Part shown: in pieces, positions 1 to 51,314 of the stretch | Numbering within the stretch: position 1 is the stretch's first letter | How the letters are laid out: each line of letters opens with the position of its first letter | DNA from: a virus | Lineage: Duplodnaviria; Caudoviricetes | Virus record (IMG/VR): IMGVR_UViG_3300017828_000080 | Coordinates: 1-51,314 of that record | Direction: 5' to 3' (one strand) | DNA length: 51,314 nt | Program-made: the position numbers and the translations under genes | The notes under the pieces: generated by a model | The model's database searches: none | What the model saw: only the letters and a program-made list of their open reading frames with translations | What the model was told of the DNA's origin: nothing

Positions 1-198
1 CGTAGAATATCCATCGAGTTGTATATATTTAATGTTACTGATTTCCTTTTGTCTCATAACTCCTTCAACTAATAGCGTTTGAATCGCTGATTCCACCTTT
101 TCTCTATTACAATCTTCTTCTTTAGCAGTCTCATCAACAAAAGCTTTTCTTTTTACCCACTTACCGTCATGGTCTTTTAGCTCATCTGGAAGCGTCAT
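1..198 (-). CDS. Hypothetical protein, truncated by the window edge (possible winged-helix)
   Basis: ATG at 198 is open to position 1 (MTLPDELKDHDGKWVKEKAFVDETAKEEDCNREKVESAIQTLLVEGVM...); upstream BRE/TATA-like CGCAAGGTTTATTT. Confidence 0.6.
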   Translation of the reverse strand, partial: MTLPDELKDHDGKWVKRKAFVDETAKEEDCNREKVESAIQTLLVEGVMRQKEISNIKYIQLDGYST

Positions 199-244
199 AC
201 ATTGAAAATGAGAGACGGAAAGAAATAAACCTTGCGATAGACTT

Positions 245-688
245 CTAAGTTTGACTATTAGACTTCAAAGTGACAATACCTTCTGGTTGAACGATTATTC
301 CCGGTTTAATCAATTCTGGCGGTGAAGGACGAACGGTATCTTCATCAAAAAGAATAACCGTATTATCTGGTACTGTAGAGTAAAAGTCAAACTCATTTAT
401 TTGGATGCAATTGCGAAACTGCATTACCGTCTGTAGAGAAGAAGATAATAAATTTATTTCTTCTCTATCGAAACCGTTCTCCCTAATATGTTTAACTCCC
501 TGTAGAATCGAATCATAGTTAATAGTCTCTACTTCTATGATAGTCGAATTTTCTATTAGTTCTTCTACGAATTCTTCATAAATTCTCCTAACAGTTCTTT
601 TCGTTTCCACTTGAATTATATCTTCTATAGAATCCATGAAAAGAGGAAAATTATTTTTACTTACTCGGAATAATTCCTTGGTCCACAA
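245..688 (-). CDS. Hypothetical protein
   Basis: Acidic 147-aa ORF in the co-directional gene run; true start uncertain. Confidence 0.6.
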   Translation of the reverse strand: MWTKELFRVSKNNFPLFMDSIEDIIQVETKRTVRRIYEEFVEELIENSTIIEVETINYDSILQGVKHIRENGFDREEINLLSSSLQTVMQFRNCIQINEFDFYSTVPDNTVILFDEDTVRPSPPELIKPGIIVQPEGIVTLKSNSQT

Positions 689-1170
689 TCAGAAACAGAA
701 CCAGTTGAAGCTTCCACGTCGCTATCTTCTACGCCATCTTCAAATTCATCAACAAATCCACTGCCACTTATGTCACTGCGAAGGCGGTGAACATCAACCC
801 AATGACTTTCAGGTTCTTCATCAGGTGCATTTCTATCGGAAGTTATGCAAACACTAGGAGCATTACAAAGTCGATAGTTGATGACAGTAATTACACCGTT
901 AAACTTTGTCAAACGGTCTGTAACGCGCTCACCAAGTTCAAATTCATGCTCTACATAACTCTCTTGACCAGCATCCGAAAACTCTGTATCGTCATCTACA
1001 ACTTCGAGATGGTCTTCAAAGAAAAACTGTTGACTTTTGCGCTTTTCTGAAGACCGGACTCCAATTCGCTCACAACCTGTAATATGTTCTCCGACAGTCG
1101 TAACTATGCCAGTGAAACCACTGATTCGACTTTCTACCTTATCACCAAGTTGGATTTCGGAATCTACCAT
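661..1170 (-). CDS. Protein with two tandem SH3/KOW-like repeats, unknown function
   Basis: Internal duplication LGDKVESRISGFTGIVT...GCERIGV / LGERVTDRLTKFNGVIT...CNAPSVCI; start at 1170 fits the upstream promoter. Confidence 0.7.
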   Translation of the reverse strand: MVDSEIQLGDKVESRISGFTGIVTTVGEHITGCERIGVRSSEKRKSQQFFFEDHLEVVDDDTEFSDAGQESYVEHEFELGERVTDRLTKFNGVITVINYRLCNAPSVCITSDRNAPDEEPESHWVDVHRLRSDISGSGFVDEFEDGVEDSDVEASTGSVSDCGPRNYSE

Positions 1171-1197
1171 GATGCGTCTCAACATCATAGAGCTATA

Positions 1198-1212
1198 GTA
1201 AAAAGACTTTCG
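1198..1212 (-). promoter_or_regulatory. Haloarchaeal-type promoter (BRE + TATA)
   Basis: CGAAAGTCTTTTTAC about 28 nt before ATG 1170; the same core occurs at 26096-26110. Confidence 0.7.
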
Positions 1213-1222
1213 ATATAATAGA

Positions 1223-1363
1223 CTACTTAACTTCCCAGAAGGCTATTTGTACTTCACAGTGTGGGTCTTGGTAGAGAAATTCAGGATAAGCATCAAAATA
1301 CTTTTTGCCGGGGAAGTCTTCTAAATCACAAAGAACAACGTAACAATGAACTTTTTCACTCAT
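1223..1363 (-). CDS. Small hypothetical protein (46 aa, not in ORF track)
   Basis: MSEKVHCYVVLCDLEDFPGKKYFDAYPEFLYQDPHCEVQIAFWEVK; start overlaps the end of the upstream gene and the ORF fills the gap. Confidence 0.55.
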   Translation of the reverse strand: MSEKVHCYVVLCDLEDFPGKKYFDAYPEFLYQDPHCEVQIAFWEVK

Positions 1364-1781
1364 GATTTTTCACCCATTTTCTTATCTCTTCAACACTTCT
1401 CTCACCGACCGAATTGCATTCAAGGAGTCTACTGTCACTGACGGCTTTAATATCTTCCACACAAACAAAGTCAGAAGAACGTAGGGAGTTTGCAGAGGAT
1501 TCTCCGACCCAAGGTATATCTTCGTAGGGTATCTCTTGAGAGGATTCTGAAAGACTCTCTGAAGAATCTGAGGCACGTTCTATTGGTTTAGATTCACCAT
1601 TTTTAATTTCAAAATGTCCAATGTCAATGCAATTTTCAAAGTAATCTCTCGCTTCCAGTCTATGATTATTTCTTTCGTGTTGCAGAAGAACAACGTGTTC
1701 ATTACAGAACACTACTTTATATTCCGATACACGCGATTCTCGACTTTCCTCGTAGACTTGACCCTCTTCTATTTCGTACAT
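1356..1781 (-). CDS. Protein with C-terminal helix-hairpin-helix domain
   Basis: IPWVGESSANSLRSS...LLECNSVGERSVEEI is an HhH pattern. Confidence 0.65.
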   Translation of the reverse strand: MYEIEEGQVYEESRESRVSEYKVVFCNEHVVLLQHERNNHRLEARDYFENCIDIGHFEIKNGESKPIERASDSSESLSESSQEIPYEDIPWVGESSANSLRSSDFVCVEDIKAVSDSRLLECNSVGERSVEEIRKWVKNHE

Positions 1782-1821
1782 ACGAGAAAAGATAACGCCG
1801 TGAGAACTAAAAAACTTACGG

Positions 1822-2199
1822 TTAAAGTAGAAACATCGAGAGTGAAGTCAGTGTCAATATAACACCAGCCAAAAAGAATGCTAAATTTTCGGGTGTTAGG
1901 AATCGATTCTCTTCTGTAATAGGACGTTCACCTGCTGATTTTTCTACATTGAATACTGATTGTGAACATTCTAGACACCACTTTTCAATTTCCGGTGGAT
2001 GGCCACTTTCAATTCCAGAAACTAGGTAACTAATTCCACTTTGACCATTTTCTTTACGTTCTACCTTCCCGACAACAACATCAACTGTCGCCCCCTCATA
2101 AACGTGCTTAGGACAAACTTCTCGACCGCACTTTGAAGTTTCAATACTTTCACTTTCACGCTCTAGCCGCGTAGCTTCATCAACCATCGTTTCGCTCAA
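1822..2199 (-). CDS. Zn-finger protein with C-terminal membrane anchor
   Basis: CGREVC...WCLECS plus hydrophobic C-terminus LAFFLAGVILTLTSLSMFLL. Confidence 0.65.
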   Translation of the reverse strand: MSETMVDEATRLERESESIETSKCGREVCPKHVYEGATVDVVVGKVERKENGQSGISYLVSGIESGHPPEIEKWCLECSQSVFNVEKSAGERPITEENRFLTPENLAFFLAGVILTLTSLSMFLL

Positions 2200-2680
2200 C
2201 AGACATCACCTCTATTGTTTCGAGAACGGCTGATTTTTTGAGATTACCTTTCACATATGAAGCAACAACAGGTTTAGTTACGATGGATTGAACTTTACCA
2301 TTGATAACAGAAAATGTTGTTGCTTGAGATTTACTTGAAATAAATTCTAAATAAATTTCAATTATCTGATTCATTTCGGTCTTTAGTTCACTTTGAGTCG
2401 AAGCATCTGACTCATACTGTAAGAAAATTTCACCTTCACGGTTTATGAATGTTCTAACATTACTGAAGTGTTCTTTGACCTTCCTTGAAACAAAGGTAGC
2501 AACTGCTTTAAATTGCAGAACTCTTTCTGGAACTTTATCATCAGAAACTTCTTTCACTCGACTTCGTTCATCAGTATTATTCTCGGTATTTTCCCTTCGA
2601 TTGGAAGAATTATTGTTACCCCCTAGGCATCCAGCCAAAGGAAAAACCACCGTCGATGTTAGAAATTTCCTCCGGTTCAT
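2180..2680 (-). CDS. Tat-exported lipoprotein
   Basis: MNRRKFLTSTVVFPLAGCLGG: twin-arginine motif and LAGC lipobox, typical of haloarchaea. Confidence 0.8.
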   Translation of the reverse strand: MNRRKFLTSTVVFPLAGCLGGNNNSSNRRENTENNTDERSRVKEVSDDKVPERVLQFKAVATFVSRKVKEHFSNVRTFINREGEIFLQYESDASTQSELKTEMNQIIEIYLEFISSKSQATTFSVINGKVQSIVTKPVVASYVKGNLKKSAVLETIEVMSVERNDG

Positions 2681-2681
2681 T

Positions 2682-3356
2682 TTATCCTTCTGTGCCATTG
2701 CCCTCACTTTCTTCATCAGTCCTTTCTATGAGAGTTACTTCTGTAGTAATTTCCTTCGGTTCTTCAGAAACTATGTAAATTCCATTATATTCAACATAGT
2801 CTCCTTGTGGAGTAAAGAAGAAAATTGCATCTCCATTGCTTCCATAACTTCCATCCATCTGAGGACTCTCAACAACTTTAAAGTTTACACCTTCTCCGCC
2901 ACCTGCTGAATCGCCGTGTCCCGTGTTAAACTTCGCGTTTGGAATCTCTACAATTTGCTTGTCATTTGTAAGTTTACTATTGACACTACTAACCTTTCCT
3001 TGTGCTATCTCATAATTGACAACCTTCCCGTCATGTGAAAGCATATAAACATGGTGTTTATTGCTCCTGTCATTGAGGTACTTGTAGCGTTCAATGAGAT
3101 TCTGCCTTTCGAGTGAATCATCCATTTCAAACGGTGGCCGTTCTTGGATTAGAGCCTGTTGGTTTGTTTCAGTTAGACCTATTTCAAACCAATAACTCTC
3201 ACCAACAGAATCAACATCAATGTTGGTATTAGTCTGATTCGACAACTCTTCAGCGCCGTCAGAAGGATTGTTACCATCATTTCCAATTGTTCCACAACCT
3301 GCAAGTGCCATAAGTATCCCAACTGCTAGGATACCAAGTATTTTCTTGTTTACCAT
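2682..3356 (-). CDS. Lipoprotein of unknown function
   Basis: Signal peptide with LAGC lipobox; conserved-looking C-terminal DGSYGSNGDAIFFFT...YVEYNG. Confidence 0.75.
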   Translation of the reverse strand: MVNKKILGILAVGILMALAGCGTIGNDGNNPSDGAEELSNQTNTNIDVDSVGESYWFEIGLTETNQQALIQERPPFEMDDSLERQNLIERYKYLNDRSNKHHVYMLSHDGKVVNYEIAQGKVSSVNSKLTNDKQIVEIPNAKFNTGHGDSAGGGEGVNFKVVESPQMDGSYGSNGDAIFFFTPQGDYVEYNGIYIVSEEPKEITTEVTLIERTDEESEGNGTEG

Positions 3357-3394
3357 AACTGCAAGAGAAAATAAAACGCGGGAGTATTTATTAC

Positions 3395-3973
3395 TTATGA
3401 TGAAACCTTATCGGGAAGTCCATCACACTGTTCTGCATCAACAGGTTGCCCATCAACAGGTTCTCCATTTGGTCCAGTATCAATTGGTTGTTCAGCATCA
3501 CCACTTCCCGGTGGTCCACTGATTCCGAAAGACTCATCGACCTTATATGGTAAATGACATTTAAAAACTTCTCTATTTGCCATATCACTCTGGGCATTAT
3601 ATTCGGCTACTAATCTTTCAAGTTGATTCTGACTTCCCGTAATTCTTTGTTGTATCCGATTGTGTCTTTCTTCAGCAGTTCGTGACCATTCATCAGGGTT
3701 TTCTCCATGTGTATCATAAAACCTCTCTAGAGCATCATAGTTGTTTTCTACCTGCGCTCTTTCAGCTTCAATATCATGATACATTTCACGAAAATCTTCA
3801 TACTGCGACACTGCGTTTTCTGCATCATACGTATTTCTCGTAATTTCTTCACCAGCTTCCCTTTGTTCAAACCAAGGCATAAATGCAGGATAGAAAATAT
3901 AGGAAAAGATATTCAAAAGAATAATGAAAGCTAAAACAATTCCAACATACTTCCATAGGTCATTTTCATTCAT
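3395..3973 (-). CDS. Membrane-anchored coiled-coil protein
   Basis: N-terminal TM helix, helical region ending LVAEYNAQSDMANR. Confidence 0.7.
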   Translation of the reverse strand: MNENDLWKYVGIVLAFIILLNIFSYIFYPAFMPWFEQREAGEEITRNTYDAENAVSQYEDFREMYHDIEAERAQVENNYDALERFYDTHGENPDEWSRTAEERHNRIQQRITGSQNQLERLVAEYNAQSDMANREVFKCHLPYKVDESFGISGPPGSGDAEQPIDTGPNGEPVDGQPVDAEQCDGLPDKVSS

Positions 3974-4161
3974 GTTGTATAACCCATAACTACAACTTCG
4001 CAGTCTTCATCTTCTCTCCCAAGTTCAGCAAGTTTATCGTTGACTTGTGGGTTTTGTTCTGGAAGTTCATCTGTAGTCTGATTCTCTTGATTTTCATATA
4101 CAAACCTGTAACGTGTAATCAGGTTTTCTTCTAGGTCGCCTCTTTCAGCAGACATATGCAA
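3970..4161 (-). CDS. Hypothetical protein
   Basis: Acidic small ORF, ATGA overlap with the next gene, promoter-like motif upstream. Confidence 0.55.
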   Translation of the reverse strand: MHMSAERGDLEENLITRYRFVYENQENQTTDELPEQNPQVNDKLAELGREDEDCEVVVMGYTT

Positions 4162-4197
4162 AGGAGAATAAGATAGACGGATAAAAAAACTTTACGA

Positions 4198-4536
4198 TTA
4201 GTCGTCGTAAATCAAACTACGTACTGCATCTGCTCCCAAATCTAAAGCTGTAGAATCCTTTATAGCTCTGTCATCAATCAGTAAGTCATATCCCGGTTTT
4301 TCCATGACTAAACCATGATACATGACGCCCCATTTTTTCAAAAAGTACTTTGTCTCTTTTCTTACTTCTTCACGTCTTGCAGTATATATTATTATTGTAT
4401 GATTCTGTTTATACAAGTCGTTGACCAAACCTATCATTTCTTCTCTTGGCTCTTCATCTAAATTATCGACCCACCAAGGCTCACCAGCCCCAGTTGTTAG
4501 TGTAGAATCAAAGTCAACGAAGATTGTAGCTCCCAT
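4198..4536 (-). CDS. Small capless HAD-superfamily phosphatase
   Basis: Motif I DFDSTL, motif II YTAR, motif III KP, motif IV IDD. Confidence 0.8.
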   Translation of the reverse strand: MGATIFVDFDSTLTTGAGEPWWVDNLDEEPREEMIGLVNDLYKQNHTIIIYTARREEVRKETKYFLKKWGVMYHGLVMEKPGYDLLIDDRAIKDSTALDLGADAVRSLIYDD

Positions 4537-4537
4537 A

Positions 4538-4657
4538 TTAGTTCTCTATTTTATCCTTTACTTCTTGATATTCTTTTCCACAGTACTCACTCATACAGTA
4601 CTCACTTCTTTTTGGCTCTCCATATTCCATCTCACAAGCAGGACACATATACATCAT
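4538..4657 (-). CDS. CPxC zinc-finger microprotein (39 aa, not in ORF track)
   Basis: MMYMCPACEMEYGEPKRSEYCMSEYCGKEYQEVKDKIEN; ATGA overlap with the spoVR stop; ends 1 nt before the HAD gene start. Confidence 0.6.
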   Translation of the reverse strand: MMYMCPACEMEYGEPKRSEYCMSEYCGKEYQEVKDKIEN

Positions 4658-6522
4658 GCTCTCCACTCTTCGGGGATTGTATTATAATCAATTTCGTCTG
4701 CCTCAACCGCCTCTCTTAACTTATCATCTCTTACTTGATGTTCTTTGAATTCATCTTTCCCCGGTGGTACATTTCCATTATACTCTATTCTCACCATTTC
4801 TTCTTCTGGCTCAGGTTCTACATCTTCTTCATACGATAAATTCAATTCTTCTTCACTCACAATTTTTCCAACTGTAACAAGATGAACTGGCCGTCCCCAA
4901 AGTTCAAAGAGTCTTTCCATAACACCTTTGAGTTTCTTCACATCGAGGACTATTCCATTGTACTTATGAATCAAAAGAAGTTCTCCAGAATTCCCATAAT
5001 TCCCCGATGCTACTTCAATTGTAGGCTTTCCGAAGTTTGTGAACTGAAGAAGCAACTTCTTTTTCACATCTTCAACATCTCGACTAGAGATTTCATACTG
5101 TTCATGAGGAACACTATATTCGTAGGTGAAGTAATTTTCTTCATTTACGAATTCTTGGGTAAGGAATTCATCAATAAAGACAACATCGTTATGAGTTTCA
5201 CGAACCTGCTTCATTCTCTCCCATCCGAGTGTATAATCAACATCTTCTAATGATTCCGAGACTGTTTGGTACTTACTCCGATTTACGATGTATCTATTAA
5301 TTTTTCTCAATTCATCAAGGTCAATATTCTTTATAAATCCTTTATTATGTATCCTTGCGAGAGAGTAGTTTCTTTTCACAATATCCTCTGAATTGGAATG
5401 TGTCAAAGTTTCATGAACGTCGTCAAAATCAACTTCTCTGTGGAAATTATCAGGATTTATACCTTCAACCCGAAGCAGCTTATGGACTACCTCTCTTCGA
5501 TTCACAGTATTTTCAACATACTCCCATAGCATTTTACCGAGTCGATATGGATTAAACTGCGAAGATTGTATTACTCTTGAGTGCTGGTCTGCATAGTCGA
5601 TGATTTCATCAACATCAGCAAATTCTTCATCAGTCATTACCATACTTTCGTGATAAGAAGCCCATCCTTCATTAATTGTTTTTGTTAGCTTTTGCGGGGC
5701 AAAATAATAGGCTTCTTCACGCAACATATCCAATATATCTAGCTGCCAATCTTCATAATCGACAGCCGTTTCTCTATTTTCATCAAACTGCTTGCCATTG
5801 GAAATTAAGTATCCTAGAATATCTTTTGTGGTGTTATCAGTTACATGAACACTCCGTTCTTCGTCACCGTCTTCTTCATCAAAAACTTCATCGACAATAT
5901 CACTCGAAATATCCAAATTTTCAATAGAACGGTCTTTCTCTTCAGAAGAGTTAGAAGAAATATCGACACTTTGACGAAATACATATTCTGAATATTGGTC
6001 AATGTTATCTTCTAGGCACAGAACATGGTCAATCCATTTTTCAACTTCACCCCTATCAATATTGGGGTCTTCCATGTAATTCTGGATTTTCTGTGCGTGT
6101 CTCGCAAGCATATCTGAAGCATTAGGCGAATCAGAAAACCATTTATTATTCGCAAAGAAATCCGAGTGAGCCTCAACGTGGGCTATTACTGCTTTTTGGT
6201 CAACCAAATCATTACTCATTTGAAGATAAGCATGGCAGGGGTCATCATTGATGACCATTTCAAATATCTTACCACCGCCGTACTCACCTTTCTTCTGTTG
6301 CTTATCATACTTCATTCCCCATCTCCAGTGAGGATAACGCTCTTGAAAACCACCGTATGCAGCAAGTTGATTTACTTCATCGTTATGATTTATCCAATAT
6401 CGGACATCTCGCGGTTTCAATCCAAGTTCCTCTACTTTTGCTTGAATCGAATCAAGATGCTCTTCTAGCTCCTTAGCAACTTCTTCTTTTTGATGTTCTC
6501 TTTCTCTAATCATTTTTATCAC
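4654..6522 (-). CDS. spoVR: SpoVR/YcgB family protein
   Basis: RYPHWRWG, KIFEMVINDDPC, AHVEAHSDFFANN, YYFAPQKLTKTINEGWASYH, NPYRLG, ELLLIH, LWGRPV signatures. Confidence 0.92.
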   Translation of the reverse strand: MIKMIREREHQKEEVAKELEEHLDSIQAKVEELGLKPRDVRYWINHNDEVNQLAAYGGFQERYPHWRWGMKYDKQQKKGEYGGGKIFEMVINDDPCHAYLQMSNDLVDQKAVIAHVEAHSDFFANNKWFSDSPNASDMLARHAQKIQNYMEDPNIDRGEVEKWIDHVLCLEDNIDQYSEYVFRQSVDISSNSSEEKDRSIENLDISSDIVDEVFDEEDGDEERSVHVTDNTTKDILGYLISNGKQFDENRETAVDYEDWQLDILDMLREEAYYFAPQKLTKTINEGWASYHESMVMTDEEFADVDEIIDYADQHSRVIQSSQFNPYRLGKMLWEYVENTVNRREVVHKLLRVEGINPDNFHREVDFDDVHETLTHSNSEDIVKRNYSLARIHNKGFIKNIDLDELRKINRYIVNRSKYQTVSESLEDVDYTLGWERMKQVRETHNDVVFIDEFLTQEFVNEENYFTYEYSVPHEQYEISSRDVEDVKKKLLLQFTNFGKPTIEVASGNYGNSGELLLIHKYNGIVLDVKKLKGVMERLFELWGRPVHLVTVGKIVSEEELNLSYEEDVEPEPEEEMVRIEYNGNVPPGKDEFKEHQVRDDKLREAVEADEIDYNTIPEEWRA

Positions 6523-7821
6523 TCATTCTTCTCCATCAGTTGAAAGCATTTCATAGATGCAGTCCATTATGTCTTTTTCACCTTTAAGATTAAACGTTGC
6601 GATATTGTCTCTGTCACCGATGTTATCTTCAACTACATCTAAATGACTAGGGTTATTTGAAGAATAAGTCAACTTTCCTCTACTGTCATCAGGATTAACT
6701 TCTATATATCCGTGCAAATTAGCATTTATATCCTCCATTAATGGAACTACATTTTCTTCCGAGTCGTCCCAAATATTTTCTCCGTCACCAGAACATAGCA
6801 CATAACGATTCCATTCCTTCCACGGATACCTATTCTCTAGAATTTCCTGAGCAAGTTCATAACCACTGGAAATTCTAGTTCCACCTCCTGATTTCATTCC
6901 AAAGAAGTTAATTCTCTGAACTTCTTGAGCTTCAGCATCATGAGCAATGTAAACGAATTCAGCATTGTCATACTTACCCGTCAAGTACCAGTCTATAGGA
7001 GTGAAGACGCGCTCAACAAGTCTTCTTTTCTCTTTACCCATTGAACCGGAAACATCTCTGATGAAGACCACCACTGCATTTTTTTCATATTCTGTGGTGG
7101 TTTTGGGATACTTATGTCGTTTATCTTCTTCGCGGAGGGCTACTGAATCAATTTCCTTTGCTGCTGGAGAACGACGCATTTCTTTTGATATATCATCAAT
7201 CGAAATATACTTTTGACGGTCTTCTATATCCAGATATTCCTGCTCAATCCAGCCCTTTGATACTGGGATATTATTTTCTCTTGCCCATTGAAAAGTAGTC
7301 TCTTCATTCATTCCCTCAACTTTCATAACTTCTCTCAAATAATCTTCATCGAAGAACATAGAAAGGCTTCTCTTAAGACCTTTCTTGAACATCCGCTCGA
7401 AATCCAGAGTACTTTCCGGTCCAGAACGAGCTAACTGTGTATAAGGCCCTTCCTTTTCTTCCTTCACCTTTTTGCCTTTTGGGTCAAGGTCAAGGCCAAG
7501 TTCATCATCAAGCTCCTGAGCAAACTCTTCAGGGTCCATTTCATAATGTCCATGTTCCGAAGTCTCTTCACCTGCCTCTTCGCCCTCTTCTCCCGGCTTT
7601 TTTTCTGGTTCACCAATTCCTTCACCAATCTCACCTTCACCTTTTCCAACTCCACCCATATCACTTTTATCGTACTCAAAGGCAGGTAGATTAATGACCT
7701 TTACTGGGATGTTAATATCATCTCCAGCTTCAATTTGACCGTGCTGTATAAATTCAGTCAAATCTTGCCTTCTCTCTTCTCCAACTTCTTCAAACCTCTT
7801 TAAATCTTCTTTAAGTCCCAT
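6523..7821 (-). CDS. yeaH: YeaH/YhbH (DUF444) family vWA-domain protein
   Basis: G-rich linker, MIDAS-like DVSGSM, YIAHD, SGGGTRISSGY, YPWKEWNRY, GDGEN; lies between prkA and spoVR. Confidence 0.9.
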   Translation of the reverse strand: MGLKEDLKRFEEVGEERRQDLTEFIQHGQIEAGDDINIPVKVINLPAFEYDKSDMGGVGKGEGEIGEGIGEPEKKPGEEGEEAGEETSEHGHYEMDPEEFAQELDDELGLDLDPKGKKVKEEKEGPYTQLARSGPESTLDFERMFKKGLKRSLSMFFDEDYLREVMKVEGMNEETTFQWARENNIPVSKGWIEQEYLDIEDRQKYISIDDISKEMRRSPAAKEIDSVALREEDKRHKYPKTTTEYEKNAVVVFIRDVSGSMGKEKRRLVERVFTPIDWYLTGKYDNAEFVYIAHDAEAQEVQRINFFGMKSGGGTRISSGYELAQEILENRYPWKEWNRYVLCSGDGENIWDDSEENVVPLMEDINANLHGYIEVNPDDSRGKLTYSSNNPSHLDVVEDNIGDRDNIATFNLKGEKDIMDCIYEMLSTDGEE

Positions 7822-7822
7822 A

Positions 7823-9964
7823 TTACTTATCCTCTTCAGATTCAAACATATCCATTTGACCAGTCGGAACTACTTTGTTACTCACTTCTTCTGCCGATTC
7901 TTGGGAATAACCTTGTTCTTTCATTCTTTTTATTGTTTTTTGCTTTAACTTGTTTACCTCTGTATCCGAAGGCGGAGATTCCCAGAGACGTAAATCAGCA
8001 TCAGGAAAAACCCTTTCAACCATATCCCAGTCATTTTCATCGAGAAGTGTCTTTAGAGGTGGGCACTCAGAAAGAGGAACATCATCAATAGTAAAGTCTT
8101 CTTCCCTCTTGTCCCACATATATTTATTAATCGGTGAAAGAATTCCCTCTCGAAATTCGACTATTTCTTTCTCCGCTTTTGCCTTTTTACCGTAATTTGA
8201 AATATCTTGACCGAGATACCTTGTTTCAAATTCTCTCAACTCGTAAGCATCATATTCATCATCTCGGTCATCATCCCAAGCTAGGATTGAATCAATGTAA
8301 TTTCTTACATCTTCTTCAGTAACGGTTATATCTCCGACCATTGCCTGTAGTACATCTTCTTGCTGCTTTGAATATATATAATTTTCAGTATAGGCACAAG
8401 CACCGTTAAATTCTTCTAACTCTTTACCATCGAACATTGGTTCATCTTCAAAACCATCTCTCATAGCACGAGTAACGTGTGTCGGTAAAACAAAGTCATT
8501 CTCTTGGACTTTTTCAACTATTTTATCTACGGTATATGTTACTGGTATTCCCGAATCTCCATCTATAATTGATGAGTGAATTATACTCTCTGAAGTATTA
8601 ATCATTTTTCCAACGGGAAAATCTTCGCCTGTTTCCAAATATTCTATTAAAGCAATAGAATCTTCCCCGCTACAGTCAACACGGGTACTCACCTCATACA
8701 TAGCAGCCGCTTCGATTGTCCTTGGAGCTATTTCTGTATCATAAATCCTCTCTTCTTCTGAAACCTTTTCCATCCTATCTTCGTCTTCCCATAGGTAATT
8801 TTCATCAAAAAGAATTCTCTTGATAAGCATACCCTCAATTCCAACAGTAGTAAGGTATCCGAATTCATACTTATCAAGTCTCCGGCGAACTGCTCTCATA
8901 GGGTCACTTTGACCACTACTACTATATTCTCTCAGTCTCTCTTCCAAATCTCTATTTGAGAATATCATTATGAGAGTATCTAAATCCATAGAAATTTTGT
9001 TATTTAGTTTGACCATCTCTTCTTCGCAGACATTCAACATTTTAGCTAAAACATCAAAATGATGCGCTCCATCTTCCACGATACTCACAAGGCCATTGCC
9101 TTGTGAAAGAACACCATCATATGAGAAAGCCTGTGGATTCATATGACCACGTTTAGCGAATTTTTGCATAGCTCCTTCCATCCAAGAACCAACGATTTTC
9201 TGCTTTGGATTTCCGTTATCTTCCGAATGGAGAACGCCAATTCCGTCGCCCACTTCTGGATATACTCTTTTTACACGAACAAAGCCTTCGGAAACTATTT
9301 CTTGAAAGTCCATATCTTCCTCCAAACTCTCAAGAACTTCCTTGCTGAATGGTCCTAGTTTGCAGTCCAATTCAAAATCTGAACGAACATAGTTCATATA
9401 ATTTTCTCTTGTCTTAGGTGGGAGGATAGTCAAAGGATTGACATTGATTGGACTTTTATAATATCTCTTCTCAATGGATGCTTTTTCACCATAAGACATT
9501 CGACTGTTAGAAGACGAATCATCTAGAGTCCATTCCAATGTATATCTTGCCCCTTCATCTGTCTCTGAATAAGCGCGAATGCCATTGATTATACAACGCT
9601 TTAATTCAGACTTTCCAGAAGCAGTGGGGCCTACGAACCAAATAATCTTATTATTATCACCTTCTTCTGAAGCGCGACGACGTACTTCATCTACAAATTC
9701 ATTCAACTCTCTTGTATTGCCAAGGATGGCGTTTTCACCGTTACAATAAGGGTCATCGAAGAATCTGTATCTTTCTATTTCTTCACCATTCTCAATAACT
9801 TCCCGTGTACCGTAATGTTCGATAGCACAAAGAAGATAATTTACAGAATCGGCTATAGAAATGGGGTTATCTTCAGCAAAATCCAGAAATTCGTCTAACT
9901 GCATAACATCTTCTTCTCTATGCCCTCGCTCTTCTGATGATTTCTGGATTATTGATTCTTCCAT
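7823..9964 (-). CDS. prkA: PrkA/YeaG family AAA+ protein, second paralog
   Basis: RYRFFDDP, Walker A GPTASGKS, PQAFSYDGVLSQGNG, AVRRRL. Confidence 0.88.
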   Translation of the reverse strand: MEESIIQKSSEERGHREEDVMQLDEFLDFAEDNPISIADSVNYLLCAIEHYGTREVIENGEEIERYRFFDDPYCNGENAILGNTRELNEFVDEVRRRASEEGDNNKIIWFVGPTASGKSELKRCIINGIRAYSETDEGARYTLEWTLDDSSSNSRMSYGEKASIEKRYYKSPINVNPLTILPPKTRENYMNYVRSDFELDCKLGPFSKEVLESLEEDMDFQEIVSEGFVRVKRVYPEVGDGIGVLHSEDNGNPKQKIVGSWMEGAMQKFAKRGHMNPQAFSYDGVLSQGNGLVSIVEDGAHHFDVLAKMLNVCEEEMVKLNNKISMDLDTLIMIFSNRDLEERLREYSSSGQSDPMRAVRRRLDKYEFGYLTTVGIEGMLIKRILFDENYLWEDEDRMEKVSEEERIYDTEIAPRTIEAAAMYEVSTRVDCSGEDSIALIEYLETGEDFPVGKMINTSESIIHSSIIDGDSGIPVTYTVDKIVEKVQENDFVLPTHVTRAMRDGFEDEPMFDGKELEEFNGACAYTENYIYSKQQEDVLQAMVGDITVTEEDVRNYIDSILAWDDDRDDEYDAYELREFETRYLGQDISNYGKKAKAEKEIVEFREGILSPINKYMWDKREEDFTIDDVPLSECPPLKTLLDENDWDMVERVFPDADLRLWESPPSDTEVNKLKQKTIKRMKEQGYSQESAEEVSNKVVPTGQMDMFESEEDK

Positions 9965-9968
9965 AATT

Positions 9969-10259
9969 TTATTCTGTCTTTTTCAGTGACTCTTGGGTAA
10001 AATTAGAGTCATTTTCACTTTCTAGGAACCTTTGAGGTAGCTTTTCCCATTCAAGAGAAAAGTCACTACGGTCTTCATAACGTCTAACTCCCCTTTTCGG
10101 TTCTACTTTTAAACACATCTTCCTCTTATTTACCACATTTATACGTGTAATCAGACACTCACTCCCATCCCAGACTATTGTATCTCCCTGTTCAGGCATT
10201 TCATCAAACATCCCGTCTACTCTTGAGGAGTTGAGAACAATTTTTTGTGGAACAGACAT
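9969..10259 (-). CDS. Hypothetical protein between the two prkA paralogs
   Basis: 96-aa ORF tightly packed with 2-4 nt gaps. Confidence 0.65.
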   Translation of the reverse strand: MSVPQKIVLNSSRVDGMFDEMPEQGDTIVWDGSECLITRINVVNKRKMCLKVEPKRGVRRYEDRSDFSLEWEKLPQRFLESENDSNFTQESLKKTE

Positions 10260-10261
10260 AT

Positions 10262-12322
10262 TTAATCCATTTCCTCCTTGGCAACCTTAGCGCCTGCATA
10301 TTCAAGCACTTCTTCTGCCCCTTCTTCAGAATAACCTCTATCCTTCAGAGCAGAAATCCAAGCATCACGATTTTCGTCAGAATCGTCTGACTTAATCAGT
10401 GCGGAGAAGTTAATATTATGCTTCTTTTCACTCCAAAGTTTTCGTTCAAGAGCGCGGAGTAGGCGTTCATTATCAGTCGGTGAGAACGATTCTCCCTTCC
10501 GTGCTTTCCGACTGACCCAATTCGTAATTTCCTGCCGGAAGTCTTCTTTTCGGTCACGGGGAATATCAAGTTCTTCTTCAACAGACCTCATGAACTGTTC
10601 ATCTGGCTCAACCATATCACCTGTTATCTCGTCTTCAACCTTGTCGTCATCGATATAGGCCATCACATTATCCATGTACTTTTCACCCTGCTCTTCAATT
10701 TCATCAGTATTATAAGCTAGAGCGTGACGAACGTCTTCAACAGCCCGTTCTTCAAACTCTTCTTTTGCATCTTCAATATAAACCTCATATTCTGAAAGGT
10801 TTTCTTCTGGGATTGAACCATGATTTTCAATATTACTCTTGAGATGTTTGAAAACAGTAAGAGTCGAAAGTGAGTAAGAGTCGTCGTGCAATTGAGCAAC
10901 AATAGACTCTGCAATTTCATCTCCAATGAAACGAGCAGAAACGCCATGAAGTCCTTCTTCTTCGGATTCTTCACGAAGCTTCTCTACATCAATATCCCCC
11001 ACATCACTTTCTTCACCATTGTAAGCTTTGGCTTTCTGAAGAAGAGTGATGTTTTGCGCACTTGGTTCATCCAGTCGCGTCATCACACCGAAAAGAGCAG
11101 CCATTTCGAGAGTATGAGGTTCAACATGAACTTCCCCGACTGAAGAGTTGGAAAGCATCTTCTCATAAATCTGCGCTTCCTCAGAATACTCAAGCACGTA
11201 AGGGAAGTCTATTCTCTTGGTCCGGTCGTTGAACGCTTCCATCTTCTCATTACCTGTTTTCTCTCGATACTCCGGCATATTTGTACGACCGACAATCACT
11301 TGGTCAATATCGATTCGTGGATTGTTTTTTGGCTTGATTGTCTGCTCTTGAGTGGCGTGGAGGAAATCATAGAGGAATTCTTTCTGCAACTTAAGCAGTT
11401 CTTCACCAGAGAAAATACCTCGATTAGCATTACAAAATGCTCCAGAATAATCAAACGCACGTGGGTCAGATTCTCCATAAACAGCAATCTTTGAATAGTT
11501 GACATCGCCAGTCAGTTCAGTCTCGTCTTGATTCTTCTTATCTTTTGGCTCAAAAGTTTCAACTGCTTCACGACGGTTTTCACTAGCAACAAACCGAATT
11601 ACTTCAATGTGATTTTCGAGAACGGCGCTTAGATTATCATTATAATGCTCAAGAAGTTCATCCATAAAGAATTCACTTCGTGGGTCAAGTGTCTGATTAT
11701 TTTCTATATAGTAATCAGCATCAATCTCCCCATTGACTTCATCAAAAAGTTCTTCTCTATGACTCTGGGGAAGTAGTACCACAGGGTCTTGATTCATTGC
11801 AGAACGGACAGTATCATCTGAAGGGTCTTGGTCATCAATAACTTCACAAAGATTTGTCCATCGGAAACTATACATCCGACCCTCTTCACGGGTAGTGTAG
11901 TCTTCAAAGTAATTCCTAACTTGTCTGTCGAAATCCGACTTGCCAGAACCTACAGGACCAAGGAGAAGCTTAATCCGCTTTTCGGGGCCAAGACCACGGG
12001 AAGCAGAGTGAACCTTATTCACGAACTGATGGATAGCTTGATGGACATCCCGACCATAGAAAACATTATCGCCTCCGCCAAGTGGGTCTTCAGAAGCCAT
12101 CTTGTATTCAACAACCCCACGTTCTTCGTCATATTCTGTCCCGTAAAAACGGAACATATCTGAAAGTCTCTGGTGAGCATTTCGAGCTATACGAGGATTA
12201 TCTGCAAGTTCTTCAAGATACCAGTTGAAAGAGTGTGAAGTTCTCAAGTCATCTGGAATCTCTTCACGATGCGTTTCATTAACTCGGTCCAAGTTCGTAA
12301 GCGCGGAGAGACTGTCTTTCAT
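10262..12322 (-). CDS. prkA: PrkA/YeaG family AAA+ ATPase / Ser kinase, first paralog
   Basis: ARNAHQR, LLLGPVGSGKS, FEPKDKKNQDETELTG, ESDPRAFDYSGAFCNANRG, EAFNDRT, IDFPY, EPHTLE. Confidence 0.93.
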   Translation of the reverse strand: MKDSLSALTNLDRVNETHREEIPDDLRTSHSFNWYLEELADNPRIARNAHQRLSDMFRFYGTEYDEERGVVEYKMASEDPLGGGDNVFYGRDVHQAIHQFVNKVHSASRGLGPEKRIKLLLGPVGSGKSDFDRQVRNYFEDYTTREEGRMYSFRWTNLCEVIDDQDPSDDTVRSAMNQDPVVLLPQSHREELFDEVNGEIDADYYIENNQTLDPRSEFFMDELLEHYNDNLSAVLENHIEVIRFVASENRREAVETFEPKDKKNQDETELTGDVNYSKIAVYGESDPRAFDYSGAFCNANRGIFSGEELLKLQKEFLYDFLHATQEQTIKPKNNPRIDIDQVIVGRTNMPEYREKTGNEKMEAFNDRTKRIDFPYVLEYSEEAQIYEKMLSNSSVGEVHVEPHTLEMAALFGVMTRLDEPSAQNITLLQKAKAYNGEESDVGDIDVEKLREESEEEGLHGVSARFIGDEIAESIVAQLHDDSYSLSTLTVFKHLKSNIENHGSIPEENLSEYEVYIEDAKEEFEERAVEDVRHALAYNTDEIEEQGEKYMDNVMAYIDDDKVEDEITGDMVEPDEQFMRSVEEELDIPRDRKEDFRQEITNWVSRKARKGESFSPTDNERLLRALERKLWSEKKHNINFSALIKSDDSDENRDAWISALKDRGYSEEGAEEVLEYAGAKVAKEEMD

Positions 12323-12350
12323 ACTACAATAAAGGATTAGAGATGCAATG

Positions 12351-12364
12351 TAAAAAGGGTTTCG
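12351..12364 (-). promoter_or_regulatory. Promoter of the prkA operon (BRE + TATA, leaderless)
   Basis: CGAAACCCTTTTTA about 28 nt upstream of ATG 12322. Confidence 0.7.
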
Positions 12365-12370
12365 TCTTTG

Positions 12371-12562
12371 TTAGACAATGACAAAGAAAATAAATGAAAC
12401 TCCAAATGAAATAAAAATAAAAGAAAGAACCATTAAAACTAATGAATCAGTGTCATTGTCACTGAAGAAAATCGAATGAAGAAGAGAGAAACCAAAAACT
12501 GTTAATCCTGCTCCTATTCCAAAAACAACGGCCAATAATACTTCTACTAAAATTTTAATCAT
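12371..12562 (-). CDS. Small two-TM membrane protein
   Basis: Two hydrophobic segments. Confidence 0.6.
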   Translation of the reverse strand: MIKILVEVLLAVVFGIGAGLTVFGFSLLHSIFFSDNDTDSLVLMVLSFIFISFGVSFIFFVIV

Positions 12563-12565
12563 TTT

Positions 12566-14212
12566 TTAGTAATCAAAAACTGTTTTCTCACTTATTTCGG
12601 AATATTCTTCTGCTTCTGTCAGCCATTGAGGAAGTGTAGTTTTCTTCTTCAACTTTTCGTAGTCTTCATCAAGAATGTAAAAATTACTCGTATCATTTTT
12701 ACTCCGGTTTGTTCGACCGTAAGCCTGTGCAACTCTGATTGCTGCCCTATCAAAATAAGAAGGCCAGCCATATGTCGTTTCTTCAAGGAGATATTCTGTC
12801 CAACTATTTATTTGTGGATAAGGGACTTTAAGCAGAACATTGTAAACTCCTTTATCTCCATCCAAATCAATTCCTTCCATCATCGAAGGGCTAAGAATCA
12901 TGTCTTTTGAACTTCTTTGCCAGTCTTCTACAGCATCTTCAGCATCTTCTTTTCTTGTGTGAGTGTAAACATTATCTTCTAAGAAGTCATATCCATCTTC
13001 TCGATTGGCAGTTTCTTCTATCTTCGCTGCTCTATCATAACTAGCAGTATGACAAATCCCTTTTGAACCAGAATGCTTTTCCGCTATTTTATTCAAATTC
13101 TCCATTATACTCGACCAATTACTATCACAACCTCCATTGCTCAAACTATCAACCATATGTTTTTTCACTACTGGCCGATTTTCTGGAGGAAAAGTCATAC
13201 TAACACTGATAACCTTTGTTTCTTCAGGGTCAAGTCCGGCTTTCCTAAGCCAAATATCAGGATTGTTTCGGTGTCTCATTGTTGCAGTTGATATTATTCT
13301 TTTACCTGCCCTAGACCACAAAAAGTTGTTAAGAAAACTACTGACATTTATCGGGAAAAGGTCTACTGTTTTGATATAATCACCTTTGTATTTCTTACCA
13401 TCAACATCAACCACCCAAGGTCTATCATTCTGGACATCCCGATTTGCCCGTTTTATATTTTGAGTTAATCTATAACAACGTTTTTCAGCATCCGTCATTT
13501 GAGGGAGAGAAATATCACGAATGAAATCATCACAACGATTGAGCAAATCAACAAGTTCCCCTTTAACATCTTCATACATTGTCGCATCATAAGATATAGA
13601 AGAAGTTGCGTTTTTAAATACATGGCTAGGGATTCCGTGAGGTGTAATGTTAAACCCCGCGTGCATTTCTCTGGTTTGCTCAATCAAATTATGAGCTTCA
13701 TCAACTACTAACATATCTCTGTCGTCAAAAGAAATCTGCATTCCACCAGAACCATAAGTAGGTATCAGACCATCAATAATCATCATAGAAAAGGTTATAA
13801 CAGATATATCAGAACCCATAACTACTTGCTTGCGTCTCCAATAATTACAAGAAGGACCTACCTGTTCAGCACATGACTGTTCTTCTGAATTATAGACAGG
13901 ACATTCTTTACAGTTATCGTTCCCAACACTACAGTAATAATCTTTTCTTGCTTTTAAATCTTCAACGTGAGGTTGTAGTTTTTCATCACTTTGAATTTGT
14001 TGTCGGAGACTTTTCATTGGGGTCGTGTACCAGCCATTGTCGGCATATCTCAATAAAGCAACACAAATTCCAGATTTACCAGTACCAACAGGACCATCTA
14101 AAATTATATTTTTATACCCGGAGTCAAGTGCATCAAGACAAGCTGCAACTGTCTCGTACTGCTTTTCTCGGAATTCTTCAAATGGGAACAGTTCGGACTC
14201 TCTTGATTCCAT
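12566..14212 (-). CDS. DinG/XPD-family SF2 helicase with Fe-S cysteines
   Basis: Q-motif REKQ, GPVGTGKS, Cys cluster (YYC, CKEC, SC, CNY), DEAH, STAT, EGIDL, KVPYP, QAYGRTNRS; start 14212 fits the promoter. Confidence 0.88.
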   Translation of the reverse strand: MESRESELFPFEEFREKQYETVAACLDALDSGYKNIILDGPVGTGKSGICVALLRYADNGWYTTPMKSLRQQIQSDEKLQPHVEDLKARKDYYCSVGNDNCKECPVYNSEEQSCAEQVGPSCNYWRRKQVVMGSDISVITFSMMIIDGLIPTYGSGGMQISFDDRDMLVVDEAHNLIEQTREMHAGFNITPHGIPSHVFKNATSSISYDATMYEDVKGELVDLLNRCDDFIRDISLPQMTDAEKRCYRLTQNIKRANRDVQNDRPWVVDVDGKKYKGDYIKTVDLFPINVSSFLNNFLWSRAGKRIISTATMRHRNNPDIWLRKAGLDPEETKVISVSMTFPPENRPVVKKHMVDSLSNGGCDSNWSSIMENLNKIAEKHSGSKGICHTASYDRAAKIEETANREDGYDFLEDNVYTHTRKEDAEDAVEDWQRSSKDMILSPSMMEGIDLDGDKGVYNVLLKVPYPQINSWTEYLLEETTYGWPSYFDRAAIRVAQAYGRTNRSKNDTSNFYILDEDYEKLKKKTTLPQWLTEAEEYSEISEKTVFDY

Positions 14213-14255
14213 ACAACAATATTTAGACAAGGAGGGATAAAACAGTTACGTTCCG

Positions 14256-14864
14256 CTAATCAAATATTCCGTTGATGTGTGTTTTCGCTATTTGAAAAAC
14301 TTCATCACTATTTTTTTCGCCATCAATTGTAACAACATTCGGTTTCTCAGAAGCTAAGTAATCATAGATTCTTTTAGCTTCTACCAAGCTTTCTTTGTCT
14401 TCGTATTTTTCCTTTGTGTCTATTCTTTCGAGTGCAGTATCAACATCAACTGACAAGTACAAATACAAGTCTGGTTCAATTGTAAAATGATAAGACATTT
14501 CCTGTATATATTGAATCGGGTCAATAATACCCAATTCTTCGTCCAAGACCTTTGTTTGATACGCGAAAGTAGATAAAGCGTATCTATCACATATTACATT
14601 TCGCCCACTTTGGAGGGTGGGTTTTATACTTTCAGTACAGTGTTGGTAACGGTCAGCAAGAAAAGCAAAAAAGTCAGCAGGAGATGGTTCATCTTCAACA
14701 CGTAGTCTATCTCTAATAGAGTGTCCATAAAAGAAACTAGAAGGTTCTTGCGTAAACAGTGATTCAGAAAATTCATTTTCTTTTCTCAATTTTTCGATGA
14801 GTGTTCCTTTTCCACTTCCATCTATTCCCTCAACACATACAAAAGTACCATCGTATTCATTCAT
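14256..14864 (-). CDS. tmk: Thymidylate kinase
   Basis: EGIDGSGKGT, QEP, ADRYQH, CDRYALSTFAYQ, PDL. Confidence 0.93.
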   Translation of the reverse strand: MNEYDGTFVCVEGIDGSGKGTLIEKLRKENEFSESLFTQEPSSFFYGHSIRDRLRVEDEPSPADFFAFLADRYQHCTESIKPTLQSGRNVICDRYALSTFAYQTKVLDEELGIIDPIQYIQEMSYHFTIEPDLYLYLSVDVDTALERIDTKEKYEDKESLVEAKRIYDYLASEKPNVVTIDGEKNSDEVFQIAKTHINGIFD

Positions 14865-15348
14865 ATTTTTTTAGCATCTCCATAACTTCATCTCTATCAC
14901 TATGAACTACTTCAGCGTGTTCAAACATCCACCCCGACTCTTTTTGTTCATCAATTGTCCACAAAAAGAAAGGTATACCCTTCATGTATGCATACATAGA
15001 TTCCATACAACTTCCTCTAGCTACAACATCAGGAAGGCCGACAAACACAAATTCACACTGTTGGATAGCTAGTTTATCACTCATTACGTATTCAGAGGGT
15101 AAAATTTGTTCTTTTTCTGAATTGTTTGAAAAATCCGATGGGTCATTCAGAACTTCTTGGTCTTCTGGGTCGTATCTATCTAAAGGATTGACAAAATTGA
15201 ATTCATTAGAGTATTCCTCAATCAAATTATTTCTCCATCCACGGCCATCATCTTCAACTTTCCTGATAGGCCCGCAAAGATAAATAGAATTTTTTTCTTT
15301 TTCAATTAACTCTTCAGGCACTTTCTGCTTTTGCATTTGTACGCTCAT
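14857..15348 (-). CDS. Nucleoside 2-deoxyribosyltransferase / nucleotide N-hydrolase family protein
   Basis: IYLCGPI...WR...NPLD...D..I...GSCMESMYA pattern. Confidence 0.75.
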   Translation of the reverse strand: MSVQMQKQKVPEELIEKEKNSIYLCGPIRKVEDDGRGWRNNLIEEYSNEFNFVNPLDRYDPEDQEVLNDPSDFSNNSEKEQILPSEYVMSDKLAIQQCEFVFVGLPDVVARGSCMESMYAYMKGIPFFLWTIDEQKESGWMFEHAEVVHSDRDEVMEMLKKYE

Positions 15349-15734
15349 ATTATATCTGTAATAGTTTCTCCTTTATTAGACTTTTCTTTTTTAACTCGAT
15401 ACTGCCCCCCTTCCGTTTTATGCATAGACTCTTCATTGAAAAAGTACCAACTACTTTCATAATCAAAACGAACAGCAATGTAATATTCAGCACCAAAAGC
15501 ATCAGAAAACACTTTTAATTCTTCCAACTCTTCAGAATCCAAATATAAGTAGTCTCCGCCACATCTTTTAACTTCAAAACAATAAATATCTCCATGCTTA
15601 CCAACAATAACATCAGGAAGCTCTCTTTGAGTACATCCACCCGACGTGGGGGCGCGAAGTCCTACAAAACCTTCATCATAAAAAAGAGAAAGAAGTTCTC
15701 TCTCACCAGATGCGCCTTTATTATAATTACTCAT
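15345..15734 (-). CDS. hjc: Archaeal Holliday junction resolvase
   Basis: KGASGERE, RAPTSGG, PDVIVG, FEVK, AVRF. Confidence 0.92.
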   Translation of the reverse strand: MSNYNKGASGERELLSLFYDEGFVGLRAPTSGGCTQRELPDVIVGKHGDIYCFEVKRCGGDYLYLDSEELEELKVFSDAFGAEYYIAVRFDYESSWYFFNEESMHKTEGGQYRVKKEKSNKGETITDII

Positions 15735-15954
15735 GTTCTATTTTATGTGTAAAATCGCAAACCGGGCAATAAAGTTCTTTTGAAGATTTATCTTTAAGCA
15801 ATTCGCTTTTACAATTATAACAGACGCCCCTTTCTTCAATTTCTTTACTCATTGCTCGCTTCACATCTTTTCTCTGAGCTTTTCTGTATTCTGTTATAAT
15901 TTTTAATGTTGAAGAATTTTTTATCTCTTGTAAGACTATAGGGTTAACTTTCAT
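15727..15954 (-). CDS. Zn-ribbon protein
   Basis: CYNC...YCPVC. Confidence 0.65.
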   Translation of the reverse strand: MKVNPIVLQEIKNSSTLKIITEYRKAQRKDVKRAMSKEIEERGVCYNCKSELLKDKSSKELYCPVCDFTHKIEHE

Positions 15955-16507
15955 AATCTTCCTCTATGCGGCTTTTAGTCACCCCTTCTTGGCCCTGATA
16001 TTTATTATCTTCATCATTATAAGGGGAATTAGAAGGTTCCTTTAATTCATGGAAAGTCATTTGTGCAATTCTCATTCCCGGCTTCAACTTGACAGGTCGG
16101 CTTCCCACATTACTAATTTCGAGAACCCCATCTGGAGCATTAAATCCGGGGTCAAACAGTCCAGCAGTTTGATGAACATTTATACCAAGGCGGGCCACTG
16201 AAGAACGCCCCGTCAATTTGCCAAGAATATAATCTGGTATGTCAAAAGATTCTTTTGTATTAGCTATGTAAAAGTCACCCGGATAAACAATTATTTCGCT
16301 ATTGTCTGGGACTGTTTCATCAAACATATTTTCGATTCCTTCTTCTACATCAATAATCCCATCTTCCGGGTTAAATTGGGAAAAGCCATTTCCAAGACGT
16401 ATATCTAAACTTGCTGGTTGCAGTTGCTCTTCCAAATCGACTGGTTCTATTTCCAATTCTCCATACGCCAACTCTTCAGCTATTTGATAATCAGGTAATA
16501 GACTCAT
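15944..16507 (-). CDS. dcd: dCTP deaminase
   Basis: QPASLDIRLG, GRSSVARLG, AGLFDPGF, LEISN, RIAQ, KYQGQ. Confidence 0.93.
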   Translation of the reverse strand: MSLLPDYQIAEELAYGELEIEPVDLEEQLQPASLDIRLGNGFSQFNPEDGIIDVEEGIENMFDETVPDNSEIIVYPGDFYIANTKESFDIPDYILGKLTGRSSVARLGINVHQTAGLFDPGFNAPDGVLEISNVGSRPVKLKPGMRIAQMTFHELKEPSNSPYNDEDNKYQGQEGVTKSRIEEDYES

Positions 16508-16566
16508 AGACTTTACTTATTCCAAGTAGGACCTTCACAATTAAAAGCGTTACGAATACACCAAGT

Positions 16567-16773
16567 TTAATCAACGAGACTTTTAGGAATTCCAAATGAC
16601 TCAATTTCATTTATCGAATCGACAACTTCTACTGTTTGCCATTTTCCCATATCCGAACTATACTCTGAAATTTCTATTGTTTTTTTATCAGTCGTTTTTA
16701 CAATTAACAATGAACGTTTTATCCCCTCCGTCGATTCCCACTCTAAAATCTGAGTAACTTCTTTATCACTCAT
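16567..16773 (-). CDS. Hypothetical protein
   Basis: 68-aa ORF coupled to the upstream gene. Confidence 0.55.
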   Translation of the reverse strand: MSDKEVTQILEWESTEGIKRSLLIVKTTDKKTIEISEYSSDMGKWQTVEVVDSINEIESFGIPKSLVD

Positions 16774-17431
16774 CTTCAGAATACTGTGACATAATATCTA
16801 ACCTTGGCGAAACATTCCAAGCGTTACTTTTAGCAAACTTCTCACAATATTTATAACGGTCAGAAACAGTTTTCATTTTCCAGCCTTTAGGAAAGAGCCA
16901 TACATCTGAATCATACATAGTGTATTCTCTGGAAACGTCTTCGATATACCCGTCGTCTGTTGAACTATCTACCTTGAATATAAAGTCTACATTGCCGTAA
17001 TTATTTGCTTGTTCAGTATAAAAGTCCATGACTCTCTCATCAAAGTCATAATCTTCGGGAACAAAAACACGATAATAGTCAGCAATGTTCTGTACTTCAC
17101 GCGGCGGAACAGTATTAAACTCCTGCAAACCAACCTCAAAATCAACAAACCGTGCATCAAGAAGTCGAGAGAATTCAGATATTCCTTCTAAATGAATATC
17201 CTTAAATACATTCTGACCACTAAACTGTAAACGAGCAAAACCAGAGTTTACTTTTCTATCCCATTTGTACCTCTCAAACAATCCTTCAATAGACCTTACT
17301 TCCATCTGATTATCATCGGCCTCAGAAACAGTGAAGTCAACAACAGGAGTACCTGCATGGGAACCATGTGGAAAAGGACCGTAATCTGTTGAAGTTTGAT
17401 TCATCCCCAGAGTGACGTTTGTTATAGACAT
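16766..17431 (-). CDS. Degenerate QueE/NrdG-like radical-SAM-fold protein lacking CxxxCxxC
   Basis: GSHAGTPVV, FSGQNVF, DFIFKV, VWLFPKG, WNVSPRL occur in the order of QueE motifs; no cysteine triad. Confidence 0.6.
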   Translation of the reverse strand: MSITNVTLGMNQTSTDYGPFPHGSHAGTPVVDFTVSEADDNQMEVRSIEGLFERYKWDRKVNSGFARLQFSGQNVFKDIHLEGISEFSRLLDARFVDFEVGLQEFNTVPPREVQNIADYYRVFVPEDYDFDERVMDFYTEQANNYGNVDFIFKVDSSTDDGYIEDVSREYTMYDSDVWLFPKGWKMKTVSDRYKYCEKFAKSNAWNVSPRLDIMSQYSEDE

Positions 17432-17489
17432 TGTTTTTATATTTCCGCACATTAAATTTAATACTCATGTATTTAAATACCTTTCGATA

Positions 17490-18254
17490 TTAATACTCAA
17501 ATATACCTTCATCTGCAAATATTTGTTTTGTCTCACTTTCAATTCTTTTTAAACTCATATCCACATATTCTTCATCTAAATCAATACCAATCCAATTTCT
17601 ATCAAGTTTTTCTGCTACAACTGCTGTCGTTCCACTCCCTATAAACGGGTCAAGAACAACATCATTTTCATATGAATTTAATTGAATTAGTCTTTTTGGA
17701 ATTTCTTCTGGGAAAGGAGCAGGATGTGAAGAAGAAGTTTCTGGAGAAAGATTCCAAACAGACTTAACATACTTCATAAATTTTTCTTTAGGTATGGTCT
17801 TTTCACTCTTCTTTTTTTCTTTTCCTACATCAAAAATTAGAATGTACTCATGATTAAAAATAGGACGTGGACTGCTAGGACTGCGCCAAGAACCCCAAGC
17901 TGAAGATGATTCGCTACTTCCTTTATCCCAAATAATTTCAAACCTCTGTGTCCAGTTAAGGTCTTGGGATAATGTTTTGATTACTTTCGGCATATCAACA
18001 ATTCCTCCATCATTTTTTAAAGAAATATTAACACAAACTCTCCCTACGTCTTTGAGTTTACTGTCTAGAAGTTCAAATAAAGAAGACATCATAGACTTAT
18101 ATTCTTCTTGGGAAATACTATCATTATATTTTCCATAATCTACACCGACATTGTATGGAGGTGAAGTAACAACTAAATCTATGGAGTTATCATCAAAATT
18201 TGATATAACATCCAGACAATCTCCACAATGAATATCATTTATCCATTCTTCCAT
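17490..18254 (-). CDS. Beta-class N4-C/N6-A DNA methyltransferase
   Basis: TSPPYN (motif IV) precedes HPAPFP and LDPFIGSGTT (motif I). Confidence 0.92.
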   Translation of the reverse strand: MEEWINDIHCGDCLDVISNFDDNSIDLVVTSPPYNVGVDYGKYNDSISQEEYKSMMSSLFELLDSKLKDVGRVCVNISLKNDGGIVDMPKVIKTLSQDLNWTQRFEIIWDKGSSESSSAWGSWRSPSSPRPIFNHEYILIFDVGKEKKKSEKTIPKEKFMKYVKSVWNLSPETSSSHPAPFPEEIPKRLIQLNSYENDVVLDPFIGSGTTAVVAEKLDRNWIGIDLDEEYVDMSLKRIESETKQIFADEGIFEY

Positions 18255-18256
18255 AA

Positions 18257-19546
18257 TTAGTAAGAAAAGATTCCTTTTTCAGAATCACTATCATCTTTTT
18301 CTCCATCTTCAGTAGATTTCGATATAAACTCAGAAATCTTAGTCGATTCAGTATCATTAGTATCAGTCTCCTTCTCGACTTCCTGCATTTGCCAATCTTC
18401 ATATTCCGATTTTGAAAGACCAATCACATCAATTAATTCTTGGGGTATTCCATTAGATAGAATTAATTCTCTTTTTTCCTCTTCACTCATAGACTTGATA
18501 AGTGGAAGTACAATCTTTCTGAATTCCCTAAAACCAAACCCCCCAGAAAAAGAATATTCATCTTTCAGTGAACGATAAAAACGTGCTTCTCTATTCTCTG
18601 AACTTGCAGATGGTGTATAGTTTCTCCTTTCAGAAGGATAATCAACATTCACCCAATCATTGTAAGGTTCAGTTAGACGTAAATTTGAAACCTCTTCTGC
18701 AATATCACCTGCATACCTCCACCACGAATAATTCTGCGTTTTTTGAGTGTGTCTTAACCATTTATCAGCTTCAGAAAGTGCTTGATAAGAACGCATAGAT
18801 TCAACTCCATCCATTTCATTTTTTACGTTTTCATTGAGAAAAGATACCATATCATCAGGAGTCATATCACCCAAATAGTCTTTGTTAAGAATTACCCGTC
18901 TCGTTACAGCAAAAGGTGAATCATCAGTCTCTCGCCCATCCCATTCAGTATCTTTTTCTTGAATGGAATATGCTTGTAAATCATTTAACGCATCTCGAAT
19001 TCCATTTCGAGTAGCAAGCTGTCCTATTTGTCTACTTGATATATCTATATCTTCTTCCTTAACAATATCCTTGAGATACTTCTTTATTGAATTACTTTTT
19101 AGTTTGAATTTATAATTTTTACATATATTTTCCAATCCGTCTGGAACTTTCCAAAGTTCATTCGCAGTACAAATAACAGGATTAGGAGAATTTTTCAGAA
19201 TAGGATATAAAGTTGATATAGAACGTCCGTCAATTGAGTCAACTTCATCAAAAACGTAAAGTGTTAGTGTGTTGTTTCGGGACCGAATTTCTTGAGCAAT
19301 ATACTCTATATCTTCAGTCTTTCTACTGGAAGAAGCATTAGTTTCAACATATTCCCAATCAAATTCATTTGATACGACTTCAGCCGTACTTGTTTTACCA
19401 GTACCAGCAGGTCCATGTAAAAGAAGCGGAGAATCGCCTTTAGACCAATTTTCTGCCCATTCTTTGATTTTAGAAATTGCTTTCGGATGACCATAGATGT
19501 CATCAAAACTCTCGGGTCGATGCTTTTGAGCAAGACTCTCTCCCAT
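18257..19546 (-). CDS. rfcL: Replication factor C large subunit
   Basis: KHRP, GPAGTGKT, NASSSR, DEVD, RDALNDLQ, C-terminal LSEAD...YSWWRYA, acidic tail ending in PIP-like GIFSY. Confidence 0.85.
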   Translation of the reverse strand: MGESLAQKHRPESFDDIYGHPKAISKIKEWAENWSKGDSPLLLHGPAGTGKTSTAEVVSNEFDWEYVETNASSSRKTEDIEYIAQEIRSRNNTLTLYVFDEVDSIDGRSISTLYPILKNSPNPVICTANELWKVPDGLENICKNYKFKLKSNSIKKYLKDIVKEEDIDISSRQIGQLATRNGIRDALNDLQAYSIQEKDTEWDGRETDDSPFAVTRRVILNKDYLGDMTPDDMVSFLNENVKNEMDGVESMRSYQALSEADKWLRHTQKTQNYSWWRYAGDIAEEVSNLRLTEPYNDWVNVDYPSERRNYTPSASSENREARFYRSLKDEYSFSGGFGFREFRKIVLPLIKSMSEEEKRELILSNGIPQELIDVIGLSKSEYEDWQMQEVEKETDTNDTESTKISEFISKSTEDGEKDDSDSEKGIFSY

Positions 19547-19551
19547 AAATA

Positions 19552-19788
19552 CTATTCACATACAGGGCAATAAAACTCTTCCGCTCTATTGTCATAGAGT
19601 AAACTACTTGAACACTCTCTACATATAGCATCCCTTAATTCGCCAGTAATGCCATCCGAAAGAAGAGTCTCCTTAATGAAAACTTTACCACTGTATTTTT
19701 CGTATAAAAGACCATCCTTCATACTAGATTCTAAAGGTGGACTTGTTTCTGCTCCCTTCATATCAACCAAAGGGATTCTTTCCGCCAT
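19552..19788 (-). CDS. Zn-ribbon protein
   Basis: CRECSSSLLYD...FYCPVC, similar to 15727-15954. Confidence 0.6.
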   Translation of the reverse strand: MAERIPLVDMKGAETSPPLESSMKDGLLYEKYSGKVFIKETLLSDGITGELRDAICRECSSSLLYDNRAEEFYCPVCE

Positions 19789-22393
19789 TTGTCATATCCT
19801 TTTCAAGTTGACGTTTGCCAGTTCTCAATTCAGAAAACTTCCAATCGACTTCATTAATAATTGGGTCTATAGGTTTCCGTATAGCTCTTTCAATTATTGA
19901 CTCTTTATCAAGTCGAAACCCTTCAGGAATCTCTTCATCCCACTCTAAGGCCAACACATCAGTATTAGGAAGGCCAGATGGAGTCTGGTCTACATAATAA
20001 ACAAACGGGTCATCTCCTTCAGAAAACTGTTTATCGAGGTGTTTATTAGACCACATACAAGCCCTTGGAACTTCTCTGTTAGGATAGTCATGGAGTGCCT
20101 TATTGATAGAACCGGGAAGAGCAAACTTCTTTACATCTGAATTTTCTGCATGGATTTCATCAATCGCAGACTGAATATAATCAGACACAGTAACAAAATC
20201 CTCACTAGTGAGTATCATTTTTATTACTTTCTTTTGAAGCTTTGCTGTCATTTCAGGTGAATCTGCTCTACGATTTTCAAAACCCGAGATACTTATTTTT
20301 GCATCGGAATAATAAGTTCCTTCTTTCCAAAGTATATTTCCTGCATATCGTTTCTTCTTTCCCAATTGCATCCATGCAGAATATATTTTTTCCGGTTCCC
20401 ATTTCATACAGGTATAATTATCTCCATGCAATTCACTATCAACAAGAAATGGATGTTTGCCTTCAATGCCAATATCATCTGCTATTTTTGAAGCGTCTTT
20501 ATCCATTTCTTCTGAAATTTCGTGCAACTCATCAATCTGACCTTTGACAGTATCTCTTTTAAGTTGTATGAAATGACTGTCGGTGTCTCCGTACACTGCT
20601 TCGTACCCCAATTTCTCGATTGTCTTCCTACCTTTCCAGAGAGTATAACGGGCAGTTGAAGTAACTGCATCACCAAGATATTCATTCGCCAAACGCCAAT
20701 ATTTTGAGCTAGAAACGCCGTAGAAAGAATTCATCAAGACCTTTGTGGAACCTTGCTTCCTGTCCCACTTTGCTTCTTCAGAAGAGCCTTCTTCTGCCTC
20801 ATACATCAACTTCTTTTCTCTCTCCCGCTTTTTGAAAAGTTGCTTTAATGTTCTCGGAATGAGTCCTTGTTTATCTAGAGAAGCATATAACCATTCCATA
20901 TCAATGAGATGTTCATGAATATCACCATCAACCTTTTTTGGTTCAGGAACTTTAGGTATTTTTACGTATTCATCAAAAGTTTCTGGAGTTTCAGCAATAG
21001 TTTCAGTAGAAATATTCCATGTTATTATTGCAGATGGGTAGAGTGATTTCAAATCTGAAACTCCTACATCTTGAAATCTCCCGTCAGCAGCATCATCAAC
21101 ATATCCACCAGCGTTATCTATTAGTTCTGACTCATCAGCAGTCGGTAGAACTTCATCTTCACTCCTTCTGCTCATTACATATCCATCAACTAATCTTTTC
21201 TCATAAAACGTATCATAAATAGGGATAGAAGAATCAGCAGCAACGTCATAAAAGAAGTTATGAATATCATTAACATCATCAAGAGCAACTGTGAGAATAA
21301 CGTCAACAATATTGTATGCAATCAATCGAGATGGGTTATTTTCCCAATCGTGATTGATTTGAACATCATCTATCTTACCAACACCAAGTTCTTGATTAGA
21401 AACGTACTCAAGAGAACGAGAACGCCAATTACTAAAGGTTAATTTATCGCAGAATGCCTCTAGCATATCGAAAGGTGGCCTCCCCGGTATTTTCCGAAGT
21501 TCAGTTCTCGTATTGTTTAAATCATTATATGGTGAAAGCCATGAAGGATGAATATTTTCGTCAGAATTGTGTAATTTTTTCATCCTCCTTCTGATATAAG
21601 TACGGTCGAAGTCTACCCAATTCCAGCCACTAACCAAGTCGAAATCTTTTTCATTATTATAGTCAATATACTCTCTCAACATTTCTGTTTCTGTTTCGGA
21701 GATAACAATTTCAATATCTGATTCACAATACTTTTTCCAATCCATACCATCAGAATCTTTCAACTGCTCTTTTATTTTTGGTCTAATTTTGTCTGGAGTT
21801 AAACCACCAAACTTATCGTAATAGAAGACAGTATATCTTTGTTCATACGTATCATATGAGCAGATAACATTAATAGGTTCACTGGCTTCCTCTTTCATTT
21901 CATCAAAAGTTTTGTCTTCTGGGACGCGAACTTCAATGTCTGATACAGAAACTCTTGGCTTAATAACTTCATCGAAGTTAGGAGATGAATCAATATTATC
22001 AATATGAACTACTGGAAGATTGTTGAACGTCTCGTCTACTTCAGGAATATCCACATAACCGCTCAAACCGTCGTGAATGGCAACTCTTCTATAATAGGGA
22101 ATATCCCCCTCGCCAGTCCAAGAAAAACTGTCAGTAAGGCCTCCAGCTTGTTTAGGAGTTTCTGTAACAACTTTCTTCAATGGTTCATCAAAAAGAGACT
22201 CATATCCCGACTCAGTATATCTTATAAAGTCTTCGTTTGGCGTCTGTTCTTTTTCAGGTACGAATATATAAGGTTCTGTACCTTTTACGTACCCACTCCA
22301 GCGCCTTCCGTCTTCCATTGCTGCACAAAGACGTACAAGAACACCATACTCATCATCAACGATGTAGTCAGTCCACGTAACTCTACCTATCAT
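19763..22393 (-). CDS. polB: Family B DNA polymerase
   Basis: Exo motifs SDIEV, GWNWVDFD, YNIVD; polymerase motifs DLKSLYPS, KVLMNSFYG, YGDTDS, KKRYA; no intein seen. Confidence 0.96.
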   Translation of the reverse strand: MIGRVTWTDYIVDDEYGVLVRLCAAMEDGRRWSGYVKGTEPYIFVPEKEQTPNEDFIRYTESGYESLFDEPLKKVVTETPKQAGGLTDSFSWTGEGDIPYYRRVAIHDGLSGYVDIPEVDETFNNLPVVHIDNIDSSPNFDEVIKPRVSVSDIEVRVPEDKTFDEMKEEASEPINVICSYDTYEQRYTVFYYDKFGGLTPDKIRPKIKEQLKDSDGMDWKKYCESDIEIVISETETEMLREYIDYNNEKDFDLVSGWNWVDFDRTYIRRRMKKLHNSDENIHPSWLSPYNDLNNTRTELRKIPGRPPFDMLEAFCDKLTFSNWRSRSLEYVSNQELGVGKIDDVQINHDWENNPSRLIAYNIVDVILTVALDDVNDIHNFFYDVAADSSIPIYDTFYEKRLVDGYVMSRRSEDEVLPTADESELIDNAGGYVDDAADGRFQDVGVSDLKSLYPSAIITWNISTETIAETPETFDEYVKIPKVPEPKKVDGDIHEHLIDMEWLYASLDKQGLIPRTLKQLFKKREREKKLMYEAEEGSSEEAKWDRKQGSTKVLMNSFYGVSSSKYWRLANEYLGDAVTSTARYTLWKGRKTIEKLGYEAVYGDTDSHFIQLKRDTVKGQIDELHEISEEMDKDASKIADDIGIEGKHPFLVDSELHGDNYTCMKWEPEKIYSAWMQLGKKKRYAGNILWKEGTYYSDAKISISGFENRRADSPEMTAKLQKKVIKMILTSEDFVTVSDYIQSAIDEIHAENSDVKKFALPGSINKALHDYPNREVPRACMWSNKHLDKQFSEGDDPFVYYVDQTPSGLPNTDVLALEWDEEIPEGFRLDKESIIERAIRKPIDPIINEVDWKFSELRTGKRQLEKDMTNGGKNPFG

Positions 22394-22396
22394 TGT

Positions 22397-22600
22397 CTAT
22401 GGAAACTTCATATTAACAAAGTGGTTAGAAACTGCCAATGTAAAAAGTAGAATGGAGTTAAGGTAAGCAAAGTTCATTTCGTTTGTCAAAAGCGACCAAA
22501 TAAGACAAGTAAAAAGAATAAAACCGACGAGTATACCTGCTATGTTTATATTTACTTGTTTGACTTCATCGGGTCGTGGTTTTTGTGGTTGCTCTTGCAT
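22397..22600 (-). CDS. Small membrane protein
   Basis: Two hydrophobic segments; likely start MQEQ. Confidence 0.55.
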   Translation of the reverse strand: MQEQPQKPRPDEVKQVNINIAGILVGFILFTCLIWSLLTNEMNFAYLNSILLFTLAVSNHFVNMKFP

Positions 22601-22626
22601 AATAAGAAAAAAAGGACTTTTTACTT

Positions 22627-22887
22627 TTAACTGTTTCGTTCTTCGTATTCTTCCTGAGAGCAAGTTAAATCGTCTTCATCATGAGTCCAAATAGGACGAA
22701 CTGATGGTACCTCAAAATGATATTGATGGCCTTTATCGTCTACACGATGTTTAGGATAAGGAACACGAGATGTAACTATTTCATTACAAGCAAAACATAG
22801 AGCTTCTGCTTGCTTTTTACGTATTATCAACTCCATCTCTTGCATTCCGCAGTTCGGACAAGTAAGTAAATCATCTACATCTGTCAT
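22627..22887 (-). CDS. CPxCG zinc-finger protein
   Basis: CPNCG...CFAC. Confidence 0.65.
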   Translation of the reverse strand: MTDVDDLLTCPNCGMQEMELIIRKKQAEALCFACNEIVTSRVPYPKHRVDDKGHQYHFEVPSVRPIWTHDEDDLTCSQEEYEERNS

Positions 22888-22893
22888 AGATGT

Positions 22894-23091
22894 TCACTTC
22901 CATACCCCATATTCACCGCCACACTGGGAACACTGCCAAACGCATTTAACTCTTGGCCCCTCCCCTAAGCGAACTTTCACTTTGACTGGTTTATGCAAAG
23001 TTCTAATTGATTTCAATTCTCCATTACTTTCTCTTCTTGAACAATCAATACACATTTTCTCTTCTTTTTCGGGTATTTTTACTTCTCTCAT
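22894..23091 (-). CDS. Zn-ribbon protein, paralog of 23088-23285
   Basis: VKIPEK..CIDCS...WQCSQCG; ATGA overlap. Confidence 0.7.
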   Translation of the reverse strand: MREVKIPEKEEKMCIDCSRRESNGELKSIRTLHKPVKVKVRLGEGPRVKCVWQCSQCGGEYGVWK

Positions 23092-23285
23092 AGTTGCTCC
23101 GCTCCGCATTCTAGACATTCCCATTCTAATTTAGTCCTTGTCCCACCTCTAGCTTTTGGATGGGCTTTTACTGAAATTGGTTTTTGTAAAGTCTTAAATA
23201 CTTCTAAATCGCCGTCCGAACCTTCTTCTTTTGAACATTTTATACACAAACGTTCTCGTTCTTCTGGTATTTTTACTTTCTTCAT
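23088..23285 (-). CDS. Zn-ribbon protein, paralog of 22894-23091
   Basis: VKIPEE..CIKCS...WECLECG. Confidence 0.7.
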   Translation of the reverse strand: MKKVKIPEERERLCIKCSKEEGSDGDLEVFKTLQKPISVKAHPKARGGTRTKLEWECLECGAEQL

Positions 23286-23287
23286 AA

Positions 23288-24118
23288 TTAAAACATCCTC
23301 GTGGAACCGAGTATTGGATTTCCAATTTCGATTTCATTTGGTCCTATATTTTCTGCTCCTACAGGACTATCTTCGCAGTGGTGTTTGTATGAACAGAAGT
23401 AACATCTACTTTGCTCTGGTTTTGCTTCCCATTCAGAAAGAACTTCATTCTGAAGGATTTTATCTTTATACTCTAAAATTTCTTGCCAGTATTTATTCTC
23501 TTTTTCATTCCAGAAGACCTTGCCATCTGTAACCCGTGGATGTAGAGACTGAGTTTCTTCGTCAAGATAAACAAATATAATTGCTTCAGGATATTCCCCA
23601 TAAATTTCATAGTGCATTTCAGCATACATACCTCCTTGTACGCGCTCTTTCCACTCTTCATTCACTTCACCAGTCTTCCAGTCCACAACTGAATTCGTAT
23701 AAGTCCTATCATCCTGTTGAACATCAGCAATTAAATCAGCCAACCCCTTATACCTAATGCCATCACGGTTCATTGACCATTTTTCTTCGACGTGACTCAC
23801 TTCTTCTACAAAAGAACTTATCCACCTTGAAGCAGTTGAAAGACAATTATCTACTTTATCATTATCAGAATAATTATAATCTAAATGCTCCTTTTCTGTT
23901 TTCAATGCTTCAAGCAACTGTTGCTGATTATTAAGACTGTTTGAACTTCTCAAAACATTTTCAATAGAGTCATGAACAGTATTCCCAATCTCAAAGTGTT
24001 CTATCTCACCTTCCTCTGGCTCAGGAACTTCTGAAAGATAATGCAGATAAAATCGCTTTGGACATTCAACAAATTTTTTGACACCACTTGCTGAAAGTTC
24101 TTCAACTTTTTTTGTCAT
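23288..24118 (-). CDS. Cas4/RecB-like PD-(D/E)xK exonuclease with Fe-S staple
   Basis: LSAS...CPKRF, GNTVH, GLADL, VDWKTG, Q..MY, CYFCSYKHHC. Confidence 0.88.
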   Translation of the reverse strand: MTKKVEELSASGVKKFVECPKRFYLHYLSEVPEPEEGEIEHFEIGNTVHDSIENVLRSSNSLNNQQQLLEALKTEKEHLDYNYSDNDKVDNCLSTASRWISSFVEEVSHVEEKWSMNRDGIRYKGLADLIADVQQDDRTYTNSVVDWKTGEVNEEWKERVQGGMYAEMHYEIYGEYPEAIIFVYLDEETQSLHPRVTDGKVFWNEKENKYWQEILEYKDKILQNEVLSEWEAKPEQSRCYFCSYKHHCEDSPVGAENIGPNEIEIGNPILGSTRMF

Positions 24119-24300
24119 ATATGTACCACTATTGTTCCCTGATTGCATTTTGGACACTCGTATTCTGTAAATCCACTGCGTGTAACGGAACTGTGAAAAC
24201 CATCTTTTTCTTTCCACTCATTCCTTCTGAATGATTCAGCACAGTCTGGACAAACGTGATGTTCCCCAAGGTCTTGAGTATCAATCTCAATTCTAGTCAT
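24115..24300 (-). CDS. Zinc-finger microprotein
   Basis: CPDC...CPKC; ATGA overlap with the nuclease gene. Confidence 0.7.
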   Translation of the reverse strand: MTRIEIDTQDLGEHHVCPDCAESFRRNEWKEKDGFHSSVTRSGFTEYECPKCNQGTIVVHI

Positions 24301-24466
24301 CTACTTCACCCCTTTCTTTCCAATGAACGTAAATATTACCTTCTGACGGTCGAACGTCAATTGTAGTAACTCTTTTCTCTGAAAAGTCAGGATGATTTAG
24401 AAGTTCTTCGATGTTTATACTTCTGCGTGAAGTGCTAAAACGCATCGGATTGTTTAAATCACTCAT
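24293..24466 (-). CDS. Small hypothetical protein (57 aa, not in ORF track)
   Basis: MSDLNNPMRFSTSRRSINIEELLNHPDFSEKRVTTIDVRPSEGNIYVHWKERGEVDD fills the gap and overlaps both neighbours. Confidence 0.5.
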   Translation of the reverse strand: MSDLNNPMRFSTSRRSINIEELLNHPDFSEKRVTTIDVRPSEGNIYVHWKERGEVDD

Positions 24467-25439
24467 AGCTTGGAATACTGCTATACTGAGCTACAGGCAG
24501 TTTAGCAATGAACGAGTTGGTCTGTACTGCTGGACTTGCACCCTCTAAAATATTTTTCTCCATTTCTGCAACTTGACTCATCATATACCATCGGACATCA
24601 GTTTGAATTTCATCCGTTCTCTTTAGGCAAGTCATTACGTCTTTACAGAATCTTGAATGGTCAACAACTTCAGGTTGTATTTGCCGAACGTTAAGATTCA
24701 TTGCCTCTTCTATGTCGCCATTTAGTGCTAATTCTAGCATTTCTTGTATATCCTCTCTGGAAACCTGTAGATTTACAAAATCAATTGAATCTTTTGTTAG
24801 TTCTCCGTCCTGAACACTCATTTGGAGGGTATGGACTGCTCTACGTGCATCTCCCTGAACATAATCAACTATACTTTTCACAGCATCATCTTGAACATCA
24901 ATATTCTCACCTTCTATGATACGGAATAGGACAGTCTCAATTTCATCATCTTCTAACTTCTTGAATGGAAGCAAAGAACATCGTGACTGAATTGGGTCAA
25001 TAAGTTTGTTATGATAGTTTGCATTTAAAATAAATCGAGTCTGGTCAGAATAGGTTTCCATCGTCCGACGTAGAGCCGATTGCGCGTCTTTTGTAAGATT
25101 GTCGCTCTCATCAAGAAATATAATTTTAAACGGATAATCACCGACAGTAGATTGTTGAGCAATCGACTTTATATCGTCTCTTATAACATCAATTCCTCTA
25201 TCATCAGACGCATTTTTCTCAATAAAATTAGACTTCCAATCTTCACCATATATTTCTTTAGCAAGGGCGATTGCAGAAGTTGTTTTACCAGTTCCGGCTG
25301 GACCATAAAAGAGAAGATTGTTCATTGAGGAATCATCAACATAGTTTTCCAATCTCTCTACAGAATCTTCGTTACCTACAACATCATCCAAACTATCCGG
25401 TCTGTAAACTTCTGTCCAAGGTACTTCGACTGCTTTCAT
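24459..25439 (-). CDS. rfcS: Replication factor C small subunit
   Basis: WTEVYRP, GPAGTGKT, NASDDRGID, LDESD, AQSALRRTME, PIQSRC, GDARRA. Confidence 0.95.
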   Translation of the reverse strand: MKAVEVPWTEVYRPDSLDDVVGNEDSVERLENYVDDSSMNNLLFYGPAGTGKTTSAIALAKEIYGEDWKSNFIEKNASDDRGIDVIRDDIKSIAQQSTVGDYPFKIIFLDESDNLTKDAQSALRRTMETYSDQTRFILNANYHNKLIDPIQSRCSLLPFKKLEDDEIETVLFRIIEGENIDVQDDAVKSIVDYVQGDARRAVHTLQMSVQDGELTKDSIDFVNLQVSREDIQEMLELALNGDIEEAMNLNVRQIQPEVVDHSRFCKDVMTCLKRTDEIQTDVRWYMMSQVAEMEKNILEGASPAVQTNSFIAKLPVAQYSSIPSYE

Positions 25440-25484
25440 TACACCCTAACTAACACTGTGACGCTTAAAAGAGTTATGAAATCA

Positions 25485-25559
25485 CGGACACGGAGGGATT
25501 TGAACCCTCAATCTTCCCGTTAGAAGCGGGATATTTTATCCGAGTTAAACTACGTGTCC
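25485..25559 (-). tRNA. tRNA-Arg (anticodon UCU)
   Basis: Acceptor GGACACG/CGTGTCC, anticodon arm TCCCG-CT TCT AA-CGGGA, T arm GAGGG-TTCAAAT-CCCTC; no encoded CCA. Confidence 0.93.
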
Positions 25560-25564
25560 AGATG

Positions 25565-25780
25565 ATTTGTTTCCCGTCACCTCAACCGTCTGTCTCTGGG
25601 GAATATCTATCGCACGTTCACTCGGTTCAACCGTGCAACCGTGCTTCGATTTCCCATATTCCTGTGGGCCACTACCCCACATAGAATTTTAAGAAGCTCT
25701 GGCAAATTTTGCATGACTCTAGATGGCAATTTACCAGTCAAGGTCTGACGGGCTTTCAACCAAGTTTTCATCTTGGCTCC
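25565..25780 (-). ncRNA. Candidate structured non-coding RNA 1
   Basis: No gene-sized ORF, own TATA promoter, closing helix CCCGTCA/TGACGGG with several internal stems. Confidence 0.55.
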
Positions 25781-25802
25781 ATTACTTCTTTAGACGGGGA
25801 TG

Positions 25803-25817
25803 TATAAAAACCCTTTG
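25803..25817 (-). promoter_or_regulatory. Promoter for candidate ncRNA 1 / tRNA-Arg
   Basis: CAAAGGGTTTTTATA matches the genome-wide BRE/TATA pattern. Confidence 0.6.
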
Positions 25818-25822
25818 ATTAA

Positions 25823-25908
25823 TGCATCCGGCAGGATTTGAACCTGCGAACCCCTACGAGAACGGGTCTTAAGCCCGTCGCCTTTGACCAGACTCGGCTC
25901 ACGGATGC
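25823..25908 (-). tRNA. tRNA-Leu (anticodon UAA)
   Basis: Acceptor GCATCCG/CGGATGC plus discriminator A, anticodon arm ACGGG-CT TAA GA-CCCGT, long variable arm, GCAGG-TTCAAAT-CCTGC. Confidence 0.93.
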
Positions 25909-25914
25909 TCTTTT

Positions 25915-26075
25915 ATTAAATAGAGGTTCAGGAAAAGAATGCTCATATCCTTCAGGGAGGCGTCATAACATTCTTCCCCAAACCCGGAGAGAAATCGAAC
26001 AAACTGTGAACACAAACACCTGTGATTGTAGTTATGGTGAAGCACAACCTTGAGAGCATTTTCTATCACAGGCAA
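25915..26075 (-). ncRNA. Candidate pseudoknotted non-coding RNA 2
   Basis: Starts about 22 nt after a consensus promoter; stem GCCTGTGAT/ATCACAGGT whose loop is complementary to downstream segments. Confidence 0.45.
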
Positions 26076-26095
26076 TTAATCATACCTTTGCTATG

Positions 26096-26110
26096 TTAAA
26101 AAGACTTTCG
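26096..26110 (-). promoter_or_regulatory. Promoter for candidate ncRNA 2 / tRNA-Leu
   Basis: CGAAAGTCTTTTTAA. Confidence 0.7.
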
Positions 26111-26113
26111 ATG

Positions 26114-26458
26114 CTATAATTTTTTTACTTCTCCAACAACATCTCCGGGCGAATTAGTCATAAATGTACTAACTCCTTCAATAGTGTCATCACCAGTAAA
26201 GTCTCTCTCAATCGTGGGGCAAATAGCAGCATCACCATTAGAAAGTTTGTGGGAATAATCTTGATTATAAATCGTAATTTCTGCTATAAGTTTCCCACCT
26301 CGAACAAAACAACTATCAACTAAACCGACAACATTATGTGTTCTTTCCATCCGCGAATTCTTGTATATATGCAAACCTTCAAAACTCTCTGCAACTTCTT
26401 CATTTATAGTGTACGGTGCTTCTTCTGTCAAAAGTGTAGCTTCAAATTTTTCTGTCAT
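26114..26458 (-). CDS. Hypothetical protein resembling a degenerate prohead-protease domain
   Basis: AESFEGLHI..N...VVGLV...I...L.NG...ICP aligns by eye with the protease domain at 38437. Confidence 0.45.
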   Translation of the reverse strand: MTEKFEATLLTEEAPYTINEEVAESFEGLHIYKNSRMERTHNVVGLVDSCFVRGGKLIAEITIYNQDYSHKLSNGDAAICPTIERDFTGDDTIEGVSTFMTNSPGDVVGEVKKL

Positions 26459-27600
26459 TGGTATGGATAAAGTGCTTTTCCCGATTTGTATCTATGCGTT
26501 TCGCAATCTTCTTTTTCGTTAGAGTACTGTTCAAAATTAGAATTATAAACACAAAGACCAAGACTTTGAAGACGGCTGCAAGAAAGTTCAGAATATTTAC
26601 TTTTCCATATATTCTCCGTCATTTTCTTTGTAACTTTTCTATCATAATCAATCCAGCCTATTTGACTTATTATTTCTTGCACTTCTTTAGGTTTAAAGCC
26701 TACTTGATAAAGCAAAACAGTTCCAGTAAATCGTATCATGTGATGAGGATTACTACTCAAAAATCTCTCTCTAACACATGGCAGAGGTATGCATGAATTG
26801 ATTATATATTTGACGTTCTCTGGAACTTCCACATCTCCCTTAATTTCAACTGTACCTGTATTACCGTCATCTAAATCAACGTCATCATAAACTTGAAGTG
26901 TAGGCCTATTCGCCTCTTCATATCTACTATGAAATGAAATATCTTTTGGTTGCGAGCAACGGGAAAGTAAGTCATGAACATTATTATTAAGAACTTCAGG
27001 TTCAGTCATGGGAATACACCATGCTCCAGCAGGACCATTTTCATCTACCCTCTGACTATTCGGGATTCTGAGAATGCGTTTAGTGTCTGTAACAATTTGC
27101 CTGTCCCATGTAGACAAATCGCATTCTTCAACATAATGCATCGATGTGCTTGCCTTTTTTTCTGTTGGCTCTGTTTCTTCTTGAAAAAGTAAGTACGAAT
27201 GAACGCCTAAACCAGAAAAAACAGAAATCACAGGTATTCCTCTTTCCCAACATTCACCAACTAAAGATTGCACATCAGACCAAACCTCACCTAAAATTTC
27301 TGATGCTATTTCTTCATCTTCTCTCATCTTAGATATTTTTTCTGCATCAGAAGTTCCCTCTTCAAACAAACTGTTTTTCAACGGACTGTCGAAGTCAAAA
27401 GGAACTAAACCAGTCACAGGCCGCATATCTTGTCTCATGCGTGCAATGTTAAAGTACAAGTTTTTGTCTGGCCTATTACTATTGAAAAATAAATCAAATT
27501 CAGATTCACCATGAACATAAGTCTGTTTCAAAACACCATCTTCTGATGCTGCAACTGTTCGGGGCCACCCATTACACAGTATTTCCGTTGCCGTATTCAT
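26455..27600 (-). CDS. Archaeo-eukaryotic primase, PriS catalytic domain fused to PriL-like Fe-S domain
   Basis: FDFDS, FSGLGVH, RILRIPNS; C-terminal LPC...PHHMIRF...SCSRL..LGLC...C. Confidence 0.85.
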   Translation of the reverse strand: MNTATEILCNGWPRTVAASEDGVLKQTYVHGESEFDLFFNSNRPDKNLYFNIARMRQDMRPVTGLVPFDFDSPLKNSLFEEGTSDAEKISKMREDEEIASEILGEVWSDVQSLVGECWERGIPVISVFSGLGVHSYLLFQEETEPTEKKASTSMHYVEECDLSTWDRQIVTDTKRILRIPNSQRVDENGPAGAWCIPMTEPEVLNNNVHDLLSRCSQPKDISFHSRYEEANRPTLQVYDDVDLDDGNTGTVEIKGDVEVPENVKYIINSCIPLPCVRERFLSSNPHHMIRFTGTVLLYQVGFKPKEVQEIISQIGWIDYDRKVTKKMTENIWKSKYSELSCSRLQSLGLCVYNSNFEQYSNEKEDCETHRYKSGKALYPYQ

Positions 27601-28433
27601 CCCTCTGTTGGAATAATACAGTATCTTAGTGTCAAAGCTTCATCGTTACTTTGTCGAACGATTGAAATCGGAGAATCTTGTTCAATACTAACTTGTATTT
27701 TTCCCGTTACAGTACTGAATAGTTCTTCAAACCCACGAGAATAAGTATTACTGACATCTGGACCCTCAACGTTATTCGCATTCAAAGAACCATGTACTGA
27801 GTCTCTATCTTCACTGTCCGTCGCTTCCAAAACAAATTCACCATCTTCTATGACAACAGGATATTGAGATAAAGCAAATGAGTCAAAAGAAACTACATTA
27901 AGTATTTTCTCAAATTCATCCGTATGAGTCTCGAAAGAGGTTTCAAGTGGTTCATTGTTACTGGATTTCCTCCAGTTTTCATTTTCATCATAAAGATTAA
28001 CAATACCTAACTGTTTAGATTCATAGTCGCTATCTGATGAAGGGACATAAATATCAGCAGTTAAGTCCCCAATAATGCGAACATGGTCAGCTTTATTTTC
28101 ACCACCCGGAATACCATAAAACTCAACAGTGAGATTTTCACCACCAACAAATTCCAAGTAGTCCTGCATCCGTGGCGCTCTTATATTACTCTGCATTCCA
28201 GCAGATTCATCAACTTCTGAATGAAGTGAAATATTTTCAACTAGTGGAGGTTGATAAGTACAGTATGCAGTCACGGAAGCTCCAGCATTCGCAACAGTAC
28301 GGACTTCTTCCGAAGCAACATTGACATACACTTGATTATATGTCTCGTCAAAAGGTGCTGAAGACCATGAAATCATTTTCTGCATATTATCCATTGTCGT
28401 TTCAAACCGACCAAGTATTTCAGTTTCAGACAT
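27597..28433 (-). CDS. PCNA-like sliding clamp
   Basis: 278-aa acidic protein with PCNA-like pattern (SNTYSRGF...DSPISI...LRYCIIP); replisome context. Confidence 0.7.
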   Translation of the reverse strand: MSETEILGRFETTMDNMQKMISWSSAPFDETYNQVYVNVASEEVRTVANAGASVTAYCTYQPPLVENISLHSEVDESAGMQSNIRAPRMQDYLEFVGGENLTVEFYGIPGGENKADHVRIIGDLTADIYVPSSDSDYESKQLGIVNLYDENENWRKSSNNEPLETSFETHTDEFEKILNVVSFDSFALSQYPVVIEDGEFVLEATDSEDRDSVHGSLNANNVEGPDVSNTYSRGFEELFSTVTGKIQVSIEQDSPISIVRQSNDEALTLRYCIIPTEG

Positions 28434-28435
28434 GG

Positions 28436-28576
28436 TTAAACCTCTTCTACTATGGGTTTGTGTTCTTCAAAACAGTTTTTACACATTGTCATAGGTGTCT
28501 CCCCTTCCGAAAGGATAACTGTTACTGTATGTTCGTCTGCTCCATGAAAAGAGCAGTCTGCAACATCACACTTCAT
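28436..28576 (-). CDS. Zinc-finger microprotein (46 aa, not in ORF track)
   Basis: MKCDVADC...MCKNCFEEH; ATGA overlap with the upstream gene. Confidence 0.6.
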   Translation of the reverse strand: MKCDVADCSFHGADEHTVTVILSEGETPMTMCKNCFEEHKPIVEEV

Positions 28577-28800
28577 CTTGACCTCTGTGTATCATACTTA
28601 CGAATTTCCTCGGCTGTTCTTTGAGAAATTTCTTCAATATAATCGTCAATAGCAGGCAACTCTACCACATCAACATTGTCGTAGGAAACAACAACTTCTT
28701 TATCAGGAGCAAGTTTTTTTATTTTGTCTCTTATCACTTCACATTCTTCCCCGCTTGCATCGTTTGGAAGGCTTACATAAATAATATCTCCATTACTCAT
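28573..28800 (-). CDS. Hypothetical protein
   Basis: 75-aa ORF in operon. Confidence 0.6.
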   Translation of the reverse strand: MSNGDIIYVSLPNDASGEECEVIRDKIKKLAPDKEVVVSYDNVDVVELPAIDDYIEEISQRTAEEIRKYDTQRSR

Positions 28801-28905
28801 GCTTTATCACCTTTAACGATTCAGCTTCAATGAAATCCGTGTCTTTCTCAGCGTTACTAGGTACATTTTCCAATGCATCTTGTAGTATTTTTCCTAACAT
28901 ATCTA

Positions 28906-29838
28906 TTAATTCAGCTTCATTGTATTAGCTTCAGTAAATCCATCTAGCTCATAATCCAGATTATAAGCCTCTTCAACTTCTTGAACACTATTAGCACCAC
29001 TCTCTTCAATTTCTTGTAAATGCTTTACAACTTCCCTATGCTTTTCAAATGTAGGACGTGTAAGGCCAAGATACTTAAACCGAAGAATGCCACTTTTCTG
29101 CAAATCCCCAAAGGGTATTCCCCTATCATCAGTGTGGAGACGAATTATTGAGTTGACCTTATACACATTGTCCGTCTCACCGCCCGGTTTATCAGGTGTT
29201 GAATCCATGCTCTCTTCGATTTTTGTACTCAAATCATCCTTCCGTGTTGCAGTCCAAGATACATGATAATCACATCTTTCAAACTCTTGGCGGAATGATT
29301 CATTATGGATTTTCTTAATAGGCCCCCAATCTTCCAATGACAGTTGAACGTCTTCTGGGTCAGCACTAGAGTAATACTTCTCAACATACTTGTACTGTGC
29401 CCACTGCCACATATCCGTCATTGAATCAACAACTACTGTCCCTCTCTCACCGAATTGTGACTCGTATTCAGACAGAAAAGCAAGTGCTTGGTCACGAGCT
29501 TCAACTGCTTCATCAAAGTTATTTGGTTGCCATATTTTAACTGTTTTATCGGAAAACTTATGGGCTATATCATCAGCTTTATGTTCAGTATCGATATAAC
29601 AGACTGGTTCGGGGAATGTATAACAAGCATGGCTTTTGCCAACACTTTCATTACCCCACCAAAGAACTTTCCACTGGTGTTCACTTTCTGCTGCATCTTC
29701 TACATCTACTGCATCTGGCGCTATTTTAGATAAATCAACTTCTCCACTCATACTTTTAGACTCTTTTACCTTTTCTGTATTATCTTCTTCACTTTGCGAC
29801 TGTTCTTTTTCAATGTCTTTTTCATCAGACCATCCCAT
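28906..29838 (-). CDS. AAA_24 / Sak4-like recombination ATPase
   Basis: WGNESVGKS, YIDTE, VVVDS, DWG. Confidence 0.8.
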   Translation of the reverse strand: MGWSDEKDIEKEQSQSEEDNTEKVKESKSMSGEVDLSKIAPDAVDVEDAAESEHQWKVLWWGNESVGKSHACYTFPEPVCYIDTEHKADDIAHKFSDKTVKIWQPNNFDEAVEARDQALAFLSEYESQFGERGTVVVDSMTDMWQWAQYKYVEKYYSSADPEDVQLSLEDWGPIKKIHNESFRQEFERCDYHVSWTATRKDDLSTKIEESMDSTPDKPGGETDNVYKVNSIIRLHTDDRGIPFGDLQKSGILRFKYLGLTRPTFEKHREVVKHLQEIEESGANSVQEVEEAYNLDYELDGFTEANTMKLN

Positions 29839-29886
29839 ACAAGAAGAAAATAAGAGAAGGCAATTAATAAACGTTCCGTTCTACAT

Positions 29887-30204
29887 TTACTCCGAATCTT
29901 CCGAATCGGAGTGTTCAAAATTATTCATAAATTGGTCAACTTCTTTTTCAGACCAAACATTACCTCTATTTCCGTTTTCCCGAATATCATTTGCGAATTT
30001 CACAACTAGTATATATGAAAAAATCGTAAAGGAAATCCAAGTGACAATCAAAGATACAAGAACCGAAGCGGAAAATCGGATATAAGGCCACCAGTTCCCT
30101 CCGGCTTCTGGAGCAAAGAACCAAGTTACAAGAAATGATAGCACTGCCAAACCAATAACTGCTCCAAAAACATACCGCTGTAGTTTTTGAATTTTACCAA
30201 ACAT
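29887..30204 (-). CDS. Two-TM membrane protein
   Basis: Two hydrophobic helices. Confidence 0.65.
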   Translation of the reverse strand: MFGKIQKLQRYVFGAVIGLAVLSFLVTWFFAPEAGGNWWPYIRFSASVLVSLIVTWISFTIFSYILVVKFANDIRENGNRGNVWSEKEVDQFMNNFEHSDSEDSE

Positions 30205-30206
30205 TT

Positions 30207-30473
30207 CTATTCGCCTATAACGAAAAGTGACCCTTGAGAAGTAAAAAATGTTTGTTCATCATCATGATGCATAGTTCTTTTGACTTCTTCCCCAACGGAA
30301 ACTTCAGATTCAAATGTCATTTCAACTTCAACTTCAGAAAAATCACTTCCATAGAATTCAAGAGGCGCAGTTCCATAGTATTCATCTACGCCATCGAAAT
30401 CCATTGAATCGATTTCATTTTCGTTCATAAACACTACCTCTCCATTTGAAAAGTTATTAAAATTTGAAGTCAT
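30207..30473 (-). CDS. Acidic hypothetical protein
   Basis: 88-aa ORF with 2-nt spacing to neighbours. Confidence 0.6.
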   Translation of the reverse strand: MTSNFNNFSNGEVVFMNENEIDSMDFDGVDEYYGTAPLEFYGSDFSEVEVEMTFESEVSVGEEVKRTMHHDDEQTFFTSQGSLFVIGE

Positions 30474-30475
30474 TT

Positions 30476-31486
30476 TTATATCTTTGTCCGTGTTGAACCA
30501 CCGCTAGACTCTGTTCTCTCTGGAATTTCTTCGCCTTCATCTTCTTCATCAACATAACCATCAAACCCATCATCATTTGTGAGGATGGGATAAGCTCCAT
30601 CAGCACTGAAGTTGACTATACCTTCATCTTCCTTTACAGTCCCAAAAAAATCGATAACTGCCCCGGTCCCCCACTCCATTTTGTTCGGTTGTATGAAGCA
30701 CGTCATTCCGGGGGTCGCACTTTCATTCGCTTCTTCTGGGTCAAAGACTGGAGAGTTTTCAATATCTTCATCATCGAATACGGTATCATCTCGAAGCGTG
30801 TACATACCAGTTCCAGTATCCGGGTTCTTGTAGCCATCAAAAACATCAGCACGAATACGCTTTATATCTGAAGAAACATCATACATTTCTCCATCTTCCC
30901 CTCTTGTCTGTTGTGTGATATTATCAGCAATATTTGAAATTGAAACCTCTGGAACCATATCACGGATTTCATCTACAAATTTTCCACGGTCATCAGGACG
31001 AACTACCTCAAAGGATGTATCATCGCCATCAGTCACTTCAAGATGATTCGTCAAGTCACCATCCGAAACTGCGAAATCTCCAGTCACTATATTTCCTACT
31101 TGGCTGAATGCATTATCAACTTCAACTGCAAGTTCTTCATCAAAAACGCGAACTTGACCGAGTTTGGAAGGAACTGAATCATCATTTGGCTCTTCATCGA
31201 CAATAGCAGAGCCAAAGAACATATCTCCATTCGATGTATTACGAACATCTCCTCCAACAGTCAGCATTTCAATTTCTTCTGTCGAAACACGAGACTGTGC
31301 TAGTTCAAGACTCCGAAGTTGTCTTAGTGCAAGATTCTCAATTGTTTCTTTATCAACACCACTCGATTTATCTTCAACCTCTTCATACTTTTCTTTATAT
31401 TTTTCTTTAACCTCTTCAAATGGCACTTCCTTCTTTTCAGCTATCTTTTCAAGATGTGCAATCGTATCGTCACTGACTTCTGGCAT
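30476..31486 (-). CDS. Putative RPA-like single-stranded DNA-binding protein
   Basis: Helical N-terminus like archaeal RPA, beta-rich OB-like body, acidic tail; next to RadA and Sak4-like genes. Confidence 0.55.
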   Translation of the reverse strand: MPEVSDDTIAHLEKIAEKKEVPFEEVKEKYKEKYEEVEDKSSGVDKETIENLALRQLRSLELAQSRVSTEEIEMLTVGGDVRNTSNGDMFFGSAIVDEEPNDDSVPSKLGQVRVFDEELAVEVDNAFSQVGNIVTGDFAVSDGDLTNHLEVTDGDDTSFEVVRPDDRGKFVDEIRDMVPEVSISNIADNITQQTRGEDGEMYDVSSDIKRIRADVFDGYKNPDTGTGMYTLRDDTVFDDEDIENSPVFDPEEANESATPGMTCFIQPNKMEWGTGAVIDFFGTVKEDEGIVNFSADGAYPILTNDDGFDGYVDEEDEGEEIPERTESSGGSTRTKI

Positions 31487-31536
31487 ATTGCGTCTCTATC
31501 TTCTATGGGGATAAATAAAAGGCTTGTGTTTACGAG

Positions 31537-32436
31537 TCAATTCACTCCTTCAATGTCTTCATTATTAATATCAATTAAAACTGATGTATCCCCAGTTGAA
31601 GGATGTTGTTGTACTTCTGCTTCAAATAACTCACCTTTACCATTACTCATATGTATATGAAAAGTAGATGTATGCTTAATTTTTGAACCACCATATTGAA
31701 GTACATTCTTCCCATAACTATCGGGGTTTTTGTATGCTTGATTAGTAAATAGTACAGGGCATTCTAGTCTTTCAGCTAATTCTTCTAGTTTAATAAGATG
31801 TCTACCTAGTTCATCTGAACGTTCAGATAGTTTTTTCCTTCCTTCAAAATCAGATGACAATCTTATTCTAGCTGTAAGTGAATCAACTACTACTACAGAT
31901 GCTTCGTTAAAGGTTTCTATAACTTTATCGTATGAACTATATTGCTTATCTAGAGAATATGCTTTTACTCTGTGTATATTTTCTAGAGTATCACTACTAG
32001 AAGATAATGATTTAGTTCTTTCTGGTCTAAATCTATCTTTTTCAGTTTCAATTAATATAGACGGTTTGTTCGTTTGTTCGTATCCTTCAACTAGTAGTTT
32101 TTGTGCTAACTGGGACTTACCTGTTGCACTTTCTCCCCAAATACTAATTACAGCATTTTCTTCAAATCCTCCTTCTAGCGCATTATCTAGTTTACTTATA
32201 TTAGAACTAATTTTGTTTTTATTTTCGTATTCTTCCTCTACTTCTATACCTGTTTGTATTTCAATAGTATTTTGTTTAGCTTCATATTTAAAGTCTTTAG
32301 CTCTAGAAGAACTTATTCCTGATTCAGTTATTTGTTCTATAGAAGAATTAGCAAGTTCATCTATGTTTTCTATTCCTATTTTATTTAATGATTCTTCAGT
32401 GCTAGGACCTAGACCGGATATATCTTGTAAGTCCAT
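31537..32436 (-). CDS. radA: RadA-family recombinase
   Basis: N-terminal HhH (DISGLGP), LDNALEGG, WGESATGKSQ, IETE..FRPER, VVDSL, FTNQ, GG...H. Confidence 0.88.
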   Translation of the reverse strand: MDLQDISGLGPSTEESLNKIGIENIDELANSSIEQITESGISSSRAKDFKYEAKQNTIEIQTGIEVEEEYENKNKISSNISKLDNALEGGFEENAVISIWGESATGKSQLAQKLLVEGYEQTNKPSILIETEKDRFRPERTKSLSSSSDTLENIHRVKAYSLDKQYSSYDKVIETFNEASVVVVDSLTARIRLSSDFEGRKKLSERSDELGRHLIKLEELAERLECPVLFTNQAYKNPDSYGKNVLQYGGSKIKHTSTFHIHMSNGKGELFEAEVQQHPSTGDTSVLIDINNEDIEGVN

Positions 32437-32612
32437 TCTAGTAAACTAGTGTAATAGACTACAGTACTTAAGTCTTATGAGTTTGTTTTAATTCTCTACG
32501 TAGCTAGATATACTAGTCTAGAAACTAATTATATACAGCAACGCAACCGCTACAGCAAGGACATCGAAACATTTATACATATCATAATATAATTAAAGTA
32601 TGTGAGGAAGTC
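32437..32612. promoter_or_regulatory. Divergent promoter region between the two transcription arms
   Basis: Minus strand CATAAGACTTAAGTA near 32465-32479; plus strand CGAAACATTTATAC at 32565-32578; AT- and CTAG-rich. Confidence 0.65.
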
Positions 32613-34139
32613 ATGTCTGATATAACCAATCTATCTCCGAAGCAAAAGGAAGTTTATGATAAATTACCTGATACTAGGAACAATATAGCTGAAGAACTTG
32701 AGATTTCAGCCAGAGCGGTTCGTTATAGAATGAACGCTATGGAGAATCATTCTGGTATTCAATTTGAAAGAAATGAAAATGGCATTTGGTCTGTCTCAGA
32801 AGGTTCAGAATCGATTTATTCTGAAGATGGGGGAAACATCGTAGATGGAAATGAAACCGATTCTGACCATGATTCTGACCATGATACACAAGAATCTGAG
32901 GAGAGTGATGAAAAGCTCGTTGTGAAAGAACTGGGAGAAGTGGAGGTGGAAACTGAACCTAATATTGATAATCTAACAACCAGAGAAGAATATATATTAG
33001 GACAGTTGGAGACTGGTTCGACAATCGATGAACTTGCTGATGATTTGGGAATAAGACGGTCAGTTGTTCGTCAAAACCTCAAGGAAGTGAAAAGGAGGGG
33101 ATGGGATATTTACCATGATAAAACAGCAGATAGGATAGCAATTGAATCTGACCATCCTATACGTTCTTCAGAACATAAAGGAACAAGAACTAGAAAAGCA
33201 AACCGATGGTGGGAATTAAATCATAATCAACTTGTTCGGGAATTTCGTGGACTTCAAAGACCCAGTACAAAACTAGTTTCTAATGAAGGTAATGAAGACT
33301 GGGTTACTCACATGACGGACCTCCATGCTGGTGATATTGTCCGTACTGATAGCAGTGAAGTGACTTATGAAACTGATATGATACCTGATATTATTGATTA
33401 TATCACTAATCAGTCTCTATCTCTTTCCGACAAGCATGACAGTCAATATGATACTGCCCATCTACTTTGGGGCGGGGACTTTTTAACAGGCGAAGCAATA
33501 TATGAAGGTCAATTTGAAGATTTGGATGCTTGGCTTGATGAACAGCATAGTGTCCTCATGAGTCCTCTCATTAGACAAATTAAAGCATTTTCTGAAGAGT
33601 TTGAAACTGTACAAGTTGTTTGTCAAGTTGGTAATCATGGTCAACATCGAGCAAGCGGAACAAGCCGTCAAGCGAATGCAGATTTAATACTATACAAAAG
33701 TATTCGGAATACTATATCGGAGATTATAAAATATTCAGAAGGCATATTAGAAAACGTTGAAATGTTAATTGGTCAAGCGAAACCATATAGAAACTTCAAT
33801 CTTCGTGGTGGTAAAATAGACGGTCATTTACGACATGGAGAAAATAGGAATCCACAAGCGGAAACATCTGCACGAAGTAATGAATGGAGAGGTACTTTAA
33901 TTGACCATAATTTTGATATTTGTTGGATGGGCCATCATCATATTTCTGGCCGTATTCCTTGGGGTGGACCACCTATTTTCGTTTCGCCTTCACCGAAACC
34001 CTCTAGTAGTTATGTCGAAAAACTTGGAGGTCGTGTCAATGGTAAATATCAGCCAGTCGCAACAGTTCATGGGGTTTCAGATGATGGAGTAACTGGAGTT
34101 TATCCAGTTGATATGCGTAATTTTGAGTTTTCTGAATAA
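32613..34139 (+). CDS. Double-HTH + calcineurin-like metallophosphoesterase
   Basis: HTHs IAEELEISARAVRY and DELADDLGIRRSVV; TDLHAG, GGDF, GNHG, RHG, GHHH. Confidence 0.82.
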   Translation: MSDITNLSPKQKEVYDKLPDTRNNIAEELEISARAVRYRMNAMENHSGIQFERNENGIWSVSEGSESIYSEDGGNIVDGNETDSDHDSDHDTQESEESDEKLVVKELGEVEVETEPNIDNLTTREEYILGQLETGSTIDELADDLGIRRSVVRQNLKEVKRRGWDIYHDKTADRIAIESDHPIRSSEHKGTRTRKANRWWELNHNQLVREFRGLQRPSTKLVSNEGNEDWVTHMTDLHAGDIVRTDSSEVTYETDMIPDIIDYITNQSLSLSDKHDSQYDTAHLLWGGDFLTGEAIYEGQFEDLDAWLDEQHSVLMSPLIRQIKAFSEEFETVQVVCQVGNHGQHRASGTSRQANADLILYKSIRNTISEIIKYSEGILENVEMLIGQAKPYRNFNLRGGKIDGHLRHGENRNPQAETSARSNEWRGTLIDHNFDICWMGHHHISGRIPWGGPPIFVSPSPKPSSSYVEKLGGRVNGKYQPVATVHGVSDDGVTGVYPVDMRNFEFSE

Positions 34140-34174
34140 AGAAAGTGTATTTATTTAAAATATTCAGTTTAAAA

Positions 34175-34189
34175 CGTAAGGTTTATATA
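34175..34189 (+). promoter_or_regulatory. Probable late-operon promoter
   Basis: CGTAAGGTTTATATA upstream of the packaging/structural genes. Confidence 0.6.
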
Positions 34190-34330
34190 CCCCCGGCTAT
34201 TAAGTTAAAATAAGAAATAAAAGAAAACAAACCCAAAACGTTGTTCGAGTCATCTTAAAGGCTACTGGTTTTTCCACTGCTTGACACGATGGCAAAATGA
34301 CGTAAAACGGGGGAGAGTTTATCAATAAAT

Positions 34331-34837
34331 ATGTATCAAAAGCCAGACTTTCTTTTTGGAGAAGAAAACGAAGATTCGACGTTCGTTTCAGAAATAGAGA
34401 GAGACAGTAATATTTGTAACTCTTGCTATCGTAAAGTGAGAGAACATTTTCCGACAGTTAATGATATTGCGTCTCCCATAACAGAATATGAAGATAATGT
34501 AGAATTTGAATATTTCGATGATTTCAAAGAGTCTGGCCGTGCTAACGCCCACAAGCCATATTGTGAGTGTGGTGCTGTCGATTGGCAAGACGCTAGAATA
34601 CGTCCGATTGATGATGAAGAAATGATTACGATTGCTGAAAGAATTTCTTCACATCTGAATGAAAGGGGAATATCTCATAGTAAAGAGAATTTAGTCCGTT
34701 TTGTTGAAGAACATTGCCGTTTACCTCAGTATCAAGATAGAGAAGAGTTAGTTTTTGAAAAGGCCGTTGCTCTTTCTAAAGATAGTTTAAAGACAGACGC
34801 TCCTGATATTAAAATTGTTGAAGAATATGAAGAGTGA
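34331..34837 (+). CDS. Zn-binding hypothetical protein
   Basis: CNSC...YCECG. Confidence 0.7.
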   Translation: MYQKPDFLFGEENEDSTFVSEIERDSNICNSCYRKVREHFPTVNDIASPITEYEDNVEFEYFDDFKESGRANAHKPYCECGAVDWQDARIRPIDDEEMITIAERISSHLNERGISHSKENLVRFVEEHCRLPQYQDREELVFEKAVALSKDSLKTDAPDIKIVEEYEE

Positions 34838-35054
34838 ATTTATTTTAGAGAAATTAGAAAAGTACGGTGAACTGCATCTTGTCGTAGATGAACATGATGC
34901 TATTTCTGGAGATGAAGAGTATATCGGATTACGTAACAGTGAGAATGTTGAAATTTCAGATGGGTATATAGAAATTAATGACGGCAGAAAACCCCATTGG
35001 ATAGATTTAGAATCTGTTATTTACGTTACACCTGCTCAAGAATTTCCTGATTAA
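34827..35054 (+). CDS. Small hypothetical protein
   Basis: MKSEFILEKLEKYGELHLVV...; overlaps the upstream stop. Confidence 0.65.
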   Translation: MKSEFILEKLEKYGELHLVVDEHDAISGDEEYIGLRNSENVEISDGYIEINDGRKPHWIDLESVIYVTPAQEFPD

Positions 35055-35064
35055 TTTTTGACTT

Positions 35065-35613
35065 ATGTTGGATGAAGAAGAAGTCGAAGAGTGCGGAGAG
35101 CCATATGCCACTAAGGAAGGACTTTGTAAACACGATGGAATATTTTCTGACGGAAAATGTGGCTATCACACTGATGATGATTTAAGTGATTATGACCCTG
35201 CTAAAAGCGGAAAGCATGGCCTTCACAAAAGTAACTATTACAAGGATTTACCTGAAGATGAAAAAACTTTCATTGATGTAGTTGCTGATAATCTCCTGCA
35301 AAAATCCTATTACACAAAAGAAGACAAGGCAATGGTAAAGAAGTGCCGTCAGATTGCTATTGATATACATCAGAAAGACAGGGCTGATGGGTATATCTCG
35401 AAAAAGGGAATGACACAAGAAAATACTGTTGGAATCCATGAAGTACACGGTGAAATAACTGAAACAGCAGAAAATACTTTGTTTATAACTAAAGACCGTC
35501 TTAGCCGCGAAGCACGTCTTTCTATGAAAGATTTGGGTGTTCTAGATGAGGATACATCAGACAATCTTAGTGATGATAAAACGGTTTTAGATTCTCTTTC
35601 GGAAGATAACTGA
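35065..35613 (+). CDS. Putative terminase small subunit
   Basis: C..C..C..H knuckle, KHGL motif, C-terminal MKDLGVL; directly upstream of TerL. Confidence 0.7.
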   Translation: MLDEEEVEECGEPYATKEGLCKHDGIFSDGKCGYHTDDDLSDYDPAKSGKHGLHKSNYYKDLPEDEKTFIDVVADNLLQKSYYTKEDKAMVKKCRQIAIDIHQKDRADGYISKKGMTQENTVGIHEVHGEITETAENTLFITKDRLSREARLSMKDLGVLDEDTSDNLSDDKTVLDSLSEDN

Positions 35614-35618
35614 TATTT

Positions 35619-37034
35619 ATGTCTCATAGTATATCAAAAAAGACGAAGAAGAAACTTCGTGAAAGTCCTTCTTTCTTCGTCATAAAGATTTTAGATGACC
35701 CATCTACTGATGAGACTGTAGAACCGTATGAATATCAGAAAAAGTTCTTAGACGAAGACCACGACAGGAAAGTAGTTGTTGCTGGCCGACAGTGTGGTAA
35801 GACTACTATGATGGCTTGGCTAGCTCTTCATGAATTTATAATGTATCCTAATCGTCGTATTTTACTTGTCGCTCCAACTAAAAGGCAAGCCAAAAACTTC
35901 ATGAGGAAATTGAAAGCCGAAATACGACATTGGTTACGCAATGAAGATGAATATGGTTTAGATACAGTTCAAAAAATGCGGATTGAGGGGAGTAATGGCA
36001 GTTGGATACAAGCTGTCCCGGCATTGGAAGAAACAATCCGTGGACTTACTATTGATTCTGCTTTTATTGATGAAGCGGCCTTCATTGAACGTCAAATATT
36101 CACAAGCGTAATCAGCCCTATGCTGGCTACTACAAATGGTCAATTTGTTTTGGGTTCTACTCCTTGGGGCAAAGAAGGGTATTTATATAAGAAATTTGAC
36201 GAAGACGATTATTGGTACAGTCAAAGAGTCGCTTCAATGGAGAATCCTGAAATCTCTTCTCGGCAGGTTGATGAGTGGAGAAGGGATATGACGAGTACTG
36301 AGTTTGAACGTGAAGTTTTAGCTCTTTTCTCTGAAAAGAAAAATGCCTTCTTTTCCCGCAAAGATGTTAATAGGTGTCTTGAGTGGGCTAAAGAGATTCC
36401 TGATGATGCAAATGTATTATACCCAGACAGAGAAGGCCGAGATTGTTACATGGGAGTTGACCCCGCTACTGGCGGAGATGATGAAGCAGTCATAACAACT
36501 ATCGATACCGAAGGTAATGTCTTTGATATTAAATCATTCACTGAAAATACTATACCAGAACTTGAGGGTGAAATTAGAAGTATTCTGAAATCAGATGACC
36601 GAAATTATATTTCTGGATATATAGAAGAAAATGGAATTGGAGAAGGTACTGTTGATAGATTTGAGAATACTTTTTCACCAATTCAAGGCTTCCGTACAAC
36701 ATTAAGAAGTAAAGAATCTATTTATCAGACTGCTAAAAATAAGATGCAGAAAGACAAAATAAATATTCCTGATTATGAATCTTTGAAATCGCAACTTCGC
36801 ACTATTGAGTACGAACAAACAACAAGAGGGAATAAAAAGATTCATGCGCCTCAAGGTGAACATGACGATTATGCCGATTCATTTATTCTTGCTGTTGCTT
36901 CTATGAGTGGAGAGTCCTTTGTTGAAAGGCAAAAGCAAGCGTATAACTTTGGACGTTCAACTTCTAAAACAAGAAACGATAGAAGTTTCCGTACACAGAA
37001 ATCGAGAAATAAATTTCGGACTTATAGATTGTAA
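35619..37034 (+). CDS. terL: Terminase large subunit
   Basis: PYEYQ, AGRQCGKT, IDEAA, STPWG, GVDPA, HDDYADS. Confidence 0.95.
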   Translation: MSHSISKKTKKKLRESPSFFVIKILDDPSTDETVEPYEYQKKFLDEDHDRKVVVAGRQCGKTTMMAWLALHEFIMYPNRRILLVAPTKRQAKNFMRKLKAEIRHWLRNEDEYGLDTVQKMRIEGSNGSWIQAVPALEETIRGLTIDSAFIDEAAFIERQIFTSVISPMLATTNGQFVLGSTPWGKEGYLYKKFDEDDYWYSQRVASMENPEISSRQVDEWRRDMTSTEFEREVLALFSEKKNAFFSRKDVNRCLEWAKEIPDDANVLYPDREGRDCYMGVDPATGGDDEAVITTIDTEGNVFDIKSFTENTIPELEGEIRSILKSDDRNYISGYIEENGIGEGTVDRFENTFSPIQGFRTTLRSKESIYQTAKNKMQKDKINIPDYESLKSQLRTIEYEQTTRGNKKIHAPQGEHDDYADSFILAVASMSGESFVERQKQAYNFGRSTSKTRNDRSFRTQKSRNKFRTYRL

Positions 37035-37036
37035 TT

Positions 37037-38434
37037 ATGAAATTTAGGGAATCATTGAAAAAGGTCGGAAAGGTCGCAGTAGAAGAGTTACAGAAGGTCG
37101 GAGGGGGGCCTGATGCTCGTTCCATTGATAGATTCCCTAGTCTCAGCACCTCTAGAAGTCGTGTCACAAGCGAAAATGGGAGAGATAAGCATTATCCAGA
37201 TAGAAGAAAATTACAAGAGTATTGGGAACTTTACCAAGAAGTTCCTTTAATTCGTCAACCTATTCGTTCCTTCGCTTCGGAAGTTATTGCTCCCGGTTAC
37301 TACATTGATGCAGAAGATGATGAGTTAAAGGAAGATATTGAAGACTGGTTATCTCAATGTGCTATTGTTAGTGGAGAGATTGATAAAGATTTCTCTGAGT
37401 TAATTAAGAAAAGCACGGTACAAAGAGAAGTAAAGGGAACATCTTTAGTCGAGAAAGTTGAGATTGAAGAAGGTAATGGTCTTTATGGTTTTAAGTTACT
37501 GCGTCCTGAAACCATTCGTGTTTTCACGAAACCGGGGCAAACTGTCCTACTACCTCCCGATTATGATTATGAGAGGTATCAGAATCAAAGTGGAATGTTA
37601 GGCAAACTTGCTTCTTCACAGGATTTTTATACTGACGATGAAGGCAACGTTGCTGCATATGTTCAGTTAGACAATGCACTTAATGATAGAGATGAAGGAT
37701 ACTATATTCCTTTCACACGGAATAAAATCATAAAACTAACACGAGACGCTGATGTTGGGCAAGTTTTGGGACGTTCTCGCATTGCCGCTGTTGAAGATAG
37801 ACTACTTGCCCTTTTGAAAAAGTTGGAAGATAACGACAAAGCAATTGAGTCATTAGCACATCCTTTCCAATTATTCAAGTTCGGTTCTGAAGATTCACCT
37901 TGGTCGCCTGAAGAGATTCAGAAGTTTATGGATGAACATGACCAGAGCAATTTTGAACCGGGAATGAAGCAAGGTGTCCAAGGTGATTTGTCTGTTGAAA
38001 CCGTTTCGGGAGAAGTTGCCCCCATAGAAGATTTTCTCGATTTTGACTTAAATTATATTATTACAGAAATGCCCATGCCGAGATATGCATTGGGCGGTTT
38101 TGAGTCTGAGGTTAATCAATTTGTTAGTCGTTCTCAGGAGCAAAGATTGGAAAATCAACTTTCTGAGGCACGGAATGAAATTGAAAGAGAATGGAATCCT
38201 GTTATTGAACAGAAAGTTGAAGAGATGGGTCATAGTGTTAATGATTTTAACTCTCTTAAAATCGGTCAAGACCCAGAAGAAATAAACTTGGTTAAGGAAG
38301 CTAAGGGTGAAGACAATATTCCTTCTGGAAATAACAGTAATGAAGTCAATTCTGGTGCTGGTGGGACTGACTTCACACGCCCACCTGCTTCTTCTGAAGA
38401 TGATAGAACTATGAAAGATGAACGTGATTCTTAA
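37037..38434 (+). CDS. Portal protein
   Basis: Follows TerL, 465 aa; GTSLVEK, LRPETI, GRSRI, MPRYALG. Confidence 0.85.
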   Translation: MKFRESLKKVGKVAVEELQKVGGGPDARSIDRFPSLSTSRSRVTSENGRDKHYPDRRKLQEYWELYQEVPLIRQPIRSFASEVIAPGYYIDAEDDELKEDIEDWLSQCAIVSGEIDKDFSELIKKSTVQREVKGTSLVEKVEIEEGNGLYGFKLLRPETIRVFTKPGQTVLLPPDYDYERYQNQSGMLGKLASSQDFYTDDEGNVAAYVQLDNALNDRDEGYYIPFTRNKIIKLTRDADVGQVLGRSRIAAVEDRLLALLKKLEDNDKAIESLAHPFQLFKFGSEDSPWSPEEIQKFMDEHDQSNFEPGMKQGVQGDLSVETVSGEVAPIEDFLDFDLNYIITEMPMPRYALGGFESEVNQFVSRSQEQRLENQLSEARNEIEREWNPVIEQKVEEMGHSVNDFNSLKIGQDPEEINLVKEAKGEDNIPSGNNSNEVNSGAGGTDFTRPPASSEDDRTMKDERDS

Positions 38435-38436
38435 TT

Positions 38437-40593
38437 ATGTCTGTTTCTGATAGTAGAGGCGTTTCTGGGAAATGCCATGTTTCCGATGAAAATAGAACTG
38501 ATGAAGGTCTTTTAAAAGTACATGGTGTTGCTTTAGGAGATAATGATATTACTATTGGTTCTACATCCAATGAAAAGAAACTCTGGCGTCCTGAAGTTTT
38601 GAGCGAATCCGCTTCATATCTTGAAGGTCGTGATATTGTTGTTAATCACGAAAATCACGATGCTTACAAGAAAGTTGGTGAAGTAAAAGAGGTTCAGCAC
38701 CAAAAAGGTAAAGGGATTGTTTATCAGGGTGTTATTATGGATGATGAACTAGAAGACAAAGTTGAACTTGGATGGCTTGATGTCAGCCCCAAGGTCATTC
38801 ATAGTGAAGACCATGACAATGTAAATGGTGTAAAATCACCCAATAAAATTCTGGATTTCCCTAATTTATCGATTGTTAGAAGGGGCGCATCTCCAAGCAA
38901 TGAACTTCGGGCTGGTGAACATCCTAGTATGTCTGTTGAAGAGTTGCAGTCTTGCTTTAAAACAGACGAAGTACAAGAGTATCATTTCAACTGTTCGGAA
39001 GAGTTAGAAAATGGCTTAGACGATTTTGACTTTGCACAGTGGTTATTTGAAACTCCTGAAGCCGCGATAGGCGCTGCTCAAGCATTCCCCTGTTCTGGAG
39101 TCCATGAACATACTGTAGAAGGAAAAACTTGGTATATGCCTTGCTCTTCTCATGAAAAGTTTTTGCAGTCTGTAGAAGAAGCAAACTCTGAAGAACTTGC
39201 TAAGTTTGGAGAAGATGAATTTGTAACGTGGGATGACGGTAATGCTCATGGTAAAATCGTGGACTGGACCGATGATGGAGTGTATGATGCTTCCATAGAT
39301 GGGGACGTTAGTGTTGAAGGTACTTCTGACGACCCTGCCGCTCTCATTCAGATTCATAAAGAAGTTGATGGTGGGTGGAAGGCAGAAGATACTATGGTTG
39401 CTCATAAATTTTCAACACTAAATAAATGGGAACCTAGCTCTATAGTTGAAGAGAATATATCTGAAGAAGAAATGCAGTTGTCTCAAGCAAGGACTCCTGA
39501 TTATGACGAGACAGAGACTACTTCTTGGGCTGATGTTTCTAAAACCCTTGAAAATTTCTTGTCGGGTGTTTCTGGAGATACGGATGACGTTAATAGTGTT
39601 GGAGACTTGACAAACGACCAGAAGACTGAACTTGCTTCTCATACTCTTTTAGGTAATCCTAACGGAACTACTTTTAGAGAAGTGGTTTTCTTCCCCGTTG
39701 TTAATCCCAATACAGGTGATTTAAACAAGGGTGCATTAGAAGCTGTACGTGGAGGAAGGGGGCATTCTGCTGATATTTCAGATTCAGCATTCAGTTCTGC
39801 GTTTGAGAAAGCCGGGAGACTTCTCAATAAAGAATTTAGTAGTGAAGTAGAAGTTGAGATGTCGGCTTCTTCTTATACTTCTGCTGTTGTCTCTGTTGAG
39901 TTAGATGTTAATCAAGAAGACTTAGATGAAGTTTATTCTGATTGGTCAGAAGAAGTTAATATGACCGAATCGGAGTTGAGAGAATGGAGTGGAAATCCTT
40001 GTTCCCGTGAAGCTTCTTTAGATTCTGAGGCTGTGATTGAAAGGAACTTACGTCTACTTGAAACTCCTAAATCAGAATGGAGTGAAGAAGATATAAAGGA
40101 TGCGGAGAGAACTGTTAGTTTTATCAGTAGAATGCGTCCTAATGAGCCTGATAGTCCGAGAGATGGTCCCTTTGGCTGTCCGAGTGAGTGGGCTATTAGT
40201 CTTTTAAATTGGGCTTACAATCCCTTCGATACTGTCCCCGACGTACCTGATAACGAAGAATTAGATGATGTTGAGGAATTAGAAATGGCAAAGCATAAAA
40301 ATGAAATGTCTCAAGAAGAACAACGGATGGCTTCAATGCTTTCTTCTCATTCTTCGATGACAAAAGAAGAAGCTATGGGGATGATTTCTTCTGTGAATCC
40401 TAATCGAGAAACGGATGTTGCTTCTCTTGCCAAGGCTACTTCTGTAGCACTAGGCGCACATAAAGAGGAAATGCAGAAGTTGATGGAGAGAATGAGAAAA
40501 CATGAAGATGAAATGAATAGTAAAGAGACTCGTGACGTTATGCAACGTCATGTCTCTGAAGAGGAAAGTACTCTGAATAAAATAGTTAATTAA
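38437..40593 (+). CDS. Prohead maturation protease with multiple C-terminal accessory domains
   Basis: N-terminal VVNH...VGEV...DVSP...LSIV..GA protease pattern; about 550 aa of further modules. Confidence 0.78.
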   Translation: MSVSDSRGVSGKCHVSDENRTDEGLLKVHGVALGDNDITIGSTSNEKKLWRPEVLSESASYLEGRDIVVNHENHDAYKKVGEVKEVQHQKGKGIVYQGVIMDDELEDKVELGWLDVSPKVIHSEDHDNVNGVKSPNKILDFPNLSIVRRGASPSNELRAGEHPSMSVEELQSCFKTDEVQEYHFNCSEELENGLDDFDFAQWLFETPEAAIGAAQAFPCSGVHEHTVEGKTWYMPCSSHEKFLQSVEEANSEELAKFGEDEFVTWDDGNAHGKIVDWTDDGVYDASIDGDVSVEGTSDDPAALIQIHKEVDGGWKAEDTMVAHKFSTLNKWEPSSIVEENISEEEMQLSQARTPDYDETETTSWADVSKTLENFLSGVSGDTDDVNSVGDLTNDQKTELASHTLLGNPNGTTFREVVFFPVVNPNTGDLNKGALEAVRGGRGHSADISDSAFSSAFEKAGRLLNKEFSSEVEVEMSASSYTSAVVSVELDVNQEDLDEVYSDWSEEVNMTESELREWSGNPCSREASLDSEAVIERNLRLLETPKSEWSEEDIKDAERTVSFISRMRPNEPDSPRDGPFGCPSEWAISLLNWAYNPFDTVPDVPDNEELDDVEELEMAKHKNEMSQEEQRMASMLSSHSSMTKEEAMGMISSVNPNRETDVASLAKATSVALGAHKEEMQKLMERMRKHEDEMNSKETRDVMQRHVSEEESTLNKIVN

Positions 40594-40668
40594 TCAGTAA
40601 TATGATTCCTCCCAGAGTTTAAAATAAGTGGGGATGATTGCTGGATGATAAAATGGTGAATTTTATAT

Positions 40669-41223
40669 ATGTCTGACAACATTAATGAAGAAGTGCTGAA
40701 TCGACTTGAAGCCGAAGCAACGGTCGCTGATGCTGATGCTGAAGAGTTGACAATTGCTGTAGAATCGGATATAGAAGAGAAAGAAAATCAGGTTGAAGAG
40801 CTTCAGCAGAAGGTTGAAGAGCGCGAATCGGAAGTTGAAGAACTCCGAGAGGAAGTTGACGAAAAAGAAAATCAGGTTGAAGAAATGAGTGAGAAAATTG
40901 ACGAAGTTATTGATTCGTATGCTGAAGAACTCGCTGCTCATAGTGAATTTATGAGTGAAGAAGACTTTAAGGAGAAGTTTGAATTTGAAGAGCTTCAGCA
41001 GAAGGTTGAAGATATGGAAGAAGAAACACGTCCTGCTCCGAATGGTGGCGACCCCGGTGCTGGTTTCCAGTCTGGCGCACAGGAAGGTGCTTCTGAAGGG
41101 GGAGATGTTGAACTGAGTGAAGAAGAGGAACTTGCCGCTTCTTCGTTCAAGGAACGTGCTAGAAAGCGTGGAAAGGGATACTGGGCCGAAATTGCAGAAG
41201 ATATTGAAAACGGAGGTGAATAA
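40669..41223 (+). CDS. Scaffold-like coiled-coil protein
   Basis: Highly acidic heptad repeats; between protease and capsid genes. Confidence 0.7.
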   Translation: MSDNINEEVLNRLEAEATVADADAEELTIAVESDIEEKENQVEELQQKVEERESEVEELREEVDEKENQVEEMSEKIDEVIDSYAEELAAHSEFMSEEDFKEKFEFEELQQKVEDMEEETRPAPNGGDPGAGFQSGAQEGASEGGDVELSEEEELAASSFKERARKRGKGYWAEIAEDIENGGE

Positions 41224-41225
41224 AT

Positions 41226-41756
41226 ATGTCTACAAGTCAGTGGAAGAACGATGGTGAATTAATTACTAGTAACACCACCGATATGAACCTGAATCCGGGT
41301 GATGTTATCAGTGACCGGACTATGACTCTCGATGCTGGTTCAAATACTATCAAGATGGGTGGTGCTGTGAAGTTTGATGGTAGTGGTAAAATTACGCATA
41401 CTACTGCTAATCAGGACGATGTTATTGGTTTTGTTACTCCTGAATCGTCTGACAAGGCTGATAATTATTACACTGTTCAGTTACTCGGTCATGTCTTTGC
41501 TGCTCAGTTAGATGGACAGGCTGGTACTAGTCCCAGTCCCGGTGATGTTCTAATTCCAAGTGCTAACGATGATGGTGCTTGGACTGTTTCGGATGGTGGG
41601 ACTGGTGGTGATGGGGGCGTTTCTGAAAGTGTTGATACGTCTAGTGGGGACACGTATGAATTATACATGAACCATCCGATTGCTCTTGAAAGTGGCACTG
41701 GTGCTACTACAGGTGGCAATCTGGATGGTGATGTGATTCTTGCATTTTATAGGTAA
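41226..41756 (+). CDS. Head decoration/cement protein
   Basis: Gly-rich beta protein immediately before the major capsid gene. Confidence 0.6.
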   Translation: MSTSQWKNDGELITSNTTDMNLNPGDVISDRTMTLDAGSNTIKMGGAVKFDGSGKITHTTANQDDVIGFVTPESSDKADNYYTVQLLGHVFAAQLDGQAGTSPSPGDVLIPSANDDGAWTVSDGGTGGDGGVSESVDTSSGDTYELYMNHPIALESGTGATTGGNLDGDVILAFYR

Positions 41757-41776
41757 ATTAATTTAGGTGATAATAT

Positions 41777-42619
41777 ATGGTTAATGTTACTACTAATGAT
41801 ATTCTGTCGGAAGAGGCTATTAGACGAGTTATTGAGGAAGAGCGACAGTGGCCCTTGGTTTTCAATCGTGCATTCAGGGATATTAATATGCCTGATGATT
41901 ATCCGGCTAAGACGATGCACATTCCCAAGGATGAAGGTCTTATGTCAGAACCTCGTCGGGTGACAGAGGGGAGCGAATATCCACGAACTGAAGAGGGTGA
42001 AGAGACGATTCCTGTTACCGTGAAGAAGCACGGTTTCGAGGTTGCTATTACGTGGGAATCGACTGAATTTTCGGTTTTCGATGTTATAGCGCGTCAGACT
42101 GAAAAGGCAGCCCGTCGATTCAATGAGTACATCAATGGTCTTGCTTTTAATATCATTGATGATACAAACAATCAGCATCCCAACAGTCCTGTTCAGCCCG
42201 GAGATACTAGTGAGTCTAGCGGCTTCGACTTCGGCCTCGTGACGTATGCCGAAAGGCTTCTCAAAGACGAGCAACTTATGCCGGATATGATGGTTGTCAA
42301 TACTCGTGGAGAACACGTCATTAAGAATTCTGATGGGTTCCAGCGGGCTACGGACCTTGCTGATGAAATGATTCGTGAGGGTGCTATTGGTCGTTATAAT
42401 GGTCTAGATGTTATGGTTGACCAGTCTGGTCGTATGTCTGATACGACTGCTGAAGGTTATCTTATTGACACTGACGAATACGGATATGAAGTTGTCAAAG
42501 AAGATATTACTACTGAGCAGTATGAAGCACCAGAACGTGATTCGGATGTCTGGAAGTGGCGAACTATGCGGAACTGGTTAGTCGTTCACAGTGAAGCGGC
42601 TATCAAATTCACAGAGTGA
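41777..42619 (+). CDS. Major capsid protein (HK97 fold)
   Basis: VTEGSEYP, VKKHGFEVAITWE, GAIGRYNGLDV, AAIK. Confidence 0.88.
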   Translation: MVNVTTNDILSEEAIRRVIEEERQWPLVFNRAFRDINMPDDYPAKTMHIPKDEGLMSEPRRVTEGSEYPRTEEGEETIPVTVKKHGFEVAITWESTEFSVFDVIARQTEKAARRFNEYINGLAFNIIDDTNNQHPNSPVQPGDTSESSGFDFGLVTYAERLLKDEQLMPDMMVVNTRGEHVIKNSDGFQRATDLADEMIREGAIGRYNGLDVMVDQSGRMSDTTAEGYLIDTDEYGYEVVKEDITTEQYEAPERDSDVWKWRTMRNWLVVHSEAAIKFTE

Positions 42620-42672
42620 TTGACTAATAATTCTGTAGTATAGTTTATGAATAAATTATTTTTGGATACAAG

Positions 42673-43107
42673 ATGACTGCAATGGATACCAGTCTTTCCG
42701 ATTCAGATTTGATTAGTGAGGTGCGTGATTCACTTGCTGGAATAGACACTTCTAAAATTCCCGATGATACTATAACTCAAGCGGCTGATAGATTTGTTGT
42801 ACCGCTTTTGAATGATATTTCTTCCGTAGGTACGAATAAGCAAGATGAATTTGATAATGCTGTTATAGCTTTGACTGCCGAGAGGTCTTTTTCTGCATGG
42901 CTGGCATTTACTCGTTTACGAGATGCAGAGGTAGAGAGTTATATAAACCCTCAACAGTATCTTACCCAACTTAAGGAGAGGTCTAATTTGGCTCTGAGGC
43001 AGATTAATGCTTCCCGACCTCCAGAGATACCGAATCAAGTTGTTACTGTTAAACATGATGGTAAACATCGAAAAGTAGACCTGCAAAAGAACTGGGTTAC
43101 TGAATAA
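42673..43107 (+). CDS. Head-tail adaptor
   Basis: Helical 144-aa protein after the MCP; positional call. Confidence 0.6.
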   Translation: MTAMDTSLSDSDLISEVRDSLAGIDTSKIPDDTITQAADRFVVPLLNDISSVGTNKQDEFDNAVIALTAERSFSAWLAFTRLRDAEVESYINPQQYLTQLKERSNLALRQINASRPPEIPNQVVTVKHDGKHRKVDLQKNWVTE

Positions 43108-43478
43108 TGACATTGATTGAATCTGCTGCTCAACAGTTAATTTCTGAGTTTGGGGTAAACGTTCGTGTATATCCTCAAGATTCTCAGAGTCCCGATGATT
43201 CAAATGACCCAGTATTTTTCTCAGAGTCGGAAAATGAAAGCACGTATTCGGAACATAAGGTTCGGTTATATACGTCTGCTTCAGAAGAGTTGATGAAAGA
43301 GTATGGGTTAGAAGCTAATGCAGATGCTATGATGTACTCTACATCAGATATTGTAGAGCAGGGAGATAGAGTAACTTATCCGAACGGTGGGTATAAGTGG
43401 AACGTAGAAGAGACTGCAACAAATCAAATCGATGCTTCTGGACCGTATATATTTATCTACAGTATGGGGGCTGTATGA
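43107..43478 (+). CDS. Head closure protein
   Basis: LISEFG.NV, QGDRV...W.V pattern; position. Confidence 0.6.
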   Translation: MTLIESAAQQLISEFGVNVRVYPQDSQSPDDSNDPVFFSESENESTYSEHKVRLYTSASEELMKEYGLEANADAMMYSTSDIVEQGDRVTYPNGGYKWNVEETATNQIDASGPYIFIYSMGAV

Positions 43479-43889
43479 ATGAGTGAGTTTGATGTAGAAA
43501 TTATCGGTGATGAACCGGGAGAAATTGAAGAAAGACTTTCTGCTTTAGGAACGACTGCTCAAAGCCGAACTAATGATGCTTTGTTGGAGACTGCTGAAGA
43601 TGTGAAGAATGATTTAGAACAGTCTTCTCCAGTTGATACTGGTGAATATAAAGGTTCGTGGTATATTTTTCAAGTTGATGAAGGAGAAGTTTGGATATTG
43701 AATGAAGCAGAACACGCACAATTTGTAATGCTTCCAAATAGTGTTATGGTAGGAAGTTCTGAAGCGGATTTACCTGCTAGCGGAGTTTTGCATAATGTGA
43801 AAGGAGTTGCACGAAATCATAAAAAATCTCTCAATTTAGATATATCTGATATGTTAGAAGAATTGTTTTCTGAATTTGAGGTGAGTTAA
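43479..43889 (+). CDS. HK97 gp10-like tail completion protein
   Basis: SPVDTGEYKGSW, N..EHAQFV. Confidence 0.72.
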   Translation: MSEFDVEIIGDEPGEIEERLSALGTTAQSRTNDALLETAEDVKNDLEQSSPVDTGEYKGSWYIFQVDEGEVWILNEAEHAQFVMLPNSVMVGSSEADLPASGVLHNVKGVARNHKKSLNLDISDMLEELFSEFEVS

Positions 43890-44375
43890 ATGTCGAATTT
43901 AACAAATTCAAATTCTGATTTGATTCAGGGATTGGTTCTTCTTCTCCGCTCTGAAATAGGTGATGGTTCTAACGGTTTTTCGACTAATTCTGAGTATAAT
44001 GTTCCTAATGTATGGGGAGAAAGTGTCCCCGATTCTGCTCGACAGGAATACCCTCGCGGGACTGTTGATGTGATTTCGGGAAATGATTTTGAACTTTCTG
44101 TAGATTTAGGCATACGCCTTCGTGAAGTTACAGTAAAATTTGTTGTATTTGCTAAGGCGAATGGTCCTGTAGAAGAATTGATTGATGATATAGAAGATAC
44201 TGTTGCAGGGGAATGGGAGAAAGACAACCCTGATACTGGGAATCCTTATCTTGGTGATTGGTCTTTGAGAGAAGTAGATGGTTTTACTGATTTAAATGAG
44301 AGTAAAGAGACAGAAGGAGATTTGCGTTATTCTCGTTCTGTAGACGTAATTTTCGAGACAATAAAAAATAATTAA
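43890..44375 (+). CDS. Tail terminator
   Basis: YPR motif; position before the tail tube gene. Confidence 0.6.
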   Translation: MSNLTNSNSDLIQGLVLLLRSEIGDGSNGFSTNSEYNVPNVWGESVPDSARQEYPRGTVDVISGNDFELSVDLGIRLREVTVKFVVFAKANGPVEELIDDIEDTVAGEWEKDNPDTGNPYLGDWSLREVDGFTDLNESKETEGDLRYSRSVDVIFETIKNN

Positions 44376-44386
44376 AGTGATTAATA

Positions 44387-45577
44387 ATGGCTGGACAAAA
44401 TGTAGTTATTGGTAGTCAACCCGTCGAATATGCAGAAGAGAGTAGTTTTGGAACTGATGTTAGTTCTGATACTTCTTGGAACTGGTTTGGGATAATTAAT
44501 TCGTGGAATCCCGAACAGGGAGTTGAATCTGAAAGTATCACGTACCTTCCAGAGTATAATGCATCTAACAAGCTAGAAAAGAGAGTGAATGTAAAACTCC
44601 GTGAAATGTATTCTGGTGATGTTACATATCATCCCCAGACAGGTTTTGATTTCCTCAAGTTTTTCACGGGGACTGTTGGTGGAACGAGTGACGAAGTTCC
44701 GTCAATCCAAGTTGGAGAGGTAAACGAGAGTGTTTCTCCAAATGAGTATCGTAGGTTGAAGGGTGGAGTTGGGGAAGAAGTTACTATTACTGTTGAAGAA
44801 GATGGAGTTGTTGAAGTTGAGGGTTCATTCATTTTTGCGGGAGCAAATGATTGGATTGACATTGATTATGTTGGAGATAGCGGTATCGTTGCTCTTAGTT
44901 CGACTGTCACTCCTGTTACTGATGAAGTTTCTGTAAAAACAGACACCGTTCAAAGTGGTCAAGTTGTCCTTTTGGATGGTAGTGATAATGAACTTGATAG
45001 AGTTGATGCAGATACTTCTTATGTAAACAGTTCTCAAGTTTCGGGGAGTGATGTTGCCAGTGTCAGACTCGTTAATAGTACGGCTTCGCAAGTTACTGGG
45101 GAAACAATTACGGTCAACACTGATGTTGATGGTAATGGAACTGATGAAACCGCTACTGTTGACTCTGAAGGTTCACACGCCACGGAAGATACTACGGAAC
45201 CTCTCTCTTATAATGACTTAAGTAACGTTACTTGGGGAGGAAATCCGATGAATGGGTCTATTGAAAGTATTGAACTTACAATTTCTAATGAACTTGCAGA
45301 AGTTCGTGACCCTGATACTGGAAGAGAGACGCAGTTAGCTGCTATTGTTCCCGTTGACCGCGAGATAACAGTTAGTGTTGATTTCACATACGAAAACTTT
45401 GACGTTCTTGAAGACGTTCGTAGTTATACTGCAAAGGACTTCAGTTTTGATATTGGAAATACTACTTTCACTGTTTCCGATGTGAAATTCCCTGAAGCTC
45501 CTTATGAGTACACAGCGGATGATTTAGTTGCAGACAGTCTCGATTCTGACCCTGCTAGCGCACTTACTTGGTCGTAA
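44387..45577 (+). CDS. Major tail (tube) protein with internal insertion
   Basis: YAEESSFG N-terminus, IESIELTISNEL, REITVSVDF; no sheath gene nearby. Confidence 0.8.
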   Translation: MAGQNVVIGSQPVEYAEESSFGTDVSSDTSWNWFGIINSWNPEQGVESESITYLPEYNASNKLEKRVNVKLREMYSGDVTYHPQTGFDFLKFFTGTVGGTSDEVPSIQVGEVNESVSPNEYRRLKGGVGEEVTITVEEDGVVEVEGSFIFAGANDWIDIDYVGDSGIVALSSTVTPVTDEVSVKTDTVQSGQVVLLDGSDNELDRVDADTSYVNSSQVSGSDVASVRLVNSTASQVTGETITVNTDVDGNGTDETATVDSEGSHATEDTTEPLSYNDLSNVTWGGNPMNGSIESIELTISNELAEVRDPDTGRETQLAAIVPVDREITVSVDFTYENFDVLEDVRSYTAKDFSFDIGNTTFTVSDVKFPEAPYEYTADDLVADSLDSDPASALTWS

Positions 45578-45597
45578 AACAATAGGTGATTTTAATA

Positions 45598-46029
45598 ATG
45601 TCATATTCTTTTGAACTTGGTAGAGAAAAGTATAAACTTGAAGGTAATCCGACTCTTGGTACTGTTAGGGAAGTCCAAGGAATGCAGACTGAACTCTTGC
45701 TTGATTATCTTGATGAAGAAGATTTACGACAAATGGAATCTCTAGAAGATGAGTCTGAGATTATTCAGGCTATCATTGATTCTGGGGGGATTGAAGCATT
45801 TGAAGAGGTTCAGTGGCGAAGAAGTTTACTTGAATCACGTCAGACAATTTGTTTAGCAGCCGATGAAAAGTTTACACCGGAGCAGTTTGAAAATATGCCT
45901 GCTAACACGTTTCGTGAAGTCTTAGAAGAGTCTAAAGAAGCTCTTGGTGGTGTTGATGCAAGTGGTTTTTTCAACGAGTTAGGAGTAGGTATGTCGTTGA
46001 GCGAGGAGCAGATGAACAAGGTACAGTAA
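45598..46029 (+). CDS. Tail assembly chaperone (gpG-like)
   Basis: Follows the tail tube gene; contains a slippery heptamer. Confidence 0.75.
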   Translation: MSYSFELGREKYKLEGNPTLGTVREVQGMQTELLLDYLDEEDLRQMESLEDESEIIQAIIDSGGIEAFEEVQWRRSLLESRQTICLAADEKFTPEQFENMPANTFREVLEESKEALGGVDASGFFNELGVGMSLSEEQMNKVQ

Positions 46030-46307
46030 TTGAAGTTGAGACTTCCGAAACTGAAGATATACTTGATGAAATACTCCCATTACAAGCTGAAGATAGAGTC
46101 CGTCAGATAAAACGTGCTATACGGGGAGATGATGGTTACGGTAAATATACAGAGCATAAATTAATGGCTGAATTTTCTATTGGATACCGGGAGTTAATGA
46201 ATTTCCCCTTTGAAAGATATTTAGAACACTCTAAAATATTAGAACTGGAAGCAAAAGAAGAAAAGAAACAACGTGAAAAAGAACAAAGTAATTTAGATAA
46301 AGTATGA
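45966..46307 (+). CDS. -1 frameshift extension of tail chaperone (gpGT-like)
   Basis: T TTT TTC at 45966-45972; -1 frame open for 113 codons (FQRVRSRYVVERG...KEQSNLDKV) to TGA overlapping ATG 46304. Confidence 0.75.
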   Translation, partial: FFQRVRSRYVVERGADEQGTVIEVETSETEDILDEILPLQAEDRVRQIKRAIRGDDGYGKYTEHKLMAEFSIGYRELMNFPFERYLEHSKILELEAKEEKKQREKEQSNLDKV

Positions 46308-47500
46308 GTGGGATTTGGTTTGGAGCTATAGGAGTCGGGTTGGTGACTGATAAAGATACAGATATATCTAAAGAAATTACTGAAAAGAATTTTGTTGATA
46401 AACCAGTCCAAGTTTATGAATTAACTCCTAATTTAGAATCTGGTAATTATTCTGTTATATTTTTAGAAGAGACACATCCTAAGTCTCCCACCACTGGCAA
46501 AGGGACAACTATCGAAGAACAAAGAGATGCTGTTCTTTCTATGCCAGACAGACACGTTACTGAGTTCCCTTTTGATTTCGCTGGTGATAAAGGTCACGTA
46601 CTTGTAAGTAACGCCAATGCTTCTATAACACCTTCTAATATGATTAATGAGGGGGAAATCTCTATAAGGTTTTTTGATGATAACGATTATCGTCCGGCTT
46701 TTCAACTTGAATCTCAATCATATAATGATGTTTTTGATTTAGGAGACACTTCTGTAGTGGCTTTACCTGAAGAAGTTCAAAATGTTTCGGAAAGTGAAGA
46801 TTTCCAGTTACTTTATTCTGCTACTTTTGATAAATTAAATCTTTATAAGTATTCAAGTTCTAAAACTTTGGAATATGACCGCCCTTCAGATTTTACTTCT
46901 GGGGAGAGAAAAGCACGCTGTCTTGTTGAGAGGCCAGATGGAAGTTATATATTTTCTTCTATGCAAGAAATCGCACTTAATGCTTTTACTGGTAATGATT
47001 TAATAAAGAATAAATTTGAAAGTTCTAGTACTAGAGTTAGTTCTGGTGTTGGTGGAGCTTATAGTTATATTGGCGATTTGAATTTCGATGTGACTAATGG
47101 ATATATTAAAAATCCTAGCAACTATGAATTGGAATTAGGTTTTGCAGAAGACCAATCACTGAAAATGAGAAAGGGCTTTTCAACTGCAAGATATACAATC
47201 ACTAATCAATCTTCCTTTAAATTTACTTCAAGTGAAACGCCTCTTTCATTAGTTGATGATAGTAATAGTGCTTATAATGTTGTTTCTGATGGGTTAAATC
47301 GTGAAATAATACTTATCAGAACTTCTACTGATGGTAATTTTAATGTTACTTCTGACGTTTTAGAGGTGACTGGATTAGATTCTTCAAAAGAATATACATT
47401 TTTCTTTGGTGAAGTACCGGATGGTATTATTCCTTATCAGGATTACGCAGAGTATGTTTATAATATCGGAAGACAAAAACGAACTTTAGTTCAAAGATGA
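46304..47500 (+). CDS. Minor tail protein (distal-tail-like N-domain, paralog 1)
   Basis: HP...IEEQR...KGHVLVS...EGEISIRF shared with the next two genes. Confidence 0.6.
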   Translation: MSGIWFGAIGVGLVTDKDTDISKEITEKNFVDKPVQVYELTPNLESGNYSVIFLEETHPKSPTTGKGTTIEEQRDAVLSMPDRHVTEFPFDFAGDKGHVLVSNANASITPSNMINEGEISIRFFDDNDYRPAFQLESQSYNDVFDLGDTSVVALPEEVQNVSESEDFQLLYSATFDKLNLYKYSSSKTLEYDRPSDFTSGERKARCLVERPDGSYIFSSMQEIALNAFTGNDLIKNKFESSSTRVSSGVGGAYSYIGDLNFDVTNGYIKNPSNYELELGFAEDQSLKMRKGFSTARYTITNQSSFKFTSSETPLSLVDDSNSAYNVVSDGLNREIILIRTSTDGNFNVTSDVLEVTGLDSSKEYTFFFGEVPDGIIPYQDYAEYVYNIGRQKRTLVQR

Positions 47501-47940
47501 AGATTGGAGATGTTGAACTGCCCATTGTCTCAGAAATTGAACAAAGGAATCAGGCAGAAGTTGATGAAATAAAAGATTCGTTTAAGAGTATTGATTCGAC
47601 GGCAGTGAAACATTCATCTGATGTAAGTGATTTAGTTATAACGGCTTTTGTTAATTCAGAAGTTCATTCAAAGAACTATAGCTTAAGTAAACAAAAAGAA
47701 GAAATAAAGACTTTGAGAAAAACAACAATTCCAGAAAATAGTCTGAATTATAGAAGTTATAAAGGTCATTTACTGGTTGAAAATATTTCTTTTATTGATT
47801 CTTCTGATAGTAGAATAATTAATACAGTTGAAATAGAAGCACGTTATTTTCCTTGGCCTAAATATTATCCTGATATGGAACCATTATCTTCTGGACAGTA
47901 TGGCTTTGGTATTTATGGAAATGGCACTTATCTTGGGTGA
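47497..47940 (+). CDS. Minor tail protein (paralog 2)
   Basis: KGHLLVE...RYFPWPKY; C-terminal YG repeats. Confidence 0.6.
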   Translation: MKIGDVELPIVSEIEQRNQAEVDEIKDSFKSIDSTAVKHSSDVSDLVITAFVNSEVHSKNYSLSKQKEEIKTLRKTTIPENSLNYRSYKGHLLVENISFIDSSDSRIINTVEIEARYFPWPKYYPDMEPLSSGQYGFGIYGNGTYLG

Positions 47941-48635
47941 TTATTTTGGTTAATCATATTGGGAAAAAACCAATTGGATATATTCAATCTATCCAATTTG
48001 ATTCTGGAGAATCTTTAGAAGAAATTGACCTTATCAATAAGGATGCTAATTTAATCTTTACTGATGTTAATGAAGGTAAAAATATAGAGATTGAATTTAT
48101 TCTTACAGAAAAAAATCACCCAGAAAATCTTATAATTGAAGAACAGAGAAAAGAAATCAAGTCTTTAGTTTCAGAAGATTATTTAAATAATACGTTTAGA
48201 AAGTCCGGTATTGAAGGTCGTATATCTATTTCTTCTGTGGACGTTTCGGAAAATGCAGATTTGGATACAATAAGAGAAGGTTCGATACAAGGTACTTTTT
48301 TACCTTGGCCTAAATATGAAACTGCAAATGAACCTAAATTTTATAAAGTTATTTCGGGAGAAATTTTAGCACAATTAAATTTGGATGGTGACGTTGATTC
48401 CTTTGCTTTCATTAACCCGCAAAAACTTAATTTGAATTTAGATACAGATTTAACTATTTCATTTCATGAATATACTTCTGGAAGTTTGAACTTTAATTTT
48501 GTTACTTATGAAGGTAAAACTGGCTTTGGAAACAATTTTGGAAACAATTTCGTTTATGAAAATGTTAAAATTGACTTATACGCATCAGGTGAGTATGGGG
48601 TCGGAAACTACGGTTCTGGAACTTATAATGAATAA
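47937..48635 (+). CDS. Minor tail protein (paralog 3)
   Basis: HPENLIIEEQR...FLPWPKY; FG/YG repeats. Confidence 0.6.
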   Translation: MIILVNHIGKKPIGYIQSIQFDSGESLEEIDLINKDANLIFTDVNEGKNIEIEFILTEKNHPENLIIEEQRKEIKSLVSEDYLNNTFRKSGIEGRISISSVDVSENADLDTIREGSIQGTFLPWPKYETANEPKFYKVISGEILAQLNLDGDVDSFAFINPQKLNLNLDTDLTISFHEYTSGSLNFNFVTYEGKTGFGNNFGNNFVYENVKIDLYASGEYGVGNYGSGTYNE

Positions 48636-48637
48636 AA

Positions 48638-49222
48638 ATGAGTAAACAAACAACAAATCATAGTTGGACTATTCCTACAGTTGGTGGGGATGAAAACAGT
48701 TGGGGACAAATCCTTAATGATTTCTTTGATAATGAGTTGGATAGACAGGTAACTTTAGAAGATACTTTCGCAAATCGTCCTTCAGCTACTAGTAGTAATG
48801 TGAAGCTTTTCCTTGCTACTGATAGAAATATTGTTTACTATAATGATGGTTCTAGTTGGACAGCAGTTTATGGTGTAGGGACTAGTTCTAATCCTGTACC
48901 AAATACTTCATACTTTAATAAAATTGATACGGATAGTCTAAATGCAGCAACAGAGTTACAGGTGGGTGGCTCGACCGCAATCAGCGGGGTGGTCGCATCA
49001 GGACAGGCCACGCTCTCGTCCGGGTCAGCGACCGTGGACACAGGAGTCTCAGAGTCGACGACAGCGACGTTTATGGTCGCATTCGGCCCCGTCACAGACG
49101 ATGCACAGGTGGCCGCAGACATTCAAGCAGCGAGTGGCGGGAACTATGAGGTCCAAATTGAAGAAACTGACACGTCTGTTGGCAATCCAACTGTTGAGTA
49201 CGACATCCTGCGGGTGAGGTGA
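48638..49222 (+). CDS. Tail fibre-like protein
   Basis: PTVGGDENSWGQILN, ANRP...FLATD...YYNDGSSW; composition changes mid-gene. Confidence 0.65.
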   Translation: MSKQTTNHSWTIPTVGGDENSWGQILNDFFDNELDRQVTLEDTFANRPSATSSNVKLFLATDRNIVYYNDGSSWTAVYGVGTSSNPVPNTSYFNKIDTDSLNAATELQVGGSTAISGVVASGQATLSSGSATVDTGVSESTTATFMVAFGPVTDDAQVAADIQAASGGNYEVQIEETDTSVGNPTVEYDILRVR

Positions 49223-49225
49223 ACA

Positions 49226-50296
49226 ATGAGCTTTTTGACAAACGTGGCTGGCTTGACTGCCACGCAGTCTATTGCATGGGAGACAGCAAGCGATTGGGAT
49301 AATGCCGTCTCAGAGTCTGGGGTTGTGCATGAGAGCGTTTCCAATACCGACCATACTGATGCAGCTATTGCAAAGATGGGGTTTTCGTATGAGAATCCGG
49401 CAAATAGTCCTTCTGCACTCTGGACGTTTGATGAGTCGTCTGGAGATATAATTGACCAAGTTGGTTCTTCGGATTTATCAGTTACAGGCGCGAGCTATGA
49501 TAGCGAAGGCTTGCTTGGAACAACAGCACTCGATACTGATGGCGCAGACGATGAAATGGGTGGAACAGTCATGCCGCTTGCAGACCCAACTGGAGAGTGG
49601 ACTTGGTTATGCTATCTGAATCTTGAGAGTACCAGCAGACAAAATATTTTTCAATTTTTAGACGATGACACGTCTGAATATATTAGTGTCGGTGTCGCTC
49701 AGACTGGAGAATGGAAAATATTTTCCGATGGTCGGACAGGTGGGACTGGGACGACAGTCTCAACGGGCTGGGTACTCGTCGGATTGACGCACGACGGCAG
49801 TGGTGAATTTGAACTGTTTTTAGATGCAACCTCGGATTATACCTCATCTGCTGGTAGTACATCGTGGCTTTCTGGTCTTGATAACACAAATTTTGCAGGG
49901 ACTACCCAACTACAGGGATTCTTCACAGAGGCAAGATTTGACGCCAGTTGGGTATTTCCTACAAAATTATCAGCGAGCGAGCAACAGGATTTTTACGATG
50001 TCGTCAACTCTCCGGGTAGTCTCACAACTGCAACAAAGGAGTTTGGAATATCTCAGCGGCCAAATCTCATTGCAGACGTTAATCTGAACGGAGTTAGCTC
50101 GTTCGATGTTGATGTGATTGGTTCTCCATCAGGGACACCTGAGACTAATACAGTTTCTGTTGACACGGATGGAGAAAACAGCTACTCAGTAACGTGGTCG
50201 AACAGCCACACAGATTTCCGAGTCAAACCAAAACCCGATAATGGAGGAGACGTGACAGTTACACCAGAAATTAACAAATTGGAGTTGACAGCATGA
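49226..50296 (+). CDS. Putative adhesin with LamG/ConA-like domain
   Basis: W.FDE.SG...D, GW.LVGLTHDG...LFLD, LSASE. Confidence 0.72.
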   Translation: MSFLTNVAGLTATQSIAWETASDWDNAVSESGVVHESVSNTDHTDAAIAKMGFSYENPANSPSALWTFDESSGDIIDQVGSSDLSVTGASYDSEGLLGTTALDTDGADDEMGGTVMPLADPTGEWTWLCYLNLESTSRQNIFQFLDDDTSEYISVGVAQTGEWKIFSDGRTGGTGTTVSTGWVLVGLTHDGSGEFELFLDATSDYTSSAGSTSWLSGLDNTNFAGTTQLQGFFTEARFDASWVFPTKLSASEQQDFYDVVNSPGSLTTATKEFGISQRPNLIADVNLNGVSSFDVDVIGSPSGTPETNTVSVDTDGENSYSVTWSNSHTDFRVKPKPDNGGDVTVTPEINKLELTA

Positions 50297-50622
50297 CAGT
50301 TCACGCTATCAAAATCAAAGCAGTCCCGAAAGGCAACGGGAACGGGCAAAAAATACAGTCAGCATTTAATAAATACAAACAACGAAATGGCAGATGGATA
50401 GGTGACACACAAGACCACACTATAGTACAGTCTCCATCTGGAGAGAGATGGACGGGGATGGTCCGGTTTGAGTGGTCTGAGAGCCGCGGCGAGTTGATTG
50501 ATGATATCGTAACAAGACTCCAAGGAAAGACGGAATCGCTCGAAATCTGGTATCACGAGTGCGACCACGACGAAGAAGAACGAACCCCAAATTGTAACTG
50601 GTCGCTTGAATACACCGCCTAA
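50293..50622 (+). CDS. Small protein associated with the adhesin
   Basis: ATGA overlap; C-terminal YHECDHDE...C metal-binding motif. Confidence 0.65.
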   Translation: MTVHAIKIKAVPKGNGNGQKIQSAFNKYKQRNGRWIGDTQDHTIVQSPSGERWTGMVRFEWSESRGELIDDIVTRLQGKTESLEIWYHECDHDEEERTPNCNWSLEYTA

Positions 50623-50767
50623 TTTTAGAGCTTGAAGAGTAATGCTACGGTATGGCAAGTTGTTAGACTATACAACTCCAGCGGGAGGCGTTCAGACAAA
50701 GCAAGCACTTGATAATATGTTACGTCAAGAAAGAAGTGCTGAAGAGTGGGATTAAAAGGTGAAAAAG

Positions 50768-51163
50768 ATGGATTTTACTGCTTATACAAAGGAGCAATTA
50801 GTTAAATGGTTAGTTAGTGGGCAGGATATGCCTGCTTCACATGGCACAGTTTATGTAGGACTCTATACTGGTAATAGTATAGATTTTGATGAAGTTTCGG
50901 CTGCTGATTATTCAAGATTAGCAGTTTCTACTTCATCATGGGATACTGATGTTAATCTTGGTAAATTTGAAAATAATACTTTATTAGATTTTGGGCAAGC
51001 TCAAAATGATTGGGGAACTATAGAATCATTTGCATTGCTCGATGATACTCAAGCAAATAACGGAAATGCTTTGGCATTTTCTAGTGTGGCAAGTCCTGTA
51101 ACAGTTGATACTGGTGATTATGCTGTTTTCCGCAAAGGTAATCTGAAGGGGGAATTTAATTAA
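50768..51163 (+). CDS. Minor tail protein
   Basis: VYVGLYT...EVS..DY.R...F.QA..DWGTI...AL.D....GN.L phage tail domain pattern. Confidence 0.72.
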   Translation: MDFTAYTKEQLVKWLVSGQDMPASHGTVYVGLYTGNSIDFDEVSAADYSRLAVSTSSWDTDVNLGKFENNTLLDFGQAQNDWGTIESFALLDDTQANNGNALAFSSVASPVTVDTGDYAVFRKGNLKGEFN

Positions 51164-51165
51164 AA

Positions 51166-51314
51166 ATGCCAACTAATAGTTCTTATCACGATATAGTGAA
51201 GCCAGCAAAAGGTAAAGATGATTATTCACAAGACTACTATGACTTTGTTGACGATGTAGACAAAAATTTAAAATTGAGTGGGACACTTGCTAATCGTCCA
51301 AATGCAGGGAATGT
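51166..51314 (+). CDS. Second tail fibre-like protein, truncated by the window edge
   Basis: MPTNSSYHDIVKPAKG...DFVDDVDKNLKLSGTLANRP resembles the N-terminus of 48638-49222. Confidence 0.6.
   Translation, partial: MPTNSSYHDIVKPAKGKDDYSQDYYDFVDDVDKNLKLSGTLANRPNAGN

Follow-up and report, generated by a model that had tools for sequence, protein, structure and literature searches.

An intact prkA1-prkA2-yeaH-spoVR module in a tailed virus of likely haloarchaeal hosts, with a possible role in host-protein breakdown

We identified in the genome of a tailed virus a four-gene module that, judged by its sequence, is an old and intact viral copy of the haloarchaeal prkA1-prkA2-yeaH-spoVR cluster. The window, i.e. 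the whole stretch of 51,314 nucleotides that was analyzed, carries it within one tight run of seven ORFs on the minus strand, in the order prkA1-orf96-prkA2-yeaH-spoVR-CxxC-HAD:

12353-12364, minus strand: BRE/TATA-like promoter site, ending 30 bases ahead of the prkA1 ATG
10262-12322, minus strand: PrkA1, AAA+ ATPase, 686 aa (Pfam PF08298 and PF06798; Walker A at 122-129)
9969-10259, minus strand: orf96, 96 aa (ORF call; no family match)
7823-9964, minus strand: PrkA2, divergent AAA+ paralog, 713 aa (Pfam; Walker A at 112-119)
6523-7821, minus strand: YeaH/YhbH (DUF444), vWA-MIDAS protein, 432 aa (Pfam PF04285; MIDAS motifs)
4654-6513, minus strand: SpoVR/YcgB, 619 aa (Pfam PF04293; predicted zincin fold, putative metal ligands H112, H116 and E282)
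4538-4657, minus strand: CxxC microprotein, 39 aa (matches in the related loci L001 and L002)
4198-4536, minus strand: stand-alone small HAD phosphatase, 112 aa (phrog_1238)
4185-4196, minus strand: T-run following the HAD stop, a possible terminator and BRE/TATA-like site of the next gene

The first-pass annotation had described a tightly coupled run with four full-length core genes in the two-PrkA layout of haloarchaea, and all of this stands. From prkA1 to the HAD gene the junctions measure, in order, 2, 4, 1 and 0 or 9 bases, a 4-base overlap and 1 base, the start of the 432-residue YeaH being the ATG common to its relatives. Pfam recovers AAA_PrkA and PrkA in the two ATPases (E-values 2e-65 and 2e-64; 8e-16 and 3e-18), DUF444 at 7e-93, and SpoVR at 7e-77 along with SpoVR_C. 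The full-length, adjacent PF08298 + PF06798, PF04285 and PF04293 genes define the locus as a PrkA/YeaG-YeaH-SpoVR module, and its two PrkA paralogs, DUF444 and SpoVR follow the gene order of the host cluster, with orf96 lying between the paralogs. YeaH scores 596 bits with NF003713 (cut-off 467); the viral PrkA and SpoVR score under the NCBIfam equivalog cut-offs. No family match to orf96 was recovered in profile searches and no match in any related locus, its Atlas matches all being below 0.9, and it is likely to be a passenger insertion. The CxxC microprotein is 50-56% identical in L001 and L002, where other ORFs separate it from spoVR, and is absent from a third relative (L007) and from all 80 host loci; it likely lies outside the module.

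A single promoter, also proposed earlier, probably serves the whole run. The BRE/TATA-like pattern occurs 7 times in the window, where 1.86 occurrences would be expected, and 0 of 100 shuffles reach 7, though this significance is inflated because the pattern was fitted to sites already seen. The pattern scan finds no match between 4197 and 12352, and T-rich boxes resembling the site precede prkA1 in six related viral loci, as judged by eye. The proposal is supported by the site ahead of prkA1 but qualified by a weak extra site at 4696, ahead of the CxxC ORF, in a looser scan. The prkA1 transcript is probably leaderless or has a short leader.

Profile searches show the contig to be viral, with terminase, portal, HK97-type major head protein, tail tube and PolB genes that place it among the tailed dsDNA viruses (Caudoviricetes). 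The best match of its TerL is that of HGTV-1 (35%), and the virus likely infects salt-loving archaea. A search for PolB across the viral contigs gave no match. The operon itself was taken to be virus-encoded from the outset, and this is borne out by several lines of evidence. The module adjoins the same helicase in seven related loci, one of which is a complete 106-kb genome with terminal repeats; contigs without PrkA (G002-G004, L095 and L097) are fragments. In a phylogenetic tree of PrkA1 the viral copies form one clade (support 100/99) outside all 12 named Halobacteria sampled. GC3 of the module genes is 0.29-0.35, with viral genes at 0.25-0.29 and host medians at 0.82-0.88, and codon use of the core genes is virus-like. 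The module is present in 34 of 301 Halobacteriota genomes, no close cellular donor being found among the 301 (the best PrkA2 stretches reach up to 50%), and prkA1 and prkA2 occur together in all 80 GTDB host loci. Between PrkA1 and its counterpart in L001, dN is 0.078 and dS 2.45, dN/dS of PrkA2 is about 0.09, and synonymous sites are near saturation, with low dN; the PrkA1 value compares with a dN of 0.24 for the helicase, 0.34 for a kinase and 0.19 for a deaminase in the viral comparison. Strong purifying selection acts on all four core genes.

Both PrkAs keep a Walker A, an acidic Walker B pair, a sensor Asn and an Arg finger, as the host copies do, and PrkA2 keeps 171 of the 219 host-invariant columns; from these motifs both are probably active AAA+ ATPases. 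PrkA1 shares about 70% of its residues with Halobacteria PrkA and has a homolog in PDB entry 9xip, with 30 homologous chains across three entries (9xip, 9xiq and 9xir). Its AF2 model, from a 32-row alignment, had a pLDDT of 47, and a fold search with it returned noise. YeaH displays the motifs DVSGSM (256), GGTRIS (313) and SGDGEN (344), and its MIDAS residues D256/S258/S260, T315 and D346 are invariant in 119 rows, as expected of a vWA-MIDAS protein. A PDB search by sequence found no solved relative of SpoVR or YeaH. Modeled as a complex, SpoVR and YeaH scored 0.69, the best of three controls scoring 0.12; the mark for such scores is reached by 116 of 157 solved pairs and 2 of 215 mismatched pairs, a calibration that is rough for this pair, which was modeled with custom alignments and an added, unscored Zn rider. 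At least 65% of the contacts are common between runs, with a partner pLDDT of at least 63, and residues 45-72 of YeaH are the predicted tether for SpoVR.

The AF2 model of SpoVR (pLDDT 92, pTM 0.90) points to a zinc-peptidase-shaped component. In a wide fold search (VIA, 48,161 chains) zinc metallopeptidases, assigned by title or as known members of such families, make up 42 of the 50 best rows. The top rows have Z 12.0 (rmsd 3.5, 191 aligned) and Z 11.2 (4.0, 194), and the best M1 peptidase Z 10.8 (rmsd 4.0, 174 aligned), values to be read with caution, as helical proteins may commonly give a Z below about 13; the list also holds TAF2, which is catalytically dead, and YbeY, a nuclease. Among 101 diverse SpoVRs, E85 and H112 are conserved in 100 each, Y323 in 99, and H116 and E282 in 98 each, with E282 at the start of a predicted helix (278-295). 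The predicted model thus has a zincin fold, in which the motif is HVxxH rather than HExxH: position 113, the slot of the catalytic Glu, is Val in 84 of the 101 and Glu in at most two. Because this Glu is absent we do not class SpoVR as a member of the gluzincins (clan MA); the invariant E85 may substitute for it. Searches by other routes returned no further significant link to zincins. Foldseek with the model gave no match at E <= 0.001, a sequence link to zincins was not significant in the PDB search, and Pfam over 70 SpoVR members gave non-significant hits to M61 in two and DUF885 in one (E 0.01-0.02). The ESM Atlas matched SpoVR to its own family only, and hhalign against two DUF885 proteins gave a probability of 0.3%, nonetheless pairing the EGW motifs. 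In three examples host SpoVR copies have an intein directly after the NEGWA motif. A literature search covering few subscription papers found no description of SpoVR as a zincin.

The cellular module occurs widely, and for decades there has been disagreement over whether it acts as a kinase, as a protease or in some unknown way. In E. coli, YeaG is needed for a widespread, largely nonspecific starvation proteolysis that yields amino acids and ATP (PNAS 2026, PMC13684143). That study deleted yeaG alone; the portions available give no enzyme mechanism and name no cutting enzyme, and the main text, to the same extent, makes no mention of yeaH, ycgB, phage or archaea. Loss of YeaG lowers survival in carbon and nitrogen starvation (PMC13684143; PMC4664914), and cofitness links yeaG, yeaH and ycgB in six bacteria (10.1101/072470). 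B. subtilis PrkA digested casein in an ATP-dependent manner, with kinase activity not seen according to the available part of that report (PMC9512850); it cut alone, without partners, slowly and in a PMSF-sensitive fashion, behavior that suggests a serine mechanism or a contaminant rather than SpoVR. YeaG has also been reported as a kinase, and an E. coli kinase-domain mutant does not complement (PMC4664914). In a wild Haloquadratum population prkA2 ranks within the top 25 genes by expression (PMC9684190). Taken with the preserved ATPase and MIDAS motifs, the YeaG data agree with the earlier description of an AAA+/vWA machine tied to starvation; viral control of host dormancy, as also suggested there, is possible.

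We tentatively favor, at slightly less than an even chance, the view that the viral module is an ATP-driven machine for unfolding and breaking down host proteins, which would furnish virus production in starved cells with amino acids and energy, all functional assignment being carried over by analogy from the one-PrkA bacterial systems. The virus lineage maintains the four intact genes under purifying selection. PrkA1 and PrkA2, active ATPases by their motifs, would probably form one mixed ring, and YeaH is predicted to clamp SpoVR through residues 45-72, its vWA/MIDAS domain presumably gripping the substrate or the ring. SpoVR would supply a predicted zinc-metallopeptidase fold, with H112, H116 and E282 as ligands and E85 in place of the missing Glu. 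The outcome, by extension from E. coli, would be low-specificity turnover of cytoplasmic proteins, and expression together with the viral replication genes would free the virus from the starvation switch of the host. More doubtful is the broader proposal that PrkA-YeaH-SpoVR constitutes an ATP-dependent protease of a class not recognised so far, in which an AAA+ ring (here mixed PrkA1/PrkA2) would pass unfolded proteins, by way of a tethering vWA adaptor, to a SpoVR zincin using the remote invariant E85 instead of the HExxH Glu; it would then be the missing enzyme of starvation bulk proteolysis, and an old archaeal-virus lineage would have retained a copy with which to digest host proteins for building virions. 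Several observations sit uneasily with breakdown: non-selective proteolysis would hit virus proteins too, the HExxH Glu is missing and TAF2 and YbeY are among the fold matches of SpoVR, and in E. coli the kinase-domain mutant fails to complement (PMC4664914).

Some of these same features would suit a targeted, non-cutting remodeller, a MoxR/vWA-like chaperone with SpoVR as a dead metal-binding substrate receptor, which would remodel specific host or virion complexes or pass unfolded proteins to the host proteasome. The absent HExxH Glu, the dead TAF2 among the fold matches, the complete MIDAS motif of YeaH and the placement of the trio of Thermus phage Lalka8 between head genes and TerL all speak for it. 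However, the five near-invariant polar residues of SpoVR could make a catalytic site, the YeaG phenotype is broad rather than targeted in the available part of PMC13684143, and the complete relative G001 has a separate AAA and vWA-like pair, and we consider this reading somewhat unlikely. Alternatively, the same chemistry might serve another purpose, keeping a starved infected host alive, in a carrier or stalled infection, until lysis pays. The reduced carbon and nitrogen starvation survival upon YeaG loss and the high expression of the host module in the wild population (PMC9684190) would fit, but no integrase family was found in 59 ORFs of the window and 69 further ORFs of G001 (ORFs of at least 85 aa), the operon lies on the strand of the replication genes and has their type of promoter, and hosts with the module (34 of 301 genomes, both paralogs in 80 of 80 loci) already possess it; this makes such a purpose improbable.

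Viral subunits could also act as decoys that join the host machine and either block it or change its course, preventing the host from degrading virus proteins or going dormant. The roughly 70% identity between viral and host PrkA1 makes mixed rings plausible, but a decoy would take one damaged subunit rather than 8 kb, and the virus has retained the four genes with every catalytic motif, so that we see little prospect for it. Just as little credence attaches to a kinase-phosphatase switch, in which PrkA would phosphorylate host targets and the HAD reverse this. YeaG has been reported as a kinase, and the HAD gene follows the CxxC ORF of this run after 1 base and is found near spoVR in two relatives. 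Nevertheless, a pattern search found the Hanks-kinase motifs (GxGxxG, the DxKxxN catalytic loop and DFG) absent from both PrkAs, which, with the B. subtilis result (PMC9512850, as available), argues against the kinase reading of the first-pass annotation. Its coupling of the HAD to the module, and hence the reversible switch, fares no better. The HAD, with a HAD_PNKP Pfam match at E 5e-5, below its cut-off, is found in two of the three relatives extending beyond spoVR, close to spoVR in both, but is absent from L007 (3 kb after spoVR examined) and from every one of the 80 GTDB host loci. Such a HAD occurs in 210 phage records and PrkA in just 17, so at least 193 of the 210 are without PrkA; in HRTV-25, for example, the HAD sits among Zn-finger microproteins with no PrkA. 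It is likely a generic phage gene and no part of the module. Finally, the contig is metagenomic and two related contigs, L002 (at its spoVR end) and L097, look misassembled, which could hint at an artefact or a recent host fragment, by misassembly or neutral capture; the shared post-helicase position in seven other loci, including the complete genome, the virus-like GC3, the near-saturated synonymous sites with low dN and the 100/99 clade leave this a negligible chance. A chimera was rejected in view of independent assemblies carrying the operon at the same position, and pseudogenes in view of the intact core genes and purifying selection.

With its modeled fold, conserved residues and predicted tether to YeaH, SpoVR is a directly testable candidate for the cutting enzyme that PMC13684143, in its available text, leaves unnamed. 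If the favored breakdown of host proteins is true, it would represent a seldom-considered auxiliary function, the harvest of amino acids from the host proteome. A literature search covering few subscription papers did not turn up any account of the module in an archaeal virus, and this part of the original claim of novelty stands; the claim is nonetheless lowered because the one-PrkA trio is already annotated in bacterial phages (17 records, in all of which PrkA and YeaH co-occur). These include Thermus phages phiYS40 (YS40_056/057/059), MN1 and Lalka8, Ralstonia phage RsoM2USA (ORF28-30), Enterobacter phage LAU1 and the huge phage LR756511; the literature search found annotation only and no functional study. 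Such phages likewise carry PrkA, vWA and SpoVR together, but have bacterial hosts, a single PrkA and 26-37% identity, which implies that their trios and the halovirus module are separate captures. That such modules were captured more than once, separately, by viruses of bacteria and of archaea suggests that viruses infecting starved cells repeatedly need to control protein turnover in the host.

Among cellular systems, the closest is the haloarchaeal signature cluster prkA1-prkA2-DUF444-spoVR (Anderson et al. 2011, PMC3102087). It has the same four families in the same order, at about 70/41/54/47% identity and with motifs kept, whereas the copy described here resides on a virus, has low GC3, forms a separate clade, has small ORFs inserted between its genes and lacks the insertion of about 50 aa seen in most host SpoVRs. 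E. coli YeaG (SpdA)-YeaH-YcgB and B. subtilis PrkA-YhbH-SpoVR comprise the same three families and are the source of all functional data, but are cellular and have one PrkA against two in the virus. MoxR AAA+/vWA chaperone pairs similarly set an AAA+ ATPase beside a MIDAS vWA protein; the viral system differs in its PrkA family with its own C-terminal domain, its two paralogs and a third partner of peptidase-like fold. That partner resembles the gluzincins (M1, M3, M4, M32 and M61) and DUF885 in its modeled fold and in two His four apart with a downstream Glu, and departs from them in having HVxxH for HExxH, 166 residues from the second His to the Glu and no significant sequence or profile link.

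The contig, which makes up the entire record of 51,314 bases, has a GC content of 32-46% in 2-kb windows and is that of a tailed virus. Besides two tRNAs it encodes PolB, RadA, Hjc and two clamp-loader subunits, along with terminase, portal and major head and tail proteins. Its TerL finds its top match among phage records in Halogranum tailed virus 1 (35%), the proteins checked are acidic (Asp+Glu 19-23%), and the hosts are most likely halophilic archaea. An almost complete replication set of archaeal type (PolB, two RFC subunits, RadA, Hjc and a helicase) spans 12566-32436, where further ORFs matching no named family may, as a guess, encode primase and PCNA. G001, a complete relative of 106,233 bases with direct terminal repeats and a TerL 83% identical to that of the window, also carries the operon. 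No tape-measure gene was seen between the tail tube gene and the contig end (44387-51163); given that G001 has one farther along (L206:7113-11210), it probably lies beyond that end. Elsewhere G001 encodes RtcB, class I ribonucleotide reductase and ThyX, as well as a second AAA_5 ATPase adjoining a chelatase/vWA-like gene (L210:15695-18836).

4198..12364, minus strand: probable operon prkA1-orf96-prkA2-yeaH-spoVR-CxxC ORF-HAD
2682-3973: directly past the operon, two ORFs (224 and 192 aa) resembling membrane proteins or lipoproteins

For all seven ORFs the first-pass annotation is borne out in family, motifs and close spacing, with gene starts adjusted by comparison with relatives for yeaH (7821), spoVR (6513) and the CxxC ORF (4657). 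As to its claim of one promoter, a BRE/TATA-like site lies upstream of prkA1, with sites of the same type, a pattern fitted after the fact, before other left-arm genes; a single transcript reaching the HAD gene is something we infer, and a weak second promoter-like site is found at 4696. The 224-aa and 192-aa ORFs have no match in related loci. The proposal that the HAD phosphatase is coupled to the module is not supported by its distribution. Three relatives reach at least 3 kb beyond spoVR: L001 and L002 possess the CxxC ORF and HAD, with other ORFs intervening between these and spoVR, and L007 has neither. Among 80 GTDB host loci, containing prkA1 (80), prkA2 (80), yeaH (77) and spoVR (75), none has HAD, the CxxC ORF or orf96, the last of which found no match in any locus compared. 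Moreover, HAD matches 210 phage records versus only 17 with PrkA, and halovirus HRTV-25, outside those 17, encodes it amid Zn-finger microproteins. HAD and the microproteins are likely passengers beside the module.

The four-gene module itself is an old viral possession. In two IMG/VR loci and five of 80 metagenome loci (L006-L009 and L011, with L008 and L009 apparently near-identical), all at 35-43% GC, prkA1 lies downstream of the same viral helicase, which is absent upstream of prkA1 in the other 75. The GC3 of the module genes (0.29-0.35) resembles that of their viral neighbors, against host medians of 0.82-0.88. In a tree built from the first 70 of the 120 matches listed for PrkA1, a single branch (SH-aLRT 100) sets apart the best 32 (72-100%), all on contigs of at most 107 kb and with no named cell among them. 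In the YeaH tree, the alignment of which took in 115 of 119 other matches, 66 of 118 haloarchaeal-type rows fall outside the 98-supported branch containing every named cell; neighboring genes establish viral status for the two IMG/VR loci and L006-L009 and L011, and we infer it for the other tree rows. A 24-row maximum-likelihood tree of PrkA1 recovers the seven viral copies as a clade (100/99), sister to L037 (99/98) and outside 12 named Halobacteria, albeit with a root that depends on two long branches and a low GC common to the viral rows and L037 that may attract them. At 40% GC, contig L037 (1-13283) combines haloarchaeal genes of cellular kind with the four-gene cluster; given the sister position of its PrkA1, it may represent a low-GC host or donor lineage. 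The helicase neighborhood, virus-like GC3 and viral PrkA1 clade lead us to reject a host-DNA chimera. Relaxed selection, likewise raised earlier, is not seen: dN relative to L001 is 0.078 for PrkA1, 0.28 for PrkA2, 0.18 for YeaH and 0.17 for SpoVR, beside 0.24, 0.34 and 0.19 for the viral helicase, thymidylate kinase and dCTP deaminase, and dN/dS, only rough because synonymous sites are at or near saturation, is 0.03 and 0.09 where finite. Locus L097 (10001-15486) shows a truncated helicase and then an inverted block, and may be misassembled.

An AF2 model of SpoVR (pLDDT 92) was obtained from an alignment of 101 rows, comprising three viral copies and 98 representatives selected by length out of 150. 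Foldseek returned nothing significant with this model; a full structural comparison with 48,161 chains (top match Z 12.0, rmsd 3.5, 191 aligned) gave zinc metallopeptidases in 42 of the 50 best rows, the remainder being four uncharacterised proteins including DUF885, two TAF2 and two YbeY. The metallopeptidases include M1, M3, M4, M30, M32, M36, M61, ACE and others. Residues H112, H116 and E282 are candidate ligands for a metal site of His-His-Glu type, and two more, E85 and Y323, equal them in invariance across the 101 rows. As the Glu of HExxH is replaced by Val, SpoVR falls outside the gluzincin metallopeptidases by the family test; E85 may act as the base, or the protein may be a dead receptor. 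Of the host copies, 74 of 75 retain the motifs, as do all five viral copies that extend far enough to include them, apart from one His-for-Trp change in L001. Inteins preferentially occupy critical motifs, and certain haloarchaeal host SpoVRs (L034, L048, L073) bear one of ~400 aa immediately behind NEGWA; the gene is also split or long in L038, L051, L137, L140, L154, L185 and L190. In L002 (15485-17230) SpoVR continues beyond about residue 570 as unrelated sequence, possibly through misassembly.

Modeling supports binding of SpoVR to YeaH: the predicted complex scores 0.69 (best control 0.12). Of 157 solved pairs 116 attained that mark, as did 2 of 215 mismatched ones, though these figures are only rough for this pair. 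Runs have at least 65% of contacts in common, with a partner pLDDT of at least 63. The Gly-rich, conserved YeaH stretch 45-72 is predicted to run along SpoVR 459-478 and 520-534 and to contact 317-321, adjoining the conserved NPY motif. Sequence search found no solved relatives of either protein.

We tentatively favor an ATP-dependent protein-turnover machine serving the virus, in which an AAA+ ring would act together with a vWA adaptor and the zincin tethered to it; a virus in nutrient-poor brine would benefit by activating it on its own. In a wild population of Haloquadratum the host module is strongly expressed (PMC9684190). Manzanarez et al. report that E. coli YeaG is required for bulk, largely nonspecific protein degradation under carbon starvation, yielding amino acids and ATP (PMC13684143); its main text names neither yeaH, ycgB, phage nor archaea, and in six of its seven supplementary files yeaH and ycgB occur only as RpoS-regulon table rows. 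The kinase switch of the first-pass annotation is very improbable: both PrkA paralogs retain AAA+ motifs but lack Hanks-kinase motifs, and Zhang et al. found B. subtilis PrkA to be an ATPase with slow, PMSF-sensitive casein digestion and found no kinase activity (PMC9512850). On the other side, YeaG kinase-domain mutants, like AAA+ mutants, fail to complement (Figueira et al., PMC4664914), which counts against protein turnover, and Price et al. interpreted the cofitness of yeaG, yeaH and ycgB in six bacteria as signalling (10.1101/072470). A remodeller that does not cut protein is unlikely, life support for the host rather more so, and we give a decoy role very little credence. A 692-aa PrkA homolog has been solved (PDB 9xip, 9xiq, 9xir), for which our literature search found no paper; its 30 chains over three entries hint at ten-subunit assemblies.

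The literature search turned up no publication describing this module from archaeal viruses, as first supposed, nor one treating SpoVR as a zincin, and the available portions of PMC4605624 and 10.64898/2026.07.20.739708 add nothing on viruses. That novelty is tempered by phage carriers already on record: PrkA occurs in 17 of 50,697 phage records and YeaH in the very same 17, none of them a named archaeal virus. An unrelated IMG/VR phage contig with yeaH-spoVR-prkA (L103:14988-19411) represents a separate capture, and a 54%-GC contig (L018:1-22043), which may belong to a plasmid, a virus or a deep haloarchaeon, has a deep-branching four-gene cluster next to DnaK, PadR and dCTP deaminase. In cells, the four-gene cluster has been described as a signature of haloarchaea (PMC3102087). 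SpoVR is annotated or matched next to PrkA and YeaH in phiYS40, MN1, Lalka8, LR756511 and RsoM2USA, whose paper names the genes in a list but offers no study of them (PMC8504454). Beside these systems the window operon is real and presents a known module in a new viral form, one that offers a testable mechanism.
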